This document shows positions 1 through 64,000 of a stretch of 64,000 nt of DNA, in pieces. The DNA lies in IMG/VR virus record IMGVR_UViG_3300027963_005443. The stretch is one strand, 5' to 3'. The notes under the pieces were generated by a model. The model saw only the letters and a program-made list of their open reading frames with translations, was not told the DNA's origin and did no database searches. The stretch's first letter is position 1; every line of letters begins with the position of its first letter. Source of the stretch: a virus. A program made the position numbers and the translations under genes.

Positions 1-270
1 TATTCCGCTTCCTATTATGTTCCAAACATTACCGCTCATGTCATAAGTTCCATAGGCACTTGGTCCACCATTTGTGCCAATGGTGGTAACATTGGATGTA
101 GAGCGATGAGCAAAATCAGTGGCTGGCCATTTATTGTATCCCGAGTTTACATGTTGAGGTCCGTCATTTAAATCTACATGATCTAAAAATGTTATCCAAC
201 CCGGGGAACCTGGTTCGTTGGTCTTGTATTCAATTCCATTGCAACAATTATCATTTCTAAGTAAATTTAT
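1..270. repeat. 270-bp segment identical to 3853..4122
   Basis: Base-by-base comparison shows no mismatch over 1..270 vs 3853..4122; divergence begins at 271/4123. Confidence 0.9.
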
Positions 271-2100
271 AATATAATTTAAATCTCCATTACCTAGTAT
301 TCTTCCATCAGTTGTAACAGAGCCAATTATTATTGGAGGATTACATTCTTGACAACCTTCGCAACCTGGGTTTATTGGATCCCAATTACAAGAAGTACTA
401 GTTAGTGTTGGGGTAGAGGTGAGCGTTGGAGTTAACGTTAAAGTTGAAGTTAAAGTGAAAGTTGGAGTTAATGTAGGAGTGACAGTTGGTGTTTTGGTAA
501 GCGTAGGAGTGAGCGTAGGAGTGAGCGTAGGAGTTGGAGTAGATGTAGAAGTGGGGGTGGCTCCTGGGGTTGGATCGGGAACAATACAAGATATGCCGTC
601 GCCCACATTGTTAGCACACACACAATCGGGAAGAGTGTCACTCTGGGTGGCATATGTCCAATATCCTCCAGAACCATTCTTGTTTGGATCATAATAAGCA
701 GCTTTATACCATTCATTTTCATTGGGAACGAAATAAAGAGCATCTGGGTTTCTTGAAAATGCTGCGCTTCCAATTGCAGGCAAGGAACCGATCAAGCCGT
801 CTCTGTCGACCTCACCGCCGGAGGGTGCTCCACCCAAAGTATATGCTCCAGTTTCGGTGCTGCTAGTGGACTGGCCTCCGTTATGAAGCCAATTACATAA
901 TCTTGCTGCACAAAACCAATTGACAAAATTAACTGGTTTATTACCCATGTTAATTTTGGAAGAATAGGAGTAATTTCCAGAACTTCCAGTTCTCAATATT
1001 CCTCCTATAGAAAGATCGCCCATATTAGGACTGTATACTCCATAATCATCAGTTTTGGCAACTGAATTCAGAAATTGCACGTATTCATCATTGGTTAATT
1101 CATATTTTTGAATTTTATAATTATAAGAAACGGAACCATAAGCAGAATCGGGAGGATTATTTGGATTACCAATAGATACAAAACTACTATAGTCTAAGGG
1201 ATTTTCGATAGAGGCAATTCTAAATCCTATCCAGTAATATTTAATATCAACAGTATCGTTTCTCCACGATTTACTTAGTCCCATGGGACCCTCGTTGAAA
1301 GATCCTCCTCTCATAACACGAACACTTGGATTAAATTTTATTATTGTATCTGTAATTTCGTTTAAATTTCCGGTTTGATCGCATGTTCCATAAGCGCTTG
1401 GACCTCCGTTAGTGCCAACAGAGGTTTGATTTCCATTTCCGATCACTGAGCCGAAACCAGGTGGAACAGAGAGCCCCCAAAAAGAACAATCTTTGCCGCC
1501 ATTAGCACTATTTCTTCCCACCAGGGATATATCTGGAAGTTCTTCTTGACTTAATGGTCCATCGTAAATCTCTATTCTATAGACTGACCCCGGACAGTAT
1601 TCGTTTGGAACCTCAAGATCATCTATAAAAAATAAAAGGGTATTATTATCTGCCACTGCTTCATTGAGTGTATCTACCCAAGAAAATTTACTAATGTTAT
1701 TGACATATACGGCAACAACATTACTTGCACCATCTCTAGAAATAATCAATCTTAGTATTTTATTTGAAATTATAGTATTATCTATACTCTCGTAGGGCTC
1801 CCACTGAATGCGTCCCCTATTACCATACAAACCAATGTCAGAGGTTCTATTTTTTGTATCTAGTATTCTTTGTAAATCTCCAGTAGTACTTAAATCAAAT
1901 TTGAAGTCTATTATTATTGTATAATTATCATTATAAGCTAAGGCATCTTTAAGAATCAAACCTTGGTTAGCACTAGACGACCCACCAAAATTATAAGAAT
2001 TACTAGTGAGTATACCTCCGTTTGGCCGCAGGGATGGTCCTCCCAGTGTATCATTTAAATTGTTTTTGAATTCGTATAAATGTATGAGAGAGGCTGGCAT
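1..2100 (-). CDS. Partial (3' end off window) LamG-like + SUMF1/FGE-sulfatase-domain Thr/Pro-stalk surface protein; paralog of 2131..5958
   Basis: Not in the ORF track. ATG at 2100-2098; manual translation MPASLIHLYEFKNNLNDTLGGP...GTNGGPSAYGTCDQTGN...EWYKAAYYDPNKNGSGGYW...SGNVWNIIGSGI stays open to position 1 and is colinear with the next gene. Confidence 0.9.
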   Translation of the reverse strand, partial: MPASLIHLYEFKNNLNDTLGGPSLRPNGGILTSNSYNFGGSSSANQGLILKDALAYNDNYTIIIDFKFDLSTTGDLQRILDTKNRTSDIGLYGNRGRIQWEPYESIDNTIISNKILRLIISRDGASNVVAVYVNNISKFSWVDTLNEAVADNNTLLFFIDDLEVPNEYCPGSVYRIEIYDGPLSQEELPDISLVGRNSANGGKDCSFWGLSVPPGFGSVIGNGNQTSVGTNGGPSAYGTCDQTGNLNEITDTIIKFNPSVRVMRGGSFNEGPMGLSKSWRNDTVDIKYYWIGFRIASIENPLDYSSFVSIGNPNNPPDSAYGSVSYNYKIQKYELTNDEYVQFLNSVAKTDDYGVYSPNMGDLSIGGILRTGSSGNYSYSSKINMGNKPVNFVNWFCAARLCNWLHNGGQSTSSTETGAYTLGGAPSGGEVDRDGLIGSLPAIGSAAFSRNPDALYFVPNENEWYKAAYYDPNKNGSGGYWTYATQSDTLPDCVCANNVGDGISCIVPDPTPGATPTSTSTPTPTLTPTLTPTLTKTPTVTPTLTPTFTLTSTLTLTPTLTSTPTLTSTSCNWDPINPGCEGCQECNPPIIIGSVTTDGRILGNGDLNYIINLLRNDNCCNGIEYKTNEPGSPGWITFLDHVDLNDGPQHVNSGYNKWPATDFAHRSTSNVTTIGTNGGPSAYGTYDMSGNVWNIIGSGI

Positions 2101-2130
2101 TTATTTTATATATTGAAGATAACGCATAAT

Positions 2131-5100
2131 TTACATGGAATCAATCACATAACTTTTGTCATTAGCCACAGTAACAACGTCCAGTGGCATGCAGTAACTT
2201 AAAACTACTTTTCCCTTATTATCCACTACTCTTATCCAATTTATACCGCTGTGACAACCTCCTGCTCCCCAGTAACAGGTCAACTGAAATGTATATTCAT
2301 CCTTGCCTGGGAACGGGCGATCGGCTCCACCTTTTTTCGGCTTAACATTACCAGGAATGATTGCGTAATCGTATCTAGCCATAGGATTATTAGCCTTGTC
2401 TGAGAAGGGGTATATTGATGTAAATTTAGAATTATTAGGGGACCTATAATCGAAAGGATCATCTGCTCCTCCTCCATTATTTGTGTTCATTGTCTTAACA
2501 AACACTCCATTTATGTTTAAATTAAACTTAGCGGCATTGCATCCGTGACTACCGTCGCATGATCCCCCCGGCGCCCACCAGCTTTCGGGGCCAGCACCGT
2601 GCTGGGGATCATATATAATCTCTACTCTGTATCCTGCAATTTGGCCTACTGGAGATAGGGGGATCGGGGTAGCAGTTGGGGTTTGGGTTTTTGTTAAGGT
2701 TGGGGTCAAGGTAGGTGTTGGAGGTATGGTAGAGGTCATAGTGGCCGTTAAGCTTGCTGTCGGCACGATAGTCAGAGTAGGCGTCTCTGTAAGTGTGGGG
2801 GTGCTAGTGAGAGTGGGTGTAGACGTAAGCGTAGGAGTTAATGTTTGTGTTGATGTAGGGGTGGGAGTAGGCGTAGGAGGAGGCAAGGGAATACAAACCT
2901 CATTTGACATACAGGGTTTTATACAGAAAACTCTAAAACATATTTCTGTGGCGCCATATGGTCCATTATTGGCCCCAACTTTCATATACTCGCTCAAAGA
3001 CCCAGTTCTACAATTGCCACATCTATTTGGGTCTAGGCACACACAGAGACTATCGTCACTTCTTTGCGTGGAAGCATAAGGAAGTCCATCCTGTTGACTG
3101 TTGGTGCATACAAAACTCGGCAAGTCATCACTTTGGGTTGCATACTTCCAGTAACCAGAATTTAAACCATTGCCCTTATAATAAGCAGCTTTGTACCATT
3201 CGTCTTCACTTGGTATCCAATACTTGGCATTAGTATTCTTTTCCACAATTCCACATTTTGGAACTATTCCATTGAGAGTATATGCTCCATCCTCTGTAGT
3301 TAAAGTATCTTGATTTCCATTAAGCATACCATTATGAAGCCAATTACAAAATCTAGCACAATCATACCAATCCACAAGAACTACAGGTTTATTACACATT
3401 CTACTCTTTGTGGAATAAGTGTAATTTGGAGAAGATCCATTTCTCACTATACCACAATTTACATTATATATATTATCATCTCCTTTATATAATCCGTAAT
3501 CATCTTTCTTGGCAATACTATTTAAAAAAGAGCAATACTGTTTGTTGGTGATAGAATATTTTCCTATTGAATACTTGTAAGAAACAGAACCAAATCCAGA
3601 ATTTCCATTATCATCTACGGACATATCAGACCGATTATTCAAATCTTCAATATCCATAAAGCGTATTCCGCTAAAAGACTCATCATTTAAAGTACAAAGC
3701 CTAAACCCTAATGATTCATGAAAAACATGTGCTCCCACCACTTTTGGATGGTTAGATGAGAGACCGTCTACATTCATCCAAGAACCACCTCTCCAGACTA
3801 TGCAGGATTTATCCGAACAACCGGCAACATTATTTTCTGCCCAATCTAAAGTTATTCCGCTTCCTATTATGTTCCAAACATTACCGCTCATGTCATAAGT
3901 TCCATAGGCACTTGGTCCACCATTTGTGCCAATGGTGGTAACATTGGATGTAGAGCGATGAGCAAAATCAGTGGCTGGCCATTTATTGTATCCCGAGTTT
4001 ACATGTTGAGGTCCGTCATTTAAATCTACATGATCTAAAAATGTTATCCAACCCGGGGAACCTGGTTCGTTGGTCTTGTATTCAATTCCATTGCAACAAT
4101 TATCATTTCTAAGTAAATTTATTATATAATTTAATTTTCCATTACTTAGCAATTCCCCATTAGTGGTAACAGAACCTATTATGATTGGAGGATTACATTC
4201 TTGACAACCTGTGCATCCTGGGTTTGTTGGATCCCAATTACAAGAAGTACTAGTTAGTGTTGGGGTGGAGGTGAGCGTTGGAGTTAAAGATAGAGTTGGA
4301 GTTAAAGTATTTGTTGATGTTAATGTTGGGGTTACAGTTGGTGTTTTGGTAAGCGTAGGGGTGATTGTGGGAGTTAGTGTGGGAGTAAGAGTTAAAGTTG
4401 GCGTTGGCGTGGAGGTAGATGTGGAAGTGGGCGTAACTCCGAGAGTAGATGTCAATGTAGGTGTTGGGTCGGGAGGAACACACACTATGCCATCGCCAAT
4501 ATTACTTGCGCATACACAGTCCGGGGTGATGTCACTCTGTGTCGCATAAGTCCAGTATCCTCCAGAACCATTCTTGTTGGGATCATAATATGCAGCCTTA
4601 TACCATTCATTTTCATTGGGAATAAAATAAAGAGCATTTGGATTTCTTGAAAAGGTTGCGCTATTAGTAACAGCTCCATTTAATGTGTATGCTCCGGTTT
4701 CAGTACTACTAGATGCTGCGCCTCCGTTATGAAGCCAGTTGCATAGTCTTGCCGCACAAAACCAACTTACAAAATTAACAGGTTTATCACCCATATTAAT
4801 TTTAGAAGAATAGGAGTAATTTCCAGAACTTCCAGTTCTTAATATGCCTCCTGCTGGGGTGCTTCCCATGTTAGAACTATATAATACATAATTATCGGTC
4901 TTTGCCACTGAATTTAAAAATTGAGCATATTCATCATTGGTTAACTCATATTTTTGTATTTTATAATTATAAGAAACAGAACCAAATCCAGTATCATCGG
5001 AAGGATTATTGATATTTCCTATCAAAACAAAATTACTATAATTTAATGTGTTGGTAATAGAAGCTATCCTAAATCCCAAATCAGATAAGCCCAAAGGATA

Positions 5101-5958
5101 TTCTACATTGGTGGCGACTTGCCTTGCAAGGTTGGATATGCCAATGGGTGTTGTTGACGACGAGGATCTAAATGAACCTCCTCTGAGATAATGAGCATCG
5201 TTGCTGTTGGGCAGTGGGACGAAGCTTCCATAAGGAGTCTCTGTCCATTCAGCAATATTCCCTGTTTGATCGTATGTTCCATAAGCGCTTGGACCTCCGT
5301 TAGTGCCAACAGTAGTTTGATTTCCTTCACCCGGAAATCCTGCACCCCAAAAAGCGCATGTATCATAATTAGTTTTATTTCTTCCGGCAGGGGATATCTC
5401 TGGCAATTCTGTCTGGGCCAGCGGTCCATCATAAACTTCTATTCTATAGACGTGACCAGGATCGCACTCATTAGGAACCTCAAGATCGTCTATAAAAAAC
5501 AAAAGAGTATTATTAAATGCTATAGCCTCACCAATGGTATCAACCCAAGAAAATTTACTGCTATTGTCAACATATGTATTAACTACATTACTTTGGCCGT
5601 CTCTAGTGATAACAACTCTTGATGTTTTGCCTGCCACTATAAGGCCATCATCTATGCTCAGATAAGGAAACCATTGAAGGTGACCTTGGTAACCATATAA
5701 TCCCCTATCTGAGGTTCTATTTTTTGTATCTAATATTCTTTGCAAATTGCCGGGAAGGCTATCAAATTTAAAGTCTATTATTATTGTATAGCTATTATTA
5801 TAGGCCAATGCATTTTCAAGAATTAACCCTTGGTTGGGACCAAAACTATAGGAGTTGGAACCGGTAAGCGCTCCTCCGATTGCCCGGATTGGCGGTCCAC
5901 CTAGTGTATCATTTAAACTATTTTTGAATTCGTATACATGTATAAGAGAGGCTGGCAT
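2131..5958 (-). CDS. Large virion-surface/fibre-like protein: N-terminal LamG/concanavalin-like domain, two SUMF1/FGE-sulfatase modules, Thr/Pro linkers, unknown C-terminal domain
   Basis: 1275 aa; YGTYDQTGNIAEW, RGGS, GFR, KYELTN, PVNFVSW, WLHNG and ENEWYKAAYY motifs each occur twice; TPTLT repeats. The virion role is inferred. Confidence 0.85.
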   Translation of the reverse strand: MPASLIHVYEFKNSLNDTLGGPPIRAIGGALTGSNSYSFGPNQGLILENALAYNNSYTIIIDFKFDSLPGNLQRILDTKNRTSDRGLYGYQGHLQWFPYLSIDDGLIVAGKTSRVVITRDGQSNVVNTYVDNSSKFSWVDTIGEAIAFNNTLLFFIDDLEVPNECDPGHVYRIEVYDGPLAQTELPEISPAGRNKTNYDTCAFWGAGFPGEGNQTTVGTNGGPSAYGTYDQTGNIAEWTETPYGSFVPLPNSNDAHYLRGGSFRSSSSTTPIGISNLARQVATNVEYPLGLSDLGFRIASITNTLNYSNFVLIGNINNPSDDTGFGSVSYNYKIQKYELTNDEYAQFLNSVAKTDNYVLYSSNMGSTPAGGILRTGSSGNYSYSSKINMGDKPVNFVSWFCAARLCNWLHNGGAASSSTETGAYTLNGAVTNSATFSRNPNALYFIPNENEWYKAAYYDPNKNGSGGYWTYATQSDITPDCVCASNIGDGIVCVPPDPTPTLTSTLGVTPTSTSTSTPTPTLTLTPTLTPTITPTLTKTPTVTPTLTSTNTLTPTLSLTPTLTSTPTLTSTSCNWDPTNPGCTGCQECNPPIIIGSVTTNGELLSNGKLNYIINLLRNDNCCNGIEYKTNEPGSPGWITFLDHVDLNDGPQHVNSGYNKWPATDFAHRSTSNVTTIGTNGGPSAYGTYDMSGNVWNIIGSGITLDWAENNVAGCSDKSCIVWRGGSWMNVDGLSSNHPKVVGAHVFHESLGFRLCTLNDESFSGIRFMDIEDLNNRSDMSVDDNGNSGFGSVSYKYSIGKYSITNKQYCSFLNSIAKKDDYGLYKGDDNIYNVNCGIVRNGSSPNYTYSTKSRMCNKPVVLVDWYDCARFCNWLHNGMLNGNQDTLTTEDGAYTLNGIVPKCGIVEKNTNAKYWIPSEDEWYKAAYYKGNGLNSGYWKYATQSDDLPSFVCTNSQQDGLPYASTQRSDDSLCVCLDPNRCGNCRTGSLSEYMKVGANNGPYGATEICFRVFCIKPCMSNEVCIPLPPPTPTPTPTSTQTLTPTLTSTPTLTSTPTLTETPTLTIVPTASLTATMTSTIPPTPTLTPTLTKTQTPTATPIPLSPVGQIAGYRVEIIYDPQHGAGPESWWAPGGSCDGSHGCNAAKFNLNINGVFVKTMNTNNGGGADDPFDYRSPNNSKFTSIYPFSDKANNPMARYDYAIIPGNVKPKKGGADRPFPGKDEYTFQLTCYWGAGGCHSGINWIRVVDNKGKVVLSYCMPLDVVTVANDKSYVIDSM
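3853..4122. repeat. Second copy of the 270-bp identical segment (1..270)
   Basis: Direct sequence identity at offset 3852. Confidence 0.9.
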
Positions 5959-5992
5959 TTATTTTATATATTGAAAGTAATATATAATTTAT

Positions 5993-6442
5993 ATGGATTT
6001 TAAAACATTCTTTGAACAAGAAGATAGCAAAAGCATAAAAAAAACTATAGGTAAATTACCTAGGGGTCATCAAAAACTTTTGGATGGATTTAAATTTAGA
6101 TACACATCAGACAACACCTTGGACAACGATCATGGTCATGTAGGAATAATCCAGGGCAAAAATATAGAAGTATCAGCGCCTTGGAATTATGGTAGAGAAT
6201 GGGTCACATTGCACGAAATAGCCCACAGAATATGGGAAGAAAAGATGACAAAAGAACTCAAAAAAGAATGGAGTCCTTTAGCCAAAAAAATTAAGAACAA
6301 AAATAGAGATAATAAATCTTTACAACAAAACGATGAAGAGCTTTTTGCTATGGCCTATGCAGCCACCTATGCAAAACATCCTGTTGTTACATTCCATCAC
6401 AAGGAATGGATCGAGTTTATTAAAGAAAAAGTTCCAAGTTAA
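5993..6442 (+). CDS. Small zincin-like (HExxH) protein with capsid-targeting-like N-terminus
   Basis: VTLHEIAH plus downstream EELFA; N-terminus MDFKTFFEQE. Confidence 0.6.
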   Translation: MDFKTFFEQEDSKSIKKTIGKLPRGHQKLLDGFKFRYTSDNTLDNDHGHVGIIQGKNIEVSAPWNYGREWVTLHEIAHRIWEEKMTKELKKEWSPLAKKIKNKNRDNKSLQQNDEELFAMAYAATYAKHPVVTFHHKEWIEFIKEKVPS

Positions 6443-7167
6443 ATCGGTCTAGATTGCACATCACTCAATAACTTTGGAAGAGTAGTCATTGCATCTTCGG
6501 TCAATCTTTCATAATCATTAATATCTAGACTGAATATCTGGTAATGGTGGCAGATAGGATTCTTCATTACCTGCGGGTTGTATCCCTTATTCTGTGTTTT
6601 GAGGGTCATAAGGAAACTCATACCAACCTGTGGGAGCATTTCATTCCAAGGACCACAATTTTCCCAACATTCTTTTGTCATTAAACAAAGATACTCTTGT
6701 AAAAACTCTACCTTTTGATCACCCATCATATAGCTTGAAAAATCAACGCCAACAAGACCGGCTTTATTATTTTCTGCGACATTTATTAGAAGATCCAACC
6801 ATGCCGCATTGAGTATGACAACATCACAATGCATAAAAATAAAGTACTTTGAATTTTTATCAGCAGCTTTTGCACCCTTATTTGCAGCACTGCTCCAAAA
6901 TTCATTCTTCGGAAGTCTAACGAGTTTAACCTCATTTTTAATATCTTCCAAAAACGACTGAGACTCTTCTCCACTTCCATTATCAACAACTATTATTTCA
7001 TAATTATTACTAAAACTAGTGACAGCAATACTCTGAAGACAAATATTGAGATACTCAGGCCTGTCCTTATGGACCACTATGATGCTGACTTGTTCTTCGG
7101 TGCTGTTGTGCATCGGTATAGAGAGTTCTGCACGGTCGCCTTCGAGGGGATTGTATGGTTTAGCCAT
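6439..7167 (-). CDS. Glycosyltransferase family 2
   Basis: VSIIVVHKDR, YEIIVVDNGS, FMHCDV (DxD-like) motifs. Confidence 0.85.
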   Translation of the reverse strand: MAKPYNPLEGDRAELSIPMHNSTEEQVSIIVVHKDRPEYLNICLQSIAVTSFSNNYEIIVVDNGSGEESQSFLEDIKNEVKLVRLPKNEFWSSAANKGAKAADKNSKYFIFMHCDVVILNAAWLDLLINVAENNKAGLVGVDFSSYMMGDQKVEFLQEYLCLMTKECWENCGPWNEMLPQVGMSFLMTLKTQNKGYNPQVMKNPICHHYQIFSLDINDYERLTEDAMTTLPKLLSDVQSRPI

Positions 7168-7179
7168 ATTATTTTCCTT

Positions 7180-7217
7180 GGTTAGATTTAGATCTATTGG
7201 TTAGATTTAGATCTATT
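7180..7217. repeat. 19-bp perfect tandem duplication (GGTTAGATTTAGATCTATT x2)
   Basis: Seen directly; lies just upstream of the ribosome-binding site of the GT2 gene. Confidence 0.85.
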
Positions 7218-7226
7218 ATAGACTTT

Positions 7227-7439
7227 TCATTCTTCTGTTTCAATGTCAAAGATTGAATATTCACAAGAACACTCAACTGAAAAACCCTGGGCTGTTTGAA
7301 TTAATTGTTTTGTATTTTTAGCAAGAGAATTAAAATAAGTCTCAGCTTTTAATATGTCCTTAAAAGCTTTTTCAACTTTAACAAAGATAAATTCTCCGTT
7401 AATTTGTCTTGCCACATTTACTATTAAAAAAACCTTCAC
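7227..7439 (-). CDS. Hypothetical protein
   Basis: 70 aa ORF coupled by overlap to its neighbours. Confidence 0.6.
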   Translation of the reverse strand: MKVFLIVNVARQINGEFIFVKVEKAFKDILKAETYFNSLAKNTKQLIQTAQGFSVECSCEYSIFDIETEE

Positions 7440-7729
7440 TCTGGGAACTCCAATTCTTTTATTTCTTTAGGTTTCTGCTTTTCTTCTTTTATAATTTCTT
7501 TTTGAGCTATCATGATGTTCTTGTCTAAAGTTCTTATAAATCCCTCTAGTGCTTGGTGAGGATAACTTGAGGCCATTTTTTTCAGACGATTTTTAACCTT
7601 TTCATCTAAATCTTTTGAGTCTATCAATTTGGTGACAGTTTTAAAATTTATAATTTTAAAACTACAGGGCTGTCTTGATTCATCTTGGCCCGCTGATAAT
7701 TGAAACTTAAGATTCTCTGCTTCTAGCAT
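7436..7729 (-). CDS. Hypothetical protein
   Basis: 97 aa ORF, stop/start overlap with both neighbours. Confidence 0.6.
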   Translation of the reverse strand: MLEAENLKFQLSAGQDESRQPCSFKIINFKTVTKLIDSKDLDEKVKNRLKKMASSYPHQALEGFIRTLDKNIMIAQKEIIKEEKQKPKEIKELEFPE

Positions 7730-8040
7730 TATTCGTCCTCCTTGCTTTCTTCGTTTTCTTCAAAATTCCTATATCTTTCAAATTTATTATTTTTTAAGTC
7801 AGACAATAGACTTCCAACATTTACTAGCGGATTATTATTAAATTTATATTCTTTTAAATTATCTCCGACTAAAGTCCTCAATGCAATATCTTGTATTTCT
7901 TTTTTCTTATCGTCAGATAATTCATGATCTAAAAAATAAACACTACTATCTGCGTAATTAAACATGCAAAGGTGTTTGTTATCTCCTATCTTAACTAAAA
8001 CTGGCACCAAATATTCTATAGAAATCTTTTCCATAAACAT
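7729..8040 (-). CDS. Hypothetical protein
   Basis: 103 aa ORF heading a coupled run of minus-strand genes. Confidence 0.6.
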   Translation of the reverse strand: MFMEKISIEYLVPVLVKIGDNKHLCMFNYADSSVYFLDHELSDDKKKEIQDIALRTLVGDNLKEYKFNNNPLVNVGSLLSDLKNNKFERYRNFEENEESKEDE

Positions 8041-8103
8041 AATTGAGTTAAAATTTTCTGAAAATGTTTAGTATATACATTATGCTAATACAATCCTAAC
8101 AAA

Positions 8104-8913
8104 ATGAAAAAATTAATATTTTTATTTCTGTTGTTGATTCATAATTTTTCTCTGGCTGGCACTATCGACCCATCAACCCCCGATGAAAAATATATTGATT
8201 TTGGTGAAAAATTTTATTTTGTAGTAAAAATTAAATCAAGTTTTAAAATCGACGGAGAAGAATACAGCAGCTCCGCATCTTCCGTACTAATAGGTCCGCA
8301 TTGGGCACTAACCGCTGCTCATGTTGTAGATGGGACAGAAAAGTCGGAAATTATTCTAGGAGATTGTGAAGAAAAAACGTGCAAACACTATCCTTTAACG
8401 GTAATAAAGCACAAAGAATATAATGATGATGTGCACGCAAGATATGATATTGCACTATGCTACTCTGCAGAAGATTTTGGACTAAATTCTTATCCCAAAT
8501 TATATAAAAAAGATGACGAACTTGGTAAAATAGCCACTATCTCCGGCTTCGGTATGCGTGGAACTTTTAATACAGGAGCGCAAGAGGGAGATAATCGAAG
8601 GAGAGCCGGAAGCAATAAAATAAGCGGCCTAGAGAGGGGGGTAATAGTTTGTGATCCAAGTATCACAGGAAAAACGGCATTAGAATTCATGATCACACCA
8701 GGAGATTCTGGTGGGGGTTTATTTATTGGAAATGAATTAGCCGGGATAAATTCTTTTTTAATGTCAACAGACGGAAAAGCTAATGGAACCTACACAGACG
8801 AATCTGCGTTTACCCGCATAAGTCTATACTCGGATTGGATAGACAGCAATATTAACGAACACGAAGAACTTGTTTCAAAAAATAAAGACGTGATTGTGGT
8901 GAAAAAAGAGTAA
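8104..8913 (+). CDS. Secreted trypsin-like serine protease (S1)
   Basis: Signal-peptide-like N-terminus; catalytic motifs LTAAHV, YDIAL, GDSGG. Confidence 0.9.
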   Translation: MKKLIFLFLLLIHNFSLAGTIDPSTPDEKYIDFGEKFYFVVKIKSSFKIDGEEYSSSASSVLIGPHWALTAAHVVDGTEKSEIILGDCEEKTCKHYPLTVIKHKEYNDDVHARYDIALCYSAEDFGLNSYPKLYKKDDELGKIATISGFGMRGTFNTGAQEGDNRRRAGSNKISGLERGVIVCDPSITGKTALEFMITPGDSGGGLFIGNELAGINSFLMSTDGKANGTYTDESAFTRISLYSDWIDSNINEHEELVSKNKDVIVVKKE

Positions 8914-9144
8914 TCAGTTCTTCTTGATTTTATCCATATCTATCTTATCTGGATCGATTCCTGGGCCATAAGGTGATGGTGAATATTCTTTCTGAAGCTT
9001 CTTTATTACAATATCTGCAATATTCTCGTAATGATTTTCAACAATTAAGTTGGAGACCTGTTTAGAGAATACGGCCGATATAAGTAGGGCAGAAGCCAGA
9101 AAAGATGCCAACCAAAACAGTTTATTATCAAGTAAATTTTTCAT
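8914..9144 (-). CDS. Small membrane protein, hypothetical
   Basis: Likely start at the ATG at 9144 (the track start 9240 overlaps infC); one hydrophobic segment LFWLASFLASALLISAVF. Confidence 0.55.
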   Translation of the reverse strand: MKNLLDNKLFWLASFLASALLISAVFSKQVSNLIVENHYENIADIVIKKLQKEYSPSPYGPGIDPDKIDMDKIKKN

Positions 9145-9175
9145 TTTAATGCCTTTCAAATATAATATAGTATTT

Positions 9176-9730
9176 TTATTGATTTTTTGGAACAACTCTT
9201 GCAATAATTTGATTGCTAGAAATGAAGGGGTCTTTTTCAACTATGCCTAGATCTTTCAATTCATCGATAAACTTTTTAATTAATTCAAATCCCTTATCTT
9301 TGTGAGATAAATCTCTATATGTTTTAAATCTAACGGTGATCTGAAGTTTCTTTTTATCTTCAAGAAAAGATTTGGCCTGATTGATTTTTATATTAAGATC
9401 ATTTTGCTCTATGCAAGATTTAAATCTGATCTCCTTTAAATCATTCTTATTCTTCTTTAAGCTTTTTTCTTTTATCTTTTGTTCGTAGAGATATTTTTCA
9501 TAATTTATAATATGACATACTGGTGGATTTGCAGTCGGGACCAGTTCAACCAAATCGAGCTTCTTATCTTGCGCCAGTCTTTGAGCAGAGGCGGTATTCA
9601 TTATGCCGATCTGCTGACCTTCACTTATCACTCTTACGCAAGGAGCCTTTATAAAATTATTAATTTTATGCTTAGGTTGATTACCATGATTGGTAAAATA
9701 CCTATTATTGTTGTTGTAAAATTTGTTCAT
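9176..9730 (-). CDS. infC: Translation initiation factor IF-3
   Basis: INNFIKAPCVRVI, LDLVELVPTANPPVCHIINYEKY, KEIRF, KINQAKSFLED match the IF3 N and C domains; ATG start. Confidence 0.9.
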   Translation of the reverse strand: MNKFYNNNNRYFTNHGNQPKHKINNFIKAPCVRVISEGQQIGIMNTASAQRLAQDKKLDLVELVPTANPPVCHIINYEKYLYEQKIKEKSLKKNKNDLKEIRFKSCIEQNDLNIKINQAKSFLEDKKKLQITVRFKTYRDLSHKDKGFELIKKFIDELKDLGIVEKDPFISSNQIIARVVPKNQ

Positions 9731-9736
9731 CCTGAA

Positions 9737-10378
9737 CTAGACCTCTAAATTCCCATCTAGTATTTTCACAGATATACCTTCTTTTTCTGCTGGATATTTG
9801 CGGGTCCACTCAACAACCTGTGTTTCTGGATTCATTTTAGTCACCTTAAACTCAAACAAATAATCACCTGGGAGTGAGGTGTCGGAATCCAGCCAATCAT
9901 AAACCAAGTAACTCTCTGAGAGAGAGGTTTCTTCTTCCCCTTGCATATTCAAACTTGTTGAATTCACAAGCTCTTTGGTCGCAGGAGAATTGATAAACTT
10001 TATTATCTTTATAACTGTACCCTTTTTCCAATTTAATGCATCTGTACCGAGTTGAGCCCTATCTACAGTTATCGTATTATTGTAACTATCGACAGCAGTT
10101 ACAACCAAAGTCTCATAAGAGTTAGATGTTTTGAGAAGAAGATTAGTGCCGACCGAGACAGTTTCAAATCCAATATTGTTTGCAAATAGTATTTCTTGAT
10201 TAACTGTATCTAAATCTTTTTTTAGTTTGGCGTTAGACCACATGCTAGCCTCTATTGTATAGTCCTCTGTTAGGTCTATAGGGCTGGAGTCGCAGTCAAA
10301 TATCTTGTATCTCAAGGAAGGACTTGTGTCATTCCTTTTAATTAAAAACTCGTAATTGTTGTTATTGTTGCAGGCCAT
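9737..10378 (-). CDS. Probable structural (baseplate/BppU-N-like) protein
   Basis: FLIKRNDTSPSL start and YDWLDSDTSLPGDYLFEFKVT...YP end resemble phage BppU-like beta-sandwich proteins. Confidence 0.5.
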   Translation of the reverse strand: MACNNNNNYEFLIKRNDTSPSLRYKIFDCDSSPIDLTEDYTIEASMWSNAKLKKDLDTVNQEILFANNIGFETVSVGTNLLLKTSNSYETLVVTAVDSYNNTITVDRAQLGTDALNWKKGTVIKIIKFINSPATKELVNSTSLNMQGEEETSLSESYLVYDWLDSDTSLPGDYLFEFKVTKMNPETQVVEWTRKYPAEKEGISVKILDGNLEV

Positions 10379-10393
10379 ATTATATATATAACT

Positions 10394-10720
10394 TTACTTA
10401 ATTATATATCTACATTGTTTCTTGTCAAGGGCTAATTTTCCACTATCCAATTTTGTTAAAAGTTCTAAATCCATATCTTTTTTTGCCTTATCATAAAGAT
10501 AAATTAAATCATTATACCTTTCGGTAAGATCATTTAACCATCTTTTTTGGCACCTGAATCCCGTGTGATCGCAAAAATTCTCAGAATCCCCAAAAAATAT
10601 CAAATATTTAATAAAAGTATTTTGAATACTTGTGGTAAAATATTTTAAAAGAAATCTTTTTTCTTTAGGTATTTCTAATTCTAAAAATCTCATTCCTAAA
10701 AATAAGCAATCATATTCCAA
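10394..10720 (-). CDS. Hypothetical protein
   Basis: 108 aa ORF, TTG start overlapping the upstream stop. Confidence 0.55.
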   Translation of the reverse strand: MEYDCLFLGMRFLELEIPKEKRFLLKYFTTSIQNTFIKYLIFFGDSENFCDHTGFRCQKRWLNDLTERYNDLIYLYDKAKKDMDLELLTKLDSGKLALDKKQCRYIIK

Positions 10721-11198
10721 AATCTATTCCCTCGCAAAATTCCAAATAAAGAATAATCATGCCTCCAGCAAATTGCTGTGGGATACCAAACTCATATAAG
10801 CTTTTAAGAGTCTCATTAACAAGTTTGATTTCCTGAGTAACATCGCCTGTCTTTTTTGCAAAAGACAAGTCTTCTTCTGTGATCTTAATATAGTTGTTTA
10901 GTGTTAAATAAATTCTTTTTACAGAATCTATTATATTTGTATTTAAAACAATAGAAATCCTTTTTTCACAGCTCAGGAGATCTGGGCTGATGTGTTTTCC
11001 ACATTTAGTTTTTTTATCACTAAAAAACTTACTAACATAATGAGCTGCAAGATAATTGGCATCTAGTAAGAAATCACTAGGATTCCTTATATCATGGCTT
11101 TCTAAGACATCACAGGCTTGATTTGCTTCAAATTCAATAGGTGATTCATAATCGTAATCATCATACTCTTCACTAAAATCTACAATAGATTCTTTCAT
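10710..11198 (-). CDS. Hypothetical protein
   Basis: 162 aa ORF. Confidence 0.6.
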   Translation of the reverse strand: MKESIVDFSEEYDDYDYESPIEFEANQACDVLESHDIRNPSDFLLDANYLAAHYVSKFFSDKKTKCGKHISPDLLSCEKRISIVLNTNIIDSVKRIYLTLNNYIKITEEDLSFAKKTGDVTQEIKLVNETLKSLYEFGIPQQFAGGMIILYLEFCEGIDFGI

Positions 11199-11228
11199 AC
11201 TTTCCCTATATACATTAGAGGTAACAAA

Positions 11229-11702
11229 ATGAAAACATTAACGTCTATTTTAATGGTCCTAGTCCTTTTTTCCGGTTGTGCTAACTTTAATCCAAAATCC
11301 AGAATAAATAATAGCAATGGAAAAATAAACGATATAAACAACAATCAAAACGGGATGATGTTGGAGCTTGGCAAGCTTAAACAAGATGCAGAAATTTTAA
11401 ACAGCAAGTTAAAAGAAGTGCAAAATGGCCTCCTAAACTTAAACATGGCGATATCAAGAAATGAGAACACAGGAATACAAGTCTTACAGGGAGATGGATC
11501 TCTTTTTTTAGTATTTAGTTGCATTGCTTTAGTGTGCATGTTTTATTTCAAAAATAGAGATAACGAAGACACCATGAAACTTCTGGCTGAGAAAATAATG
11601 GAAAGCCAAGATGAAAATCTACAGGAGTCTGTTGTCGACGCAGCAATAGAAAAAAATAAAGGTGAAAAAGTATTAAGCTTGCTAAAAAAAGCAAAAAAGT
11701 AA
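11229..11702 (+). CDS. Lipoprotein with coiled coil and C-proximal transmembrane helix (spanin-like topology)
   Basis: Lipobox LFSG|C at residue 17, heptad-like segment, hydrophobic SLFLVFSCIALVCMFYF. Confidence 0.55.
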   Translation: MKTLTSILMVLVLFSGCANFNPKSRINNSNGKINDINNNQNGMMLELGKLKQDAEILNSKLKEVQNGLLNLNMAISRNENTGIQVLQGDGSLFLVFSCIALVCMFYFKNRDNEDTMKLLAEKIMESQDENLQESVVDAAIEKNKGEKVLSLLKKAKK

Positions 11703-11703
11703 T

Positions 11704-11952
11704 TTAAAACTTCCTTGAAAAACTAATACCACCGCAGTTGTCGCCCAAAGGCAAATCAAAAGAATTTAAATCTTTATCTTTTTTGTTACAATAGTTAGCA
11801 AACTCTTTTACTTGATTATCTATTATAATTTTTTTGGAAGTGTTTTTTAAACAAAAATACACATCTTCCTTTGTGTCAGAAGACAAATACCTACATCTCC
11901 TAGATCCGCCACTCTTCAAACAAATTTGATCTATTTGATTTTTGTTTAACAT
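11704..11952 (-). CDS. Hypothetical Cys-containing protein
   Basis: 82 aa ORF. Confidence 0.5.
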   Translation of the reverse strand: MLNKNQIDQICLKSGGSRRCRYLSSDTKEDVYFCLKNTSKKIIIDNQVKEFANYCNKKDKDLNSFDLPLGDNCGGISFSRKF

Positions 11953-12011
11953 AATTATCCCCCAATAGATTTCAAGAATATATCAGGAGATATAATTGTG
12001 TCAAGAGAAAA

Positions 12012-12254
12012 TCATAGAAATCTCTCATTATTCTTTTTCTCTAGATTTCTGCGATATGCGTCACTTTCTTTTTTCTTTCTTCTTCTCTTCTGACCTGGGG
12101 TTTCATGAAACTCCCGCATCTTTAATTCCTGTAGAACGCCGCTATCGGAGACGCCTTTTTTAAATATACTCAAACATTTCCTAAAGACATCGTCTTTTTC
12201 CCTTTGCGAGAGGCTGTGGTAGTAAGCTTCATCACGAATCACATTTATCTTCAT
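12012..12254 (-). CDS. rpsU: Ribosomal protein bS21
   Basis: FRKCLSIFKKGVSDSGVLQELKMREFHETPGQKRRRKKKE matches the bS21 pattern. Confidence 0.85.
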   Translation of the reverse strand: MKINVIRDEAYYHSLSQREKDDVFRKCLSIFKKGVSDSGVLQELKMREFHETPGQKRRRKKKESDAYRRNLEKKNNERFL

Positions 12255-12287
12255 TTTAATTTTCCTTGTGGGTTAAAACTAATATAG

Positions 12288-13436
12288 TTAATCGAACGAA
12301 TTTATTTTCACGAAACGGGTGCCAAGCCTTTTATTCTTAAACTCTCTTACAGCCGAGTAATTAGCGCTAATTTCAATTTCTTCAGTTGTTGGCCATGATT
12401 CTCTATCCGAGTATGGGACAAGATTGAGAAGACTGTTTTTAATATATAAAAACATCTCGTTCTTCCAGTAACTCCTAGAACCAGATATCAGAGAACTCAT
12501 AAAGGTGTAAACAAAGAGGTTGGGAATTTTATCGTTTTTAGTAAAGTCATCTAATTCATACTCTTTGGTATAATAATATTTATTTCTTTCTTCTATTACC
12601 AAAGATGGAACTCTTGCGGCCTTTGCAAGTCTTGAAATACCATTAAATATGTCTAGAACACAACCGGTTGTCCTAATGGCAGATAAAACTTTAAAAATAT
12701 CATATTCATTTAAAAACAAGCAGTCTTCACCATTTTTAAGATCTTCGGTTAAATTAAAAGAAAGATTATGATTCCATACAACTGGAAAGAAGTTATTCTC
12801 TCTGAGAAACTTTATCAATTCTACATAAAATTCTTTATTAACGCTTGCCTTATAACACCTGCCGTTCCTCCAAGAATCAACATAAATTGCAGGATGTATA
12901 AAAATTTTATAACCAGAGGACTGATTTATAATCTTTAAGAAATCTTTTCCCAATACTGCTGAACTAGGCACCATTGGATAAAATATATTAAAGTTTTTAC
13001 CAAAGTTTTTATAATAATTATTTGTAAAACCGTTATTATAAAATTGATTAAATATTTGAGAATCTAATACATTTCTAAAATTCTCATTTAGATTCCTTAG
13101 AATATTATTGAAATTAGTAGATTTATTATGAAACTCATCTGAGCTTTCATAAAGTTTTTTAAAATTAGCAAAATCAGATAATGTCCAAAATTCGTCTACA
13201 TAAGGGAAAAGCTGAGAAAACCCTGGGTATGAGCAGGCGATCACATACTTAGAACTCTTGAATTTATTTAAATAATTTTTAAGAATAAAAGAAGATAATA
13301 TGTGAGAATATTTAAAATCATTAAAGAATGGAACTAATAATAAATCGTCTAAGTCTGTGGGGACGTTAGAATCATCAAATTTTTCTCTTTTGAAACCTAT
13401 CTTCTCAGAAGTTCTATTCAAAAAATCAATTACCAT
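12288..13436 (-). CDS. GT9 (heptosyltransferase)-like glycosyltransferase
   Basis: IFIHPA and CVLDIFNGISRLAKAARVPSLVI resemble the GT9 C-terminal nucleotide-sugar motif. Confidence 0.6.
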   Translation of the reverse strand: MVIDFLNRTSEKIGFKREKFDDSNVPTDLDDLLLVPFFNDFKYSHILSSFILKNYLNKFKSSKYVIACSYPGFSQLFPYVDEFWTLSDFANFKKLYESSDEFHNKSTNFNNILRNLNENFRNVLDSQIFNQFYNNGFTNNYYKNFGKNFNIFYPMVPSSAVLGKDFLKIINQSSGYKIFIHPAIYVDSWRNGRCYKASVNKEFYVELIKFLRENNFFPVVWNHNLSFNLTEDLKNGEDCLFLNEYDIFKVLSAIRTTGCVLDIFNGISRLAKAARVPSLVIEERNKYYYTKEYELDDFTKNDKIPNLFVYTFMSSLISGSRSYWKNEMFLYIKNSLLNLVPYSDRESWPTTEEIEISANYSAVREFKNKRLGTRFVKINSFD

Positions 13437-14545
13437 TTAGATAAACCCTTTTTATTTATCATAGAATACAATAATCTTTTATTTTTTGCAAGAGACATAT
13501 TATAACTCCAATCATCATTCAACATCTCATCTATTGATTTAGATACGGCATCTAAAGAAGCTTCTTGGTTCTCTAAAAAATCCAGATAATGAGAAATTAA
13601 TATTTTCTTTTTATTCCAATTTGTTGTTGCGGCAATCCTATGTCCTTCTTGTCCCGCTCCTGCTATTTGATCTGGGGATTCGACTAGCAAGAAAGGGGTC
13701 TTTACAATAGAAGATAATCTTGTGGAGGCAGTCCAAAATTGAATAGAAAAATTAACGCAAGACAAAACAGATAAAGTAAAATTCAAATCATTTACTTCGG
13801 GTCTATTTGAAAAATCAAGACAGTCATCCATGCCCAGAGAAGAAACATTTTCCCCAAGATAAATTGGAAAAAGGCCCCTTTTTTTTAAAAGTTTATTGAG
13901 CTTGATGTAAAATTCCCTGGGCAGATTTCTCCCATAGGTTTTTCTGTTTCTGGCGAAAACTGCAACGCTATTTTCCGGGATGCTTGATTTCAATTTTGGA
14001 TCTATAGATGGAGGAGGTATTGGCACCACCCTCTCTCTGTCAATGTTGTTTAGAAAAGGAAACCAAAAACTATCGTTACCACATTTAACGCACTTACTTG
14101 ATTCTAAAGTAGGAGTCAAACATTCCTTACAATTTTTTGAAACTAAAAAATTACCTAAGCTGGCTCCCTTAAAGACAAAATAACCGTAATCAGAAATCTT
14201 ATCTTCTAACTTAGATAAGTTTTTAGAATTATGAATGCAGGCGTTACTATAGTCTTTAAGCCAATAATGGCGTTTATCCAATTCCCAAAATTCATCAACA
14301 AGATGTTTATAGAAATATCTTCTGCCGCTCCATCCAAAAACTATACTATAGTAATCTTTAAATTTTTCTAAAACTCTTGGTATGCTATAATTGCAATTTA
14401 GAGTTTCTACACCCAATTCACAAAAATTAGTTATAACTAAAGTTTCTTTTGGGTCTTTTCTTTGTTTAGTAGAGAATTTTTCTCTACTAATATAGAAATC
14501 TTCCACCCAAGGTTCTTTAAGTGAGCCGCACGGGAAGAAGTGCAT
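13430..14545 (-). CDS. GT9-like glycosyltransferase (paralog of the adjacent gene)
   Basis: VAVFARNRK, IYLGE, FSIQFWTASTRLSSIVKTPFLLV. Confidence 0.6.
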   Translation of the reverse strand: MHFFPCGSLKEPWVEDFYISREKFSTKQRKDPKETLVITNFCELGVETLNCNYSIPRVLEKFKDYYSIVFGWSGRRYFYKHLVDEFWELDKRHYWLKDYSNACIHNSKNLSKLEDKISDYGYFVFKGASLGNFLVSKNCKECLTPTLESSKCVKCGNDSFWFPFLNNIDRERVVPIPPPSIDPKLKSSIPENSVAVFARNRKTYGRNLPREFYIKLNKLLKKRGLFPIYLGENVSSLGMDDCLDFSNRPEVNDLNFTLSVLSCVNFSIQFWTASTRLSSIVKTPFLLVESPDQIAGAGQEGHRIAATTNWNKKKILISHYLDFLENQEASLDAVSKSIDEMLNDDWSYNMSLAKNKRLLYSMINKKGLSKW

Positions 14546-14566
14546 AGAAGTCTAAACCCGGGAGGA

Positions 14567-15193
14567 TTATGGCTCGCTCTTGAAACGGCGATTACCCATA
14601 GAATCGCTGACTTTATCTATCATAGATAGAACCTTCTCTATCTCTTTGGAGGCCGCATCAGTTTTTTGATCTAAAGTTTCCTTAGAAGTCAAAGAAACTT
14701 GAAGTTCATGTAACTTCTTCTTAAGCTCAATAAGACTCTCTAATTCCTCTCCACTGCTCCAGCCGTTAGTGACCTTAAGTTTTGAATCCTTGCCAGTACT
14801 CATATAATCTACTGGATTCTGGGATTTATTCATTTTCTTGGTCTTTTCAATCAGATCGGCCATATCTTCGACGGGATCAGAGCTTTTTACAGTAGAAAGC
14901 TCGGGATTCTTTAAACTCTTAAACATATCAACTACCTCAGGAGCTGATTCTTTTTTCTCTTCTGTCAAGAGAGATTCAGACTCAGAGTAATTGACAACAT
15001 TGTTCCAATAATCAACATCACTGGACTCTAGTTCCGCTTCGGCGTCGGAGTCGCTTATATTAGTTTGGCCAAAGAAATTTGCAGCACCTTTGTCTTTAGC
15101 CTCTGGTTTGGGGGCGTCTTTAGAGCCGAAAACTCCGTCTGCTAAAGCTTTGTCCCACTGCTGTGTCCATTTGTCGAATTGGTCGTCTATCAT
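14567..15193 (-). CDS. Hypothetical protein
   Basis: 208 aa ORF with TATATA at 15201-15206 upstream. Confidence 0.65.
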   Translation of the reverse strand: MIDDQFDKWTQQWDKALADGVFGSKDAPKPEAKDKGAANFFGQTNISDSDAEAELESSDVDYWNNVVNYSESESLLTEEKKESAPEVVDMFKSLKNPELSTVKSSDPVEDMADLIEKTKKMNKSQNPVDYMSTGKDSKLKVTNGWSSGEELESLIELKKKLHELQVSLTSKETLDQKTDAASKEIEKVLSMIDKVSDSMGNRRFKSEP

Positions 15194-15217
15194 AATAACT
15201 TATATAGTATTCGAATC

Positions 15218-15625
15218 TTATTTTTTTTCTAAAAAATTGTTTTTAATCGAGATAGCTGTCCAGTGAGGATCGTTTTCAGGGAGATATTCTGGTTTGGTGA
15301 AATAAAATGCTTCATATGTGTATTCATATTCTTTCTTTTCAACTTCCTCCAGGCTAAGTCCATTTAATAAATCATTAGATATATTCTTTAAAACTCTGAT
15401 TGCGTCTTCTTCTATGGCTCCGCCTAACTTTCGCATAACTTTTAATGCAGACACAGAATCATTATGCATCAATAAATTCATTAAATCTTTTTTCATAACT
15501 CCGTCAACAAGAAAAGCTTTTGCCCTGTATCTCGCCAGGATCTCATCTTTACCAGGTTTATTATTTTTGATTTCTTTGAAATATTTAAAGAAATTTGTTT
15601 CATCGATTATAAGTTCGTCTGACAT
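15218..15625 (-). CDS. Hypothetical protein
   Basis: 135 aa ORF overlapping the dnaE-C stop. Confidence 0.6.
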   Translation of the reverse strand: MSDELIIDETNFFKYFKEIKNNKPGKDEILARYRAKAFLVDGVMKKDLMNLLMHNDSVSALKVMRKLGGAIEEDAIRVLKNISNDLLNGLSLEEVEKKEYEYTYEAFYFTKPEYLPENDPHWTAISIKNNFLEKK

Positions 15626-18225
15626 TTTTCTATTTCCTTTTCTTGTTCAATGGTAGTATCATCAGTTATATTATTAGGTTTTCTCAATAATACCAATCTA
15701 TAGTCATCGCTCTTTTCAATCTGTTTCTTTTTGTAAAAATTTCTTGGTCCAATTGAAGAGAGTGTATATGTTTTAAAACCGTTAGATGGTGCATTTAATC
15801 TCATTCTAACAAAGTTACCTGCAACTATCTCATTCTGGAAAGAATTATAGTCATCTTTCCAAACATTAATAACACCTTCGTCGCCATTTTCGTCTTCAGC
15901 CTTTATTTGATAATATTCTGCTCTCTTACCTTTTCTTTTATTAACTGCTATTATCTCGATCTCTACCGGAAGGATCTCGTTGACACCCTCAGTAAAAGAA
16001 TCAAAAGTGCAACCACCTTGATAATCAAGACTGTTGCGAATCTTCGAAGTCCAAGAAAACCCGTAATATCTCTTCTCGCATTCAGCAAGAGATTCGAGAA
16101 GTTCTTTTTCTAGTTTATTATCAATTGTTATTGATAAAGGATCAAAAGATTCTAAGTCTGGTTTGTCTTGATTGTCCTTGAGCTTAAATTTCTCAGTAGC
16201 TTTAGTCATCTTGTTTATTAGTTTGCAAACTTCTTTCCATAGATCTTTACCGTCTATTTTCAATCCCTTGTATCTTTCTTTCCATATTTCACAATTGCTA
16301 ACTTTTTTTAGATCCTTAGAATCTATAGGATCTATTTCACCTTTAGCAAGTTTTTTGATAGTCTCACTAGAATTTTCTGCCCTGTCTATTAAGTCCATCA
16401 AAACTTCTTTATTCTTCTTACTCGATGCTTGATGTCTTTTCTTTCTATCAATTTTCTTCTTTGTATAATCTTTGTAAGCCTCAGCAAATTTAAATAGTGT
16501 AACTGGGTCTGAGTCTTTGAAAGATCCTGTTGATATGAGAGGCTTCAATACGCTTGAATCAGTTCCAAACCTATCTATAAAATCTTCAAAATTAGCATAA
16601 GGTTGCTTTTCAACTATCTGTTCGGCAACATTTATCCCTATGCCTTTAACATTTGAAAAGCCAAAATATATTTCATCATCAACAAGACTAAAATTTGCCT
16701 TGGATTTATTTATATCAATCTTATTGATCTTTATATTGTGCTTTATTATTTCTTTTCTATACTCTTTGATTTTATCAGTATTGTCTTCACACATCAAAAT
16801 AGCAGTATAAAACTCATGTGGATAGTGTGATTTTAAATATAGAAGTCTTGCAGATATATGAGTATATGCGCAGGCGTGGGATTTGTTAAAACCATATTCG
16901 CTAAAAGAAATAAGCTGATTAAACAGTTCTTCGGATTCTTCTTCTGTGCAAGATAGATTCTTTTTTCCATTTTTAATAAATACTTCTTTGTACTTTATGA
17001 ACTGTTCTACTTTTTTCTTACTAATTGCTTTTCGAACAGTTTCGACATCCCTCATTGGGATATCTCCAATTATATGTAATATTTTCATCACCTGTTCTTG
17101 ATATATGATAACGCCATAGGTGCTATTTAATATTTCATCAAGCATAGGATGTAAATTATACTCTTCTCTGCCTCTTTTTCTTTCAATATATCTCTCGTGC
17201 ATTTTCATATTTAACGGACCTGGCCTGTATAAAGCCGAGTAAGCCACTAAATCTTCAAATCTTGTAACACCACCAGATTTGGCGAGATTTCTAATTCCAT
17301 CTGAGTCGAACTGGAAGATACACTTAAGATCTCCTTCGTCTGCCATTATCAATGCTTTTTCATCATTCCTATATTGATCAATATCGGTCCAATTTGATTT
17401 GCCATGAAGAGCGCATATTTTTTCTATTCCATGCCGCTCATATATAAGCCTGCAACAGTGAGCTATTTGTAAAAGATTGCTAATAACCAACAAATCAAAT
17501 TTAACAAGACCCACAGGCTGTAGGTCTTGACCGTGAAGACCTTCTACCCAAGCACTAGCTTGGGGGTCATCTTTCCTTTTAACAAGAGGAACAAGATCTG
17601 TAAGTGGTATGCTGCTGATAATAAGACCTCCAGCATGAACTCCCATGCCTCTATTTCGATCAATTAATTTATGGGCAGCCTTGGCAACATCAGGATTATC
17701 ATCACAATATTTCTTGAGACCGGGATCAACCTTCATTGCAGACTCCCAAGTCAAAGCTTTACCTTCATCATCCTTGGTTTGAAGCTTGGTAGTTAAAGCA
17801 AGCAATTCTCCTCTATCTTTATCATGAACTCTAGCCATATCTATTAGAGACGATTTAATACCATATGTTGTGTAGTTGCCAATATTACAAACATATTGCT
17901 CACCAAATGTTTTGGGGGCCCATTCATTCTTTAAAAAATCACGCACTGCTGGAAGGTAGTCGGTATCCACGTCAGGCGAATCTCCATAGAAAAATTCGGG
18001 ATCTTGATCTATGTTGAAATCTTTAACTATATCCAAAAGATATGGAACCAAAAGATTATTTTGATTTTCAGGGTATTTTATGCCTCTATTATAAAGATCA
18101 ATAAAATAATTCTCTTTATTTTGAATCTCTGTCTCGAGTAGTTCCCAATTGAGCCTTTTCAGATAAATAGGGTCGCTCAAACCCTTTTGACTTAATTTTT
18201 CTACACAGATTTCCCTGAGATTCAT
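15607..18225 (-). CDS. dnaE: DNA polymerase III alpha, C-terminal (catalytic/fingers/HhH/OB) part of a split DnaE
   Basis: PDVDTDY, HAGGLII, KFDLL, FQFDS, ALYRPGP, YQEQVM, YGFNKSHA, GIKGIG-like HhH motifs. Confidence 0.92.
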   Translation of the reverse strand: MNLREICVEKLSQKGLSDPIYLKRLNWELLETEIQNKENYFIDLYNRGIKYPENQNNLLVPYLLDIVKDFNIDQDPEFFYGDSPDVDTDYLPAVRDFLKNEWAPKTFGEQYVCNIGNYTTYGIKSSLIDMARVHDKDRGELLALTTKLQTKDDEGKALTWESAMKVDPGLKKYCDDNPDVAKAAHKLIDRNRGMGVHAGGLIISSIPLTDLVPLVKRKDDPQASAWVEGLHGQDLQPVGLVKFDLLVISNLLQIAHCCRLIYERHGIEKICALHGKSNWTDIDQYRNDEKALIMADEGDLKCIFQFDSDGIRNLAKSGGVTRFEDLVAYSALYRPGPLNMKMHERYIERKRGREEYNLHPMLDEILNSTYGVIIYQEQVMKILHIIGDIPMRDVETVRKAISKKKVEQFIKYKEVFIKNGKKNLSCTEEESEELFNQLISFSEYGFNKSHACAYTHISARLLYLKSHYPHEFYTAILMCEDNTDKIKEYRKEIIKHNIKINKIDINKSKANFSLVDDEIYFGFSNVKGIGINVAEQIVEKQPYANFEDFIDRFGTDSSVLKPLISTGSFKDSDPVTLFKFAEAYKDYTKKKIDRKKRHQASSKKNKEVLMDLIDRAENSSETIKKLAKGEIDPIDSKDLKKVSNCEIWKERYKGLKIDGKDLWKEVCKLINKMTKATEKFKLKDNQDKPDLESFDPLSITIDNKLEKELLESLAECEKRYYGFSWTSKIRNSLDYQGGCTFDSFTEGVNEILPVEIEIIAVNKRKGKRAEYYQIKAEDENGDEGVINVWKDDYNSFQNEIVAGNFVRMRLNAPSNGFKTYTLSSIGPRNFYKKKQIEKSDDYRLVLLRKPNNITDDTTIEQEKEIEKCQTNL

Positions 18226-18270
18226 GTTTTTTCCAAGAATAATATAACTAGTTGTGCATAAATAAATTAT

Positions 18271-18444
18271 ATGAAAAAGAACAAATCAGTCCTGCTGGGA
18301 GTCTGTGCTGACTTGGGTGACAAAACAGATATAAATCCAAATTGGATACGTATTGGATTTGTTGCTTCTTTTTTATTTTTTGGGATAGGACCACTAATTT
18401 ATATCATAATGTGGATTTTAATGCAACTTAGAAAAGGGAGATGA
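18271..18444 (+). CDS. PspC-domain membrane protein (57 aa, below the ORF-track cutoff)
   Basis: Manual translation MKKNKSVLLGVCADLGDKTDINPNWIRIGFVASFLFFGIGPLIYIIMWILMQLRKGR matches the PspC pattern; its stop overlaps the next ATG. Confidence 0.8.
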   Translation: MKKNKSVLLGVCADLGDKTDINPNWIRIGFVASFLFFGIGPLIYIIMWILMQLRKGR

Positions 18445-19433
18445 TCATGGCATTCAAAAAGTTTAATGAGTATTTAAATGAAAAGGGTAAAGTGGAAGAA
18501 AATCCACCAAAGATGACCAGTAAAAAAATAAAGGCAAAGAAAAACAAGAATGCTCTTGGACATCATGGAAACAAAAAATTAGTCTATGAACCAAAAACAG
18601 AACCTCTACAAAATAAGTCGCCAGAATGGCACAAAGAAAAAGAAGATGGCCCAAATCTTCCAAAACCAAGCAAACCAACAAAAGTTGGGCCAACAAGCCA
18701 AGTATCAAAGGTATCGGAGTGGATACATAAAACAAAAGGAATGTCCTTATCTGAATTTGCAAAAAATATTCATGAAGAAAAAAATGTCGAAATAGATTAT
18801 AGCAAGATTAAAAGTGTCCAGGATCTACTTGCAGTTGCAGTATCTGCAATGAAAAATAATCCAAAACTTATTGAGAACGTTGTAAGAGAAATAAAGAGAT
18901 CCAAACTATCAGAAGCGGTTCTCGTTGAAATGCTTAAAGACAAAAATCTACAAGAGAGTGTCGCAGGTCCAATAGGTTTTGAAAAACTTTATGACGACGA
19001 ACCAGAATCAGAAGATGAAGTCGATTCAGAAGATGCTTCTGACGAGATGGAGGGCGATGATGAAGAATATAGTGATGATTCAGAGGATTCGGAAGATTCA
19101 GAGGATGGAGAAGAGTATATCAGTGATGACTCAGAAGACTCCGAAGAAGAAGATGACTCAGATGATTACGAAGATTCAGATAATTATGATGACTCAGAAG
19201 ATTCGGATTCAGAAGAGTCCGATGATTCAGAGGAAGAATCAGAAGAAGAATCAGAAGAAGATTATGAAGATTCTGAGGAAGGTGAATCAGAAGACGAAGA
19301 ATCAGAAGATGAGGATGAGGATTCAGATAGCTACGATGACTCAGATGAGTCCGAAGAAGATTACGGTGGGGATGAAGAAGAATCAGATGAAGACGAGGAT
19401 TACTTTGGAAAATTCGGTAAATACAATCGCTAA
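18441..19433 (+). CDS. Protein with capsid-targeting-like N-terminus and long Asp/Glu/Ser-rich tail
   Basis: MAFKKFNEYLNE (likely start 18447); about 140 residues of D/E/S low complexity at the C-terminus. Confidence 0.8.
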   Translation: MIMAFKKFNEYLNEKGKVEENPPKMTSKKIKAKKNKNALGHHGNKKLVYEPKTEPLQNKSPEWHKEKEDGPNLPKPSKPTKVGPTSQVSKVSEWIHKTKGMSLSEFAKNIHEEKNVEIDYSKIKSVQDLLAVAVSAMKNNPKLIENVVREIKRSKLSEAVLVEMLKDKNLQESVAGPIGFEKLYDDEPESEDEVDSEDASDEMEGDDEEYSDDSEDSEDSEDGEEYISDDSEDSEEEDDSDDYEDSDNYDDSEDSDSEESDDSEEESEEESEEDYEDSEEGESEDEESEDEDEDSDSYDDSDESEEDYGGDEEESDEDEDYFGKFGKYNR

Positions 19434-19450
19434 ATCTTCAATATAAAAAT

Positions 19451-19490
19451 AAAAATCACACCCTTGCTTAAACATGGGTGTGATTTTTTT
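19451..19490. terminator. Bidirectional rho-independent terminator
   Basis: AAAAATCACACCC-12nt-GGGTGTGATTTTTTT between convergent genes. Confidence 0.75.
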
Positions 19491-19594
19491 CACCCTCTAC
19501 TGTCATCACTAAATCTTTTGGTAAACTATTAATAAGAATTGCATAGTCTAGGCCAAAAGCAACAGCAAGTTCATAGAACATAATAAAACCTTTA

Positions 19595-20983
19595 TTAAAT
19601 AGGATCGATATCTTTAAACTCTAAAATCATACTTCTTCCTCCTCGAGATTCACTTAAAAATCTGGAGAATAAAAGATCTTCTTTGATTGGATCCACGTCT
19701 GTTATGCCCAAGCAATAGCAGAGAAGAGAACCACAAGCGCTTCCACGGCCGGGACCAACGGCTTCACTTCCATCTCCCCAACCAAGTAATTGAGGGCATA
19801 TTCTTCTGGCTTCGTCTGTCATCATCTTCTGAATGAGGAAATAGCTACTGAAACCTTTTCTTTTGATTAGAGAAATTTCTTCTTTTAATCTGTCTAAATA
19901 GACTTTTGTTTTAGGGAGGTTTCTATCATTGAAACCTCTTATGGTTAGTTCTTTTAATTTTTCATCACCATCTTCTATTACAGGAAGTTTAAGGCTTCTA
20001 TCAAATGTAACCCCTTTTGCCTTCTCGCATATTCTGACTGTATTTTTTTTAGCTTCTTGGAATAATTCATAAGGAATAATTTCACTATAGTCCTTTAGCC
20101 ATTTCTCATTAAGCTCTTCTTCACTTTTCATCCATAGATTTTCATCTTGAAGCTCGAAGAAGTCTGCCATACTATCTTTTTGTTTTGCTTCTTCTATCTC
20201 TTTTAATGTTCTATTAGTTTGGATCATCAACATCAAGCGTTGATAGTGACTATCTTCTTTATTACAATAATGAACATCGCAAGATACTATCAAAGGAATC
20301 TTATATTTTTCATGACATTTTACAATAAAAGCATCATATGCAAACTGCTTTTTAAAATCTAAAAGCATGAGCTCCAAATAGAAATGATCTTTACCAAACA
20401 TTTCTAGATGCTTTTCAAGCATTTGAAAGCCGGCTTCTTCTCCGCCTTTATCAAAAGCTCTTCCTATTTCACTGTTGTAACAGCAGCTTGTAAATATTAA
20501 GCCTTCTTTGTGCTTCTTGAGCTGTTCATAATTAACCCGAGGCTTTCTGTAGAAGCCCTTGGTCCAGCCCCAGCTGGTTAATCTAACAAGATTCTTGTAG
20601 CCCTCTAGGTTGTAAGCTATTGCCAATAGGTGAGGACTAGCTTTTAAAGTATCGATTTCATCTGGGGATAAATCTTTAGTAAAATTTTGCATATCACCTA
20701 AGCCAGAACTCTCTGGTTGTAGTGAATTAATATACAATTCACTGGCGAAGATAGGACTTAACTTATTTTTATCTTTGTATTTATCACATATTTTATCACA
20801 TATTTTGATTTGTCTTGGGACTGCCCCCAACATACCGTGGTCAGATACCGTTAGAAACTTTTGATTGATTTCAATGGCACGATTTCCAGCCTCTTCTACG
20901 GTTTGAAAACCATCAAGGAGACTATAATCGGTGTGAAGGTGTAAATGTTCAAATCCAACAATTTCGACTATTTTATCGCTCAT
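19595..20983 (-). CDS. dnaE: DNA polymerase III alpha, N-terminal PHP + palm-start part of a split DnaE
   Basis: HLHLHTDYSLLDG, SDHG, RKPRV, SCDVHY, GPGRGSACGSLLCYCLGITDVDP, LLFSRFL, then a stop. Confidence 0.92.
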   Translation of the reverse strand: MSDKIVEIVGFEHLHLHTDYSLLDGFQTVEEAGNRAIEINQKFLTVSDHGMLGAVPRQIKICDKICDKYKDKNKLSPIFASELYINSLQPESSGLGDMQNFTKDLSPDEIDTLKASPHLLAIAYNLEGYKNLVRLTSWGWTKGFYRKPRVNYEQLKKHKEGLIFTSCCYNSEIGRAFDKGGEEAGFQMLEKHLEMFGKDHFYLELMLLDFKKQFAYDAFIVKCHEKYKIPLIVSCDVHYCNKEDSHYQRLMLMIQTNRTLKEIEEAKQKDSMADFFELQDENLWMKSEEELNEKWLKDYSEIIPYELFQEAKKNTVRICEKAKGVTFDRSLKLPVIEDGDEKLKELTIRGFNDRNLPKTKVYLDRLKEEISLIKRKGFSSYFLIQKMMTDEARRICPQLLGWGDGSEAVGPGRGSACGSLLCYCLGITDVDPIKEDLLFSRFLSESRGGRSMILEFKDIDPI

Positions 20984-21023
20984 TTTGAACCAAAAGATGA
21001 GTTATTTTTAAAATTAATTAATT

Positions 21024-21052
21024 ATTTTAGCCCAATTTTCACAAAAAGTCAA
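21024..21052 (-). promoter_or_regulatory. sigma70-type promoter upstream of dnaE-N
   Basis: TTGACT-17nt-TAAAAT on the minus strand. Confidence 0.65.
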
Positions 21053-21092
21053 CAACGGGGATATTATTTTATTTTTTATAATATATAAAAGT

Positions 21093-22346
21093 ATGGATTC
21101 AATAACGATTATTTTACAGCCAAAAGACTTGCACGCAATAGATGAGAGACAGACGGGCTTTGTTGTTCAGGCAATAACAGAATCGGGGGCAGCAATCTCA
21201 TATCAATGGCAAAAATCCACAGAACCAGATGTTTGGAAAAATGTGGGAGTAGATTCAAATATAATAAGCTTTGTTACTTCATTGGCAATGAATAGACACA
21301 AATATAGAGTAATATTGACCTCTGGTTCATATTCTACTGGATTAAAAGTTCTGGCGAGTGATGAGGTGACTGTTTTTGTGTCACCAAAACCAACAATCAC
21401 TCCAACACCAACAATGACTCCGACGCCCACAGCTACGCCTACAAAACCAAGAATAAACATACCAGGAGTGAAGAATTTAGTTTTCGATAAAAATAAAAAT
21501 AGATTATACGCTTCGACTGGATTTAGTATCAAAGTTGTAAACACAATAAATAATCAAATAGTTTCTAATTATAATATAACATCACCAGCAAACATATGGA
21601 AAATGGTGGGAGATGCTAACAGCTTATATGTTTCCGATACTACAAATAATCAAATTATACAATTATCAAAATCTAATGGGGATATCGAAAAAATAACAAA
21701 TATAAATGTTTATCCAATGGATATTCAAATAAACGATGGATCAATTTATGTATTGGCGACTAGCCGTAAAGAAAATTCATTGAAAAAAATAAGAAATGGA
21801 GAAGTGGTCAACTCAATAATATTGAGTGAATACTCAATAGACCGATTCGTTAAATTATTAATCAACAAGAATAATAATAAAGCATATGTATTAGATGCCA
21901 GCAGTGAATCTATATTGGTCATTGACTTACGATATATGACTCTAGAGAGTACTGTTTATCTTCCCAAGGGGGGAAAATCAGAGTCGATGGAAATAGACTT
22001 ATCTTCTAACTTAATATACATTCCAACTAAAGATTTGGGTTTTAATGAATTTTTACTATTAAATACAAATACCAATTCAATATTAGATTATAGAATAACA
22101 ATTCCATATAATCAAAACTCGGAACAAATAAATGTAATAAACTTTAGCATAAATTCTTTAAAAAATAAGATTTATCTAGCAGATTCGTACAAGTCGTCTG
22201 CTTTATTTACAATGAACACAAAAAATCAAACATTTGCATCAATTGAAAACTTATCCGGTGGGTGCAGCTCTTTTGTGGAAGATGCTGTTTCAAATAAAAT
22301 ATACATAGCAAACGGAAACTCTGGCGTGGATGTTGTGCAACTATAA
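21093..22346 (+). CDS. Ig-like + Thr/Pro linker + YncE-like beta-propeller surface protein
   Basis: ISYQWQKS (Ig-like), PTITPTPTMTPTP linker, repeated beta-blade segments (NRLYAS, NKAYVLD, NKIYIAN). Confidence 0.7.
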   Translation: MDSITIILQPKDLHAIDERQTGFVVQAITESGAAISYQWQKSTEPDVWKNVGVDSNIISFVTSLAMNRHKYRVILTSGSYSTGLKVLASDEVTVFVSPKPTITPTPTMTPTPTATPTKPRINIPGVKNLVFDKNKNRLYASTGFSIKVVNTINNQIVSNYNITSPANIWKMVGDANSLYVSDTTNNQIIQLSKSNGDIEKITNINVYPMDIQINDGSIYVLATSRKENSLKKIRNGEVVNSIILSEYSIDRFVKLLINKNNNKAYVLDASSESILVIDLRYMTLESTVYLPKGGKSESMEIDLSSNLIYIPTKDLGFNEFLLLNTNTNSILDYRITIPYNQNSEQINVINFSINSLKNKIYLADSYKSSALFTMNTKNQTFASIENLSGGCSSFVEDAVSNKIYIANGNSGVDVVQL

Positions 22347-22416
22347 CCTTTATATTGAAAATTGTGTTGGCAGATGACATCTATAATTAACTAAAACATT
22401 TTAACTATATATTTTT

Positions 22417-25311
22417 ATGCCAAAAGAAGAACTAGAAAAATACGCAAAAGACCCAACAATCATAGTAATAAATGATGCCATAAGCATTGGATTGAGATAT
22501 GGTGCACCATACACATTGGCTTGGGATCAGAGAAACCTGGCTTACATAAAATCCATAGAGTCTGGGTCTGGGTATGTGCCTCAGAGCTCCTCCCAGTATG
22601 ACAAATTTAATAAAAATAATGCTTCAGATCAGTGCTATAACCATAATCATTATGTGTGGGAAAATGATTCGTGGAACGCAGTATCCGCATGTGATGCGGG
22701 ATGGATAGGAACCCTGGTTTTGGAATATATAGCTCCAACCTCAACACCAACACTTACAAAAACACCAACATTAACATCTACTAATACGCCAACTCCCACC
22801 CTGACTGCTACACCCACAAAAACAAAAACGTTAACACCAACAAAAACATCAACTCCAACTGCAACATCAATTGCAGGCAATAGTGCAAATTATAAAAAAA
22901 ATGCTTATTGGGGAGAAATAGGAAATGAAGGAGGACCAACTTCTGTTGGTACCAACGGAGGACCAAGTGCATATGGCGCCTATGATATGAATGGAAATGT
23001 ATGGGAATTAACAGATGGAAGTAATAGCAAAAAAATTCTACGTGGAGGATCTTTTTCTTCTAATGATTTATTGAAAGGAAACAGATTTGAATTTAATTTC
23101 AAAGATAGAACTATAGGTTTTAGATTATCTTCAATAAATAATCCTTTAAATTATAGTAAATTTGTTAGCATAGGCAATCCTGGAAACCTACCAGATAGTA
23201 GGCATTCCTTCGGAAGTGTGGGATATAATTACTTAATACAAAAATACCCTGTGACAAACACTGAGTATTGTGAGTTTCTCAATATTGTAGCAAAATCGGA
23301 TCCATATAATTTATACAACTATTCAATGTCCGAAGATCCAGCAGGAGGAATACAAATATCTGGTGTATCAGGGAGATACACATATTCAGTAAAACCAAAA
23401 ATGGGCAACAAGCCAGTTAATTTTGTTGGCTGGTTGAGTGCCGCCAGGATGGCTAATTGGCTTCATAATAGAGCATCACATCCATCGACAACAGAGACTG
23501 AGTCTGGGGCATATAATTTAAACGGATCAGAAATATTTTTCGAAATAGATAAAAATCCGAATTCTATGTATTATATTCCGTCTGAGGATGAGTGGTATAA
23601 AGCAGCATTTTACAAATCTAGTGTTGCTGGTTATTGGGAATATTCCACTCAAAGCAACATCGTTCCAAATCCAATTTGTGCAAATAGTAATGGGGACGGC
23701 TCTAATGTGTGCATCACCAGAACACCTACGCCAACAAAAAGTGTAACTCCAACTAACACAAGAACACCCACTTTAACAAAGACATACACTCGAACACCCA
23801 CACAAACTCCCACACTAACAAAAACATCAACTTTAACAAAAACACCAACTTTAACAAAAACTCCTACATTAACCAGTACTCAAACGGCCACGAATTCAAA
23901 TACTCCAACACTAACTAGAACTCCAACACTAACTAGAACTCCAACACTAACTAGAACGATAACCAAAACTTTAACTAATACTCCGACAAAAACAAAGACT
24001 CCAACAATAACCAGAACATCAACAAGTACACCAACTCCTACATTAACAAGAACTCCTACATTAACAAGAACTCCTACACTAACAAGAACTCCTACACTAA
24101 CAAGTACACCTACACTAACAAGTACACCTACACTAACAAGAACTCCTACACTAACAAGTACACCTACACTAACAAGTACACCTACACTAACAAGTACACC
24201 TACACTAACAAGTACACCTACACTAACAAGTACACCTACACTAACAAGTACACCTACACTAACAAGTACACCTACACTAACATTAACAAGTACTCCTACA
24301 CTAACAAGTACACCTACACTAACAAGTACACCTACACTAACATTAACAAGTACTCCTACACTAACAAGTACACCTACACTAACAAGTACACCTACACTAA
24401 CAAGTACACCTACACTAACATTAACAAGTACTCCTACACTAACAAGTACACCTACACTAACATTAACAAGTACTCCTACACTAACAAGTACACCTACACT
24501 AACATTAACAAATACACCGACAAATACCAAAACACCAACCCCTACACAAACACCAACACTATCAAACCCATACGCACCGGGTTATAATGTTTTTGTGGAT
24601 GATTTTAATAGAATTCCGGTTAGTCCTGGAGGAGTGCCATCTATTGTCTATACATCTACGATAACAAATACCGGTAGTATCTCCATTGTTAGTTCATATT
24701 TAAGATTAAGAGCGGATAATACAAATACATCCGGAAGACTTTACATGATGTCTACATATACTTTAATGAATAGTCCTAATTTTTATTCTCAATTAAATTT
24801 AAATCCAACAGTTGTTAATTGGTCTATAAATGTGAGAAATAACTGGTCCGACATTTTAAGTGGGTTTGATACAGGACTTTTTGGCCAAGCCGTTATTTTA
24901 GCGTCAAGTGGAACTAATGTGTTAACTAATGGTTATGGTTATGCGTTAGTTTATGGAGGGTCGGGAACTAGACAATGGCGTTTAGTTAGTTTTACAGGTG
25001 GTCTACAAGCAAACACTAATATAACAACGATTTTATCAACACCAGATTCACCAGGGTTTGGGGATGGCGATTATTTAAGTTTAAAGGTTTCTTATGATTC
25101 GCTAACAAATAATTGGCGATTATATTTTAGGAATGACGGTACCGCTTGGGTTGACCCTAGACTAACAACAGGATATAGTACTCCTGGTGTGGCTACAAAT
25201 GGAACATATACAAATATAACATTAGATTCGTTCGGGTATTTTTATAATTTTGGGTCAACACTAAATTCTAATGCCTCAATATTTGATAAACTTAACATTT
25301 ATTATAATTAA
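22417..25311 (+). CDS. Fibre-like protein: SUMF1/FGE-sulfatase module, long Thr/Pro stalk, C-terminal beta-rich domain
   Basis: GTNGGPSAYGAYDMNGNVWE, RGGSF, GFR, KYPVTN, EDEWYKAAFY; about 290 residues of TPTLT repeats. Confidence 0.85.
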   Translation: MPKEELEKYAKDPTIIVINDAISIGLRYGAPYTLAWDQRNLAYIKSIESGSGYVPQSSSQYDKFNKNNASDQCYNHNHYVWENDSWNAVSACDAGWIGTLVLEYIAPTSTPTLTKTPTLTSTNTPTPTLTATPTKTKTLTPTKTSTPTATSIAGNSANYKKNAYWGEIGNEGGPTSVGTNGGPSAYGAYDMNGNVWELTDGSNSKKILRGGSFSSNDLLKGNRFEFNFKDRTIGFRLSSINNPLNYSKFVSIGNPGNLPDSRHSFGSVGYNYLIQKYPVTNTEYCEFLNIVAKSDPYNLYNYSMSEDPAGGIQISGVSGRYTYSVKPKMGNKPVNFVGWLSAARMANWLHNRASHPSTTETESGAYNLNGSEIFFEIDKNPNSMYYIPSEDEWYKAAFYKSSVAGYWEYSTQSNIVPNPICANSNGDGSNVCITRTPTPTKSVTPTNTRTPTLTKTYTRTPTQTPTLTKTSTLTKTPTLTKTPTLTSTQTATNSNTPTLTRTPTLTRTPTLTRTITKTLTNTPTKTKTPTITRTSTSTPTPTLTRTPTLTRTPTLTRTPTLTSTPTLTSTPTLTRTPTLTSTPTLTSTPTLTSTPTLTSTPTLTSTPTLTSTPTLTSTPTLTLTSTPTLTSTPTLTSTPTLTLTSTPTLTSTPTLTSTPTLTSTPTLTLTSTPTLTSTPTLTLTSTPTLTSTPTLTLTNTPTNTKTPTPTQTPTLSNPYAPGYNVFVDDFNRIPVSPGGVPSIVYTSTITNTGSISIVSSYLRLRADNTNTSGRLYMMSTYTLMNSPNFYSQLNLNPTVVNWSINVRNNWSDILSGFDTGLFGQAVILASSGTNVLTNGYGYALVYGGSGTRQWRLVSFTGGLQANTNITTILSTPDSPGFGDGDYLSLKVSYDSLTNNWRLYFRNDGTAWVDPRLTTGYSTPGVATNGTYTNITLDSFGYFYNFGSTLNSNASIFDKLNIYYN
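23716..24560 (+). repeat. Coding tandem repeat, 18-bp unit ACACCTACACTAACAAGT (TPTLTS) with 24-bp variants (TPTLTLTS)
   Basis: Near-perfect copies from about 24045 to 24510; more degenerate on the flanks. Confidence 0.9.
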
Positions 25312-25402
25312 TTTTGGGTATTTTAAATTTAATTAAAAAATTGCTGACGGAGTTCAGGGGCAGTATATCAACTGAGATTTTAGATGCCATATCACAGGAG
25401 CA

Positions 25403-26542
25403 TTAGCTTAAATCCTCCGCTGTTGGTACAACAAATGCTTGCACAGAAACATTTCCAAATTCATATATTTTAACTTTATCATAAACGTCACATAAAATTT
25501 GATCATCATAAACAGAAACTCCATCAACTAACCAACTTCTGGTGGAGGCTGAATTGACCGGCTTATTATTTGCTTCATCAGTAAATGTCCATTGATCTGG
25601 GTTTAGATACATTGTGGCCATATAAGTCATAGCTTTTCTTATACTACCACATTCTTGATCATCAACATAATTCCATATGTCTATTCCTAAGCTAGAGCAA
25701 ACCTTGGCCAAATTACAGAGAAGTGTGAGATTAAAGTTACAATAGTGCATCTTTAAAGTTCTTTCCATCTCTAATGGTTGTTGTCCATCGGAAGCTATTT
25801 GTTTACTCAAAACTTCCTTGACATTAGCTTCTAGATAGTTTCTTGCTTCTTCTTCTTTTCCTGCGGCAGATAGATATGAAGCAAGTTGTAGCATATAGGA
25901 TGTTTTTATGTTGTGGTGATAACCAGACTGAAGAATGCCTCTGGGGCTATTTTGAAACCAATTTGCGAGTTCTCCGAACCATAATTTCATTCCATCTTCA
26001 TCATTATCTGTCCAGTTGGGGGTGGTCCTGAGAACTTCTATCATGTCTACCACATACGGTAGAGAAACCACATCTATTGTTGCCCCTCTTATCTTTAAAT
26101 GATTTTCATTATTTCCCATAACTATGCCACTGTACGTTAGGTCTGGGTTCATCCTTGAATTTTCTATTAAGAAAAAATGCCTGATATACTCCACCGCTTT
26201 TAAACCATACTCTTCTGATTTTGAGACACGATAAATCAAAGTAGAAACAATAACAGATTTTATAAATTTATAAAAAAATGATCTATCAGAAGTTTCAAAT
26301 GAATTTTTATTTATTATTCCATCTTTTCTTATATACGGAAAACCAGTTCGTGTATTTGGATTTGGATGCCAATAATTAGCTAAACTTGTATAATTATTAG
26401 CCCCAGTTGTCTTTTTTATAGATGCCGTATTCTGGGTTATGCTTGGGGGAAGTTCAGGAAGTTCAATACCATAATTCTGGACAAATAATTCTATTTCTTG
26501 GTTAGAGAGCTTGTTTAATCTAGCCTCATTTAGCATCAACAT
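25403..26542 (-). CDS. Alginate lyase-family polysaccharide lyase
   Basis: YTSLANYWHPNP...GFPYIRKDG, RMNPDLTYS, HHNIKT, QPLEMERT, HYCNFNL match the Alginate_lyase (PL5-like) fold. Confidence 0.85.
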   Translation of the reverse strand: MLMLNEARLNKLSNQEIELFVQNYGIELPELPPSITQNTASIKKTTGANNYTSLANYWHPNPNTRTGFPYIRKDGIINKNSFETSDRSFFYKFIKSVIVSTLIYRVSKSEEYGLKAVEYIRHFFLIENSRMNPDLTYSGIVMGNNENHLKIRGATIDVVSLPYVVDMIEVLRTTPNWTDNDEDGMKLWFGELANWFQNSPRGILQSGYHHNIKTSYMLQLASYLSAAGKEEEARNYLEANVKEVLSKQIASDGQQPLEMERTLKMHYCNFNLTLLCNLAKVCSSLGIDIWNYVDDQECGSIRKAMTYMATMYLNPDQWTFTDEANNKPVNSASTRSWLVDGVSVYDDQILCDVYDKVKIYEFGNVSVQAFVVPTAEDLS

Positions 26543-26581
26543 ATATCATCCCAAGATAGTGGAACACTGCCCTTCCTGGGC

Positions 26582-27316
26582 TCATTTAGGATTAGCATAA
26601 AATTTGTGCTCCTCTAACGACACATTGTGTTTGAAATTTTTTATTAATTCACATGTAGTGAACTTTTTATTCGGACAATAAATATTTCTGGTGAGATTGC
26701 CATGCATCTTGCATGTATTTTCAAAATTCATTTTTTTCCAACTTAATTCAGAATTCATATTTTTTATTGTATCTTCCTTTGAGTTCAAAAGTGCCGGTTT
26801 ATTACAAACAACATTTTCGAAATTATATCCAAGTAATTCACATCTTAGTCTGATGTCTGTATCGTGTTTACCAGCAGGAAAAAATGATTCGTCATAACCG
26901 CCCACTTTCTCAAACACACTTCTTGAGAATCCTAGTCTGCCGTATAGACCTTGATTCGTAACATTACAGTATATTCCTATATCACCCTTTTTCATAATAA
27001 CTTCAGTAGTGTCTGCGATAAAGTTGTCCACATCTAAATTAAAAATATAGTCTCCAGAAGACAATCTAGCAGAAAAATTCTTGGCCACCGGTATCGAATA
27101 TTGATCATAATTTAAAGTCAAATAATAGTGAATCCTTGAAATATTTTCCGACTCTATAAATTTCTGCATGAACTCTCGAACACCATCATCAGAATTACAA
27201 TCTACAATGATCCATTCTGTATTCTCATGTTTTTTAATTTGTTCTAAATTATGGTTAAAAGTTTCAGCAAATTGGTGAAATCTATTTTTTATTTGAGAGC
27301 AATAAGATATTATCAT
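26582..27316 (-). CDS. Glycosyltransferase (GT-A fold, GT2/GT7-C-like)
   Basis: WIIVDCNSDDG, FNLDVD, VGGYDESF...HDTD. Confidence 0.8.
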   Translation of the reverse strand: MIISYCSQIKNRFHQFAETFNHNLEQIKKHENTEWIIVDCNSDDGVREFMQKFIESENISRIHYYLTLNYDQYSIPVAKNFSARLSSGDYIFNLDVDNFIADTTEVIMKKGDIGIYCNVTNQGLYGRLGFSRSVFEKVGGYDESFFPAGKHDTDIRLRCELLGYNFENVVCNKPALLNSKEDTIKNMNSELSWKKMNFENTCKMHGNLTRNIYCPNKKFTTCELIKNFKHNVSLEEHKFYANPK

Positions 27317-27326
27317 TTGTAGTATA

Positions 27327-27857
27327 TTATAGATTAAAAAATTGCCATCTATTTTTATTATCTATATTTTCATCATTATTAATGTGTAATATATAATCTT
27401 TTAATTCATTCCAATTAGAAAAAAACCATTGATGAGGCAATGTTCCAAAAAGCCAGTCTGGTGTGTTTTGTTTACCTTGTTCGATGTGAATAAGTATTGG
27501 TTTTTTTGAACGGTTGCATAAAAAAAGCTCTTCCCAGGTTCCGCAGGCATAATGCTCAAGATTAAGATTTACTATTAAAAAATCTGATATATCTACCATT
27601 CTTAGGTCTATATTTCTGATGGTTCTCATTAATGATGACAGCTCATCATATCTCTGATTATTTTTTAGTGTGGTTTTTATTTTGTGTGAGTCATTATCCT
27701 CAAGACCAACTGATGCCGGTTTACTAATAGGATTAAAAACAACAACTCCCAACTCCTCTAAAAAAGGAGTAATATCATCTCTCCAAGTCGTGCCTCTATC
27801 AGGAACTCTATCCATTGCCCCAACAAGATAAACTCTTTGATTCTTTAATCTTTTCAT
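27327..27857 (-). CDS. Nucleoside 2-deoxyribosyltransferase-like protein
   Basis: RVYLVGAMD, VFNP, DLRMVDISDFLIV, GTWEEL; likely start MKRLKNQ at 27857. Confidence 0.7.
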   Translation of the reverse strand: MKRLKNQRVYLVGAMDRVPDRGTTWRDDITPFLEELGVVVFNPISKPASVGLEDNDSHKIKTTLKNNQRYDELSSLMRTIRNIDLRMVDISDFLIVNLNLEHYACGTWEELFLCNRSKKPILIHIEQGKQNTPDWLFGTLPHQWFFSNWNELKDYILHINNDENIDNKNRWQFFNL

Positions 27858-27959
27858 AAATAAGCCTTTTTTTCCATTATACATTATAAAAATGAAAAAA
27901 CCAAGGAACAATTAATGCTCCTTGGTTTTATTGGTCTTTAAATAAAACTTTCGACAGGG

Positions 27960-28229
27960 TTATTTATCACCCCCCTTCCCTTCGCCTACTTGCGAAGATT
28001 TCCACTGCTCAAATTCCTCGTTGAGCTGTCTTGCTTTATTTTCTAATTCTTTCATTTCATTTTGTAAATTTTCATAAACTTGCTTTAAATGCTCCTTTTT
28101 TTTCTTCTTTTCAGAATGTATTTCGGATATTTTAAGAGCAAATTCTTGAAAATTATCAGTCAAAAGATAATCAAATTGATTATCTTTTTTGTCTGTTTTG
28201 GCAGACTTATTCTCAACTATCATTTTCAA
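27960..28229 (-). CDS. Hypothetical coiled-coil protein
   Basis: 89 aa, GGAG ribosome-binding site. Confidence 0.6.
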   Translation of the reverse strand: MKMIVENKSAKTDKKDNQFDYLLTDNFQEFALKISEIHSEKKKKKEHLKQVYENLQNEMKELENKARQLNEEFEQWKSSQVGEGKGGDK

Positions 28230-28344
28230 TACTCCAGTGTGACATCCAGAAAACTCTGGTTAATGTTTGCATGATTCTCTTCAAATATTAACAAAATAAG
28301 AAGGTTGTCCTACAAACAAGACGCATTGTCTTGCGTTTGTTTTA

Positions 28345-28626
28345 TTAATTTAAAAAGAAATTTTCCAATAATTTATGGAACCATTCTCTTTGTTGATTTG
28401 GTATTGCTACAGAAAGATCTAATTGATTGTCTCCATATTTACCAGTATCAATTATCTTTAAAGAATAAAATAAATTTAATTCATTTTGATCTAAAGAATT
28501 TAAAAGATCTCCTATGGTCTTTTCTTCGGCCCAACTATCTACTATCTTGTCGTCAATAGATCTAAGAGTCTCTATTTCCGAATTATTTTCCTTTTCGGAT
28601 TTATTGAAATAATCTAACCAATTCAT
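28345..28626 (-). CDS. Hypothetical protein
   Basis: Likely start MNWLDY at 28626. Confidence 0.55.
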   Translation of the reverse strand: MNWLDYFNKSEKENNSEIETLRSIDDKIVDSWAEEKTIGDLLNSLDQNELNLFYSLKIIDTGKYGDNQLDLSVAIPNQQREWFHKLLENFFLN

Positions 28627-28627
28627 T

Positions 28628-28933
28628 TTAATATTCTCCGTAGATATCCTTTGAATTGCCGACCCTGGAGTGCTTCTCCGCATTCATGCGCTCTTTTTTT
28701 GCACTATCCATATTAAACCCAGCTCTATATTCAAAGTTGTCCCACTTGCTACTTTCCTTTGGGTTAGTAAAACTGACGCCATAAGAGGAAAGAAGTTTTT
28801 CTTTTTTCTTAGACCCACAGTGTTCACATTCGACACCAGAGTATTTTCCTTCTGGGTCGTGTGAAATCAGAGCTTCATATGTTTTCTTACATTTTTTGCA
28901 AACAAACTCATAAATTGGAATAAGGCACCTCAC
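28628..28933 (-). CDS. FmdB-family zinc-ribbon protein
   Basis: PIYEFVCKKC...CEHCGS; the family normally starts MPIYE, which suggests an ATT start at 28921. Confidence 0.8.
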   Translation of the reverse strand: MRCLIPIYEFVCKKCKKTYEALISHDPEGKYSGVECEHCGSKKKEKLLSSYGVSFTNPKESSKWDNFEYRAGFNMDSAKKERMNAEKHSRVGNSKDIYGEY

Positions 28934-29196
28934 TCATCTTTCATTTCAAGTAAATTTATAAATTCTTCATAAACCTTTTTTATAGAGCTCAATCTCTTTT
29001 CCACACTATAAAAGTTCCAAAAAAATGATTCTTCACAACATTTCATACTTTTATAGAGAATTTTATTCTTTAGATTTTTTTCCATTATATGAAGATGAAA
29101 ACCTTCTAATGCATTTTGTTGAGACATAAGATTTTTATATTCTCCTTCTTCTAAGAAATCATCAAATTCATCATCGCCATTATCAATATATCTCAT
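28930..29196 (-). CDS. Hypothetical protein
   Basis: 88 aa, coupled overlaps. Confidence 0.55.
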   Translation of the reverse strand: MRYIDNGDDEFDDFLEEGEYKNLMSQQNALEGFHLHIMEKNLKNKILYKSMKCCEESFFWNFYSVEKRLSSIKKVYEEFINLLEMKDE

Positions 29197-29717
29197 TTTT
29201 TTCCTCTTTTTATTTTGCTTGAGTGGTCTTTTAGTTTTAGGTGTTTCTTGGCTAATTTGTAAACACAGCTCAAAAACTGTTTTGCGGTAACTACATCACG
29301 ATCTAAATACTGCGGATTTATTTGGAATGCAAAATTTTCTACTTCTTGATCCCAAATTATATCAACAACATCAAACTTGCTCAATTTCTCAAGAACATTT
29401 GAACATATTCTTATAGATAAATCTTTTATTAAAGAAGGAAATTCACTTACCTTTAAAAAAATATATTCATTGCTTTTATCACTCATTAAATAGTTTCTAA
29501 CTATCAAATCGGATTCTTTTGCTGGCAGCAAACAATCAAGCTCTTGAGCAAATTTTTTAGTTATTCTTCTGGAGAAGAGATCTTGAACCCTAGTCGACGG
29601 CAGGTTATTATTCGTGTATATAAAATGCCAATATGATGCATTTCTTATTTTCTCATGAACAAGATCATAGTCTTCTATGACCATGATTTCTTCTTTTTCA
29701 TCTTCATCATAAGACAT
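29193..29717 (-). CDS. Hypothetical protein
   Basis: 174 aa ORF. Confidence 0.6.
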   Translation of the reverse strand: MSYDEDEKEEIMVIEDYDLVHEKIRNASYWHFIYTNNNLPSTRVQDLFSRRITKKFAQELDCLLPAKESDLIVRNYLMSDKSNEYIFLKVSEFPSLIKDLSIRICSNVLEKLSKFDVVDIIWDQEVENFAFQINPQYLDRDVVTAKQFLSCVYKLAKKHLKLKDHSSKIKRGKK

Positions 29718-29761
29718 TAAATTTTCCTCATATAGTTATCATAGTTTATTTTGAAGAAAAT

Positions 29762-30244
29762 TTACAAATTGTTTAGTTTTTTAGAATACACCCATAATTC
29801 AAATTCATCGAATTTTTGAAATAATTTCTTATCCCAATTGTCTTCTTGAAAATCTGGGAACATAACATCTCCATCATATTCTTTACTTATCTTAGAAATA
29901 TACATCTTATCCACTAAATTCTTATCTAAGACATATTTATATAATTTACATCCACCAATAACAAATATTTTTTTATTTAAATTTATTTTATTACAGAAAT
30001 TAATAGATTCTTCAAAATTAGGAAAACAGTAAACATTTGCGTCTAATTTATTTTTAGTTAAAACTATGTTTAGTCTCTTGGGTAAAGGCTTACCTATGCT
30101 CTCATAAGTATTTCTCCCCATTACTACAATATTGTTTGTAGTAATCTGCTTAAAGAACGCCATGTCTTCTTTAATTTTCCATGGCAAAGAATTTTGTTTA
30201 CCCATGACTCTTTTAGGGTCATAGGCTGCGATTAAATTGATCAT
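29762..30244 (-). CDS. folA: Dihydrofolate reductase
   Basis: INLIAA, LPW..KEDMAFFK, VVMGRNTYESIGKPLPKRLNIVLT, VIGG. Confidence 0.95.
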   Translation of the reverse strand: MINLIAAYDPKRVMGKQNSLPWKIKEDMAFFKQITTNNIVVMGRNTYESIGKPLPKRLNIVLTKNKLDANVYCFPNFEESINFCNKINLNKKIFVIGGCKLYKYVLDKNLVDKMYISKISKEYDGDVMFPDFQEDNWDKKLFQKFDEFELWVYSKKLNNL

Positions 30245-31101
30245 ACGGCCATTTCAACCTTTGGAAGGGGAGGATGAGGGTCATAATTAATTAACTCTAA
30301 ATCCTCGTAATTTAACTCTAACAACTCTTCAAGAGTAGAAAAATCTTTTTTAAACACAAGAGATGGCAATTGTCTTGGAACTCTAGTTATCTGCTGTTGA
30401 ACCGCCTCTAATTGATTATTATATAAATGTGCATCCCAACCAAAGTAAGTAAGTTCTCCCGGTTGTAAATTCAATAATTTACTAAAGGCAAGGTTTAAAA
30501 AAGCGTATCCCATTATATTGGTTGGAAGTCCTAGATACAAATCATTGCTTCTCATTACGAAACAACTATTGAGTTTATTTTCACTAACAGAATACATATG
30601 CATTATGTGGCAAGGAGGAAGAGGTGTGCCTGAATTTTGACTTGGATTCCAAGCAGTAACAATATGCCTTCTTCCATTGGGATCAGTCTTAAGGTTATTA
30701 ATTAAGTCTCTTATTTGATCAACACCATCACTGTTGCCCAAAGTTCCACCAAAATTTCTCCAAGAATGAGAATAGCCAGTCCCAATAGAACCTTCAGGAA
30801 GATGTGATAATCCACGATTATCTAAAAATTCTCTGGTTGTGTTTCCCCGCCAAATATTAATGTTTTTATCTTCAAGTTTCTTTGTATCTGTTTCTCCACG
30901 TAAAAAAAACATGGTTTCTTCAAAGGCAATCCTAAAAGAAACCTTCCTTGTCGTGACCATTGGGAAACCATCGGATAGATTCCACTTAAGGGTGGCACCA
31001 TTAATAAAACGACTACCTATGCCCGTCCTATCTTGTCTGTCAGTGCCAGACGACAAAACATTGCTAAGTAAGCTGATGTAATTTTCCATGCTAAGCATCA
31101 A
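30241..31101 (-). CDS. thyA: Thymidylate synthase
   Basis: DRTGIG, GRRHIVTAWNP, LPPCH, RSNDLYLGLPTN, DAHLY. Confidence 0.95.
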   Translation of the reverse strand: MMLSMENYISLLSNVLSSGTDRQDRTGIGSRFINGATLKWNLSDGFPMVTTRKVSFRIAFEETMFFLRGETDTKKLEDKNINIWRGNTTREFLDNRGLSHLPEGSIGTGYSHSWRNFGGTLGNSDGVDQIRDLINNLKTDPNGRRHIVTAWNPSQNSGTPLPPCHIMHMYSVSENKLNSCFVMRSNDLYLGLPTNIMGYAFLNLAFSKLLNLQPGELTYFGWDAHLYNNQLEAVQQQITRVPRQLPSLVFKKDFSTLEELLELNYEDLELINYDPHPPLPKVEMAV

Positions 31102-31496
31102 GCAGAAGGGTTTTCACCAGTCTGTCCAGCGGGTTCAGAAATCTGTTGTGATGTTTTTGTGATATTTATTTTATTAATAGGAAGACCAACAGAAGAAAGT
31201 AATGATTCTAGCTCTTTTATAGAGCTATAAATATTATCTTTTGGATCATTCTTTTCGTCGTAGTCTTTCATTAATGCAGTAGCTATTTTTTGTAAAATTT
31301 TAAGATAGTTTAGACCTATATCTTTCTTAAGTAATGGTCTTATCTTATTGACTATATTGATAACATATACAAAAACATCTTTCTTACTCATTACATCTAT
31401 ATCTGAGTAGATATCTTGTAGCGAAGACAGTATGTCTCCAACCTTAACGGCAAAATCTGATTTATTTTCACTAAGTAAAAAGTCTTTAAATTCCAT
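31098..31496 (-). CDS. Hypothetical protein with capsid-targeting-like N-terminus
   Basis: MEFKDFLLSE. Confidence 0.65.
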   Translation of the reverse strand: MEFKDFLLSENKSDFAVKVGDILSSLQDIYSDIDVMSKKDVFVYVINIVNKIRPLLKKDIGLNYLKILQKIATALMKDYDEKNDPKDNIYSSIKELESLLSSVGLPINKINITKTSQQISEPAGQTGENPSA

Positions 31497-31500
31497 AAAG

Positions 31501-33132
31501 TTATTTACTTTTTTTTGTTAATTTTTTTTTATTTTCCAAGGCCGCCGAAACAAAACCTTTAAAAAGAGGAGCGGCATCTGACAATCTGCTCTTAAATTCT
31601 GGATGTGCTTGTGTTCCGACAAAAAATGGATGCTTTAGTTGATCTAATTCCATTATTTCAACTAATTTGGTTTCCGGGTTAAATCCAGATAGATTTAAGC
31701 CCTTCTTAGCAAAAATCTCTAAATACTTAGGATTAACCTCGAGCCTATGTCTGTGCCTTTCGCTTATTGTGTTTTTATTGTCCCATCTATTTGGCGACCC
31801 AGAATAAACATTGTGAGCAATTGTGCCTTTAATTAATTCACAATTATAAGATCCTAATCTCATACTAGCGCTCTTAACTGCTATATCTTTTTGTCCTACT
31901 AAATAATGAACAACTGGGTCAACTGCATCTTTGTCGAATTCTTGGCTATTAGCCCCCAGCATACTGCAAACATTTTTAGCAAATTCAATTACTGCACATT
32001 GCAGTCCTAGGCATATACCAAGAAATGGAATCTTATTTTCTCTAACATACTTTATACACTGAATTTTTCCTTCTGTTCCATTTTTATCAAACCCCCCAGG
32101 AACTATTAGTCCATCTATATCCTTGATAGTTTCCTTAACATTTTTATTGTCAATATCCTGTGCACGGATCCACTTTATATTTATCTTAACCCCATAAAAC
32201 ATTGAGGTGTGGGTAAGAGCTTCCTTCAAAGAAAGATAAGCCTCATCATGATTTGAATACTTTCCACAGATGCCAATAGTCATCTCTTCATTTATTGGTT
32301 TCTCAATTAGTTCTTTGTACTTATGTATTCTACATGAGCTTCTCTTGAGCCTGAGCATATCTACACAATAATCATCTATATGTCTATTGTAAAATTCTAT
32401 TGGAACTTGATAGACAGAATCTACGTCTCTGGCTTCGAATATAGCACCCCTATCAACACCCGTCATATCAGATACTTTATCTAATAATTTAACAGGTATT
32501 TCTCTGTCTACTCTGCACAGAAGCAATTCAGGATTTATACCATATTGATATAGTTGCTTGACTGCATTCTGTAGAGGTTTAGTCTTAAATTCTTTTATGG
32601 TTGGAACCCAGAGTATGGGCGCAACCATTGCCACCATGACATCATTTTTTTGTTCAAATTGACGAACTGCTTCGTAGAATACAGCACTTTCCATATCCCC
32701 CACAGTTCCGCCTATCTCACATATAACCACCTCTGAAGTTTTACCTAGACTTAAAAGACGATCTTGAATCTTATCTGTTACATGGGGCATAATTTGAAGA
32801 GTTCTCCCCAAATTTTCACCCTTTTCCTGACCAACTATCAATTCTTTGTAAAGAGTTCCAGAAGTGCATATATTTTGGCTGGACATATTGATACCAGCAA
32901 TTCGCTCAACGGTACCAAGGTCTAGATCTGTTTCTTTACCATCATCGCAAAGAAAACATTCTCCATGTTCAATAGGAGATAATACACCGGCATCCGAGGA
33001 TAAATAAGGTTCAAACTTTATGTAGTTGACCTTATATCCACGAAGTTTTAACAACAAGGCTATAGAAGCAGATGCTACACCCTTGCCAGTTCCAGAAATT
33101 ACTCCACCACAAACAATAATATATTTGGCCAT
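31501..33132 (-). CDS. pyrG: CTP synthase
   Basis: GGVISGTGKG, EIGGTVGDME, KTKPLQ, GICLGLQ, ERHRHR, QAHPEF. Confidence 0.97.
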   Translation of the reverse strand: MAKYIIVCGGVISGTGKGVASASIALLLKLRGYKVNYIKFEPYLSSDAGVLSPIEHGECFLCDDGKETDLDLGTVERIAGINMSSQNICTSGTLYKELIVGQEKGENLGRTLQIMPHVTDKIQDRLLSLGKTSEVVICEIGGTVGDMESAVFYEAVRQFEQKNDVMVAMVAPILWVPTIKEFKTKPLQNAVKQLYQYGINPELLLCRVDREIPVKLLDKVSDMTGVDRGAIFEARDVDSVYQVPIEFYNRHIDDYCVDMLRLKRSSCRIHKYKELIEKPINEEMTIGICGKYSNHDEAYLSLKEALTHTSMFYGVKINIKWIRAQDIDNKNVKETIKDIDGLIVPGGFDKNGTEGKIQCIKYVRENKIPFLGICLGLQCAVIEFAKNVCSMLGANSQEFDKDAVDPVVHYLVGQKDIAVKSASMRLGSYNCELIKGTIAHNVYSGSPNRWDNKNTISERHRHRLEVNPKYLEIFAKKGLNLSGFNPETKLVEIMELDQLKHPFFVGTQAHPEFKSRLSDAAPLFKGFVSAALENKKKLTKKSK

Positions 33133-33141
33133 TTTTTTAAA

Positions 33142-36100
33142 TTAATTTAATTCACATTTACCACCTGCACACGCAATTGTGTCCATTGGTTTAGTATAGT
33201 CTTTATCTTCTAAAAATTGGGTGTAGTCTACTTCCTTATATTCCTTGGTTAAATCTAACCAGATTTTCCAATTATTTACATGTTTTAACATGTATGTGCA
33301 TTTTTTAATATTGCCATCACAATATCTCATTGCAAATTGTCGGACTCTTCTAACCCAATCATTTTTTAACTCCCAGGATTTTTCTTCCTCCGGCTGAGTT
33401 GGCTTATCTAAAGCATATAAACCAACTGCGTAGTTGCATGCCTCCCAAAGATCTCCATAAGCATGTAAACCATCAACTATTAATCCGCTCGCAAGCAAGC
33501 AGCCTTCACCGTATTCTTGTAATATCTCTTTTGCATTCAAGACATTGCAAAAAGGAGCCTGAGGATAGTCTAAATCTCCACTTGCAGGAAGCAAACTAAC
33601 TCCAGCAAAATACTTTCTATTCTTGTAGATGAAGTCTCCTACAATTTCCCACTCATCGGGACGAACATTAATTGTATTGCTAACATTATGACTTAACCAA
33701 GGTTGTGTGCAAGCACTTTTACGCTTACCATAAGCCACCCAATTTTGTTGAGTAGTTTTCACATACTCTAGAAGGTCTTGAGCACTCAAATCATTCTTGG
33801 TTTTTGCTGCAGTTGGTACTTCAACACAGAAAGTAACAACTTCGTCTTTTTTGTTTGCACTCCAAACACTCTTATCAACAGCATGTGGATTAAACTTCTT
33901 GAAATATTGAAGAACGGGCTCCATTTGATTTGCCTGAGTTCTTCTGAAGTATCTCTTTGCATGATGAGGATGAATTCCGCTGCTTGTCCCCAATAAGCAG
34001 CTAGTGGTTCCTGCAGGTTTGATGCAGGTGGACCTTGCACATGGATTTATACCAATCTTTTTAGCCATCCATTCATTGGTATCCAAAACCAGTTTGGCCA
34101 TTTCCTTTTGAACTTCAGGATCGAATATTACATCTGGGTTGTCCATCATGCCAGTAATACTAACGCCTAACAAAGCTTCACGTTCCACAATCTTCTCAGT
34201 GGTTTTACCCAGATAAGGAAAACTTGTATACCCTGCTTGTAAGGTTCCGATAATAGAAGCAGCCCTTGCAGCAATGGCAAAATCTTCCTTGCATTTAATC
34301 TTTTTGCCATTTATTTCGGTTAGATTGCAACACTGCCAGCCAGATTCTCCTGTTTCTATATCTACTGGGTACATGCCGATTTCCACGCATCTACGAGCAG
34401 TCATTCCTTCGGCAATCAAAGTTCTCCGATTATTTTCTGTTAGACAGAAGACATCTTGTTTACCAATGTAAGTTATAGACTTAACTTTGGAAGAATAGTT
34501 TGGATGCCTTGGTGTCTGTGATTTTTCAAGAGCATAATTTATCCTTGTGACATCTTTGGTGTGTATGTCCAAGAAACTCAAACTATTTTTACAATTCAAC
34601 AAACCTCCAACTATAAGTCTGTAACTCTCTTTTGTATTATAAGACCTATAGTTTCTGTTACTATCTGGGAGCATAGCTGAGCCAGCTTTTCTAGAGAGAA
34701 AAATCTTGCTAAAAACACCGAGCTCCTGAAGAATAAGTTGAATATCTGAAAGGATCTTCTTATTAACAGAAGTCAATCTCAGGCTAACTGTTTTTACCTC
34801 ATCGGAATATTCTGTGTGTCCATCGCAATAAAACATTGCAGAAACAAATCCAGATTTAAACTCTTTGTTTTTAGAGTGGATAAAATCAATATTGTCTTTG
34901 TTTGCAGAAATGCCCTCTAATTTAAATATTTGACCAAGCAATGTACTTGAAAGAGTAAATTTTGGTTTACCTCCATAAATTTTGCCTTCATTGATACTAA
35001 ACTTGGGATTGGTATTAGAATTTACATTTAAGTTTAAACTATCGATGTTGGCTTTGATTTCTTCTGATACGATGTTCTCAATCTTTGCTGCTAATGCGGG
35101 AGAATCTTCGCCCCACATTTCAATTCTGGCTGCGCCATCAGTAAAGCATCCATCGCCAAAAACCATTCCAACTAAATAACCAAAATTAAAGTCTCTTGAA
35201 TCTTTCTTGGACTCATATAATTCTGGAAGTGGAACTAATACCTCATCGTCTACTCTAAGATCCTCCAACTTAACCATGCCGTTAACTGTGGCAAAATGAT
35301 GGTTTCCAGTAGCTTTGACTTTTCGTCCACAACTAAGTTCTAACTCGTAAACATCTCTATTACGACCAGTTCTACGAATGTTGGTTGCTAAATTAGATGT
35401 TGCTTCGTTAGGCAAATCCAAATTAATATCCCAAAATTCTTCATTATTTTCAATTCTTCCTAACACCCTATTATCTTGAAGAATTTTTACCTCTTCTCCC
35501 AGAATGGAGGAGAAAGACATCCAGCCACTTTCCGTTAGAATTCTTGTATCTATTGTGAAGCATGGGTTTGGAACTTGCTCCGTGCTGTCACTCCAATAGA
35601 AACCCGGTTCACCAAACTGCTTAATTGATTCCATAAGTTTCAAAAAGTCTTCTTTTGAAACTTCATCCCTAATTAAAACAGCAGAATTATTTGATCTGGC
35701 TCGCTGAGGATTATCGACAAACCAATTACCAGTCTTGGCAGTAGCCATTTCTTCATCATCGTGACTGAACAAAGCAATAGTAGCTGAGCGTCTAACGCCA
35801 CCAGATAACACAGCATCACTTGCGTGCATTATTATGTCGTAGGCATCTATTGATTTTAGTTTCTTTTGTTTGTTTTCTAAACAACGATCTAATAATTTCC
35901 TGATTATCTCCAAACTTCTCTTAAGAGGTTCTGATCCTGGGGCTTTGCCTACACCAGAAGCAAGAATTGTCCCTTCTGCCCTGATTAGGCTGTAGTCAAA
36001 ATCTACATTAAAACCTTTCCATTCAGAAAACTCTTGGTGAGGAAGATAGGTGGCAAGGAGAATCCCTAAAGCATCAGCCCAACCTTCAATTGTATCTGGG

Positions 36101-36519
36101 ATAGAAAAAGTTTTGGATTCAAGAGCGGTTCTATCCAACTTATGAAAATTTGGAAGTTTATCCACATGATGTTTTTGAACGCTGAACCCCGTCCCTGCGC
36201 CGCAAAGTAATAGCCAAAAAGATTCTTGAAAAAATCTTATGCGATCACAAAAGCTAGATGTACAGTTGAAAATACGAGCATTCTTCTTCTCACATGGTTC
36301 TCCTCCAAATTGCAAAGCTCTTTGGGAACCAAGTACTTTTCTCTGTTTGACCATTTCAAATGCCCATTCAATATCCTCCGATGCTTGGGGATATCTACGA
36401 AGATGCATTTGCTTAACACGATCAACAGCCTCGGCCCATGTCTCTCTACGACCCTCTTCTTTGTTATATCGAGCGTATTTAGAGTAATAGGTATAATCTT
36501 GAAGAGCTTTTACTGACAT
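33142..36519 (-). CDS. nrdJ: Ribonucleotide reductase, class II (NrdJ/RTPR)-like, interrupted by an intein
   Basis: RIFNC, NP|C..E split by the intein, CNLTEI, LGVSITG, TCIKPAGTTS, C-terminal CAGGKC. No NrdB gene in the window; the class assignment is inferred. Confidence 0.85.
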   Translation of the reverse strand: MSVKALQDYTYYSKYARYNKEEGRRETWAEAVDRVKQMHLRRYPQASEDIEWAFEMVKQRKVLGSQRALQFGGEPCEKKNARIFNCTSSFCDRIRFFQESFWLLLCGAGTGFSVQKHHVDKLPNFHKLDRTALESKTFSIPDTIEGWADALGILLATYLPHQEFSEWKGFNVDFDYSLIRAEGTILASGVGKAPGSEPLKRSLEIIRKLLDRCLENKQKKLKSIDAYDIIMHASDAVLSGGVRRSATIALFSHDDEEMATAKTGNWFVDNPQRARSNNSAVLIRDEVSKEDFLKLMESIKQFGEPGFYWSDSTEQVPNPCFTIDTRILTESGWMSFSSILGEEVKILQDNRVLGRIENNEEFWDINLDLPNEATSNLATNIRRTGRNRDVYELELSCGRKVKATGNHHFATVNGMVKLEDLRVDDEVLVPLPELYESKKDSRDFNFGYLVGMVFGDGCFTDGAARIEMWGEDSPALAAKIENIVSEEIKANIDSLNLNVNSNTNPKFSINEGKIYGGKPKFTLSSTLLGQIFKLEGISANKDNIDFIHSKNKEFKSGFVSAMFYCDGHTEYSDEVKTVSLRLTSVNKKILSDIQLILQELGVFSKIFLSRKAGSAMLPDSNRNYRSYNTKESYRLIVGGLLNCKNSLSFLDIHTKDVTRINYALEKSQTPRHPNYSSKVKSITYIGKQDVFCLTENNRRTLIAEGMTARRCVEIGMYPVDIETGESGWQCCNLTEINGKKIKCKEDFAIAARAASIIGTLQAGYTSFPYLGKTTEKIVEREALLGVSITGMMDNPDVIFDPEVQKEMAKLVLDTNEWMAKKIGINPCARSTCIKPAGTTSCLLGTSSGIHPHHAKRYFRRTQANQMEPVLQYFKKFNPHAVDKSVWSANKKDEVVTFCVEVPTAAKTKNDLSAQDLLEYVKTTQQNWVAYGKRKSACTQPWLSHNVSNTINVRPDEWEIVGDFIYKNRKYFAGVSLLPASGDLDYPQAPFCNVLNAKEILQEYGEGCLLASGLIVDGLHAYGDLWEACNYAVGLYALDKPTQPEEEKSWELKNDWVRRVRQFAMRYCDGNIKKCTYMLKHVNNWKIWLDLTKEYKEVDYTQFLEDKDYTKPMDTIACAGGKCELN
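34390..35562 (-). mobile_element. 391-aa intein with LAGLIDADG homing endonuclease; atypical C-terminal Arg
   Basis: Block A CFTIDTRILT, block B KATGNH, LAGLIDADG-like LVGMVFGDG and FVSAMFYCDG, block F/G VFCLTE...EGMTARR followed by CVEI. Confidence 0.88.
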
Positions 36520-36678
36520 GGTTCTCCTTTAGTTTCTAGATTTAGGTAAAGTATATTTAGTTGGAAAGAATTTTTTTTATTGACAATTTTTAATAAAAAT
36601 TATCAATTTATTTTGTCTTGTTTTTCTATATTAACTTCACAAGATTATAGCTAAAAAGTTAATATAAACAAGAGACAT

Positions 36679-38682
36679 TTAATCTTTTTCTAATTTAGAA
36701 ATTCCATTTTCCATTATTAGATTTAAAATATCTGAGCCGGAGAGCATAGATAGCAAATCGTTATCGTGAGTGGTAATAAAAATTTGTCGATCCTCCGCCA
36801 ACTCACATATCATGTGATAAATATTATTAACTCCTATTGGATCAATGTTTGTCGTAACTTCATCAAGAAACATTATGCTTGGGCAAGTTCCGGTGGTGAG
36901 TAGCATCACATGTGCAAAGCTCAAAGAAACAGCAAGATTTAGTCTTCTCTTTTGTCCTGCGCTCATGGTGTGATAGAAGAAATCAATTTGTTCATCATTG
37001 ATTATTTTAAATATACTTTCTTCTAATTCATTATTAAATTCTATCTTCAACCTGTTGTTGTCAAGGACTTGCATCCAATACATCAATTTAGAATTAAGGG
37101 CAGGGATTATTCCATCTACAACCCATTTTCGGATTCCTTTATCTCCAAATGCATCCACCCAGAATGAATAATAGGGAATTTCTTTTTCAGCCTCTTGAAT
37201 CTTTTCCTTCTTGGATTCAACAGCTTCTTCTGCCTCTTCTTTATCTTTAATTAAATTTGCAATTATTTCAGAATATGGAGATGTATTCTCGAACTCTTCT
37301 TTTAACTCCTTAGCCTTTTTAGTTAATAATTCTATTTCAGCCTGCAGCACTTTTTTTACAGAATTGGATTCAGGCTCTTTTATAGCAGAAAGTTTGACAA
37401 ATTCATTTCTAAAAGAATTTAAGTTGACATTAATTTCTTGCTCTTTTTTAGAAAATTCCAATACCTTTTTTTCTTTTTCTTTAATATCTTCTTCAAGCTT
37501 TTTCGGATTTAAACTTAATATATCTTCAGAAAAATCTTTAATCTCTTTTTCAAGAACATCGTTATCTTCATTATATTTTTCAAGTACCTTTGAATAATTC
37601 TCGGGGTCTATCTTCCCATAACACACGCTACATGTTTGACCAGGTTCATGTTCATGTAATTTCTTAATTTCCTTATTATTTTTTTCTACACTAGATTTTT
37701 TATTCTTTATTTCGAAATCAAGTTTGCGAATAGAATCTTTTTTTGATTCAAATTCTTTTTTAATCAAATCAATAGACTCTTTTAATTTTAATTTGTCATC
37801 AGCTAATTTTTTAATAACAGAATTATTATTCTCTATATCGATATTTATTTCATCAATTCTTTCCCTTGCCTTTTCATACTCAGATAAATCTTCTTCTTCA
37901 TTAAGATTTTCAAGCTTGGATTTCTTATCTTTTATAGAAACAATTAGAGTTGATATTTCTTTCTTTTTACCATTCTTCCAAGAAATTTCATTTTGATTTG
38001 CTTGTTCTATTTTTTGTTCTATAGATGTTTTGTTCTTATCCAGAATTTCATATTCAGATGTATATTGTTTTAAAAAATTCTTACTATCCCTCAATAAGTT
38101 CTTACTTGCATCAAATCTCTGTCTGTAAACATCTAGACTTAAAAGATTCTCTACAATTTCACGTTTTTTGGGAGTGTCGGCTTCTAAGAAATAGCTACTG
38201 ATGTCATCTGTGAAAACGGAAGTTTTAATAAACGATTCATAAGAAAGCCCTATTATTTCTTCTATCTTAAGCTGTGTATCAACAGATTTGCCCTGTGTGA
38301 TTTCTGTTTTATCAGTCCAATCTTGATCTTCACTCTCCCAGAGTCTCAGGAAATCAGGACTTCTTCCTCTTGAGACCTTGTATTTATCAAATATAATTTC
38401 TACTTTACAATTCTTCTTGATTAAATTATTGACAACATCATTCTTGCTGAATTTCTTTGGGCTTTTAATTGTTTTGCCAAATAAGGCGTAAACAATAATC
38501 TCAGGGATACTGGATTTGCCAGAGCCGTTGCTCGACTCCTTTAAAGAGCTTTCATCTATATCCATGTTTTGACCACGGACCAAAATGATATTGCTCAATT
38601 CTTCAAAAGATATCTCTATGCCCTCTGGGCCGAATGGCAAAAAGTTATAAGCAGAAGCGCTTTTAAATTTTAGATTTTTCAT
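36679..38682 (-). CDS. SbcC/Rad50/gp46-like recombination ATPase
   Basis: NGSGKSS, coiled coil with CSVC zinc hook, MSAGQ signature, FLDE. Confidence 0.92.
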   Translation of the reverse strand: MKNLKFKSASAYNFLPFGPEGIEISFEELSNIILVRGQNMDIDESSLKESSNGSGKSSIPEIIVYALFGKTIKSPKKFSKNDVVNNLIKKNCKVEIIFDKYKVSRGRSPDFLRLWESEDQDWTDKTEITQGKSVDTQLKIEEIIGLSYESFIKTSVFTDDISSYFLEADTPKKREIVENLLSLDVYRQRFDASKNLLRDSKNFLKQYTSEYEILDKNKTSIEQKIEQANQNEISWKNGKKKEISTLIVSIKDKKSKLENLNEEEDLSEYEKARERIDEINIDIENNNSVIKKLADDKLKLKESIDLIKKEFESKKDSIRKLDFEIKNKKSSVEKNNKEIKKLHEHEPGQTCSVCYGKIDPENYSKVLEKYNEDNDVLEKEIKDFSEDILSLNPKKLEEDIKEKEKKVLEFSKKEQEINVNLNSFRNEFVKLSAIKEPESNSVKKVLQAEIELLTKKAKELKEEFENTSPYSEIIANLIKDKEEAEEAVESKKEKIQEAEKEIPYYSFWVDAFGDKGIRKWVVDGIIPALNSKLMYWMQVLDNNRLKIEFNNELEESIFKIINDEQIDFFYHTMSAGQKRRLNLAVSLSFAHVMLLTTGTCPSIMFLDEVTTNIDPIGVNNIYHMICELAEDRQIFITTHDNDLLSMLSGSDILNLIMENGISKLEKD

Positions 38683-39734
38683 GCTACCTGAGTTTCGCAG
38701 ATTTTCTTTCCAATTTTTACCAAAAGTTCTTTATCTAATTCAGTCTTTGACTGTTCTACATATTTGGAAATCATATCTTCTTCATTATAAGAAGAAACTT
38801 CTATCTTTTCATCATCCTCTTTTTTAGAATCAATCTTTTTAGTTTGTTTAACTTTTAGTTCTAAAACTTTATTTTCTTGCGTTATAGATTTTTTAATTTT
38901 TAATAAATCTACATTAGAAATATCATCTACAATCAATTGGATAAAGTTACCATTTAAATCATGATTTTGCAAATCATCGTCTTTGCAAATAATATGTTTT
39001 GGACTAAATTTATTCTCTATATATTTTTTGGTTCCGTCTTCAACATCTAAAAGTACAATACATTTCTTTTCAAAGGCTTCGCCAAAACTTAATTGAAGAG
39101 GACTGCCTATGTATTCGACATTATCGTTGACATTTTGTTTGGAATGAAAATGACCTAAAAACACATTATCGTAACCAGAGAATAATTTTGGATCTACACT
39201 TACCATATCTCCTTCATGCTCAACAAGAATGTCAGAAGAATATTTACCTTGATGCATTTTAGCATCATTAATTGCAATGTGTCCTATTAAAAACTTCTTT
39301 TTACCAGAAAGACTATCTAAAATCTTTAGGGATTCAGGAACATTATTTGTGAATGGAAGGAAATCCCAATTGACACCTTCAATTTCTATTCTTTTTGGTT
39401 TATCTATTAATTCAATTCCATCTATAGCAGTGAATGGAGTAACGCTGCTTACAGTTGATTTATCAAAAAACCATAGATCATGGTTGCCCAGAAGCATCCA
39501 AAGCTTTAAATCTTTAAAGCTTTCTCTAAGAACTTCAAATGTTCTTTGATAAGTATAAATGTCAATTTTATATCTATCGTGGAAAAAATCTCCACCAAAA
39601 ATAACGTTCTTTACTTTATTTTTCTTTGCGGTATCGGCAACCCAAGAAAGAACTTTTAAACAATCCTCTAATCGATCTAAACTCTTTTTATGAGGATGTA
39701 TGTGGAGATCACTGAATAAAAGTATTTTTGACAT
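38679..39734 (-). CDS. SbcD/Mre11/gp47-like nuclease
   Basis: SDLH, GGDFFH, GNHD, GHFH, YIGSP. Confidence 0.92.
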   Translation of the reverse strand: MSKILLFSDLHIHPHKKSLDRLEDCLKVLSWVADTAKKNKVKNVIFGGDFFHDRYKIDIYTYQRTFEVLRESFKDLKLWMLLGNHDLWFFDKSTVSSVTPFTAIDGIELIDKPKRIEIEGVNWDFLPFTNNVPESLKILDSLSGKKKFLIGHIAINDAKMHQGKYSSDILVEHEGDMVSVDPKLFSGYDNVFLGHFHSKQNVNDNVEYIGSPLQLSFGEAFEKKCIVLLDVEDGTKKYIENKFSPKHIICKDDDLQNHDLNGNFIQLIVDDISNVDLLKIKKSITQENKVLELKVKQTKKIDSKKEDDEKIEVSSYNEEDMISKYVEQSKTELDKELLVKIGKKICETQVA

Positions 39735-39773
39735 AAAACCATATTAACACATATTATAGATAAAATCAAAGAA

Positions 39774-40067
39774 CTACTTTGAAAGATATTTCTCGAGAGT
39801 GTCCCAAACATTTGAGCTCTTAATTCCTTCTGGCTTGGTTCCTCCGCCGGATCCGACTTGAGGCATTCCACCGCCCATATCGGGCATTCCTCCACTCATA
39901 GAAGGCATCCCGCTGCCCATGTCGGGCATTCCTCCACTCATGCTCGGAGCAGTAGGGTCGCTTGCGGGGGCGGCAGCAGGTCCAGCAGGAGCGGCAGGAG
40001 AGGCAGGACCAGCAGGAGCGGGAGCATCTGCTTCTTTTATTAATTTATAATTAGAATAAGATATCAT
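39774..40067 (-). CDS. Low-complexity Pro/Ala/Gly/Met protein with capsid-targeting-like N-terminus
   Basis: MISYSNYKLIKE; PSMSGGMPDMG twice. Confidence 0.65.
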   Translation of the reverse strand: MISYSNYKLIKEADAPAPAGPASPAAPAGPAAAPASDPTAPSMSGGMPDMGSGMPSMSGGMPDMGGGMPQVGSGGGTKPEGIKSSNVWDTLEKYLSK

Positions 40068-40082
40068 GTCATATATATGTAT

Positions 40083-40520
40083 ATGAGAAGCTTTAAAAAA
40101 TGGATGGAAGAAAAGACAGAAAATCCAGAAGAAGAGACTCTAGATATCCAACAGCCAATTGCATACCAACAAAATATGGTTGCAAGCGAAATAGAACCAG
40201 AAGAAAAAAGTTGGAGTGCCAAAAAGAAAGATATTTTAAAGTACTGGCGTGGGATACCAGAAATGCCTATAATGGCCACCCCGATAAGCAAAGACCATGA
40301 AGGAACGACATTTGATGAAGACACAATAAGAATTACAGGTCAGCCGAAGTTCATATATTCTGTTTTATCTAAATTAAAACAATTTTTGAACATGGAGTCT
40401 AAAGAAACAAAACTCCAATTATTATTTAAAAAATCAGAAAAACCAAATTTAGAAAATCCCTCAAAGAAAAGTTACGCATTTTATATTCAAGTCAAGGAAC
40501 GTGGTAGTAAATCAAAATGA
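40083..40520 (+). CDS. Hypothetical protein with capsid-targeting-like N-terminus
   Basis: MRSFKKWMEE from the ATG at 40083. Confidence 0.7.
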   Translation: MRSFKKWMEEKTENPEEETLDIQQPIAYQQNMVASEIEPEEKSWSAKKKDILKYWRGIPEMPIMATPISKDHEGTTFDEDTIRITGQPKFIYSVLSKLKQFLNMESKETKLQLLFKKSEKPNLENPSKKSYAFYIQVKERGSKSK

Positions 40521-41596
40521 TTGTTTCTGAGGAGCAAAAGGAAGTTATTAGAGGTGTTTTAAAAAACATTAATAATAATCAATTTTTGGGAATTGGTGGC
40601 TTAGCTGGTACCGGAAAAACTACAATTATAAAAATATTAAGACACAAACTCAAAAATTGGGCATTGGGAGCCTATACAGGCAAGGCCGCAAATGTGTTGA
40701 GGCAAAAAGGCAATCATGATGCGAGAACAATTCACAATCTAATATACTACCCAGCAAAAACAGAAGATGAAGAAACAGTTTGGCTACGGTATCCCACAGA
40801 AGAAATTCCATATGACGGCTTCATAATAGACGAAGCAAGTATGGTGGGAAAAGAAATACATGAGGATTTATTAAGTTTTAATAAACCAATAATCTATATT
40901 GGAGATCATGGACAATTAGAACCAATCGGAAGCAAATTTAATTTAATGAAGGATCCAGATTATAAACTGGAAACTATCCATAGAAATGCCGGAGAGATAG
41001 CACACTTTGCAGAACATTTGAGGAAAGGAAAAAATCCCCATTCATTTAAGTCAGAAAAAAAAGTAAAGATAGTAAAGAAAAATCTGATTAAAGATTCCTG
41101 CATGTCGAAGGCGGAACAGGTTATATGTGCATTTAATAAAACCAGAGCGAGTGTGAACAGACGAATAAGAACAAGTTTAGGTTTAGACGAGGTCCCAATA
41201 GCAATAAATGAAAGAATCATATGTTTAAAAAATAATAGAAGATTACAATTATTTAATGGGATGCAGGGGGTCGTGAAAGAACTCCATACTTTTAATAGAT
41301 TTAGCTTTGTTTCAGGAGATATTCTCTATCATAAAATACCTTATGATCACAATCAATTTGGTAAAGAAAAAAATGAATTTGAGTTTCAACAAGAAGATAA
41401 TCCATTCGACTATGCTTATGCTATAACGGCCCATAAGGCACAAGGCGATAGTTTTAGCACAGTAATAGTCTTGGAAGAAAAGTGTGACATGTGGGATCAC
41501 ACAAGATGGGCCTATACAGCAGCGAGTAGAGCAAAAAACATTCTTGTATGGGCTACGCAAGAAAACTATTTACCTAATTACTTAACTAGGGCATAA
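40517..41596 (+). CDS. Dda/RecD-like SF1B helicase
   Basis: GLAGTGKTT, IIDEASM, GDHGQL, YAYAITAHKAQG, YTAASRA. Confidence 0.9.
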   Translation: MIVSEEQKEVIRGVLKNINNNQFLGIGGLAGTGKTTIIKILRHKLKNWALGAYTGKAANVLRQKGNHDARTIHNLIYYPAKTEDEETVWLRYPTEEIPYDGFIIDEASMVGKEIHEDLLSFNKPIIYIGDHGQLEPIGSKFNLMKDPDYKLETIHRNAGEIAHFAEHLRKGKNPHSFKSEKKVKIVKKNLIKDSCMSKAEQVICAFNKTRASVNRRIRTSLGLDEVPIAINERIICLKNNRRLQLFNGMQGVVKELHTFNRFSFVSGDILYHKIPYDHNQFGKEKNEFEFQQEDNPFDYAYAITAHKAQGDSFSTVIVLEEKCDMWDHTRWAYTAASRAKNILVWATQENYLPNYLTRA

Positions 41597-41600
41597 GATT

Positions 41601-43022
41601 ATGCAAAACAAATTAATAATAAGCAACGACTACAGTTATTTCGTAAGCGATAATATTGAAATAAAATCTGTTCTCAATGGATGTCTAAAGTTCAGGGAAA
41701 AGAACTATTATCATAATCGTCGCTATAAAATGAAATTATGGGATGGCTATACAGAGTTCTTCCAAAAAGAAACCGGAAAGTTTTTAACAGGATTGATGCC
41801 TGAAATAAAAGCTGTCTTAAAGGCAAAGAACATACAATATACAGTCGAAGATAATAGAAATAAAATAAAATTCATTTACGAAACAGTAGATAAGAATTTT
41901 GGAAGCACATGGAAAGAAGAAAGAAACATAGAACTTTATGATTATCAAGTAGATTTTATAAATCAAGTTATAAAACACAATAGGGGCGTAATATTCGCTC
42001 CTACGAGCAGCGGTAAATCAGCCACTATGGTTGGCATATTAAAGTGTATACCCCCTAAAACTAAAATACTGGTGTTACAGAATAGATTAAGCCTCGCCAG
42101 TCAGAATTATGATGAAATAACCGGTTGGGGCTTTGAAAGTGTGGGCAAACTTTGGTCAGGAAAGAATGAGCCCGGTGATATAATGGTGGCGAATGTGCAA
42201 TCAATAGCAAAAATAGAGAAACAATTATCTGGGATACAGGTGCTTCTTGTCGATGAAATACATGACATGATGAGCAAACTGCCTAAGGCGGTATACAGAA
42301 GATTAAAAAACTGTCCTGTTCGAGTTGCTCTAAGCGCAACTCCTTTTAAATTTGGAGAGACAGATAAGGTTCAAAAATACTTTGTGAAAGGTTTCTTTGG
42401 CCCGGTTTTAAAAACTACAACCACAGAAACAGGAATATTGACAACCCAAGAATTGCAAAATAGAAAAATATTATCTAAATCAAAATGTACTTTCTATGAA
42501 GTAAATGAGCCGCAAATACCTCACGATGTCTATCTAGATGCCGTGACCCGGGGAATAGCGGAGAATTACACATTTCATAAAATGGTGGTAAAACTTGCAA
42601 AATCTTTAAAAGGAAGAACCCTTATCTTGGTTGATAGGATTGCGCATGGAGATGTGTTAAACAATATGATCAAAGATAGCATATGGGTGCAAGGTAAAGA
42701 TAATATGAAAACTAGAAAAGAAGCAGTTAAAATATTGCAAAAAAGCAAAGGCAATGTAACTATTTTGGCCACACAACAGATATTCAATACAGGCATTAAT
42801 GTATTTGTCCATAACCTAGTGAATGCTGCTGGCGGGCAGGCAGACCATCAAATAATACAGAGAATGGGTCGAGGTTTACGAACAGCCGATGATAAAGAAA
42901 TACTAAACTATTATGATTTCGTATTCAATATAAATAAATATCTACAGCAACATAGCGAGAAAAGAATAAAAATTCTTACTAAAGAGGGACATGAGGTTAA
43001 GATAGAGGAATTTAAAAACTAG
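41601..43022 (+). CDS. UvsW-like SF2 helicase
   Basis: APTSSGKS, VDEIH, SATP, QRMGRGLR. Confidence 0.9.
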   Translation: MQNKLIISNDYSYFVSDNIEIKSVLNGCLKFREKNYYHNRRYKMKLWDGYTEFFQKETGKFLTGLMPEIKAVLKAKNIQYTVEDNRNKIKFIYETVDKNFGSTWKEERNIELYDYQVDFINQVIKHNRGVIFAPTSSGKSATMVGILKCIPPKTKILVLQNRLSLASQNYDEITGWGFESVGKLWSGKNEPGDIMVANVQSIAKIEKQLSGIQVLLVDEIHDMMSKLPKAVYRRLKNCPVRVALSATPFKFGETDKVQKYFVKGFFGPVLKTTTTETGILTTQELQNRKILSKSKCTFYEVNEPQIPHDVYLDAVTRGIAENYTFHKMVVKLAKSLKGRTLILVDRIAHGDVLNNMIKDSIWVQGKDNMKTRKEAVKILQKSKGNVTILATQQIFNTGINVFVHNLVNAAGGQADHQIIQRMGRGLRTADDKEILNYYDFVFNINKYLQQHSEKRIKILTKEGHEVKIEEFKN

Positions 43023-43034
43023 TAGATCTTAGTT

Positions 43035-43907
43035 TTACTTAATATCCCCTATTTTACCTTGTGGGGCAAAGCCAACATCTCCTGGCTTAACATCGGTTGG
43101 AACCTCTGCATTGGCAATATCATATTCGCCATAACCGCTATCCCATTTCATCTGAACTGGTGCGGTTTGATTATTAAAGCTGTTCCACCACGATTCCTCT
43201 GACTCTGTTTCGCTGTCTGTTGCGACTTCCTCTTTTTTTACTTTTTTGCTTTTATTCTTTTTAAGAATTGCATCTTGCAATGCCTTGGGAAGTTTCTTTT
43301 GTTTTTCAGTAAGTCCTTCTTCATCTTCATCTTCATCTTCATCTTCATCTTCATCTTCATCTTCATGCTTTTTACTTTTATTCTTTTTAAGAATTGCATC
43401 TTGCAATGCCTTGGGAAGTTTCTTTTGTTTTTCAGTAAGTCCTTCTTCTTTTACCTCTTCTTCGTCTTCGTCTTCGTCTTCGTCTTCGTCGGATTCTTCG
43501 TCTTCGTCTGAGTCTTCGTCTGAGTCTTCGTCTGAGTCTTCGTCAGAATCCTCTTCATCATGTCCACCATCTTCATTATCTTTTCTTTTATCTTTTTTAT
43601 CATCTTTTTTCTCCTCTTTCTCTAGGTCGGCGTCGTCTTCATCTGAATCCATTTTCTTGCTACTGCAGGCACATTTGCTACATTTACTGCATCCACACCC
43701 ACCAGAACCGGGTTTATCTTTTTCAGCGGCAACCTTAACGATCTCGCCGTCCTCTTCGTCTTCTTCGACATCTACATTTTTCTTTTCTTCTAACTCTACA
43801 CCAGTTGGGGCCGCTAGACCTACATTCTGCATGGGTCTCAAACCCAGATTAAAAGCAGATGAAAAAACTGACTCGTTTAGATTTTTCCAGTCCTTGTAAC
43901 TAAGCAT
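43035..43907 (-). CDS. Acidic low-complexity protein with capsid-targeting-like N-terminus (possible prohead core/internal protein)
   Basis: MLSYKDWKNLNE; DE runs; EEGLTEKQKKLPKALQDAILKKNKSKK occurs twice. Confidence 0.75.
   Translation of the reverse strand: MLSYKDWKNLNESVFSSAFNLGLRPMQNVGLAAPTGVELEEKKNVDVEEDEEDGEIVKVAAEKDKPGSGGCGCSKCSKCACSSKKMDSDEDDADLEKEEKKDDKKDKRKDNEDGGHDEEDSDEDSDEDSDEDSDEDEESDEDEDEDEDEEEVKEEGLTEKQKKLPKALQDAILKKNKSKKHEDEDEDEDEDEDEDEEGLTEKQKKLPKALQDAILKKNKSKKVKKEEVATDSETESEESWWNSFNNQTAPVQMKWDSGYGEYDIANAEVPTDVKPGDVGFAPQGKIGDIK
43249..43448. repeat. Internal 74-bp exact direct repeat (43249..43322 = 43375..43448) separated by a TCTTCA run
   Basis: Seen directly at offset 126. 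Confidence 0.85.
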
Positions 43908-43961
43908 TATTTCTACCTCTTAAAAAAGATTATAAATTTATATATGCAATAAGATGCTTTT

Positions 43962-44336
43962 TTATTGTGACAAAAAATTAATAAATTGTTCTTTGCCTTT
44001 ATAACCAACTATATTTTTCTCTATTTCTCCGTTCTCGTCCAGAATAAAGACTGCCGGTACTGTTTTGACTTTATATTTTTTAACCATATCCAAATCTTTT
44101 TCGATATCAGAATGAAGTATAATATAGGATGATAGGATGTTCTTGACATCATCATCATTATTTATTAAATTTTCAAGTTTTTTGCACCAACTGCAGTATT
44201 TTCCAGAAAATAAAATAATAGTCTTTTTATCCTCTGATTTAGCTAATTTAACAGTCTCTGTTGTCATGTCTTGGGAGAAACTGGCGCCTTGGATAATAAA
44301 TAATGATAAAAATAAGTAAATAAATATTCTGTTCAT
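43962..44336 (-). CDS. Thioredoxin-fold protein with signal peptide
   Basis: FSGKYCSWCKKL, YKVKTVPAVF. Confidence 0.85.
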   Translation of the reverse strand: MNRIFIYLFLSLFIIQGASFSQDMTTETVKLAKSEDKKTIILFSGKYCSWCKKLENLINNDDDVKNILSSYIILHSDIEKDLDMVKKYKVKTVPAVFILDENGEIEKNIVGYKGKEQFINFLSQ

Positions 44337-44375
44337 ATAAAAATCCTTCTATTGAATGTCTTAGATATATTATAT

Positions 44376-45026
44376 ATGCCTAAAAAAATAATAATAGCGT
44401 TACTAACATTGTTAATTCTGCTTGTTTACTTTAAAAAAACAGAAAATATACCAAAAATAGATATAAAACATATAAAAAAAATAAATAATTTCTATTCAAA
44501 AAATTCAAATATAACAATATCAAAATACTTTATAAAAGAAAAATACACAGCTTCTATATTTTTGGAGGGTGACAATTTTAGAATATTAGCTTATAAAAAA
44601 AACAATTTAGAATTAGATGTAGGTTGCAATCAAAAATATTTCTGGTACTGGGATTCGGCTCAATCTTTAATGTATTACTCGGATAGAGCTGCAGCTCCTA
44701 TTGTATTCAACCAAGTCTTAGATCCAGATTGTTTTTTAAATTTATTTAACAATGAATCTGGGGTGGTGAAAATCAATGATAAAAAAGTATCAACCACATT
44801 CGATGAAAAAAATACAATATATAAAAAAATCTATAATCTTGAAGATGCAATAATATTAAAAGCACATGTAATCTATCAAGACAATCTTCCAAAAGAAATA
44901 GTTTTATTTTATACAGAGAATAGTGTGTCTATACAAATAGAAATAAAAGACGTTGTTGCCAACAAAAAATATGACAACAACGTCTTGGAGATTCCAGATA
45001 TTAAATCAGAAAAATTACTTCCCTAA
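44376..45026 (+). CDS. Hypothetical membrane-anchored protein
   Basis: N-terminal hydrophobic helix; likely start MPKK at 44376. Confidence 0.55.
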   Translation: MPKKIIIALLTLLILLVYFKKTENIPKIDIKHIKKINNFYSKNSNITISKYFIKEKYTASIFLEGDNFRILAYKKNNLELDVGCNQKYFWYWDSAQSLMYYSDRAAAPIVFNQVLDPDCFLNLFNNESGVVKINDKKVSTTFDEKNTIYKKIYNLEDAIILKAHVIYQDNLPKEIVLFYTENSVSIQIEIKDVVANKKYDNNVLEIPDIKSEKLLP

Positions 45027-45224
45027 AGCCTTTTTAATGGCCTCTTGTCTGATTTTCTCGACCTCTCTCTTGTCCAAAGATAATCCAGCTGGACTCTGTG
45101 GAGCCGATCTTGGATTAAGATTTTGAGTACTGACTATGCTTCCATTTACCCTTGCTTGGGTAACATTTGGAACAATTGCTGATCTTGTATTTCTGCTAGC
45201 ATTTTTGCCACATCCACATCCCAT
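45015..45224 (-). CDS. Small MGCGC-motif protein
   Basis: Strong AAGGAGG ribosome-binding site; begins MGCGCGKN. Confidence 0.7.
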   Translation of the reverse strand: MGCGCGKNASRNTRSAIVPNVTQARVNGSIVSTQNLNPRSAPQSPAGLSLDKREVEKIRQEAIKKALGK

Positions 45225-45276
45225 GATAATCCTCCTTGTTTAATTTGGGTGTATAATCGACCTAATAATATATATG

Positions 45277-45308
45277 AAAAAACCCCCCAATTTTATTCGG
45301 GGGGTTTT
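45277..45308 (-). terminator. Rho-independent terminator
   Basis: AAAACCCCCC-loop-GGGGGGTTTTTT downstream of 45338..45622. Confidence 0.75.
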
Positions 45309-45337
45309 ATCAGAGATAATTTTAATTATAAAAATTA

Positions 45338-45622
45338 TCAAACAGCAATTGGACGTCTCTTTGTTCTACGAGGCTTTGGCGGAATTGACATTGAAGCCTT
45401 CTTGACGATTGCATTACCCTTCTCAATAATCTTAACCTGGTTGAAGCCGAACCTCTTTGCAATGGTTTTGGCAGCAGTAATCAGGGCAGATCTTGTCTGA
45501 AAATGGGTGGAATCACCCGTTCTCTTCTGAAGCTTCGTTGGGCAAAGCCCATCGACATTTACAATACCTTCGAACCAAGACTTGCCAGAAACAACCTTAA
45601 CCTTCATAGTCGAATTAGACAT
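45338..45622 (-). CDS. Hypothetical basic protein, standalone transcription unit
   Basis: 94 aa, GAAAGG ribosome-binding site, own promoter and terminator. Confidence 0.7.
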   Translation of the reverse strand: MSNSTMKVKVVSGKSWFEGIVNVDGLCPTKLQKRTGDSTHFQTRSALITAAKTIAKRFGFNQVKIIEKGNAIVKKASMSIPPKPRRTKRRPIAV

Positions 45623-45648
45623 AAATTAACCTTTCAAAAAGTAATTAA

Positions 45649-45704
45649 ATTAAAGAATCATTTCTTTAATACGACTATTATACACATAAAAATAACAAAA
45701 TCAA
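45649..45704 (-). promoter_or_regulatory. sigma70-type promoter with downstream inverted repeat
   Basis: TTGATT(45704-45699)-16nt-TATAAT(45682-45677); ATTAAAGA-6nt-TCTTTAAT at 45649-45670. Confidence 0.55.
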
Positions 45705-45770
45705 TAAAAATTTTTGAAACCTAAATACTATATAATTAAGATTCTGATTCTGAGATTAAAGGAGATAATT

Positions 45771-46013
45771 ATGAAGAATTTTATTGATTGGGCCGGAGAA
45801 AACAAAAAAGAACTTCCCCTATTCAATCTCGATGAAAAAACACACAGAGGCTCAATTGCAACGTGGGCATACCCAGATGCCGCTGCACGAGCGCAGTATC
45901 CAGCCGGATACTTCCTTCCAATAGCAGCCGACGCCATGTTCAAGCTATTTGGAGACAAAGCTAAAAAAGATAAGTCACTGGAAACAGCCCTAGAGGATAA
46001 GGCTGCTGAGTGA
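45771..46013 (+). CDS. Small protein with capsid-targeting-like N-terminus
   Basis: AAGGAG ribosome-binding site; MKNFIDWAGE. Confidence 0.7.
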   Translation: MKNFIDWAGENKKELPLFNLDEKTHRGSIATWAYPDAAARAQYPAGYFLPIAADAMFKLFGDKAKKDKSLETALEDKAAE

Positions 46014-46029
46014 GTTTAAATTACAATTA

Positions 46030-46068
46030 AAAACAGCATAGGCTACAATTAATAGCCTATGCTGTTTT
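46030..46068 (+). terminator. Rho-independent terminator (16-bp stem)
   Basis: AAAACAGCATAGGCTA-7nt-TAGCCTATGCTGTTTT. Confidence 0.8.
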
Positions 46069-46074
46069 GTTTAT

Positions 46075-46108
46075 AAAGCCAGGATTTTAGTCTTACAAAA
46101 ATCCCGGC
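46075..46108 (-). terminator. Rho-independent terminator for the recA/GNAT transcript
   Basis: Minus strand GCCGGGATTTT-loop-AAAATCCTGGC followed by TTT; one G-U pair favours the minus strand. Confidence 0.6.
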
Positions 46109-46187
46109 ATAAAATCTACGGCCCTGGATAAAGTGGGTACCCGCTACCACAGACCACAAAGGTCTCCAATTTCAAGGCGTAAGATTA

Positions 46188-46601
46188 CTAAAATATCTTT
46201 ATATATTTCATCCCTAGACTTTGAGCTATTTTGTACGAATCTTCTGAAAAAACTGCCAGTGGTTGATTTTTAATAAAATCACCATTAGCAATTAACATAG
46301 AAAATGCAAGTGTAGCAAAGCCCTTTCTCCTATGGGCAGGAAGGGTGAATGCATGATAAGCTTGAATTTTATTCCATTGACTTGAGGACGCCCAGGATAC
46401 CATTAATCCTTTATCCTCGACAATTGACAATTTTTTCAAGCACCTGGAATTTTTTCTATTAATAAGTTGCTTTTTTAATTCAGAATCATCAAGTGTTAAC
46501 TTATTAATAAAAATTTCATTTTCTTTTTCAGTAAGATTATAGGCGGCTGCTGTCTTGCAGACTAATTTAGTCTCAAGAAAGTTCTGCGTCGATAATATCA
46601 T
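46188..46601 (-). CDS. GNAT-family acetyltransferase
   Basis: FTLPAHRRKGFATLAF (GNAT motif A); likely start 46601, overlapping the recA end. Confidence 0.7.
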   Translation of the reverse strand: MILSTQNFLETKLVCKTAAAYNLTEKENEIFINKLTLDDSELKKQLINRKNSRCLKKLSIVEDKGLMVSWASSSQWNKIQAYHAFTLPAHRRKGFATLAFSMLIANGDFIKNQPLAVFSEDSYKIAQSLGMKYIKIF

Positions 46602-47790
46602 CGATGTTTTCATCCTCGGAGACCGTGGTTTCAACAACATCACCTGATATCTCGAAATTAATAGCACCCATATAAGGCTCCAAGTATTCTTCTATTTGTT
46701 GCCTGGATTCAGCATCTATTAACTTTGGATTTTTAAGCAATATTTCCATTGGAATATCGTTTCTCTCCATACTGGACTTAAACTTATTGCTTTCTTTATC
46801 CTCTCCCAAATAATCATCTTTAATTATGAAATTACCAGCACTCTTCGCTTCAATTCTATCTGCCTCTAGTAGACAGCTCAAGAGGCCTGTGAGAGGATTA
46901 ATACCCTTGTCAAAAAGCAACTGAATACCTTCTGACTCAACAAAGGGACGATGAGTCTTATTCTTTACATTTTTAATTTTAACATTAACACCTAAAATTT
47001 TTGCTTTCTTAGCAGAAATTTTTCTTTCTATTTTTCTCTGAGTCTGCGGACGAAGACGACAACTGGCGTAGAATGGCAGGGCGTTGCCACCACCGGCAGT
47101 AGTTTCTGGATTGCCATACATCACGCCTATTTTATCTCTAGTCTGGTTCAGGATGATGACAGTGGCACCAGTAGATTCCATAACGCTGTTCAACTTCCTG
47201 AACTCTCTGGAGCAGATTTTGGCACGCTCGCCGGGTTGTTCATTTCCACCAACGATTTTTTTGTATGTGGCCTTGTCATAATCTTCTGGGAGATCTACCT
47301 CTCTGAGTTCTCTAGCGCTGGGGCTAACGCCAATTGAATCATATACGATTACAATTGGAACATCTTTCTTTACCTTTCGAACTTTTTCAATAACGGAATA
47401 CATCTTGGCAAAAACATCCTCTAAGGATTGAGGAGTATATCTCAATATCTTCCCGAGATCACAATGGCTTGCCTTTTTAATAAATTCTTTATTTGCACTA
47501 TTTTCACAGTCAAGAAGGACCGGGACTCCACCCATCTTCTGGCAGCCGAAAAGAATATTTGTACCAAATAGACTCTTGGCGCTACTAGATGGTCCGTATA
47601 TTTCGGTTAATTTACCACCGGGAATACCGCCTCCCATAAATTTACCGCTACAAATATAGTTTAGAGCAAGACTTCCTGTGTCAATAAAGTAGTTCACACT
47701 ATCAATCTTCTCGAGAACGTCGCCGCCAGTTTGGCTCGCAATGTCCTGGAAGAAGGAGTCCATATCATCATTGTTTTTTCTTTTAGCCAT
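46573..47790 (-). CDS. recA: RecA/UvsX-like recombinase
   Basis: [55 protein letters not shown]. Confidence 0.93.
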   Translation of the reverse strand: [405 protein letters not shown]

Positions 47791-47810
47791 CTTAATTATT
47801 CCTTTTAATA

Positions 47811-47858
47811 AAAAAAGACCGTGGGATCAAAGGACCAATTTCTTTTGATCCCACGGTC
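47811..47858 (-). terminator. Rho-independent terminator after the SSB gene
   Basis: GACCGTGGGATCAAA / TTTGATCCCACGGTC 15-bp stem plus a U-run on the minus strand. Confidence 0.8.
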
Positions 47859-47883
47859 AGACTCACACGCAACACTTTAGTTT

Positions 47884-48840
47884 TTATAGATCATCTATTT
47901 CTTTGAGAAATTCATCATCCGCCATGACTTCTTCTTCAACTGCTGTGGAGGAAGGAGCGGAATCTAAACCTAGATCTACCTCTTCCTTGGGCTTGGCAGT
48001 TTTCTTTGATGCAGATGCAGATGAAGTAAATTCACTCGCATCAAAATCTTCATTCGAACCATCTTCAACTAGGCCCAAATGAACCTTCAATGCATGCTTT
48101 AGTTCATCTTCAGACTTCAAGACTCGTATAGACTGGAGGTCGTGGAGATTGCTCAGCCAATTTTCAACTTCCTTTGGCTCGCCCAGAGGGGAAGCTTCAA
48201 CAAACTTGGACTGGTCGTAGTTTGGATAATCTCCAACTATCTTCTTGACAAGCTTGAAATCCCTTCCTGTCTTGGGGTTGGTGATGTCACCCAATGCTTC
48301 TTCTCCGGCAGCTTCATCCCCAACGATTGCCCGCATAATCATGCCATGGATTGTCTTTCCGCAGCTAAATATCTTGGGACCAATATTCTTAACCATTTCA
48401 CCGGTTTTAATGTCTTTTTCTTGACGAACTATAACATTATAATAGTATCGCTCAATTCCCTTTAGTTCACGATATTGATTTCTAAGTTCATCTTGAGCCT
48501 TACCAGAGACTTTTTCACTCTTGGCCCAAAGATCCCTGAGATACTTATCGATAATGCTATTATCACCGGTCCATCTAAGACCCTTGTCAGTCTTCGTCAG
48601 TTGCTTTGGGCTAAAGAAAACTCTTTTGTTCCCATTATTGTCTCTGAGCATGTGGTACTTGGCAGCACAGAACAGCGGCTCACCCTTTTTTCGGGGCAAA
48701 AATCGAAGAACAATAAAAGAATTTCCGTCAGGCATACGGACATAATTATTGTTGCCCTCAGAATTTTGTTGACCCTTGGAATTAACTCTACCCGATTCCA
48801 GTTCAATTTCACTTAGATCTAACGCATCATAGTCAGCCAT
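47884..48840 (-). CDS. T4 gp32-like single-stranded DNA-binding protein
   Basis: VLRFLP, RYYYNVIV, GRDFKL, YPNYDQSKF, acidic C-terminal tail. Confidence 0.85.
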   Translation of the reverse strand: MADYDALDLSEIELESGRVNSKGQQNSEGNNNYVRMPDGNSFIVLRFLPRKKGEPLFCAAKYHMLRDNNGNKRVFFSPKQLTKTDKGLRWTGDNSIIDKYLRDLWAKSEKVSGKAQDELRNQYRELKGIERYYYNVIVRQEKDIKTGEMVKNIGPKIFSCGKTIHGMIMRAIVGDEAAGEEALGDITNPKTGRDFKLVKKIVGDYPNYDQSKFVEASPLGEPKEVENWLSNLHDLQSIRVLKSEDELKHALKVHLGLVEDGSNEDFDASEFTSSASASKKTAKPKEEVDLGLDSAPSSTAVEEEVMADDEFLKEIDDL

Positions 48841-48885
48841 GATATTTTCTTTCTTTATTTGAGTTCAAGAATAAACGATAAGTAG

Positions 48886-48894
48886 ATTATAACA
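48886..48894 (-). promoter_or_regulatory. Extended -10 promoter element upstream of the gp32-like gene
   Basis: TGTTATAAT on the minus strand. Confidence 0.45.
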
Positions 48895-48902
48895 AGTTTT
48901 TT

Positions 48903-49274
48903 TCATTGTTCAATAGCAGGGATATTTTTTTCTTGCTCTTGAGTTTCATCTTGAACAATCGAATCTGTCATTTTCTCTTTTTGCTCTTTTTCTTTGAGAT
49001 ATTCCTGTTCTAAAGCCTCTAATATCTTTAAATTATTTTCTAATTTAGCCTTTATTGCTTCATCCTTCATTTTTTTAACATCTTCTCCTGTGGGATTTCT
49101 CAAAAAAGGTTTTTCTTTTCCGTTTTTAAGTCCATACTCAGTCTCAAATCTAATTTGATCAATTCTTTCTTTTTTTCTCTGATCCCTGAAGGCTTTCCTA
49201 CGAGCCAAGACCCTCGCTCGTGATTTTAACTTTTTATTTTGCTTTTTTCTCTCTTGTTGTTTTTTAGTAGCCAT
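48903..49274 (-). CDS. Hypothetical basic coiled-coil protein
   Basis: 123 aa, K/R-rich N-terminus. Confidence 0.6.
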   Translation of the reverse strand: MATKKQQERKKQNKKLKSRARVLARRKAFRDQRKKERIDQIRFETEYGLKNGKEKPFLRNPTGEDVKKMKDEAIKAKLENNLKILEALEQEYLKEKEQKEKMTDSIVQDETQEQEKNIPAIEQ

Positions 49275-49280
49275 AAATTT

Positions 49281-49961
49281 TCACCTTATAGATGGAATGT
49301 TGTCGTTAATTACGCCGCCCCACGAAAGGCCATCAGAACCTTTTTGTTGGGATAGTTCCGTGTGAGGAACAAAGAAAATATCAAGCACCAATTGCTCTCT
49401 ATTTTTATCATCATTAATTGTATAAATATCATTGATTCCATTCGGTGATTTCTTAATGCCAATGATATCATAAACTCTATCCGGTGTAAGTTTTACTCCC
49501 TTTTGAAGAAGCTCTATGTGTTGCTGAGGCTCCGGGGCATACATTAGCTTCCTAATTGTTCTCTTTACAACATTTTGTTGGGGAAGTGGATGAAACTTCT
49601 GAACTGACAGCTCGGATTCAAGATTTTGATCGTCTCTAGGCGGGAATGCTATCGGGTCTTCATTTTCTTCCTTCATATTAATTTCAAAGTCATCATTAAA
49701 AATAAACTTTTTATTTTTAATTACTATTCCAGATTTGGTTTCCTTGAAACTAATTTTTTTCTTAGATATTTCATATATCTCAACATCATCAACCCAGATA
49801 TCCCTACGGGCCAACTGCATCATTATAGCGGTGGCAAGTTTTTCTATAGGAGTCTCTTCATATGGATCTCCTATTCTCTTTTTAAAAGACAGTACCTCAT
49901 CAGAAGATTCTTCTTCGGCTTTTTTTCTTTTTTTATAGTAACAAATTATTTCATATCCCAT
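49281..49961 (-). CDS. Hypothetical protein
   Basis: Likely start MGYE at 49961. Confidence 0.6.
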   Translation of the reverse strand: MGYEIICYYKKRKKAEEESSDEVLSFKKRIGDPYEETPIEKLATAIMMQLARRDIWVDDVEIYEISKKKISFKETKSGIVIKNKKFIFNDDFEINMKEENEDPIAFPPRDDQNLESELSVQKFHPLPQQNVVKRTIRKLMYAPEPQQHIELLQKGVKLTPDRVYDIIGIKKSPNGINDIYTINDDKNREQLVLDIFFVPHTELSQQKGSDGLSWGGVINDNIPSIR

Positions 49962-49962
49962 T

Positions 49963-50571
49963 TTATTTCTCCAAAATTCCAACAGAGTATTTTGTGCCAA
50001 GTACTTTATATTCTTTTTTGTAGCCAATTGCAATATTTAAAAATATTTCTTTATTTTTATTGGCGCTCAAATTATTAAAAACAAGATGTCCCTTATTTTT
50101 TAATCTCATATAAGCATACTCTACTGCAGAAAAAAGATCATCGTAACCGCCTTGAGCATTTACAATAATTAAATCAAAATCTTTTTTATCAAAATAATCT
50201 AAAAATTCTTGATCAAAAAAATTTCCACAATAATAATTGAAGTCCTTTTTATAATTTGTTTTTAAATTACTAATTGCCAACTTTTCATTGTATGAATCTT
50301 TTGTTTTCTGTTGGAGTGCAAGGAAATACTCGACAGACTTACAAGACTTTAAAAAACAACTACTGATGAGGCTTAAATCGAATCCCATTTCAAAGAAACA
50401 GGTGGGATTTATATGTTTTCCCAAGTGATAAAAAAAAGGTATATAAAAAGGATCGTTATAAATAATAGATTTTTTATCATTTTCATTTAAAAATTTAAAT
50501 CTACTGGTCAAAACTTTTGAGGTTATTATTCCCTTAGATATATCTTTTTCTATATTGTCCAAATATTTCAT
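49963..50571 (-). CDS. Class I SAM methyltransferase-like protein (degenerate)
   Basis: FFEMGFDLS, FDLIIVN, GHLVFNN resemble Methyltransf_24 motifs. Confidence 0.5.
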   Translation of the reverse strand: MKYLDNIEKDISKGIITSKVLTSRFKFLNENDKKSIIYNDPFYIPFFYHLGKHINPTCFFEMGFDLSLISSCFLKSCKSVEYFLALQQKTKDSYNEKLAISNLKTNYKKDFNYYCGNFFDQEFLDYFDKKDFDLIIVNAQGGYDDLFSAVEYAYMRLKNKGHLVFNNLSANKNKEIFLNIAIGYKKEYKVLGTKYSVGILEK

Positions 50572-51092
50572 TGTATTTTATTTCCGTGAACTCTTAAAAA
50601 GTTATTAATATCTGCGAGGAGTTCAATATTTTGTTCAACTTTTTCTTTCGGCCAATTCCACCATTTTATTTCCAACAATTGATCTATTATATTTTGTTCA
50701 AATCTATATCTAATTATTTTAGCAGGATTTCCAGCAACAATAGAAAATGGTGGCACGTTTTTGGTCACAACAGCTCTGGCTCCGACTATCGATCCGTGAC
50801 CAACAGCAACACCACCAAAAATCATAGACTCCGTTCCTATCCAGCAATCGGATCCTATTTGAATTGAACCTTTATCCTTGCCTGATGGAAAATTAGAATC
50901 TGGGTAGTATGATTTGAATCTAAAATTACATACGGTTGGATGATCTACAGATGCGTGGTCTATTGGGCCTCCACACAAAAATGTAACCTTTCGAGCAATA
51001 CCCGAGTAATTGCCAACAACTATTTGTCCTTTAGGAAAATAAATTAAATAATCTTTACCAATGGTTGAAAGTGTTCCGAGTTTAATTGGCAT
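50568..51092 (-). CDS. CatB/Vat-like hexapeptide O-acetyltransferase
   Basis: IGSDCWIG, VGHGSIVGARAVVTKNVPPFSIVAGNPAKIIRYRF, IKWWNW. Confidence 0.9.
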   Translation of the reverse strand: MPIKLGTLSTIGKDYLIYFPKGQIVVGNYSGIARKVTFLCGGPIDHASVDHPTVCNFRFKSYYPDSNFPSGKDKGSIQIGSDCWIGTESMIFGGVAVGHGSIVGARAVVTKNVPPFSIVAGNPAKIIRYRFEQNIIDQLLEIKWWNWPKEKVEQNIELLADINNFLRVHGNKIQ

Positions 51093-51094
51093 AA

Positions 51095-51595
51095 TTATAT
51101 ATTTTTAGAAATCATATATTTGTCAAGGTCGCTATAGATCTTTCTAAAGTCGCCCTTATAAGGAATCATCTGAATCCCGGTTGCATTGCATATATGGTTT
51201 ATAACATCCTGATGGTGATCGGTCACCATTACAGAATTAACTGGGCCGTATATTATTTTTTTAATTCCGGTTTGAGCTATTTTCTTAAAACAATCTATGC
51301 AACAATGACCAGTAACATATAACCTGCACTCGCTCCTGTCATCTGGGAGGTTGGAGTTTAGAATACAGTTAGCCTCTGAGTGAACCACCCAATCATATTT
51401 TAATGGACGCTCAATAGGTACCCTGCTATCATCTAGACCTCTAACCCATCCATTATAACCAACACCAAGCACTTTATAATTCTTGTCGCAAATAACACTT
51501 CCGTGTTTAGTGGATGGATCGGGGCTCCTAGTGGAAACTAGGAAGCATATAGCCATCATATAATCGTCCCAAATGGGAATATCTAGGCACATCAT
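51095..51595 (-). CDS. dCMP deaminase
   Basis: RSPDPSTKHG, GYNG, HSEANC, CIDC. Confidence 0.9.
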   Translation of the reverse strand: MMCLDIPIWDDYMMAICFLVSTRSPDPSTKHGSVICDKNYKVLGVGYNGWVRGLDDSRVPIERPLKYDWVVHSEANCILNSNLPDDRSECRLYVTGHCCIDCFKKIAQTGIKKIIYGPVNSVMVTDHHQDVINHICNATGIQMIPYKGDFRKIYSDLDKYMISKNI

Positions 51596-52170
51596 TATTT
51601 TGTTAAAATTCTATTGTTAGTCCAAATTTCAAGATCTAATTCACTAATCGTTTTACCAATTTTTTCAGCATGTTCAAGAAAGATCTTCTCTATTTTAGAA
51701 TATTGTGTTCTATTGGGTGTGTGATCGGGAACATCATATCCCAAGCCTCTCAAGTATCTAAGGACGTGACGATCAAGACCAGCGTACTTTTGATTTTCTC
51801 TTGTGTGAATTAAAAAACATCTGACACTTTTTGGGCCCAATCCCCAAACAGACTCGAGATCTTCAAGTGAACATTTTCTAAGATCAAAGTTTTTTTCTAT
51901 TAAGCTTCTTATTGTTTTAGCTTTATTGTTAAAACATCCAACGCCAAATTTTTTTAGTTCTGACGGTAGGGGGTCTATACTTTTAATTATTTCAAAGGGT
52001 GCAATCTTACCGATTTTACTGCCCCAGTGGCACAAAAGATGATTCAAACATCTTGCTGCTGTGTGCCCATTTTTTCCAGCAGCAAATATCCAAAATAAAA
52101 TATTTAGCTCTAACTGGTCATGACTATAGTCAAAACGGGTTATATTATCAGGATCTAATTTATAATTCAT
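51595..52170 (-). CDS. HhH-GPD-type DNA glycosylase-like protein
   Basis: LESVWGLGPKS (HhH), AGLDRHVLR, ELDLEIW. Confidence 0.8.
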   Translation of the reverse strand: MNYKLDPDNITRFDYSHDQLELNILFWIFAAGKNGHTAARCLNHLLCHWGSKIGKIAPFEIIKSIDPLPSELKKFGVGCFNNKAKTIRSLIEKNFDLRKCSLEDLESVWGLGPKSVRCFLIHTRENQKYAGLDRHVLRYLRGLGYDVPDHTPNRTQYSKIEKIFLEHAEKIGKTISELDLEIWTNNRILTK

Positions 52171-52643
52171 GCTTCGCCAACAATCCTATCAATGTCATCT
52201 TCAACAGATTTATAAATATCCTTGTTTAACTTATCTAATTCTTTTCTTAAACTGTGGCCTCTATTTTGAGCGTTGTCATGATTCTTATCCCATGCACGTA
52301 AATGAGCTTTCAAAAACCCTTCAACCTCTCTCTTTTCTATAACATTCTTTTTTGCCTCAACAACATCATCAGCAGCATTGGCTTTTGCTTTAGCATACTG
52401 CTCGGTGCCACCTTCATCTTTTGCTTCTATATATTTTTTACTAAAAATAGCTTCAGCATCTATTTCAGCAATCATTCTCTCTTTTTGAGCAAACTCCAGT
52501 TGCTTACCAAAGTAATCTATCCATCCATATTCCTTTTCCATATATTCATTTATACTATTATCAGTAAAATGCATATTTTTTGGATCAAGTTTAACATCTT
52601 GTCCGTTGATCTTAACTGTTACTACTTGGATTGGTGGATTCAT
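52167..52643 (-). CDS. UvsY-like recombination mediator (tentative)
   Basis: Helical 158 aa protein in the replication block; size and pattern similarity only. Confidence 0.4.
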   Translation of the reverse strand: MNPPIQVVTVKINGQDVKLDPKNMHFTDNSINEYMEKEYGWIDYFGKQLEFAQKERMIAEIDAEAIFSKKYIEAKDEGGTEQYAKAKANAADDVVEAKKNVIEKREVEGFLKAHLRAWDKNHDNAQNRGHSLRKELDKLNKDIYKSVEDDIDRIVGEA

Positions 52644-52654
52644 ATTTTTTCTTT

Positions 52655-54244
52655 CTAGGTTTCTCCATCACCAACAACATCTGTCGTGGGATCAAATGGG
52701 ATTGTGCTTCTGCCCCTCTTCTTGCCTTTTACGTTCTTTTCATTGGAGTCGCCGGTAATAGAGTCATTATTCTGCATTACATCTCCACTCTTCTTTTCTT
52801 TAACTAAATTCATTTCTCTTATATATTCTTCTTTGGTTATTTGCTCTATATCTAAAGTGGCGACATCTAATGCGTCTCTAAAACCGAATTTAACATAAAA
52901 AGCATTTCTGCTTTTTCCATTTCTGTGTTTAATTACAAATATTCTACCAACTTGGGCTTCCTTTTCAAGCACCTGTTGGTTTATACTCCAAAGACAATCG
53001 AGAGGTTTAAATTGATCGAAGCTTGTGCCGATACTTGATTCATCGATATATTGAGATTGATCCAGCTTTGCAGCAGTGCTATTGGGCTGTATGCATGTTA
53101 TAGTACAATGTTTTTGTTCAATTCCGAAAGCTCTTAAGTCACGCAAAATTCTATACGCACTTTCATATTTTTTAAGATTAGGGTCATCTTTCATTTCACC
53201 CACATAGTCCACAACCAACAAATCAGGCTTGTACCCTCTCATTACGAGTTGTGAATAATATGCTCTAATCCCGTTTACATCTAATGTCCCGCCAGGAAAC
53301 TGTTTTACAACAAACATATTGGGATCATGTTTATCTTCTTTGAACATCTCTATCTCTTTAATGATCTCGTCTTTAAAAGATGATAAACTATTGACGTCTT
53401 TGCCAAAGAATTGACTTGTAAATCTCTGGGAGATTCCCAGTTCATCCATTTCCATGGTAATGTATAAAACTTTTTTACCACGCTTTACATTTTCAACACT
53501 AGCTTTGATCATAGCCAACGATTTACCAGTACCCGGCAAAGCTATCCAGGCCCCAATATTTCCCACCATCAAACCATTTCCGGTGAGAGAATTATCTATC
53601 TCTGCAAAGCCACTAGTAAAAGTCTCGGATCCCTCCATTACCTTTTGCATCCTAAGAAACATTTCTTCGGGATTTAGAAAATACTCCAAACCAGTTTCAT
53701 AGTTTTTATCTACGATCATTGACTCACGCATTTGATCGTAGATATACGCCCAAGTTTCTTCGCTCTCGGGATTACGAGTCATTCTCTCCAAACATTTATG
53801 GAAAGTTATTTTTACGGATTGAACCTTGGCAAAATAAGTAATTTTATCAGTTAAAACATCACGATTCTCTAGCCCAGGGACATAAAAATCAAAAACATTT
53901 TCATACTCAGCTTGATATAAAAGCTGGGATTCTATTGATTTTTCTTTTGTCTTATCCGCTATCTCTTGTTTGAGATAAAATCTATCCGGCAGATTTTTAT
54001 ACTTATCGAAATATTCAAAAAGAATACTTGCTATAAGAACATGGGAATCTTTAGAAAAATATTCTGGTTTTATTTTGTCCAAACTTTGAATTAAGAAGAA
54101 GCGATCCGTTAAAAGTAATCCAAGAATTCTTGATTGGAAGCCATCGTCCCAGCCATATTTGGACACAGATCCAGAATCCTCTTGAATCAATTGATTCATT
54201 CGATTGGATTCTTCTTCGGTCAACTCAATTAAATCTTCTTGCAT
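52655..54244 (-). CDS. DnaB/gp41-like replicative helicase
   Basis: ALPGTGKS, YITMEM, LVVDY, KHRNG. Confidence 0.9.
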   Translation of the reverse strand: MQEDLIELTEEESNRMNQLIQEDSGSVSKYGWDDGFQSRILGLLLTDRFFLIQSLDKIKPEYFSKDSHVLIASILFEYFDKYKNLPDRFYLKQEIADKTKEKSIESQLLYQAEYENVFDFYVPGLENRDVLTDKITYFAKVQSVKITFHKCLERMTRNPESEETWAYIYDQMRESMIVDKNYETGLEYFLNPEEMFLRMQKVMEGSETFTSGFAEIDNSLTGNGLMVGNIGAWIALPGTGKSLAMIKASVENVKRGKKVLYITMEMDELGISQRFTSQFFGKDVNSLSSFKDEIIKEIEMFKEDKHDPNMFVVKQFPGGTLDVNGIRAYYSQLVMRGYKPDLLVVDYVGEMKDDPNLKKYESAYRILRDLRAFGIEQKHCTITCIQPNSTAAKLDQSQYIDESSIGTSFDQFKPLDCLWSINQQVLEKEAQVGRIFVIKHRNGKSRNAFYVKFGFRDALDVATLDIEQITKEEYIREMNLVKEKKSGDVMQNNDSITGDSNEKNVKGKKRGRSTIPFDPTTDVVGDGET

Positions 54245-54266
54245 TTATTTTTATATCTAAAATAGA

Positions 54267-54827
54267 TTAGTAGGAACCTAAGTAATCATACTCACTTAAG
54301 CTGCAAAGTCCAGTTCGAATACTCTTCTCTTTAGTTATTTTCTTACCCATGGATTTTTGACCATTCCAAACAATTGCTTTGCAATAAGTGGAAAATTTAT
54401 TATCTATTTTAAGAGACTCGTCTTTTTTGGGAGCCTGTTCTTCGGGAACAATATTTTTAACTATTTTTTCAAGAAGATATTCTTGATATTCACCGAATTT
54501 TTGACGGCTAGCGCCGTGCCTCGTCCTATTGCTCCATAGTCCTTCTAAATTCTTAACAGTCACACCCAGAATGTAATCTCCTGATGAATATTTTCGAGCA
54601 GTCTTCAGACAATTTTCTATATACGTCTGTCTTTTAAAGTAGCTACCTGCTCTTATAATTGATAATTGAAGTTCTTGATTAATATCATCTATATCATCTG
54701 TGTAATTATTTCTTGTATTCTTTTTTTTCAATTGATGTGCAGCATAGTAACACAATTTTCCAAATTTTTTGCACAACTGATTGTATTCTTCATTATTGAT
54801 TGGGAAATTATTGCATATATCTTTCAC
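54267..54827 (-). CDS. sigma70 region-2-only protein (gp55-like late sigma candidate)
   Basis: GKLCYYAAHQL, DDINQELQLSIIRA, KFSTYCKAIVW match regions 2.1, 2.2 and 2.3-2.4. Confidence 0.6.
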   Translation of the reverse strand: MKDICNNFPINNEEYNQLCKKFGKLCYYAAHQLKKKNTRNNYTDDIDDINQELQLSIIRAGSYFKRQTYIENCLKTARKYSSGDYILGVTVKNLEGLWSNRTRHGASRQKFGEYQEYLLEKIVKNIVPEEQAPKKDESLKIDNKFSTYCKAIVWNGQKSMGKKITKEKSIRTGLCSLSEYDYLGSY

Positions 54828-56134
54828 GTTAAAACTCCAGTATATTTTTTTAGATTGTTAAGATTATCTCCATATTCACAACTCACATTTATGACTATGT
54901 TTTCAAAAAATCTTCCATCTTCTAAAAGTATATTTTTAATTATTTCCGCCGTAGAGTCAAGTTCTTTTTTATTACAAGAGAACAAATAACTATCATGAAC
55001 ATAAAACAATATATTAGGATCTTTAAAATAATTAGAAAGATCTATTAATTTATCTAGACAGAATATACTTGCAGTAGATTGAACAATAAAGTTTCTAGAT
55101 TTATATTTTTCATTTATAATTCTTTTTTTACCGAATATATTAGTATAAATATTGCTTCCAGAGTTTTCAGAGTAATTATCTAACCAATCAAATGTGTGAG
55201 AAAATATCTTCCTTATATTTTTTATAAACCCTTCAATAGAAGATAATGAAATCTCACAATTTGTCGCCAATGCTTGTGGGCTAGCCCCATAAACATAAGG
55301 AAGGAAAATCTTTTTGATTTTGTTTCTCTTATCAGGAGTGCATGTTTTACCAAATAGCCTTTCATATAAAGATTCATAAAAATCATTACCGCTTTCTAAG
55401 ACATCTCTCAAACCAGAATCTTTTGTAAGAAATTCCAAAACAGAAACTTCCATGTTTTTATAATCAAAATTTAAAAATAAATAATCTTCATCCATCGTCT
55501 TAAAATTTTCTTTATCATCTTTTTTCAAATTTAATGGTAAAAAACAATTATTAAATTGACAACTACTTGATAATCTACCATTATCTTGGCCCTCTACATC
55601 GTAATAGCAATATTCTATTTTTCTTTCTTTTTTATTAACAATGCCCTTAGTCTCAATTTTAGGTATCACCTTCTTGATCAAAGGAAGGTGTATCTTCTCA
55701 TATAATTCATATATTCTTTCATAATCAATCTCCTTTATAGTTTTAAATGCATTTACAGCCTCCACGAAGGTGTTAGGGACAGTTTTGGTATTTAGACCAC
55801 ATATTCCACCCAATACCTTTAAATCTAATATCTTGCAGTCAGAATTGAAATTCCTACCAGTATTGTTTCTATAGTAGGAACAATAGTTCTTAAAATTCCA
55901 ACATAATATTTTTTTATCTTTTAAAAATAAAATTTGTTTAAGTAAACTGTGTATCTCTTTAAAATTATCCCTTGTTACCAAAGTTGATACTTTAAGACCT
56001 TGGGAAAATATCTCTATTGTGAAATTAAAGTTTTTATCAGTAAAATCAAGAATTTGAGGAGAAAATCTCAGATAAAAGACATTTTGATTCTTTATCTTGG
56101 ATAGTCCAGTAAGAAATTCAAATTCTACCATCAA
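54824..56134 (-). CDS. Family A DNA polymerase (compact)
   Basis: Motif A NFDYKNME, motif B RNKIKKIFLPYVYG, motif C YVHDS. Confidence 0.8.
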   Translation of the reverse strand: MMVEFEFLTGLSKIKNQNVFYLRFSPQILDFTDKNFNFTIEIFSQGLKVSTLVTRDNFKEIHSLLKQILFLKDKKILCWNFKNYCSYYRNNTGRNFNSDCKILDLKVLGGICGLNTKTVPNTFVEAVNAFKTIKEIDYERIYELYEKIHLPLIKKVIPKIETKGIVNKKERKIEYCYYDVEGQDNGRLSSSCQFNNCFLPLNLKKDDKENFKTMDEDYLFLNFDYKNMEVSVLEFLTKDSGLRDVLESGNDFYESLYERLFGKTCTPDKRNKIKKIFLPYVYGASPQALATNCEISLSSIEGFIKNIRKIFSHTFDWLDNYSENSGSNIYTNIFGKKRIINEKYKSRNFIVQSTASIFCLDKLIDLSNYFKDPNILFYVHDSYLFSCNKKELDSTAEIIKNILLEDGRFFENIVINVSCEYGDNLNNLKKYTGVLT

Positions 56135-56172
56135 GGAAACTTACCAGAAAGAATTAGTTTAAACAATAGTGG

Positions 56173-57438
56173 CTAAACATAACAAAAATTATCATATAGT
56201 TTCATAGTCATACTATACAATTTCCTTTTATCTATCAAGAATCTTAGGATAGGTACCAAATAAGAGTGCTTTCTTCTACTGGCGGTGATATCTTTTTCTT
56301 TAGTGAATGTCTCACTATCCATCAAGGATGCTCTCTCTGTCTTTGGAGAGCTGGTTTTCTCCGGAGACGATATAGTGGAGAGGAAAGAAGGAGTTAATTT
56401 CCATTTGCATGCTATTCCTTTAATTCTCTTCTCTTTATTTCCAAATGTATACTTGTTATCAATCCAGTCTATTAATCCTAATTCAGATAGTTTATCTCTT
56501 ATTGCTTTCCATCTATGATGATTCCATCCTCGATTAACATCACCTTTTGAATATAAACTATCCCATAAACCTTTTATTCTTTCAGTTGGTACTGAGCCAT
56601 CTGTATTTGGATTTTTATTTACAAACAAAAGTATCATTGTTCCTATCGACCAATCGTGGGCTGTCACCCTGAAGCCCCTCCCTTTTAAGTCTTTTATCTT
56701 TGAATTAAAGAATTCTTCATAATTCTTGAGTTCTAATAAATCTTTTTCATTAAATAATTTGTTACTTACGCTTCCCTTTATTTCCTTGTATTTTCTCTGT
56801 ATGTAAAATTCTTTTTCTATCTCTTTGATATTAAATACTTTGCACTCCCGTGCAGTTTCTATATCCCTTGGTAATTTAGCCAATGTTCCATATTTTATAT
56901 TTTTAATTTCATCTTCGTGGTAGATTAATTCTGGGCAATTGCCTTTTACTTCTACTTGTTCGATATCTGCCTCTATTTTTAGGGCTTCCGTTCTCAACCA
57001 ATTTTCGAATCCCTTTAATACTTTATTGACATGTTTCGCATCATGTCCTTCTTTTTCTAATAAAAAATAGGCATGAATTCCTTTTTTATTTGTGCTGGGT
57101 TCGTAATAAAGGCTTTTAAATTTATCTTTTAGGTGCTCTACGAAATTAATGGCACCTTCTGTTGATCCTTTTTTTTGTGTTTTTTGTATGTCTATGTCTA
57201 TCATTACAAGAGTATTCTTGTCTTTTCTGCGGCCATTTCCGTAATAATATATTGTTGTTTTACCGCTTACATGATCTTTTATTTTATTTTCGGATAATTT
57301 TCGGGGAGCAAGTCTCCCGCTTCGCAGGAGATTCTTTTTTGATATATTGGGACGTATTCCCTTTGCTGTTTTCTCCCCATAAGCTAGTCTGCTTATGGCT
57401 TTTCTGACCCATTTAGCGTCGAATGTTTCTGAGATCAT
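56173..57438 (-). CDS. AEP/Prim-Pol-like replication protein (tentative)
   Basis: MIDID and STNKKGIHAYF resemble AEP motifs I and II. Confidence 0.55.
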   Translation of the reverse strand: MISETFDAKWVRKAISRLAYGEKTAKGIRPNISKKNLLRSGRLAPRKLSENKIKDHVSGKTTIYYYGNGRRKDKNTLVMIDIDIQKTQKKGSTEGAINFVEHLKDKFKSLYYEPSTNKKGIHAYFLLEKEGHDAKHVNKVLKGFENWLRTEALKIEADIEQVEVKGNCPELIYHEDEIKNIKYGTLAKLPRDIETARECKVFNIKEIEKEFYIQRKYKEIKGSVSNKLFNEKDLLELKNYEEFFNSKIKDLKGRGFRVTAHDWSIGTMILLFVNKNPNTDGSVPTERIKGLWDSLYSKGDVNRGWNHHRWKAIRDKLSELGLIDWIDNKYTFGNKEKRIKGIACKWKLTPSFLSTISSPEKTSSPKTERASLMDSETFTKEKDITASRRKHSYLVPILRFLIDKRKLYSMTMKLYDNFCYV

Positions 57439-57504
57439 ATTTTTCTTAATATAGTGAGTACTAAAAATATTTCAATACTCACTATATTTGGTAGAATAAA
57501 CACT

Positions 57505-58173
57505 ATGAGTTATTTTAAAGATATAATTGAAAAGTATAAAATTGTAGATGACGATGAAAAGCTTGCAATTAAATTTTTATCTTATTGGATTGAAAACAGA
57601 AAAAAAATTTTCCCTAATACCATACACTCGAAGTTTAATAAGGAAAAAGATCCGAGAAAGAGCTTGGCTTTTAAATATTGCTATAAACTTCAAAGAGAAA
57701 CCCGTGGACTACTAAAAGAAGAAGATTATGAACTTTATGTTAAAGCTCAATTACATATGCTTAAGTACTTTGCAACAAAGTACAACAATCAAGCACTTGT
57801 GATTGAACCTCAATGTCTTGTAGGTGAAAAAGCATGGAAAAGATGGAAATTTTATAAGTTTAAATATGATTCTTTGAAAAACACACCGATAGATAAACCA
57901 AATATTGCCAATAGAATAAATCTGGGAGTTCTTAGAGAGAACTTGTTGAGGACTAAAAAGTTTTTAAGTTCCAAACTAGAACTGAATAGAAATTCTATAA
58001 AGAAAAATCTTGATAATATTGTGATCTGGAATAGGCTTGGAAATGTAGATATCTACTTCTTATTACTTTGTAATAGTTTCGATAAAGAACTTGTGAACAA
58101 AAAAAAGTCTTCAACCATCATTATAGATGATGAAATGAAGAGAGTATATTCTTCTATTTTTGGGAATCTCTAG
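57505..58173 (+). CDS. Hypothetical protein
   Basis: Likely ATG start at 57505 (the track uses GTG at 57454). Confidence 0.6.
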   Translation: MSYFKDIIEKYKIVDDDEKLAIKFLSYWIENRKKIFPNTIHSKFNKEKDPRKSLAFKYCYKLQRETRGLLKEEDYELYVKAQLHMLKYFATKYNNQALVIEPQCLVGEKAWKRWKFYKFKYDSLKNTPIDKPNIANRINLGVLRENLLRTKKFLSSKLELNRNSIKKNLDNIVIWNRLGNVDIYFLLLCNSFDKELVNKKKSSTIIIDDEMKRVYSSIFGNL

Positions 58174-58603
58174 AATTTAACCAATCCAGAAACAGTCGCC
58201 TGGTTTGGTATCCGTATCCTTCTTTTATTATATTTTCATCTTTGTCTATTAAAATATAAGTTGGTAATTTTCTTATATTGTACTTTTTAATAATATCCAT
58301 ATTAGATTTATAATCTAATGAACATACTACATACTCTTTCATCTTATTCTTAACTTCTTCTTCCGATAATACCTCATCCTTGAATTTAGCGCAATATCCA
58401 CACCATTTTGCGTCTACTAATAATAGTATATCTTTATTTGTATTTTTTGAAGCTTCTAATGCTTCTTGATATGTAAGTATTATTTTTTGTTCTATTATTG
58501 GCTGGTCTATAATCTCTGGAGTTAGTCTCTTGGTTTCTTTGTTTAGAACCAAAATCATTAGTAAACAAAGTATAGGTAAAATACTATTTTTTAATATTCT
58601 CAT
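58154..58603 (-). CDS. Membrane-anchored thioredoxin-fold protein
   Basis: AKWCGYC, YNIRKLPT. Confidence 0.85.
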   Translation of the reverse strand: MRILKNSILPILCLLMILVLNKETKRLTPEIIDQPIIEQKIILTYQEALEASKNTNKDILLLVDAKWCGYCAKFKDEVLSEEEVKNKMKEYVVCSLDYKSNMDIIKKYNIRKLPTYILIDKDENIIKEGYGYQTRRLFLDWLNSRDSQK

Positions 58604-59400
58604 TAGTATGTCATGAAAGTTGTTGCTATCATTCCTACTATCTTGTTATTTTTTTCATGAGGAGAAAAGTATTCATCCCATTCGCTGGGTTGAATTATGT
58701 ATTCCCGCTTCTTCACAGGACTGTCTATATCGTAACCCCAACATCTAACTAGGCCTTTATCTTTGTCAAATGATAGGTCTATGTTAAATTGCATGGCTAT
58801 CGAACTGTTTGGAACTCCTTGTCCGGAACCTTTAAACTCAAAGATTATCTTATAATAATCTTTGTTCATTTCCTTCATACCCACAGGAAACATAATATAC
58901 TCTGGGTATTTAAGTCTTACCACATTGAAAAGATCATGGGCCAATCTCTTTAGATCGTATTCTTTACTGGGGTATTCGTTGTTTATTTCGCTGAATTTCT
59001 TTATCTTCTCATACAGGAATCTTGCCGTTCCTCTTTCTCTGTTTATTTTATAATCATCTATATCCAAAACATTCTTACATATTTTAACGTCATTTCCATT
59101 TAAATCTTTAATGTATTTTCTGGTTGTTATTCTTAGACTTCCGAATGGATTTATATTAACTTCTATTACATTACCATTCTCTGTCCAGGCTATTTCCTCC
59201 TCCCAGATCTTGAGGGCTTTTTTCCCATCTGATTGTATTAGGTATTTTAATTCGTCAAAAAAACTCTCTATTTTGAATAGCTTCCATGGCTCGGCATTAT
59301 CGTTGTCGGGCTGAGTGTTTTTTTCTTCTTTATTTTTTTCTGGTTTTTTTACCTCGAAACCATAGTCGGCATACTCTAAAAACCATTTTGAAAATTTCAT
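58603..59400 (-). CDS. Hypothetical protein with capsid-targeting-like N-terminus
   Basis: MKFSKWFLE from 59400 (or 59406); the track start at 59520 overlaps the divergent gene. Confidence 0.7.
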   Translation of the reverse strand: MKFSKWFLEYADYGFEVKKPEKNKEEKNTQPDNDNAEPWKLFKIESFFDELKYLIQSDGKKALKIWEEEIAWTENGNVIEVNINPFGSLRITTRKYIKDLNGNDVKICKNVLDIDDYKINRERGTARFLYEKIKKFSEINNEYPSKEYDLKRLAHDLFNVVRLKYPEYIMFPVGMKEMNKDYYKIIFEFKGSGQGVPNSSIAMQFNIDLSFDKDKGLVRCWGYDIDSPVKKREYIIQPSEWDEYFSPHEKNNKIVGMIATTFMTY

Positions 59401-59422
59401 ATCCATACAGTATATAATCTTA

Positions 59423-60172
59423 ATGAGCCGAAAAAAAGCAGTTATAAAACATAAACCTCTATTAATAGACAATCTTTTAAAGTCAAATGACATAGAAATA
59501 AGATTGTTCTCTGGGATCACATGTCAAGATTGTATTCCAAATAATTCAAATTATTTCATAGAATGTGACTTTGCAGGATATCAAAGAAATTTACTTGATC
59601 CAAATTATTGGACGCATGATGTGTCTGTGATGGAAAAGTATTTAGCTACATCTTATTATTCGCCTATACTTTATGATAATTTCAGTGAATCAACGGTATC
59701 AATTAAAGGTTATTACGCAGTAAAGCAAAGCACTGAAGAGTTATTGTTTTACTCAGAGTTTTTGGATATTATGAGTTTGGATTCATATGAGAGTTTTTCT
59801 CTGGAATTATTCTTCTCTATAGACAAGTATTTTTATAAAAATCCAAAGTTATTAAATCTAACAATTTATATAAACAATCCTGAATCATCTTATATAAATA
59901 ATGCTTTATTAGAGATCAAAAACACAGCATACAATGGAGTTAGTTGTGATGAATGTATAAAAGATATTTTAGGGTTCAACAGCAATTTCTATAATAATGC
60001 TTATTTCTTATCAATTAACCAAAATATTATGAATTCAGGCGGACCTGTTCCCTCTAATTTAACTTTTACTGTATTGATAATAGCCCCAGGATATAACGAC
60101 TACACACAGAGTGTTACATTGACACTAAACCAAGATAGTTACACAATAAATGCGAACATGGTGCAACAGTGA
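59423..60172 (+). CDS. Hypothetical protein
   Basis: 249 aa ORF, TATATA at 59411. Confidence 0.6.
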   Translation: MSRKKAVIKHKPLLIDNLLKSNDIEIRLFSGITCQDCIPNNSNYFIECDFAGYQRNLLDPNYWTHDVSVMEKYLATSYYSPILYDNFSESTVSIKGYYAVKQSTEELLFYSEFLDIMSLDSYESFSLELFFSIDKYFYKNPKLLNLTIYINNPESSYINNALLEIKNTAYNGVSCDECIKDILGFNSNFYNNAYFLSINQNIMNSGGPVPSNLTFTVLIIAPGYNDYTQSVTLTLNQDSYTINANMVQQ

Positions 60173-60426
60173 ACTTTAAGAGTTGGCTGGAGAGCAAAAG
60201 CTTTGATAATAACAAAGATTTTATAATTAGTTTTCTAGATTTGGATAAAAACGATGCACTCTCTCAGTCTTTGGATTTTTTTGATAGAAAAGATTTGTTC
60301 AAAAGAATAAAAGATACTAATTATTATAATAATTTGGATGATTCGTCTAAGGATAGACTGAAAAATGTTTTATTGAAGACTGGCAGAACCGTAGGAGATT
60401 TAGTTAGATCTGTTTCTGAGATTTAG
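60169..60426 (+). CDS. Small protein with capsid-targeting-like N-terminus
   Basis: MNFKSWLES. Confidence 0.65.
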   Translation: MNFKSWLESKSFDNNKDFIISFLDLDKNDALSQSLDFFDRKDLFKRIKDTNYYNNLDDSSKDRLKNVLLKTGRTVGDLVRSVSEI

Positions 60427-60653
60427 CTTAATTCTTTTTTTAATATATCTTTACACTTATCCATCATTTCTTCTAATTCCTTAGGCTTACAGCCTAGTAA
60501 TCTGCAAGCTCCGCTTTTATTTAATCTTCCTTTTTTAGTATAAACTTTATTTTCATTTAATAACAATGCGTCTATAAGTTTACCGTATCCCTTGTCTATC
60601 AGTTTTTGTATCATTTCTTGTTTTTCCAATATATCTACAAAGTTTTTATTCAT
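60423..60653 (-). CDS. Small HTH-like protein
   Basis: NKSGACRLLGCKPKEL pattern. Confidence 0.5.
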   Translation of the reverse strand: MNKNFVDILEKQEMIQKLIDKGYGKLIDALLLNENKVYTKKGRLNKSGACRLLGCKPKELEEMMDKCKDILKKELS

Positions 60654-60712
60654 AGTTTGTTTCTCCTTTGTGAATATTATATTAAAAAAAAGTTATAGAA
60701 TCAATGTATTTA

Positions 60713-61228
60713 TTATTCTATATATGCTCTATCGTATCTGAGTGTTAGATCTATAGTCATAACATCAGAACTAGACATGTCTAATTCACCAAACTCTATG
60801 TTTTGCGGCCATGCATTCTCGAACGTCCATGTTTCTATTACATTCCCGCACCCGTCATACATCTCCAAAGTACAATTTCGCTTAAAGCCAGAACTTACAC
60901 TTGGTTTCCAGTCCCCCGACTTTGTGTCATATATAGACTTTATCCACTCGATTACAGGATTGGTGGAATCTTTTTTTTGTTTTATATCATATAAACTCAA
61001 CGGAAAAGGTTTCCATTCTGGCTTACTGGGGTAAAATATAGTTTCATTTAAATGTTGGACTTCCATTTCTTTGAAACTAAGACTTGGACGTGAGGACCTT
61101 AAAGGAGGTAACGCATTGACACCTTCTCCACTAATACCGTCCAGTTTTAACATCCATCTAAATTTTCTTTTGAAACAGGTATTGCCCCCAGACAAACCTA
61201 AATCAAATCCCATTGTATTTGCTGCCAT
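60713..61228 (-). CDS. Tail tube protein (T4 gp19-like), copy 2
   Basis: KRKFRW, RPSLSF, TLEMYDGCG, WTFENAWP, FGELD, LTLRYD. Confidence 0.85.
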   Translation of the reverse strand: MAANTMGFDLGLSGGNTCFKRKFRWMLKLDGISGEGVNALPPLRSSRPSLSFKEMEVQHLNETIFYPSKPEWKPFPLSLYDIKQKKDSTNPVIEWIKSIYDTKSGDWKPSVSSGFKRNCTLEMYDGCGNVIETWTFENAWPQNIEFGELDMSSSDVMTIDLTLRYDRAYIE

Positions 61229-61247
61229 ATAATTATATAGTATGCAT

Positions 61248-61280
61248 AAAAAAAATCCCCCCGAAAAATCGAGGGGATTT
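61248..61280 (-). terminator. Rho-independent terminator between the tube paralogs
   Basis: Minus strand ATCCCCTCGA-TTTT-TCGGGGGGAT plus poly-T. Confidence 0.75.
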
Positions 61281-61312
61281 CTTATTTTTAATATCTAAAT
61301 CACAAGAACTTA

Positions 61313-61885
61313 TTAGCAACCGGCACAAGGACAGCCGGTAACTGCTGTTCCACATGAATTCATGTACTTGGCTGTTGAGTATCTTAGTGTTAACTCAATA
61401 TTCAATTCTTCTGAACTTGAGTAATCTAGATCACCAAAATTAATACTTTGTGGCCAGACATGCTCTAACTCCCATCGTTCCATTTCTTTTCCGCAACCAT
61501 CATACATGGTCAGAATTCCTATACCGGCATAGCCAGCTTTGACAGAACTCATAGTTACGTTGCCGGCTTTGTCGTTAAAGTTATAAACTGTTGACAGCCA
61601 ACTGTATAGATTGGCAACATCGCCACCAGCGCCAGCATTAACTACGTCATAGTATGTAACTGTTAGTGTTTCCCAACTTGCTTTGCCTGGGATCCACATT
61701 TTACCATGAAGGTAGTTTATTTCTGTTTCTTCGATAGTTAAACTTGGTCTATTGGCAACCTTTACAATTGTTTCTGGTATTGAGCCACAGGGAGTCTCTA
61801 ATTGAAAGGTCCACCTAAATTTACGCTTAAATATTGCGTTGGCATTACCCAGATTGCCTATTCCCATATTGGATAAACTTGACAT
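61313..61885 (-). CDS. Tail tube protein (T4 gp19-like), copy 1
   Basis: KRKFRW, RPSLTI, LTMYDGCG, WELEHVWP, FGDLDY, LTLRY. Confidence 0.85.
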   Translation of the reverse strand: MSSLSNMGIGNLGNANAIFKRKFRWTFQLETPCGSIPETIVKVANRPSLTIEETEINYLHGKMWIPGKASWETLTVTYYDVVNAGAGGDVANLYSWLSTVYNFNDKAGNVTMSSVKAGYAGIGILTMYDGCGKEMERWELEHVWPQSINFGDLDYSSSEELNIELTLRYSTAKYMNSCGTAVTGCPCAGC

Positions 61886-61920
61886 ATAAAATTCTCCTTA
61901 TCTTCTTTTGTTTTTAGATA

Positions 61921-64000
61921 TTAAAATGTTTCTGTATTTTCTGAGAAGCTACCTGTTCTATGAATTGAGAATTCTAAGAATATGAATTCGGCAGCTCTGA
62001 TTGGCTGAATTCCTATTCTTGCTCTAAATTCATTTCTGTCTATTACGTCGGCAGTATTTAATTCTGCATCTGCTTTAATGATATAATCATTGACACCTCT
62101 TCCAACCTTGATCTCAGATAGTATTGAGTTAGCTAATGTTGTGAATTTGCTTCTGAATTGCTCATCATGTGGATCGAATATTAACGATCTTGATGCTGTT
62201 CTAATTCTCTTTTCAATTACAAACATTAATCTTCTTACGTTCACTCTATCGAGAGCAGTAGGTCTTCTTTGTAGTGTTTTCTGACCGAATATTACGAATC
62301 CTTGTGTATCAACAAATTGAACAATTGGATTGATACAATTTCTGTTGCCATACATCGTATCTCTTTCTTCAAGTGAAGGTCTAGAATATACATCTAATAT
62401 ATTTGGAACCACACCTCTGTTCAGACCGGCTGGGGCAAACCATGGTTCTGATATGCTGTCTGATACGGCAATTGTGGCCATAACAGCGCCAGATGGTGGA
62501 ACCCATACATCTAGGTTGTTATGGTTATCACGAATCTTGACCCAAGGCCAGTAAAGTGCACCGAAGTCACTGTCTAGTCTATCTAGATTAAGTGGGTGAA
62601 TACCGTTTTGCCATTGGACTATTTCTTTAACTGTTAAGCCGAATGGCGGGTCAATGATTGCAAGGCAATCACTTCTAACATTCTGGCAGAGATTTAATAG
62701 ACTGGTTACAACGGCTGTGCTACTGTGTCCTGGAACTGCAACTAAATCAATGTCGATTTGTTCTGGTTCGCTAAGGGCGTATAGTCCAGTATATCCAACT
62801 TCGTTTCCGATCAAGAGTTCATCCTGACGATCTGGATCCGATGGTATTCCGTCTGATCCTCCGGTTAAGGTGTAAACACCGTCGAGGGGTGAGAAACTTG
62901 TGGAGTCTAGTGGAGGAGATGTTGTGTCTGTCATATCCATTACACGAATGTAGTCAGATACTAGACTTAAATATGATTCTACATATAGTCTGCTTGTGGC
63001 ATCTTTTGTTAAGTTTCCCCAAGATTCAACTTGAGTTCCATTGCTGAACACTTGCATCGTGAATGTATTATTTCTAATATCATTTAGAATCTTGACTTGC
63101 GTTCTATTTCCTTCTATACCTGGTGAGTCGGCGGATATAGTGAATGTTATATCCATATTGTTTGCGTTTTCTGAGCCATAAACAATGCCAGCAGTATTGG
63201 TATCATCTGAATTAGGATCTGATGAAGATACTGCCACTGGACTTTCACCAACTTTAGTGGTTGTGTCTAAGCCAAATATGGTCTCGGATGTACTATCTGG
63301 CTTGATTCTTAAGCGAGCATCACGACCAACGTGTAGAGTTCTTATGCTTACTTTGTTTGTATCATATATTTCTGCAACAAAACCGCCTGGAAGACTTGAT
63401 ATTGCTGTGTTTATTGCGTCTACAACCTGAGAAGCAGTTCGGCTGGCACCAAGTGATGAAAGATCAATTACTTGAACAACATTATCAATTGCTGGAACAT
63501 CTGTTCCGTCAACTATGATTTGTAGGTTGAGTCCAGAATCAGATAGATCAAATGGTCCATTTACCGAGCCAACGGCCATGGCAGGCATCATATCCATTCC
63601 TAGTCCTATCGGTGAATTTGGTCCATATATGCTATCATAAACAGAAACTAGCTCCAGTGATGAACTTGGTCCATATGCCCATATTGTTTTTACTCCAATC
63701 TTGTCACTTGTTGAGTAGAATATAATTCCATCATTATTTGTGTCTAGTTGGTTGTTTAGTAAGTCAGCTAGATCCATTGCTGAATAATTTCCTTGTGGTA
63801 TGACAAGTGTTTTGCTTGATAGAACTCCATTCAGCTTCCATTTGAACCACATTCTGTCTTCTGATATTGTGTAATTATCCTCTAGTTTAGAGTTGATTGA
63901 GATGATTGCTCCAGCAGATGGAACGTCAGCACTAGCAGTTTCTGCACGCTCATCGTTTACGTTATCTTCTTCGCCAACTCTGACTACATAGAGTTCTGAG
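61921..64000 (-). CDS. Contractile tail sheath protein (gp18-like), 5' end off window
   Basis: PWFAPAG, INPIV, GQKTLQ, DRVNVRRL, IQPIRAAEFI; the frame stays open upstream of 63852 (SELYVVRV) to the window edge. Confidence 0.93.
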   Translation of the reverse strand, partial: SELYVVRVGEEDNVNDERAETASADVPSAGAIISINSKLEDNYTISEDRMWFKWKLNGVLSSKTLVIPQGNYSAMDLADLLNNQLDTNNDGIIFYSTSDKIGVKTIWAYGPSSSLELVSVYDSIYGPNSPIGLGMDMMPAMAVGSVNGPFDLSDSGLNLQIIVDGTDVPAIDNVVQVIDLSSLGASRTASQVVDAINTAISSLPGGFVAEIYDTNKVSIRTLHVGRDARLRIKPDSTSETIFGLDTTTKVGESPVAVSSSDPNSDDTNTAGIVYGSENANNMDITFTISADSPGIEGNRTQVKILNDIRNNTFTMQVFSNGTQVESWGNLTKDATSRLYVESYLSLVSDYIRVMDMTDTTSPPLDSTSFSPLDGVYTLTGGSDGIPSDPDRQDELLIGNEVGYTGLYALSEPEQIDIDLVAVPGHSSTAVVTSLLNLCQNVRSDCLAIIDPPFGLTVKEIVQWQNGIHPLNLDRLDSDFGALYWPWVKIRDNHNNLDVWVPPSGAVMATIAVSDSISEPWFAPAGLNRGVVPNILDVYSRPSLEERDTMYGNRNCINPIVQFVDTQGFVIFGQKTLQRRPTALDRVNVRRLMFVIEKRIRTASRSLIFDPHDEQFRSKFTTLANSILSEIKVGRGVNDYIIKADAELNTADVIDRNEFRARIGIQPIRAAEFIFLEFSIHRTGSFSENTETF

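Follow-up and report, generated by a model that had tools for sequence, protein, structure and literature searches.

The ribonucleotide reductase (RNR) intein encoded in the 64,000-nucleotide stretch of virus DNA analysed here (IMG/VR virus record IMGVR_UViG_3300027963_005443; hereafter, the window) ends in Arg-Arg in place of His-Asn. Alignments and a tree of its homologues indicate that it represents an old, mobile and mostly phage-borne lineage of Arg-terminal inteins, and because this lineage always ends in arginine, its members probably finish protein splicing by chemistry not yet described. To our knowledge, cyclisation of the terminal residue, usually Asn and less often Gln, Asp or Glu, is the final act of splicing in all intein classes described so far.

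The intein resides in the RNR gene of a large phage, in a nucleotide-metabolism module. The gene, its parts and its neighbours are as follows.

33142-36519, minus strand: class II (RTPR-like, adenosylcobalamin/B12-dependent) RNR gene containing the intein, an ORF of 1125 aa.
35563-36519, minus strand: N-extein, residues 1-319, ending ...EQVPNP and collinear with the empty-site allele P0219/L089.
34387-34389, minus strand: TGC codon of Cys+1, followed by V-E-I; this residue is the nucleophile of the C-extein and, in the mature RNR, the thiyl-radical cysteine of NPCxE.
33142-34386, minus strand: remaining C-extein (VEIGMYP...CNL...CAGGKCELN) and stop codon.
31501-33132, minus strand: CTP synthase (PyrG) gene, the downstream neighbour.
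30241-31101, minus strand: thymidylate synthase (ThyA) gene of the same nucleotide-metabolism module.
36679-38682, minus strand: gene for an SbcC-like ATPase, an upstream neighbour.
38679-39734, minus strand: gene for an SbcD-like phosphoesterase, also an upstream neighbour.

The gene order around the RNR gene is the same in three sister phages (L089, L090 and L091), and the sister record G001 (an IMG/VR contig of 103 kb) contains one RNR and one intein match. The host protein matched TIGR02505 (RTPR, E = 4.5e-62) with 210 bits against a cut-off of 340 bits, the gene being both interrupted by the intein and divergent, and also matched the Pfam families RNR_Alpha, RNR-II_ins_dom and Ribonuc_red_lgC. 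All RTPR-type motifs (the NPCxE thiyl-radical loop, the redox cysteines and the C-terminal CxxxxC) are present, and the catalytic residues N85-C86, N318-P319-C320-x-E322, C340 and C726/C731 (numbering of the spliced protein) are at least 97% conserved, as are these motifs, in 49 host RNRs.

The intein, which is inserted between VPNP and CVEI of the RNR and begins with Cys-Phe-Thr-Ile, has the following features; percentages refer to the Arg-terminal clade described below.

34390-35562, minus strand: intein of 391 aa (protein P0002; RNR ORF residues 320-710), consisting of a HINT splicing domain and a LAGLIDADG homing endonuclease.
35560-35562, minus strand: codon of Cys1, the N-terminal nucleophile of the intein, invariant in 164 of 164 aligned relatives.
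35299-35310, minus strand: block B, T85-G-N-H88 (T85, 99%; H88, 100%).
35149-35175, minus strand: LAGLIDADG motif 1, LVGMVFGDG, matched by Pfam LAGLIDADG_3, with catalytic D137 (D137, 92%; G138, 93%).
34819-34848, minus strand: LAGLIDADG motif 2, FVSAMFYCDG, with catalytic D247 (D247, 93%; G248, 97%).
34405-34455, minus strand: block F, DVFCLTENNRRTLIAEG, with Cys373 (F:4) at 34444-34446, Glu376 at 34435-34437 and Arg380, at the block-F His position, at 34423-34425.
34390-34404, minus strand: block G, M-T-A-R390-R391, with R390 encoded by CGT (34393-34395) and R391 by AGA (34390-34392), giving the ending ...GMTARR|C.

The element matched Intein_splicing (PF14890; 43.5 bits, cut-off 35.8), LAGLIDADG_3 (PF14528; 40 bits) and TIGR01445 (28.3 bits, cut-off 24.5). 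Its AlphaFold2 model (pLDDT 93.7, pTM 0.92) was most similar in Foldseek to the TliVMA intein (7qsu, E = 4.5e-17), PI-PfuI (Pfu RIR1-1, 1dq3, E = 1.1e-13) and PI-SceI (1vde). These nearest solved folds share the two-domain architecture of HINT plus LAGLIDADG with query-normalised TM-scores of 0.53-0.60 but are only 10-16% identical to this intein, and all three are reportedly Asn-terminal. The profile matches, a natural empty-site allele, two LAGLIDADG motifs with their acidic residues and the HINT-plus-endonuclease fold are those of an intein.

The boundaries of the intein are fixed by the empty-site allele, which was found in sister phage L089 (P0219). This allele reads EQVPNPCVEIGMYP (NPCVEIGMYP), with ...EQVPNPCVEIGMYPVDIE... 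across the junction; its exteins are 96.8% identical to those of the window at the DNA level, and the insert is exactly 1173 bp. Shifted boundaries are thus excluded, since the insert is fixed at 391 residues. One choice of register is left, since either of the two flanking Cys residues can be counted as residue 1 of the intein. The alternative register (Phe...Cys|Val) would have no nucleophile at position 1 or +1. Accordingly, the blocks and motifs and the ARR|C ending encoded by CGT AGA | TGC, which an earlier sequence-only reading of this DNA had described, are borne out by the ORF, the profile matches and the empty-site allele.

Cys1, the block B Thr (B:7) and His (B:10), and Cys+1 are those of class 1 inteins, the C-terminal residue of which is Asn, or Gln, Asp or Glu, able to cyclise (PMC4031507). 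The intein departs from this class in its terminal residue. Arg391 is not a cyclisable Asn, Gln, Asp or Glu; it falls, without gaps, in the alignment column where relatives have their terminal Asn or Gln. Bacterial intein-like (BIL) domains lack a +1 nucleophile or similarity to block G (PMC4031507), whereas this element has Cys+1 and a block G that can be aligned to block G of inteins, with G386 conserved and identical spacing.

The Arg-Arg ending is not an artefact. The identical intein, with this ending, is present in the IMG/VR contig G001 and in further cluster members from independent JGI, ENA and Logan assemblies; the assembly error that had been offered as an alternative is thereby excluded. 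Reassignment of AGA, or frameshifting at rare codons, is excluded as well: the ERHRHR motif of PyrG is encoded with AGG, AGA and AGG, so that AGA is read as Arg in this phage genome, and relatives specify their terminal Arg by AGA, AGG or CGT, their genes ranging from 28 to 68% GC. As all three codons are used, the terminal Arg is a trait at the amino-acid level, which places the earlier statement that recoding offers no explanation on firmer ground. Nothing was found in favour of an artefact of sequencing, assembly or codon reassignment, and we regard its probability as negligible.

The survey of homologues was based on 202 aligned homologous inteins at this RNR site. Arg is the terminal residue in 79 of them (RR in 70, AR in 4, KR in 2, and QR, SR and VR in 1 each); Gln is the last residue of many other relatives (GQ, AQ or SQ), and a single relative has FD. 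In the tree, 75 Arg-terminal inteins fall within one 78-row clade with a support of 99, and the three nested exceptions, which are N- or Q-terminal, also carry H or N at position 380. The element is therefore not a lone dead mutant, one of the explanations originally entertained, and the search for homologues that had been proposed to see whether the terminal Arg is conserved gave conservation throughout a clade rather than endings in N or Q only. Because the clade has essentially one origin, the 75 sequences do not represent 75 independent events, and the evidential weight lies in the long branch length without change, not in the sequence count: over approximately 50 substitutions per site, C1, H88, C373, E376 and R391 show no changes in the Arg clade, and Cys+1 is likewise fixed.

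Outside the clade, the positions corresponding to Glu376 and Cys373 changed 17 and 5 times, respectively, the latter being occupied by Cys in 51 and Asp in 38 relatives. Of the clade members, 73 have R and 2 have K at position 380, where R was never seen in relatives outside the clade. The penultimate residue is A, K, S or V instead of Arg in 8 members of the tree set. On the evidence of these alignments, the terminal Arg co-varies with replacement of the block-F His by Arg or Lys, with the fixed Glu376 and, usually, with a penultimate Arg. The block-F Cys had been singled out in the sequence-only reading as a departure from Asp. Cys373 indeed occupies a position where Asp is commonest, but its oddness was overstated: Cys F:4 is common in class 1 inteins and found in many Asn- or Gln-terminal relatives at the RNR site, and Cys ranks second in frequency at block F position 4 (Mills, Johnson & Perler 2014, PMC4031507).

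No Arg-terminal member was present among the cultured phages searched, in which the best matches were RNR inteins of the SPbeta group (Bacillus bnrdE and Staphylococcus nrdE; 23-28% identity). In cellular genomes, a non-exhaustive search with patterns drawn from the intein N-terminus and the endonuclease domain gave 255 loci, of which the best 80 all combine Asp F:4 with an HN, HQ, GQ or GN terminus and include no Arg terminus. Our literature search found no paper describing Arg-terminal inteins.

Comparison of the sister phages shows that the intein is mobile and that the copy in the window is a recent invader. Among syntenic sister phages, the site may be empty or occupied by a canonical D/H/HN intein (358 aa in P0218/L091), and others have this intein together with a second one. 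Relative to G001, the intein shows a single synonymous difference, whereas 81 codons of the N-extein differ (66 by synonymous and 15 by non-synonymous changes). Relative to the empty allele, the C-extein contains 17 mismatches in the first 360 nt past the site and 0 in the last 888 nt, and this cluster looks like a co-conversion tract. Synonymous differences outnumber non-synonymous ones in the exteins (76:16 versus G001 and 57:9 versus the empty allele), but given the recent invasion, the extein conservation of this copy does not yet prove splicing.

A recent invader might not splice at all. Arg-terminal inteins could be selfish elements that knock out a dispensable phage RNR, or that do no more than cut away the N-extein, and that spread because homing outpaces the cost. 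The canonical residue for step 3 of splicing is indeed missing, and mutation of the terminal Asn blocks C-terminal cleavage in the inteins studied (PMC4031507); furthermore, phage RNRs can be accessory, and some intein-bearing phage nrdA genes are thought to be decaying (PMC3653736). Against this stand the fixation of C1, H88, C373, R391 and C+1 (and of T85 at 99%) over the branch length given above, and the state of the host genes, in which the reading frame stays open and no catalytic residue is lost even where extein identity falls to approximately 20%. In 49 complete host RNRs, moreover, the pairwise identities of intein and extein, both averaging 0.37, are correlated (r = 0.75), a co-divergence that also counts against a non-splicing element. 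Three copies with decayed endonucleases bear on the same point: P0052 (279 aa) and P0055 (305 aa) have a shortened endonuclease domain in which neither catalytic Asp position is acidic, and P0167 is full-length but has lost both catalytic Asp residues, yet all three retain ...CL.E..[RK]RT...ARR|C. Because copies with decayed endonucleases still end in RR, splicing, not homing, appears to be under selection, which is the opposite of what selection for homing only would leave. We therefore consider a non-splicing element improbable. That the terminal Arg serves the endonuclease or DNA binding alone is also unlikely, since these copies retain it.

The comparative evidence thus favours the interpretation of the ending as a sign of a non-canonical step 3, the part of the earlier interpretation that stands, and we give a somewhat better than even chance to Arg-terminal inteins being splicing-competent and completing step 3 without cyclisation of Asn, Gln or Asp, with cyclisation of Arg as the favoured route. 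Judging from the invariant residues, steps 1 and 2 would be those of an ordinary class 1 intein, namely an N-S acyl shift at Cys1 aided by the Thr and His of block B, followed by transfer of the N-extein to Cys+1. In step 3, the N-epsilon of Arg391 may attack its own backbone carbonyl, which would cut the intein from Cys+1 and form a six-membered delta-lactam. The N-epsilon-2 of Gln is topologically equivalent to the N-epsilon of Arg, and the size of the predicted ring and the position of the attacking atom would equal those of the glutarimide route of Gln-terminal relatives at the RNR site. The guanidinium group has a pKa of approximately 13.8 and is a very poor nucleophile, which counts against this route, and we know of no protein that cleaves its own backbone through Arg cyclisation. 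His F:13 and His G:6 normally assist cyclisation of the terminal Asn (PMC4031507), and both positions are Arg in this intein. Arg/Lys380 and Arg390 may lower the pKa of the guanidinium or stabilise the oxyanion, with Glu376 possibly acting as the base. Resolution of the branched intermediate by delta-lactam formation at the terminal Arg, promoted by an Arg/Lys-Glu constellation that replaces the two histidines, is accordingly put forward as a tentative proposal, to which we give less than an even chance. The spliced product would have an intact NPCVEI finger loop, and since excision restores this loop, the phage RNR would be active only after excision.

The fixed Cys F:4 of the clade fits a thiol-based route equally well. 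Self-splicing may instead proceed with a step 3 in which either Cys373 attacks the Arg391-Cys+1 bond or Cys+1 undergoes an N-S acyl shift on the same bond, the resulting thioester being hydrolysed or exchanged and the exteins joined as in native chemical ligation; the arginines would then act only as an oxyanion hole or electrostatic catalysts. Three cysteines (Cys1, Cys373 and Cys+1) come together in the active site, the position of Cys373 varies between Cys and Asp in relatives but is 100% Cys in the Arg clade, and the penultimate Arg is dispensable, all of which speak for such a route. It leaves unexplained, however, the invariant terminal Arg and its covariation with position 380 and Glu376, and Cys F:4, being also common in Asn- and Gln-terminal relatives, may simply be inherited. 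We know of no intein that cleaves its C-terminal junction in this way, and this also counts against the thiol route, although a precedent for nucleophilic attack of Cys F:4 on a splice-junction amide exists in class 3 inteins (PMC4031507). On balance, we consider a thiol-based step 3 rather unlikely.

A factor acting in trans could also complete splicing, either a protease that cuts after Arg-Arg or Lys-Arg and frees an N-terminal Cys+1 for ligation to the Cys1 thioester, or a cofactor from phage or host that triggers this step and would make splicing conditional. Most terminal pairs are dibasic (RR or KR, as counted above), and conditional inteins are well documented (PMC4031507). Splicing of the Arg-terminal intein is possibly conditional. 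The penultimate residue can, however, be A, S, V or Q, and no conserved neighbour gene travels with the intein across the loci examined. In addition, the covariation of positions 380, 376 and 391 lies inside the HINT active site and thereby points to autocatalysis. Completion by a trans-acting factor therefore seems very improbable.

Among known inteins, those of class 1 with a C-terminus other than Asn include the RNR intein of Chilo iridescent virus and the Pol II intein of Pyrococcus abyssi (both Gln) and Chy RIR1 (Asp) (PMC4031507). Like the present intein, they have Cys1, the Thr and His of block B and a +1 nucleophile and have replaced the terminal Asn, and they often lack the penultimate His. 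They differ in that the side-chain amide or carboxyl of Gln or Asp can form an imide or anhydride, whereas Arg has neither group, and the present intein additionally has Arg/Lys at the block-F His position and the fixed Glu376. Canonical LAGLIDADG inteins at the NPC|CxE (or SNLC|CxE) site, such as those of Bacillus phage SPbeta bnrdE and P0218/L091, share the site, the HINT and LAGLIDADG domains, Cys1 and Cys+1, but end in His-Asn and have Asp at F:4 and a His at the block-F His position; over the full length of the present intein, the bnrdE inteins of the SPbeta group match it at 23-24% identity. Class 3 inteins (mycobacteriophage Bethlehem DnaB and Deinococcus radiodurans Snf2) have Cys F:4 in common with it but possess an Asn terminus and no nucleophile at position 1. 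The class 3 signature, reportedly set out by Tori et al. in 2010, comprises an obligate Cys F:4, Trp B:12 and a penultimate Thr, whereas the present intein has Cys1, Phe90 at B:12 and Arg390 as the penultimate residue. A phage origin has been proposed for class 3 inteins (PMC4031507).

A large, old and mobile Arg lineage at an indispensable RNR cysteine would imply either a new autocatalytic cleavage of a peptide bond or a new mode of intein persistence. Arg cyclisation, if true, would amount to a new mechanistic class of inteins, with a type of protein self-cleavage that is not known from biology, and a new C-terminal cleavage chemistry could serve protein engineering. Arg-terminal elements will be overlooked or wrongly called by intein finders that demand N or Q at the end. 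The sister phages provide natural controls in near-identical exteins, namely an empty site and a canonical His-Asn intein. For the phages themselves, splicing at the radical site of RNR may gate the dNTP supply in large marine or freshwater phages.

The ribonucleotide reductase (RNR) gene of the window belongs to a module of nucleotide metabolism and replication genes, and its neighbours are ThyA, a 132-aa ORF, PyrG, SbcC-like and SbcD-like proteins, two helicases and a DnaE-type polymerase. The main features are as follows.

15607-18225, minus strand: bacterial DnaE-type DNA polymerase III alpha subunit (domains: finger, NTPase, HHH)
33142-36519, minus strand: RNR gene with intein, an ORF of 1125 aa
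34390-35562, minus strand: intein, an insert within the RNR ORF (residues 320-710)

In a profile search, the flanks of the insert matched the adenosylcobalamin-dependent RTPR-type class II RNR (TIGR02505, E=4.5e-62), and their Pfam matches were RNR_Alpha, RNR-II_ins_dom and Ribonuc_red_lgC. The source of the window is a large uncultured phage, and the combination of DnaE-type polymerase, PyrG, ThyA and RNR fits a jumbo phage; the nearest record, the 103-kb IMG/VR sister contig G001, is only 21% complete according to CheckV. Very large proteins of 1275 and 964 aa with FGE-sulfatase/C-type-lectin-like domains are encoded at 2131-5958 (minus strand) and 22417-25311 (plus strand), and an alginate lyase gene lies near them at 25403-26542.

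The intein part of the ORF matches Intein_splicing with 43.5 bits (cut-off 35.8), and intein_Nterm (TIGR01445) and LAGLIDADG_3 also match the mid-part of the ORF. Its N-terminus, Cys-Phe-Thr-Ile, directly follows the N-extein sequence ...VPNP, and the normal Cys1, block B (T85-G-N-H88) and LAGLIDADG motifs (both retaining Asp, D137 and D247) noticed in the sequence-only reading are all present. AlphaFold2, given an alignment of 26 sequences, produced a confident model (pLDDT 93.7, pTM 0.92), whose closest solved folds are the two-domain inteins TliVMA (7qsu), PI-PfuI (1dq3) and PI-SceI. The Arg-Arg ending before the catalytic Cys, also claimed in that reading, was confirmed: the C-terminus is M-T-A-R-R (CGT AGA), followed by Cys+1 (TGC) and V-E-I, and AGA indeed encodes Arg in this genome, as the PyrG motif ERHRHR uses AGG, AGA and AGG. 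The element is an intein by all testable criteria but lacks the cyclizable C-terminal residue that defines class 1. Only Asn, Gln, Asp and Glu are listed as C-terminal residues of known inteins (PMC4031507), and our literature searches turned up no Arg-terminal intein. The Cys in block F (DVFCLTENNRRTLIAEG), once regarded as a further oddity, is not unusual by itself, because Cys ranks second to Asp at position F:4 (PMC4031507).

An assembly error or a lone dead mutant had been considered as the origin of the Arg ending, and both were ruled out. The RNR gene of G001, 99% identical to that of the window, has the same ending, and three more full-length members of the 90% cluster (JGI, ENA) read ...MTARR/CVEIGM (slashes mark junctions). 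The intein was searched against 5.8 billion proteins with a word index and, exhaustively with phmmer, against 1.84 billion cluster representatives (1544 hits). The combined searches yielded 202 homologs aligning through the C-terminal junction, nearly all of which share the RNR site (NPC/.../CxE or class I SNLC/.../CxE). The Arg ending recurs in 79 of these (RR, 70; AR, 4; KR, 2; and QR, SR and VR, 1 each), and the others terminate in HN, GN, SN, GQ, AQ, SQ and similar pairs, with FD in one. In the alignment, the terminal Arg occupies the same column as the terminal N or Q of the relatives, without gaps, and G386, 5 residues before the C-terminus, is kept in both groups. Across loci of 28-68% GC, the codon for the terminal Arg is AGA, AGG or CGT, so selection on the trait acts on the amino acid.

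Arg-terminal members with readable context sit in phage nucleotide-metabolism modules; none was found in the cultured phages searched or in the best 80 of 255 cellular-genome loci. A phage-like contig with another RNR that harbours an Arg-terminal intein carries, near that gene, an IS605 OrfB/Cas12f-like TnpB gene (L088:7484-8665).

In a tree of 164 inteins, constructed after removal of the last two residues, 75 Arg-terminal sequences fall in a single clade of 78 rows (support 99), and more than 20 switches between terminal N and Q occur outside it. The three non-Arg sequences nested in the clade end in RN, KN and RQ, and the block-F His position in them is filled by His or Asn. Within the clade, whose branches total ~50 substitutions per site, C1, H88, C373 (F:4), E376 and R391 show no change; R390 is conserved in 88%, and position 380 holds R in 73 members and K in 2. 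The 89 relatives outside the clade (~69 substitutions per site), in contrast, have N, H or S but never R at position 380, with 17 changes at position 376 and either Cys (51) or Asp (38) at F:4. In an alignment with the Ssp DnaB mini-intein, position 380 matches the block-F His. In canonical inteins, two histidines, F:13 and the penultimate G:6, activate the terminal Asn and stabilize the tetrahedral intermediate (Mills, Johnson & Perler 2014, PMC4031507), whereas here Arg occupies the block-F His, penultimate His and terminal Asn positions.

The Arg-terminal intein is mobile. Close relatives share the gene order helicases, SbcD, SbcC, RNR, PyrG, 132-aa ORF, ThyA and DHFR, and four allelic states of RNR were distinguished among closely related syntenic phages.

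Allele 1: Arg-terminal intein alone (window and G001)
Allele 2: empty site EQVPNPCVEIGMYP and a different 309-aa intein at YN/C86 (protein P0219; loci L089 and L090)
Allele 3: Arg-terminal intein together with the 309-aa YN/C86 insert (P0216)
Allele 4: canonical 358-aa intein at exactly the NPC/C site that the Arg-terminal intein uses, with Asp at F:4, His and terminal His-Asn (P0218; L091:6001-9279; >24 contigs)

The exteins of P0218 are ~95-97% identical to those of the window, and its canonical intein is a natural competitor of, and control for, the Arg-terminal intein. At the DNA level, the exteins of the window are 96.8% identical to those of the empty allele; of the codons that differ, 57 do so synonymously and 9 non-synonymously. 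All 17 mismatches between the C-extein (33142-34389) and L089 lie within 360 nt of the site, leaving the other 888 nt free of them; this confinement looks like a homing co-conversion tract. The inteins of the window and G001 differ by one synonymous change, and their N-exteins by 81 codons (66 synonymous). The 309-aa insert at the redox-cysteine site (L089:6001-9132 and L090:6001-9132; also in P0216) starts with CFEKST and finishes with ...VWCLEVEGDHSFILENGLATGN/CTSS, with Cys at F:4 and a Gly-Asn terminus; no intein flag appeared among its precomputed Pfam matches.

An active RNR cannot tolerate 391 extra residues in its radical-cysteine finger loop, at the tip of which the intein sits. In 49 complete single-intein RNRs with Arg-terminal inteins, the reading frames are open, and conservation is at least 97% for N85-C86, N318-P319-C320-x-E322, C340 (of the CNL motif) and the pair C726/C731 at the C-terminus; pairwise identities of inteins and exteins, both averaging 0.37, are correlated (r = 0.75). 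The endonuclease domain is shortened in P0052 (279 aa) and P0055 (305 aa), which lack acidic residues at the two catalytic Asp positions; P0167 has lost both catalytic Asp residues and four other members one. All of these members keep the ...CL.E..[RK]RT...ARR/C motifs, the pattern expected if splicing, not homing, is selected. This indirect evidence suggests that the Arg-terminal family splices. Selfish spread without splicing, or completion of splicing by a trans-acting factor, is less likely, because the host RNRs are conserved and co-diverge with their inteins, and because the motifs outlast endonuclease decay.

If splicing occurs, the N-S acyl shift at Cys1 and the transfer of the N-extein to Cys+1 would appear canonical, but something must stand in for Asn when the intein is cut from Cys+1. 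We favour a mechanism in which the N-epsilon of the terminal Arg attacks the carbonyl of the same residue, which would yield a six-membered delta-lactam. Activated arginine is known to form this lactam as a side reaction during peptide synthesis, and in Gln-terminal relatives at the RNR site N-epsilon-2 occupies the same topological position as the Arg N-epsilon. Glu376, which is fixed, and its neighbours Arg/Lys380 and Arg390 could plausibly serve as the base, lower the pKa or form the oxyanion hole. A serious rival is a thiol-based third step: either Cys373 would act, or Cys+1 would undergo an N-S shift, and the thioester would then be hydrolysed.

Two high-GC Arg-terminal members, P0049 and P0051 (EDVWCL...TARR/CGE), reside in dimeric-NrdJ-like exteins, and their contigs, which carry genes for MFS and AI-2E transporters, DnaJ, VWA and a methylase, may come from a cell or plasmid instead of a phage. 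In that case, and provided that the RNR is the sole copy, they would provide strong evidence for splicing in vivo. There is a substantial chance that the Arg-terminal intein represents new chemistry.
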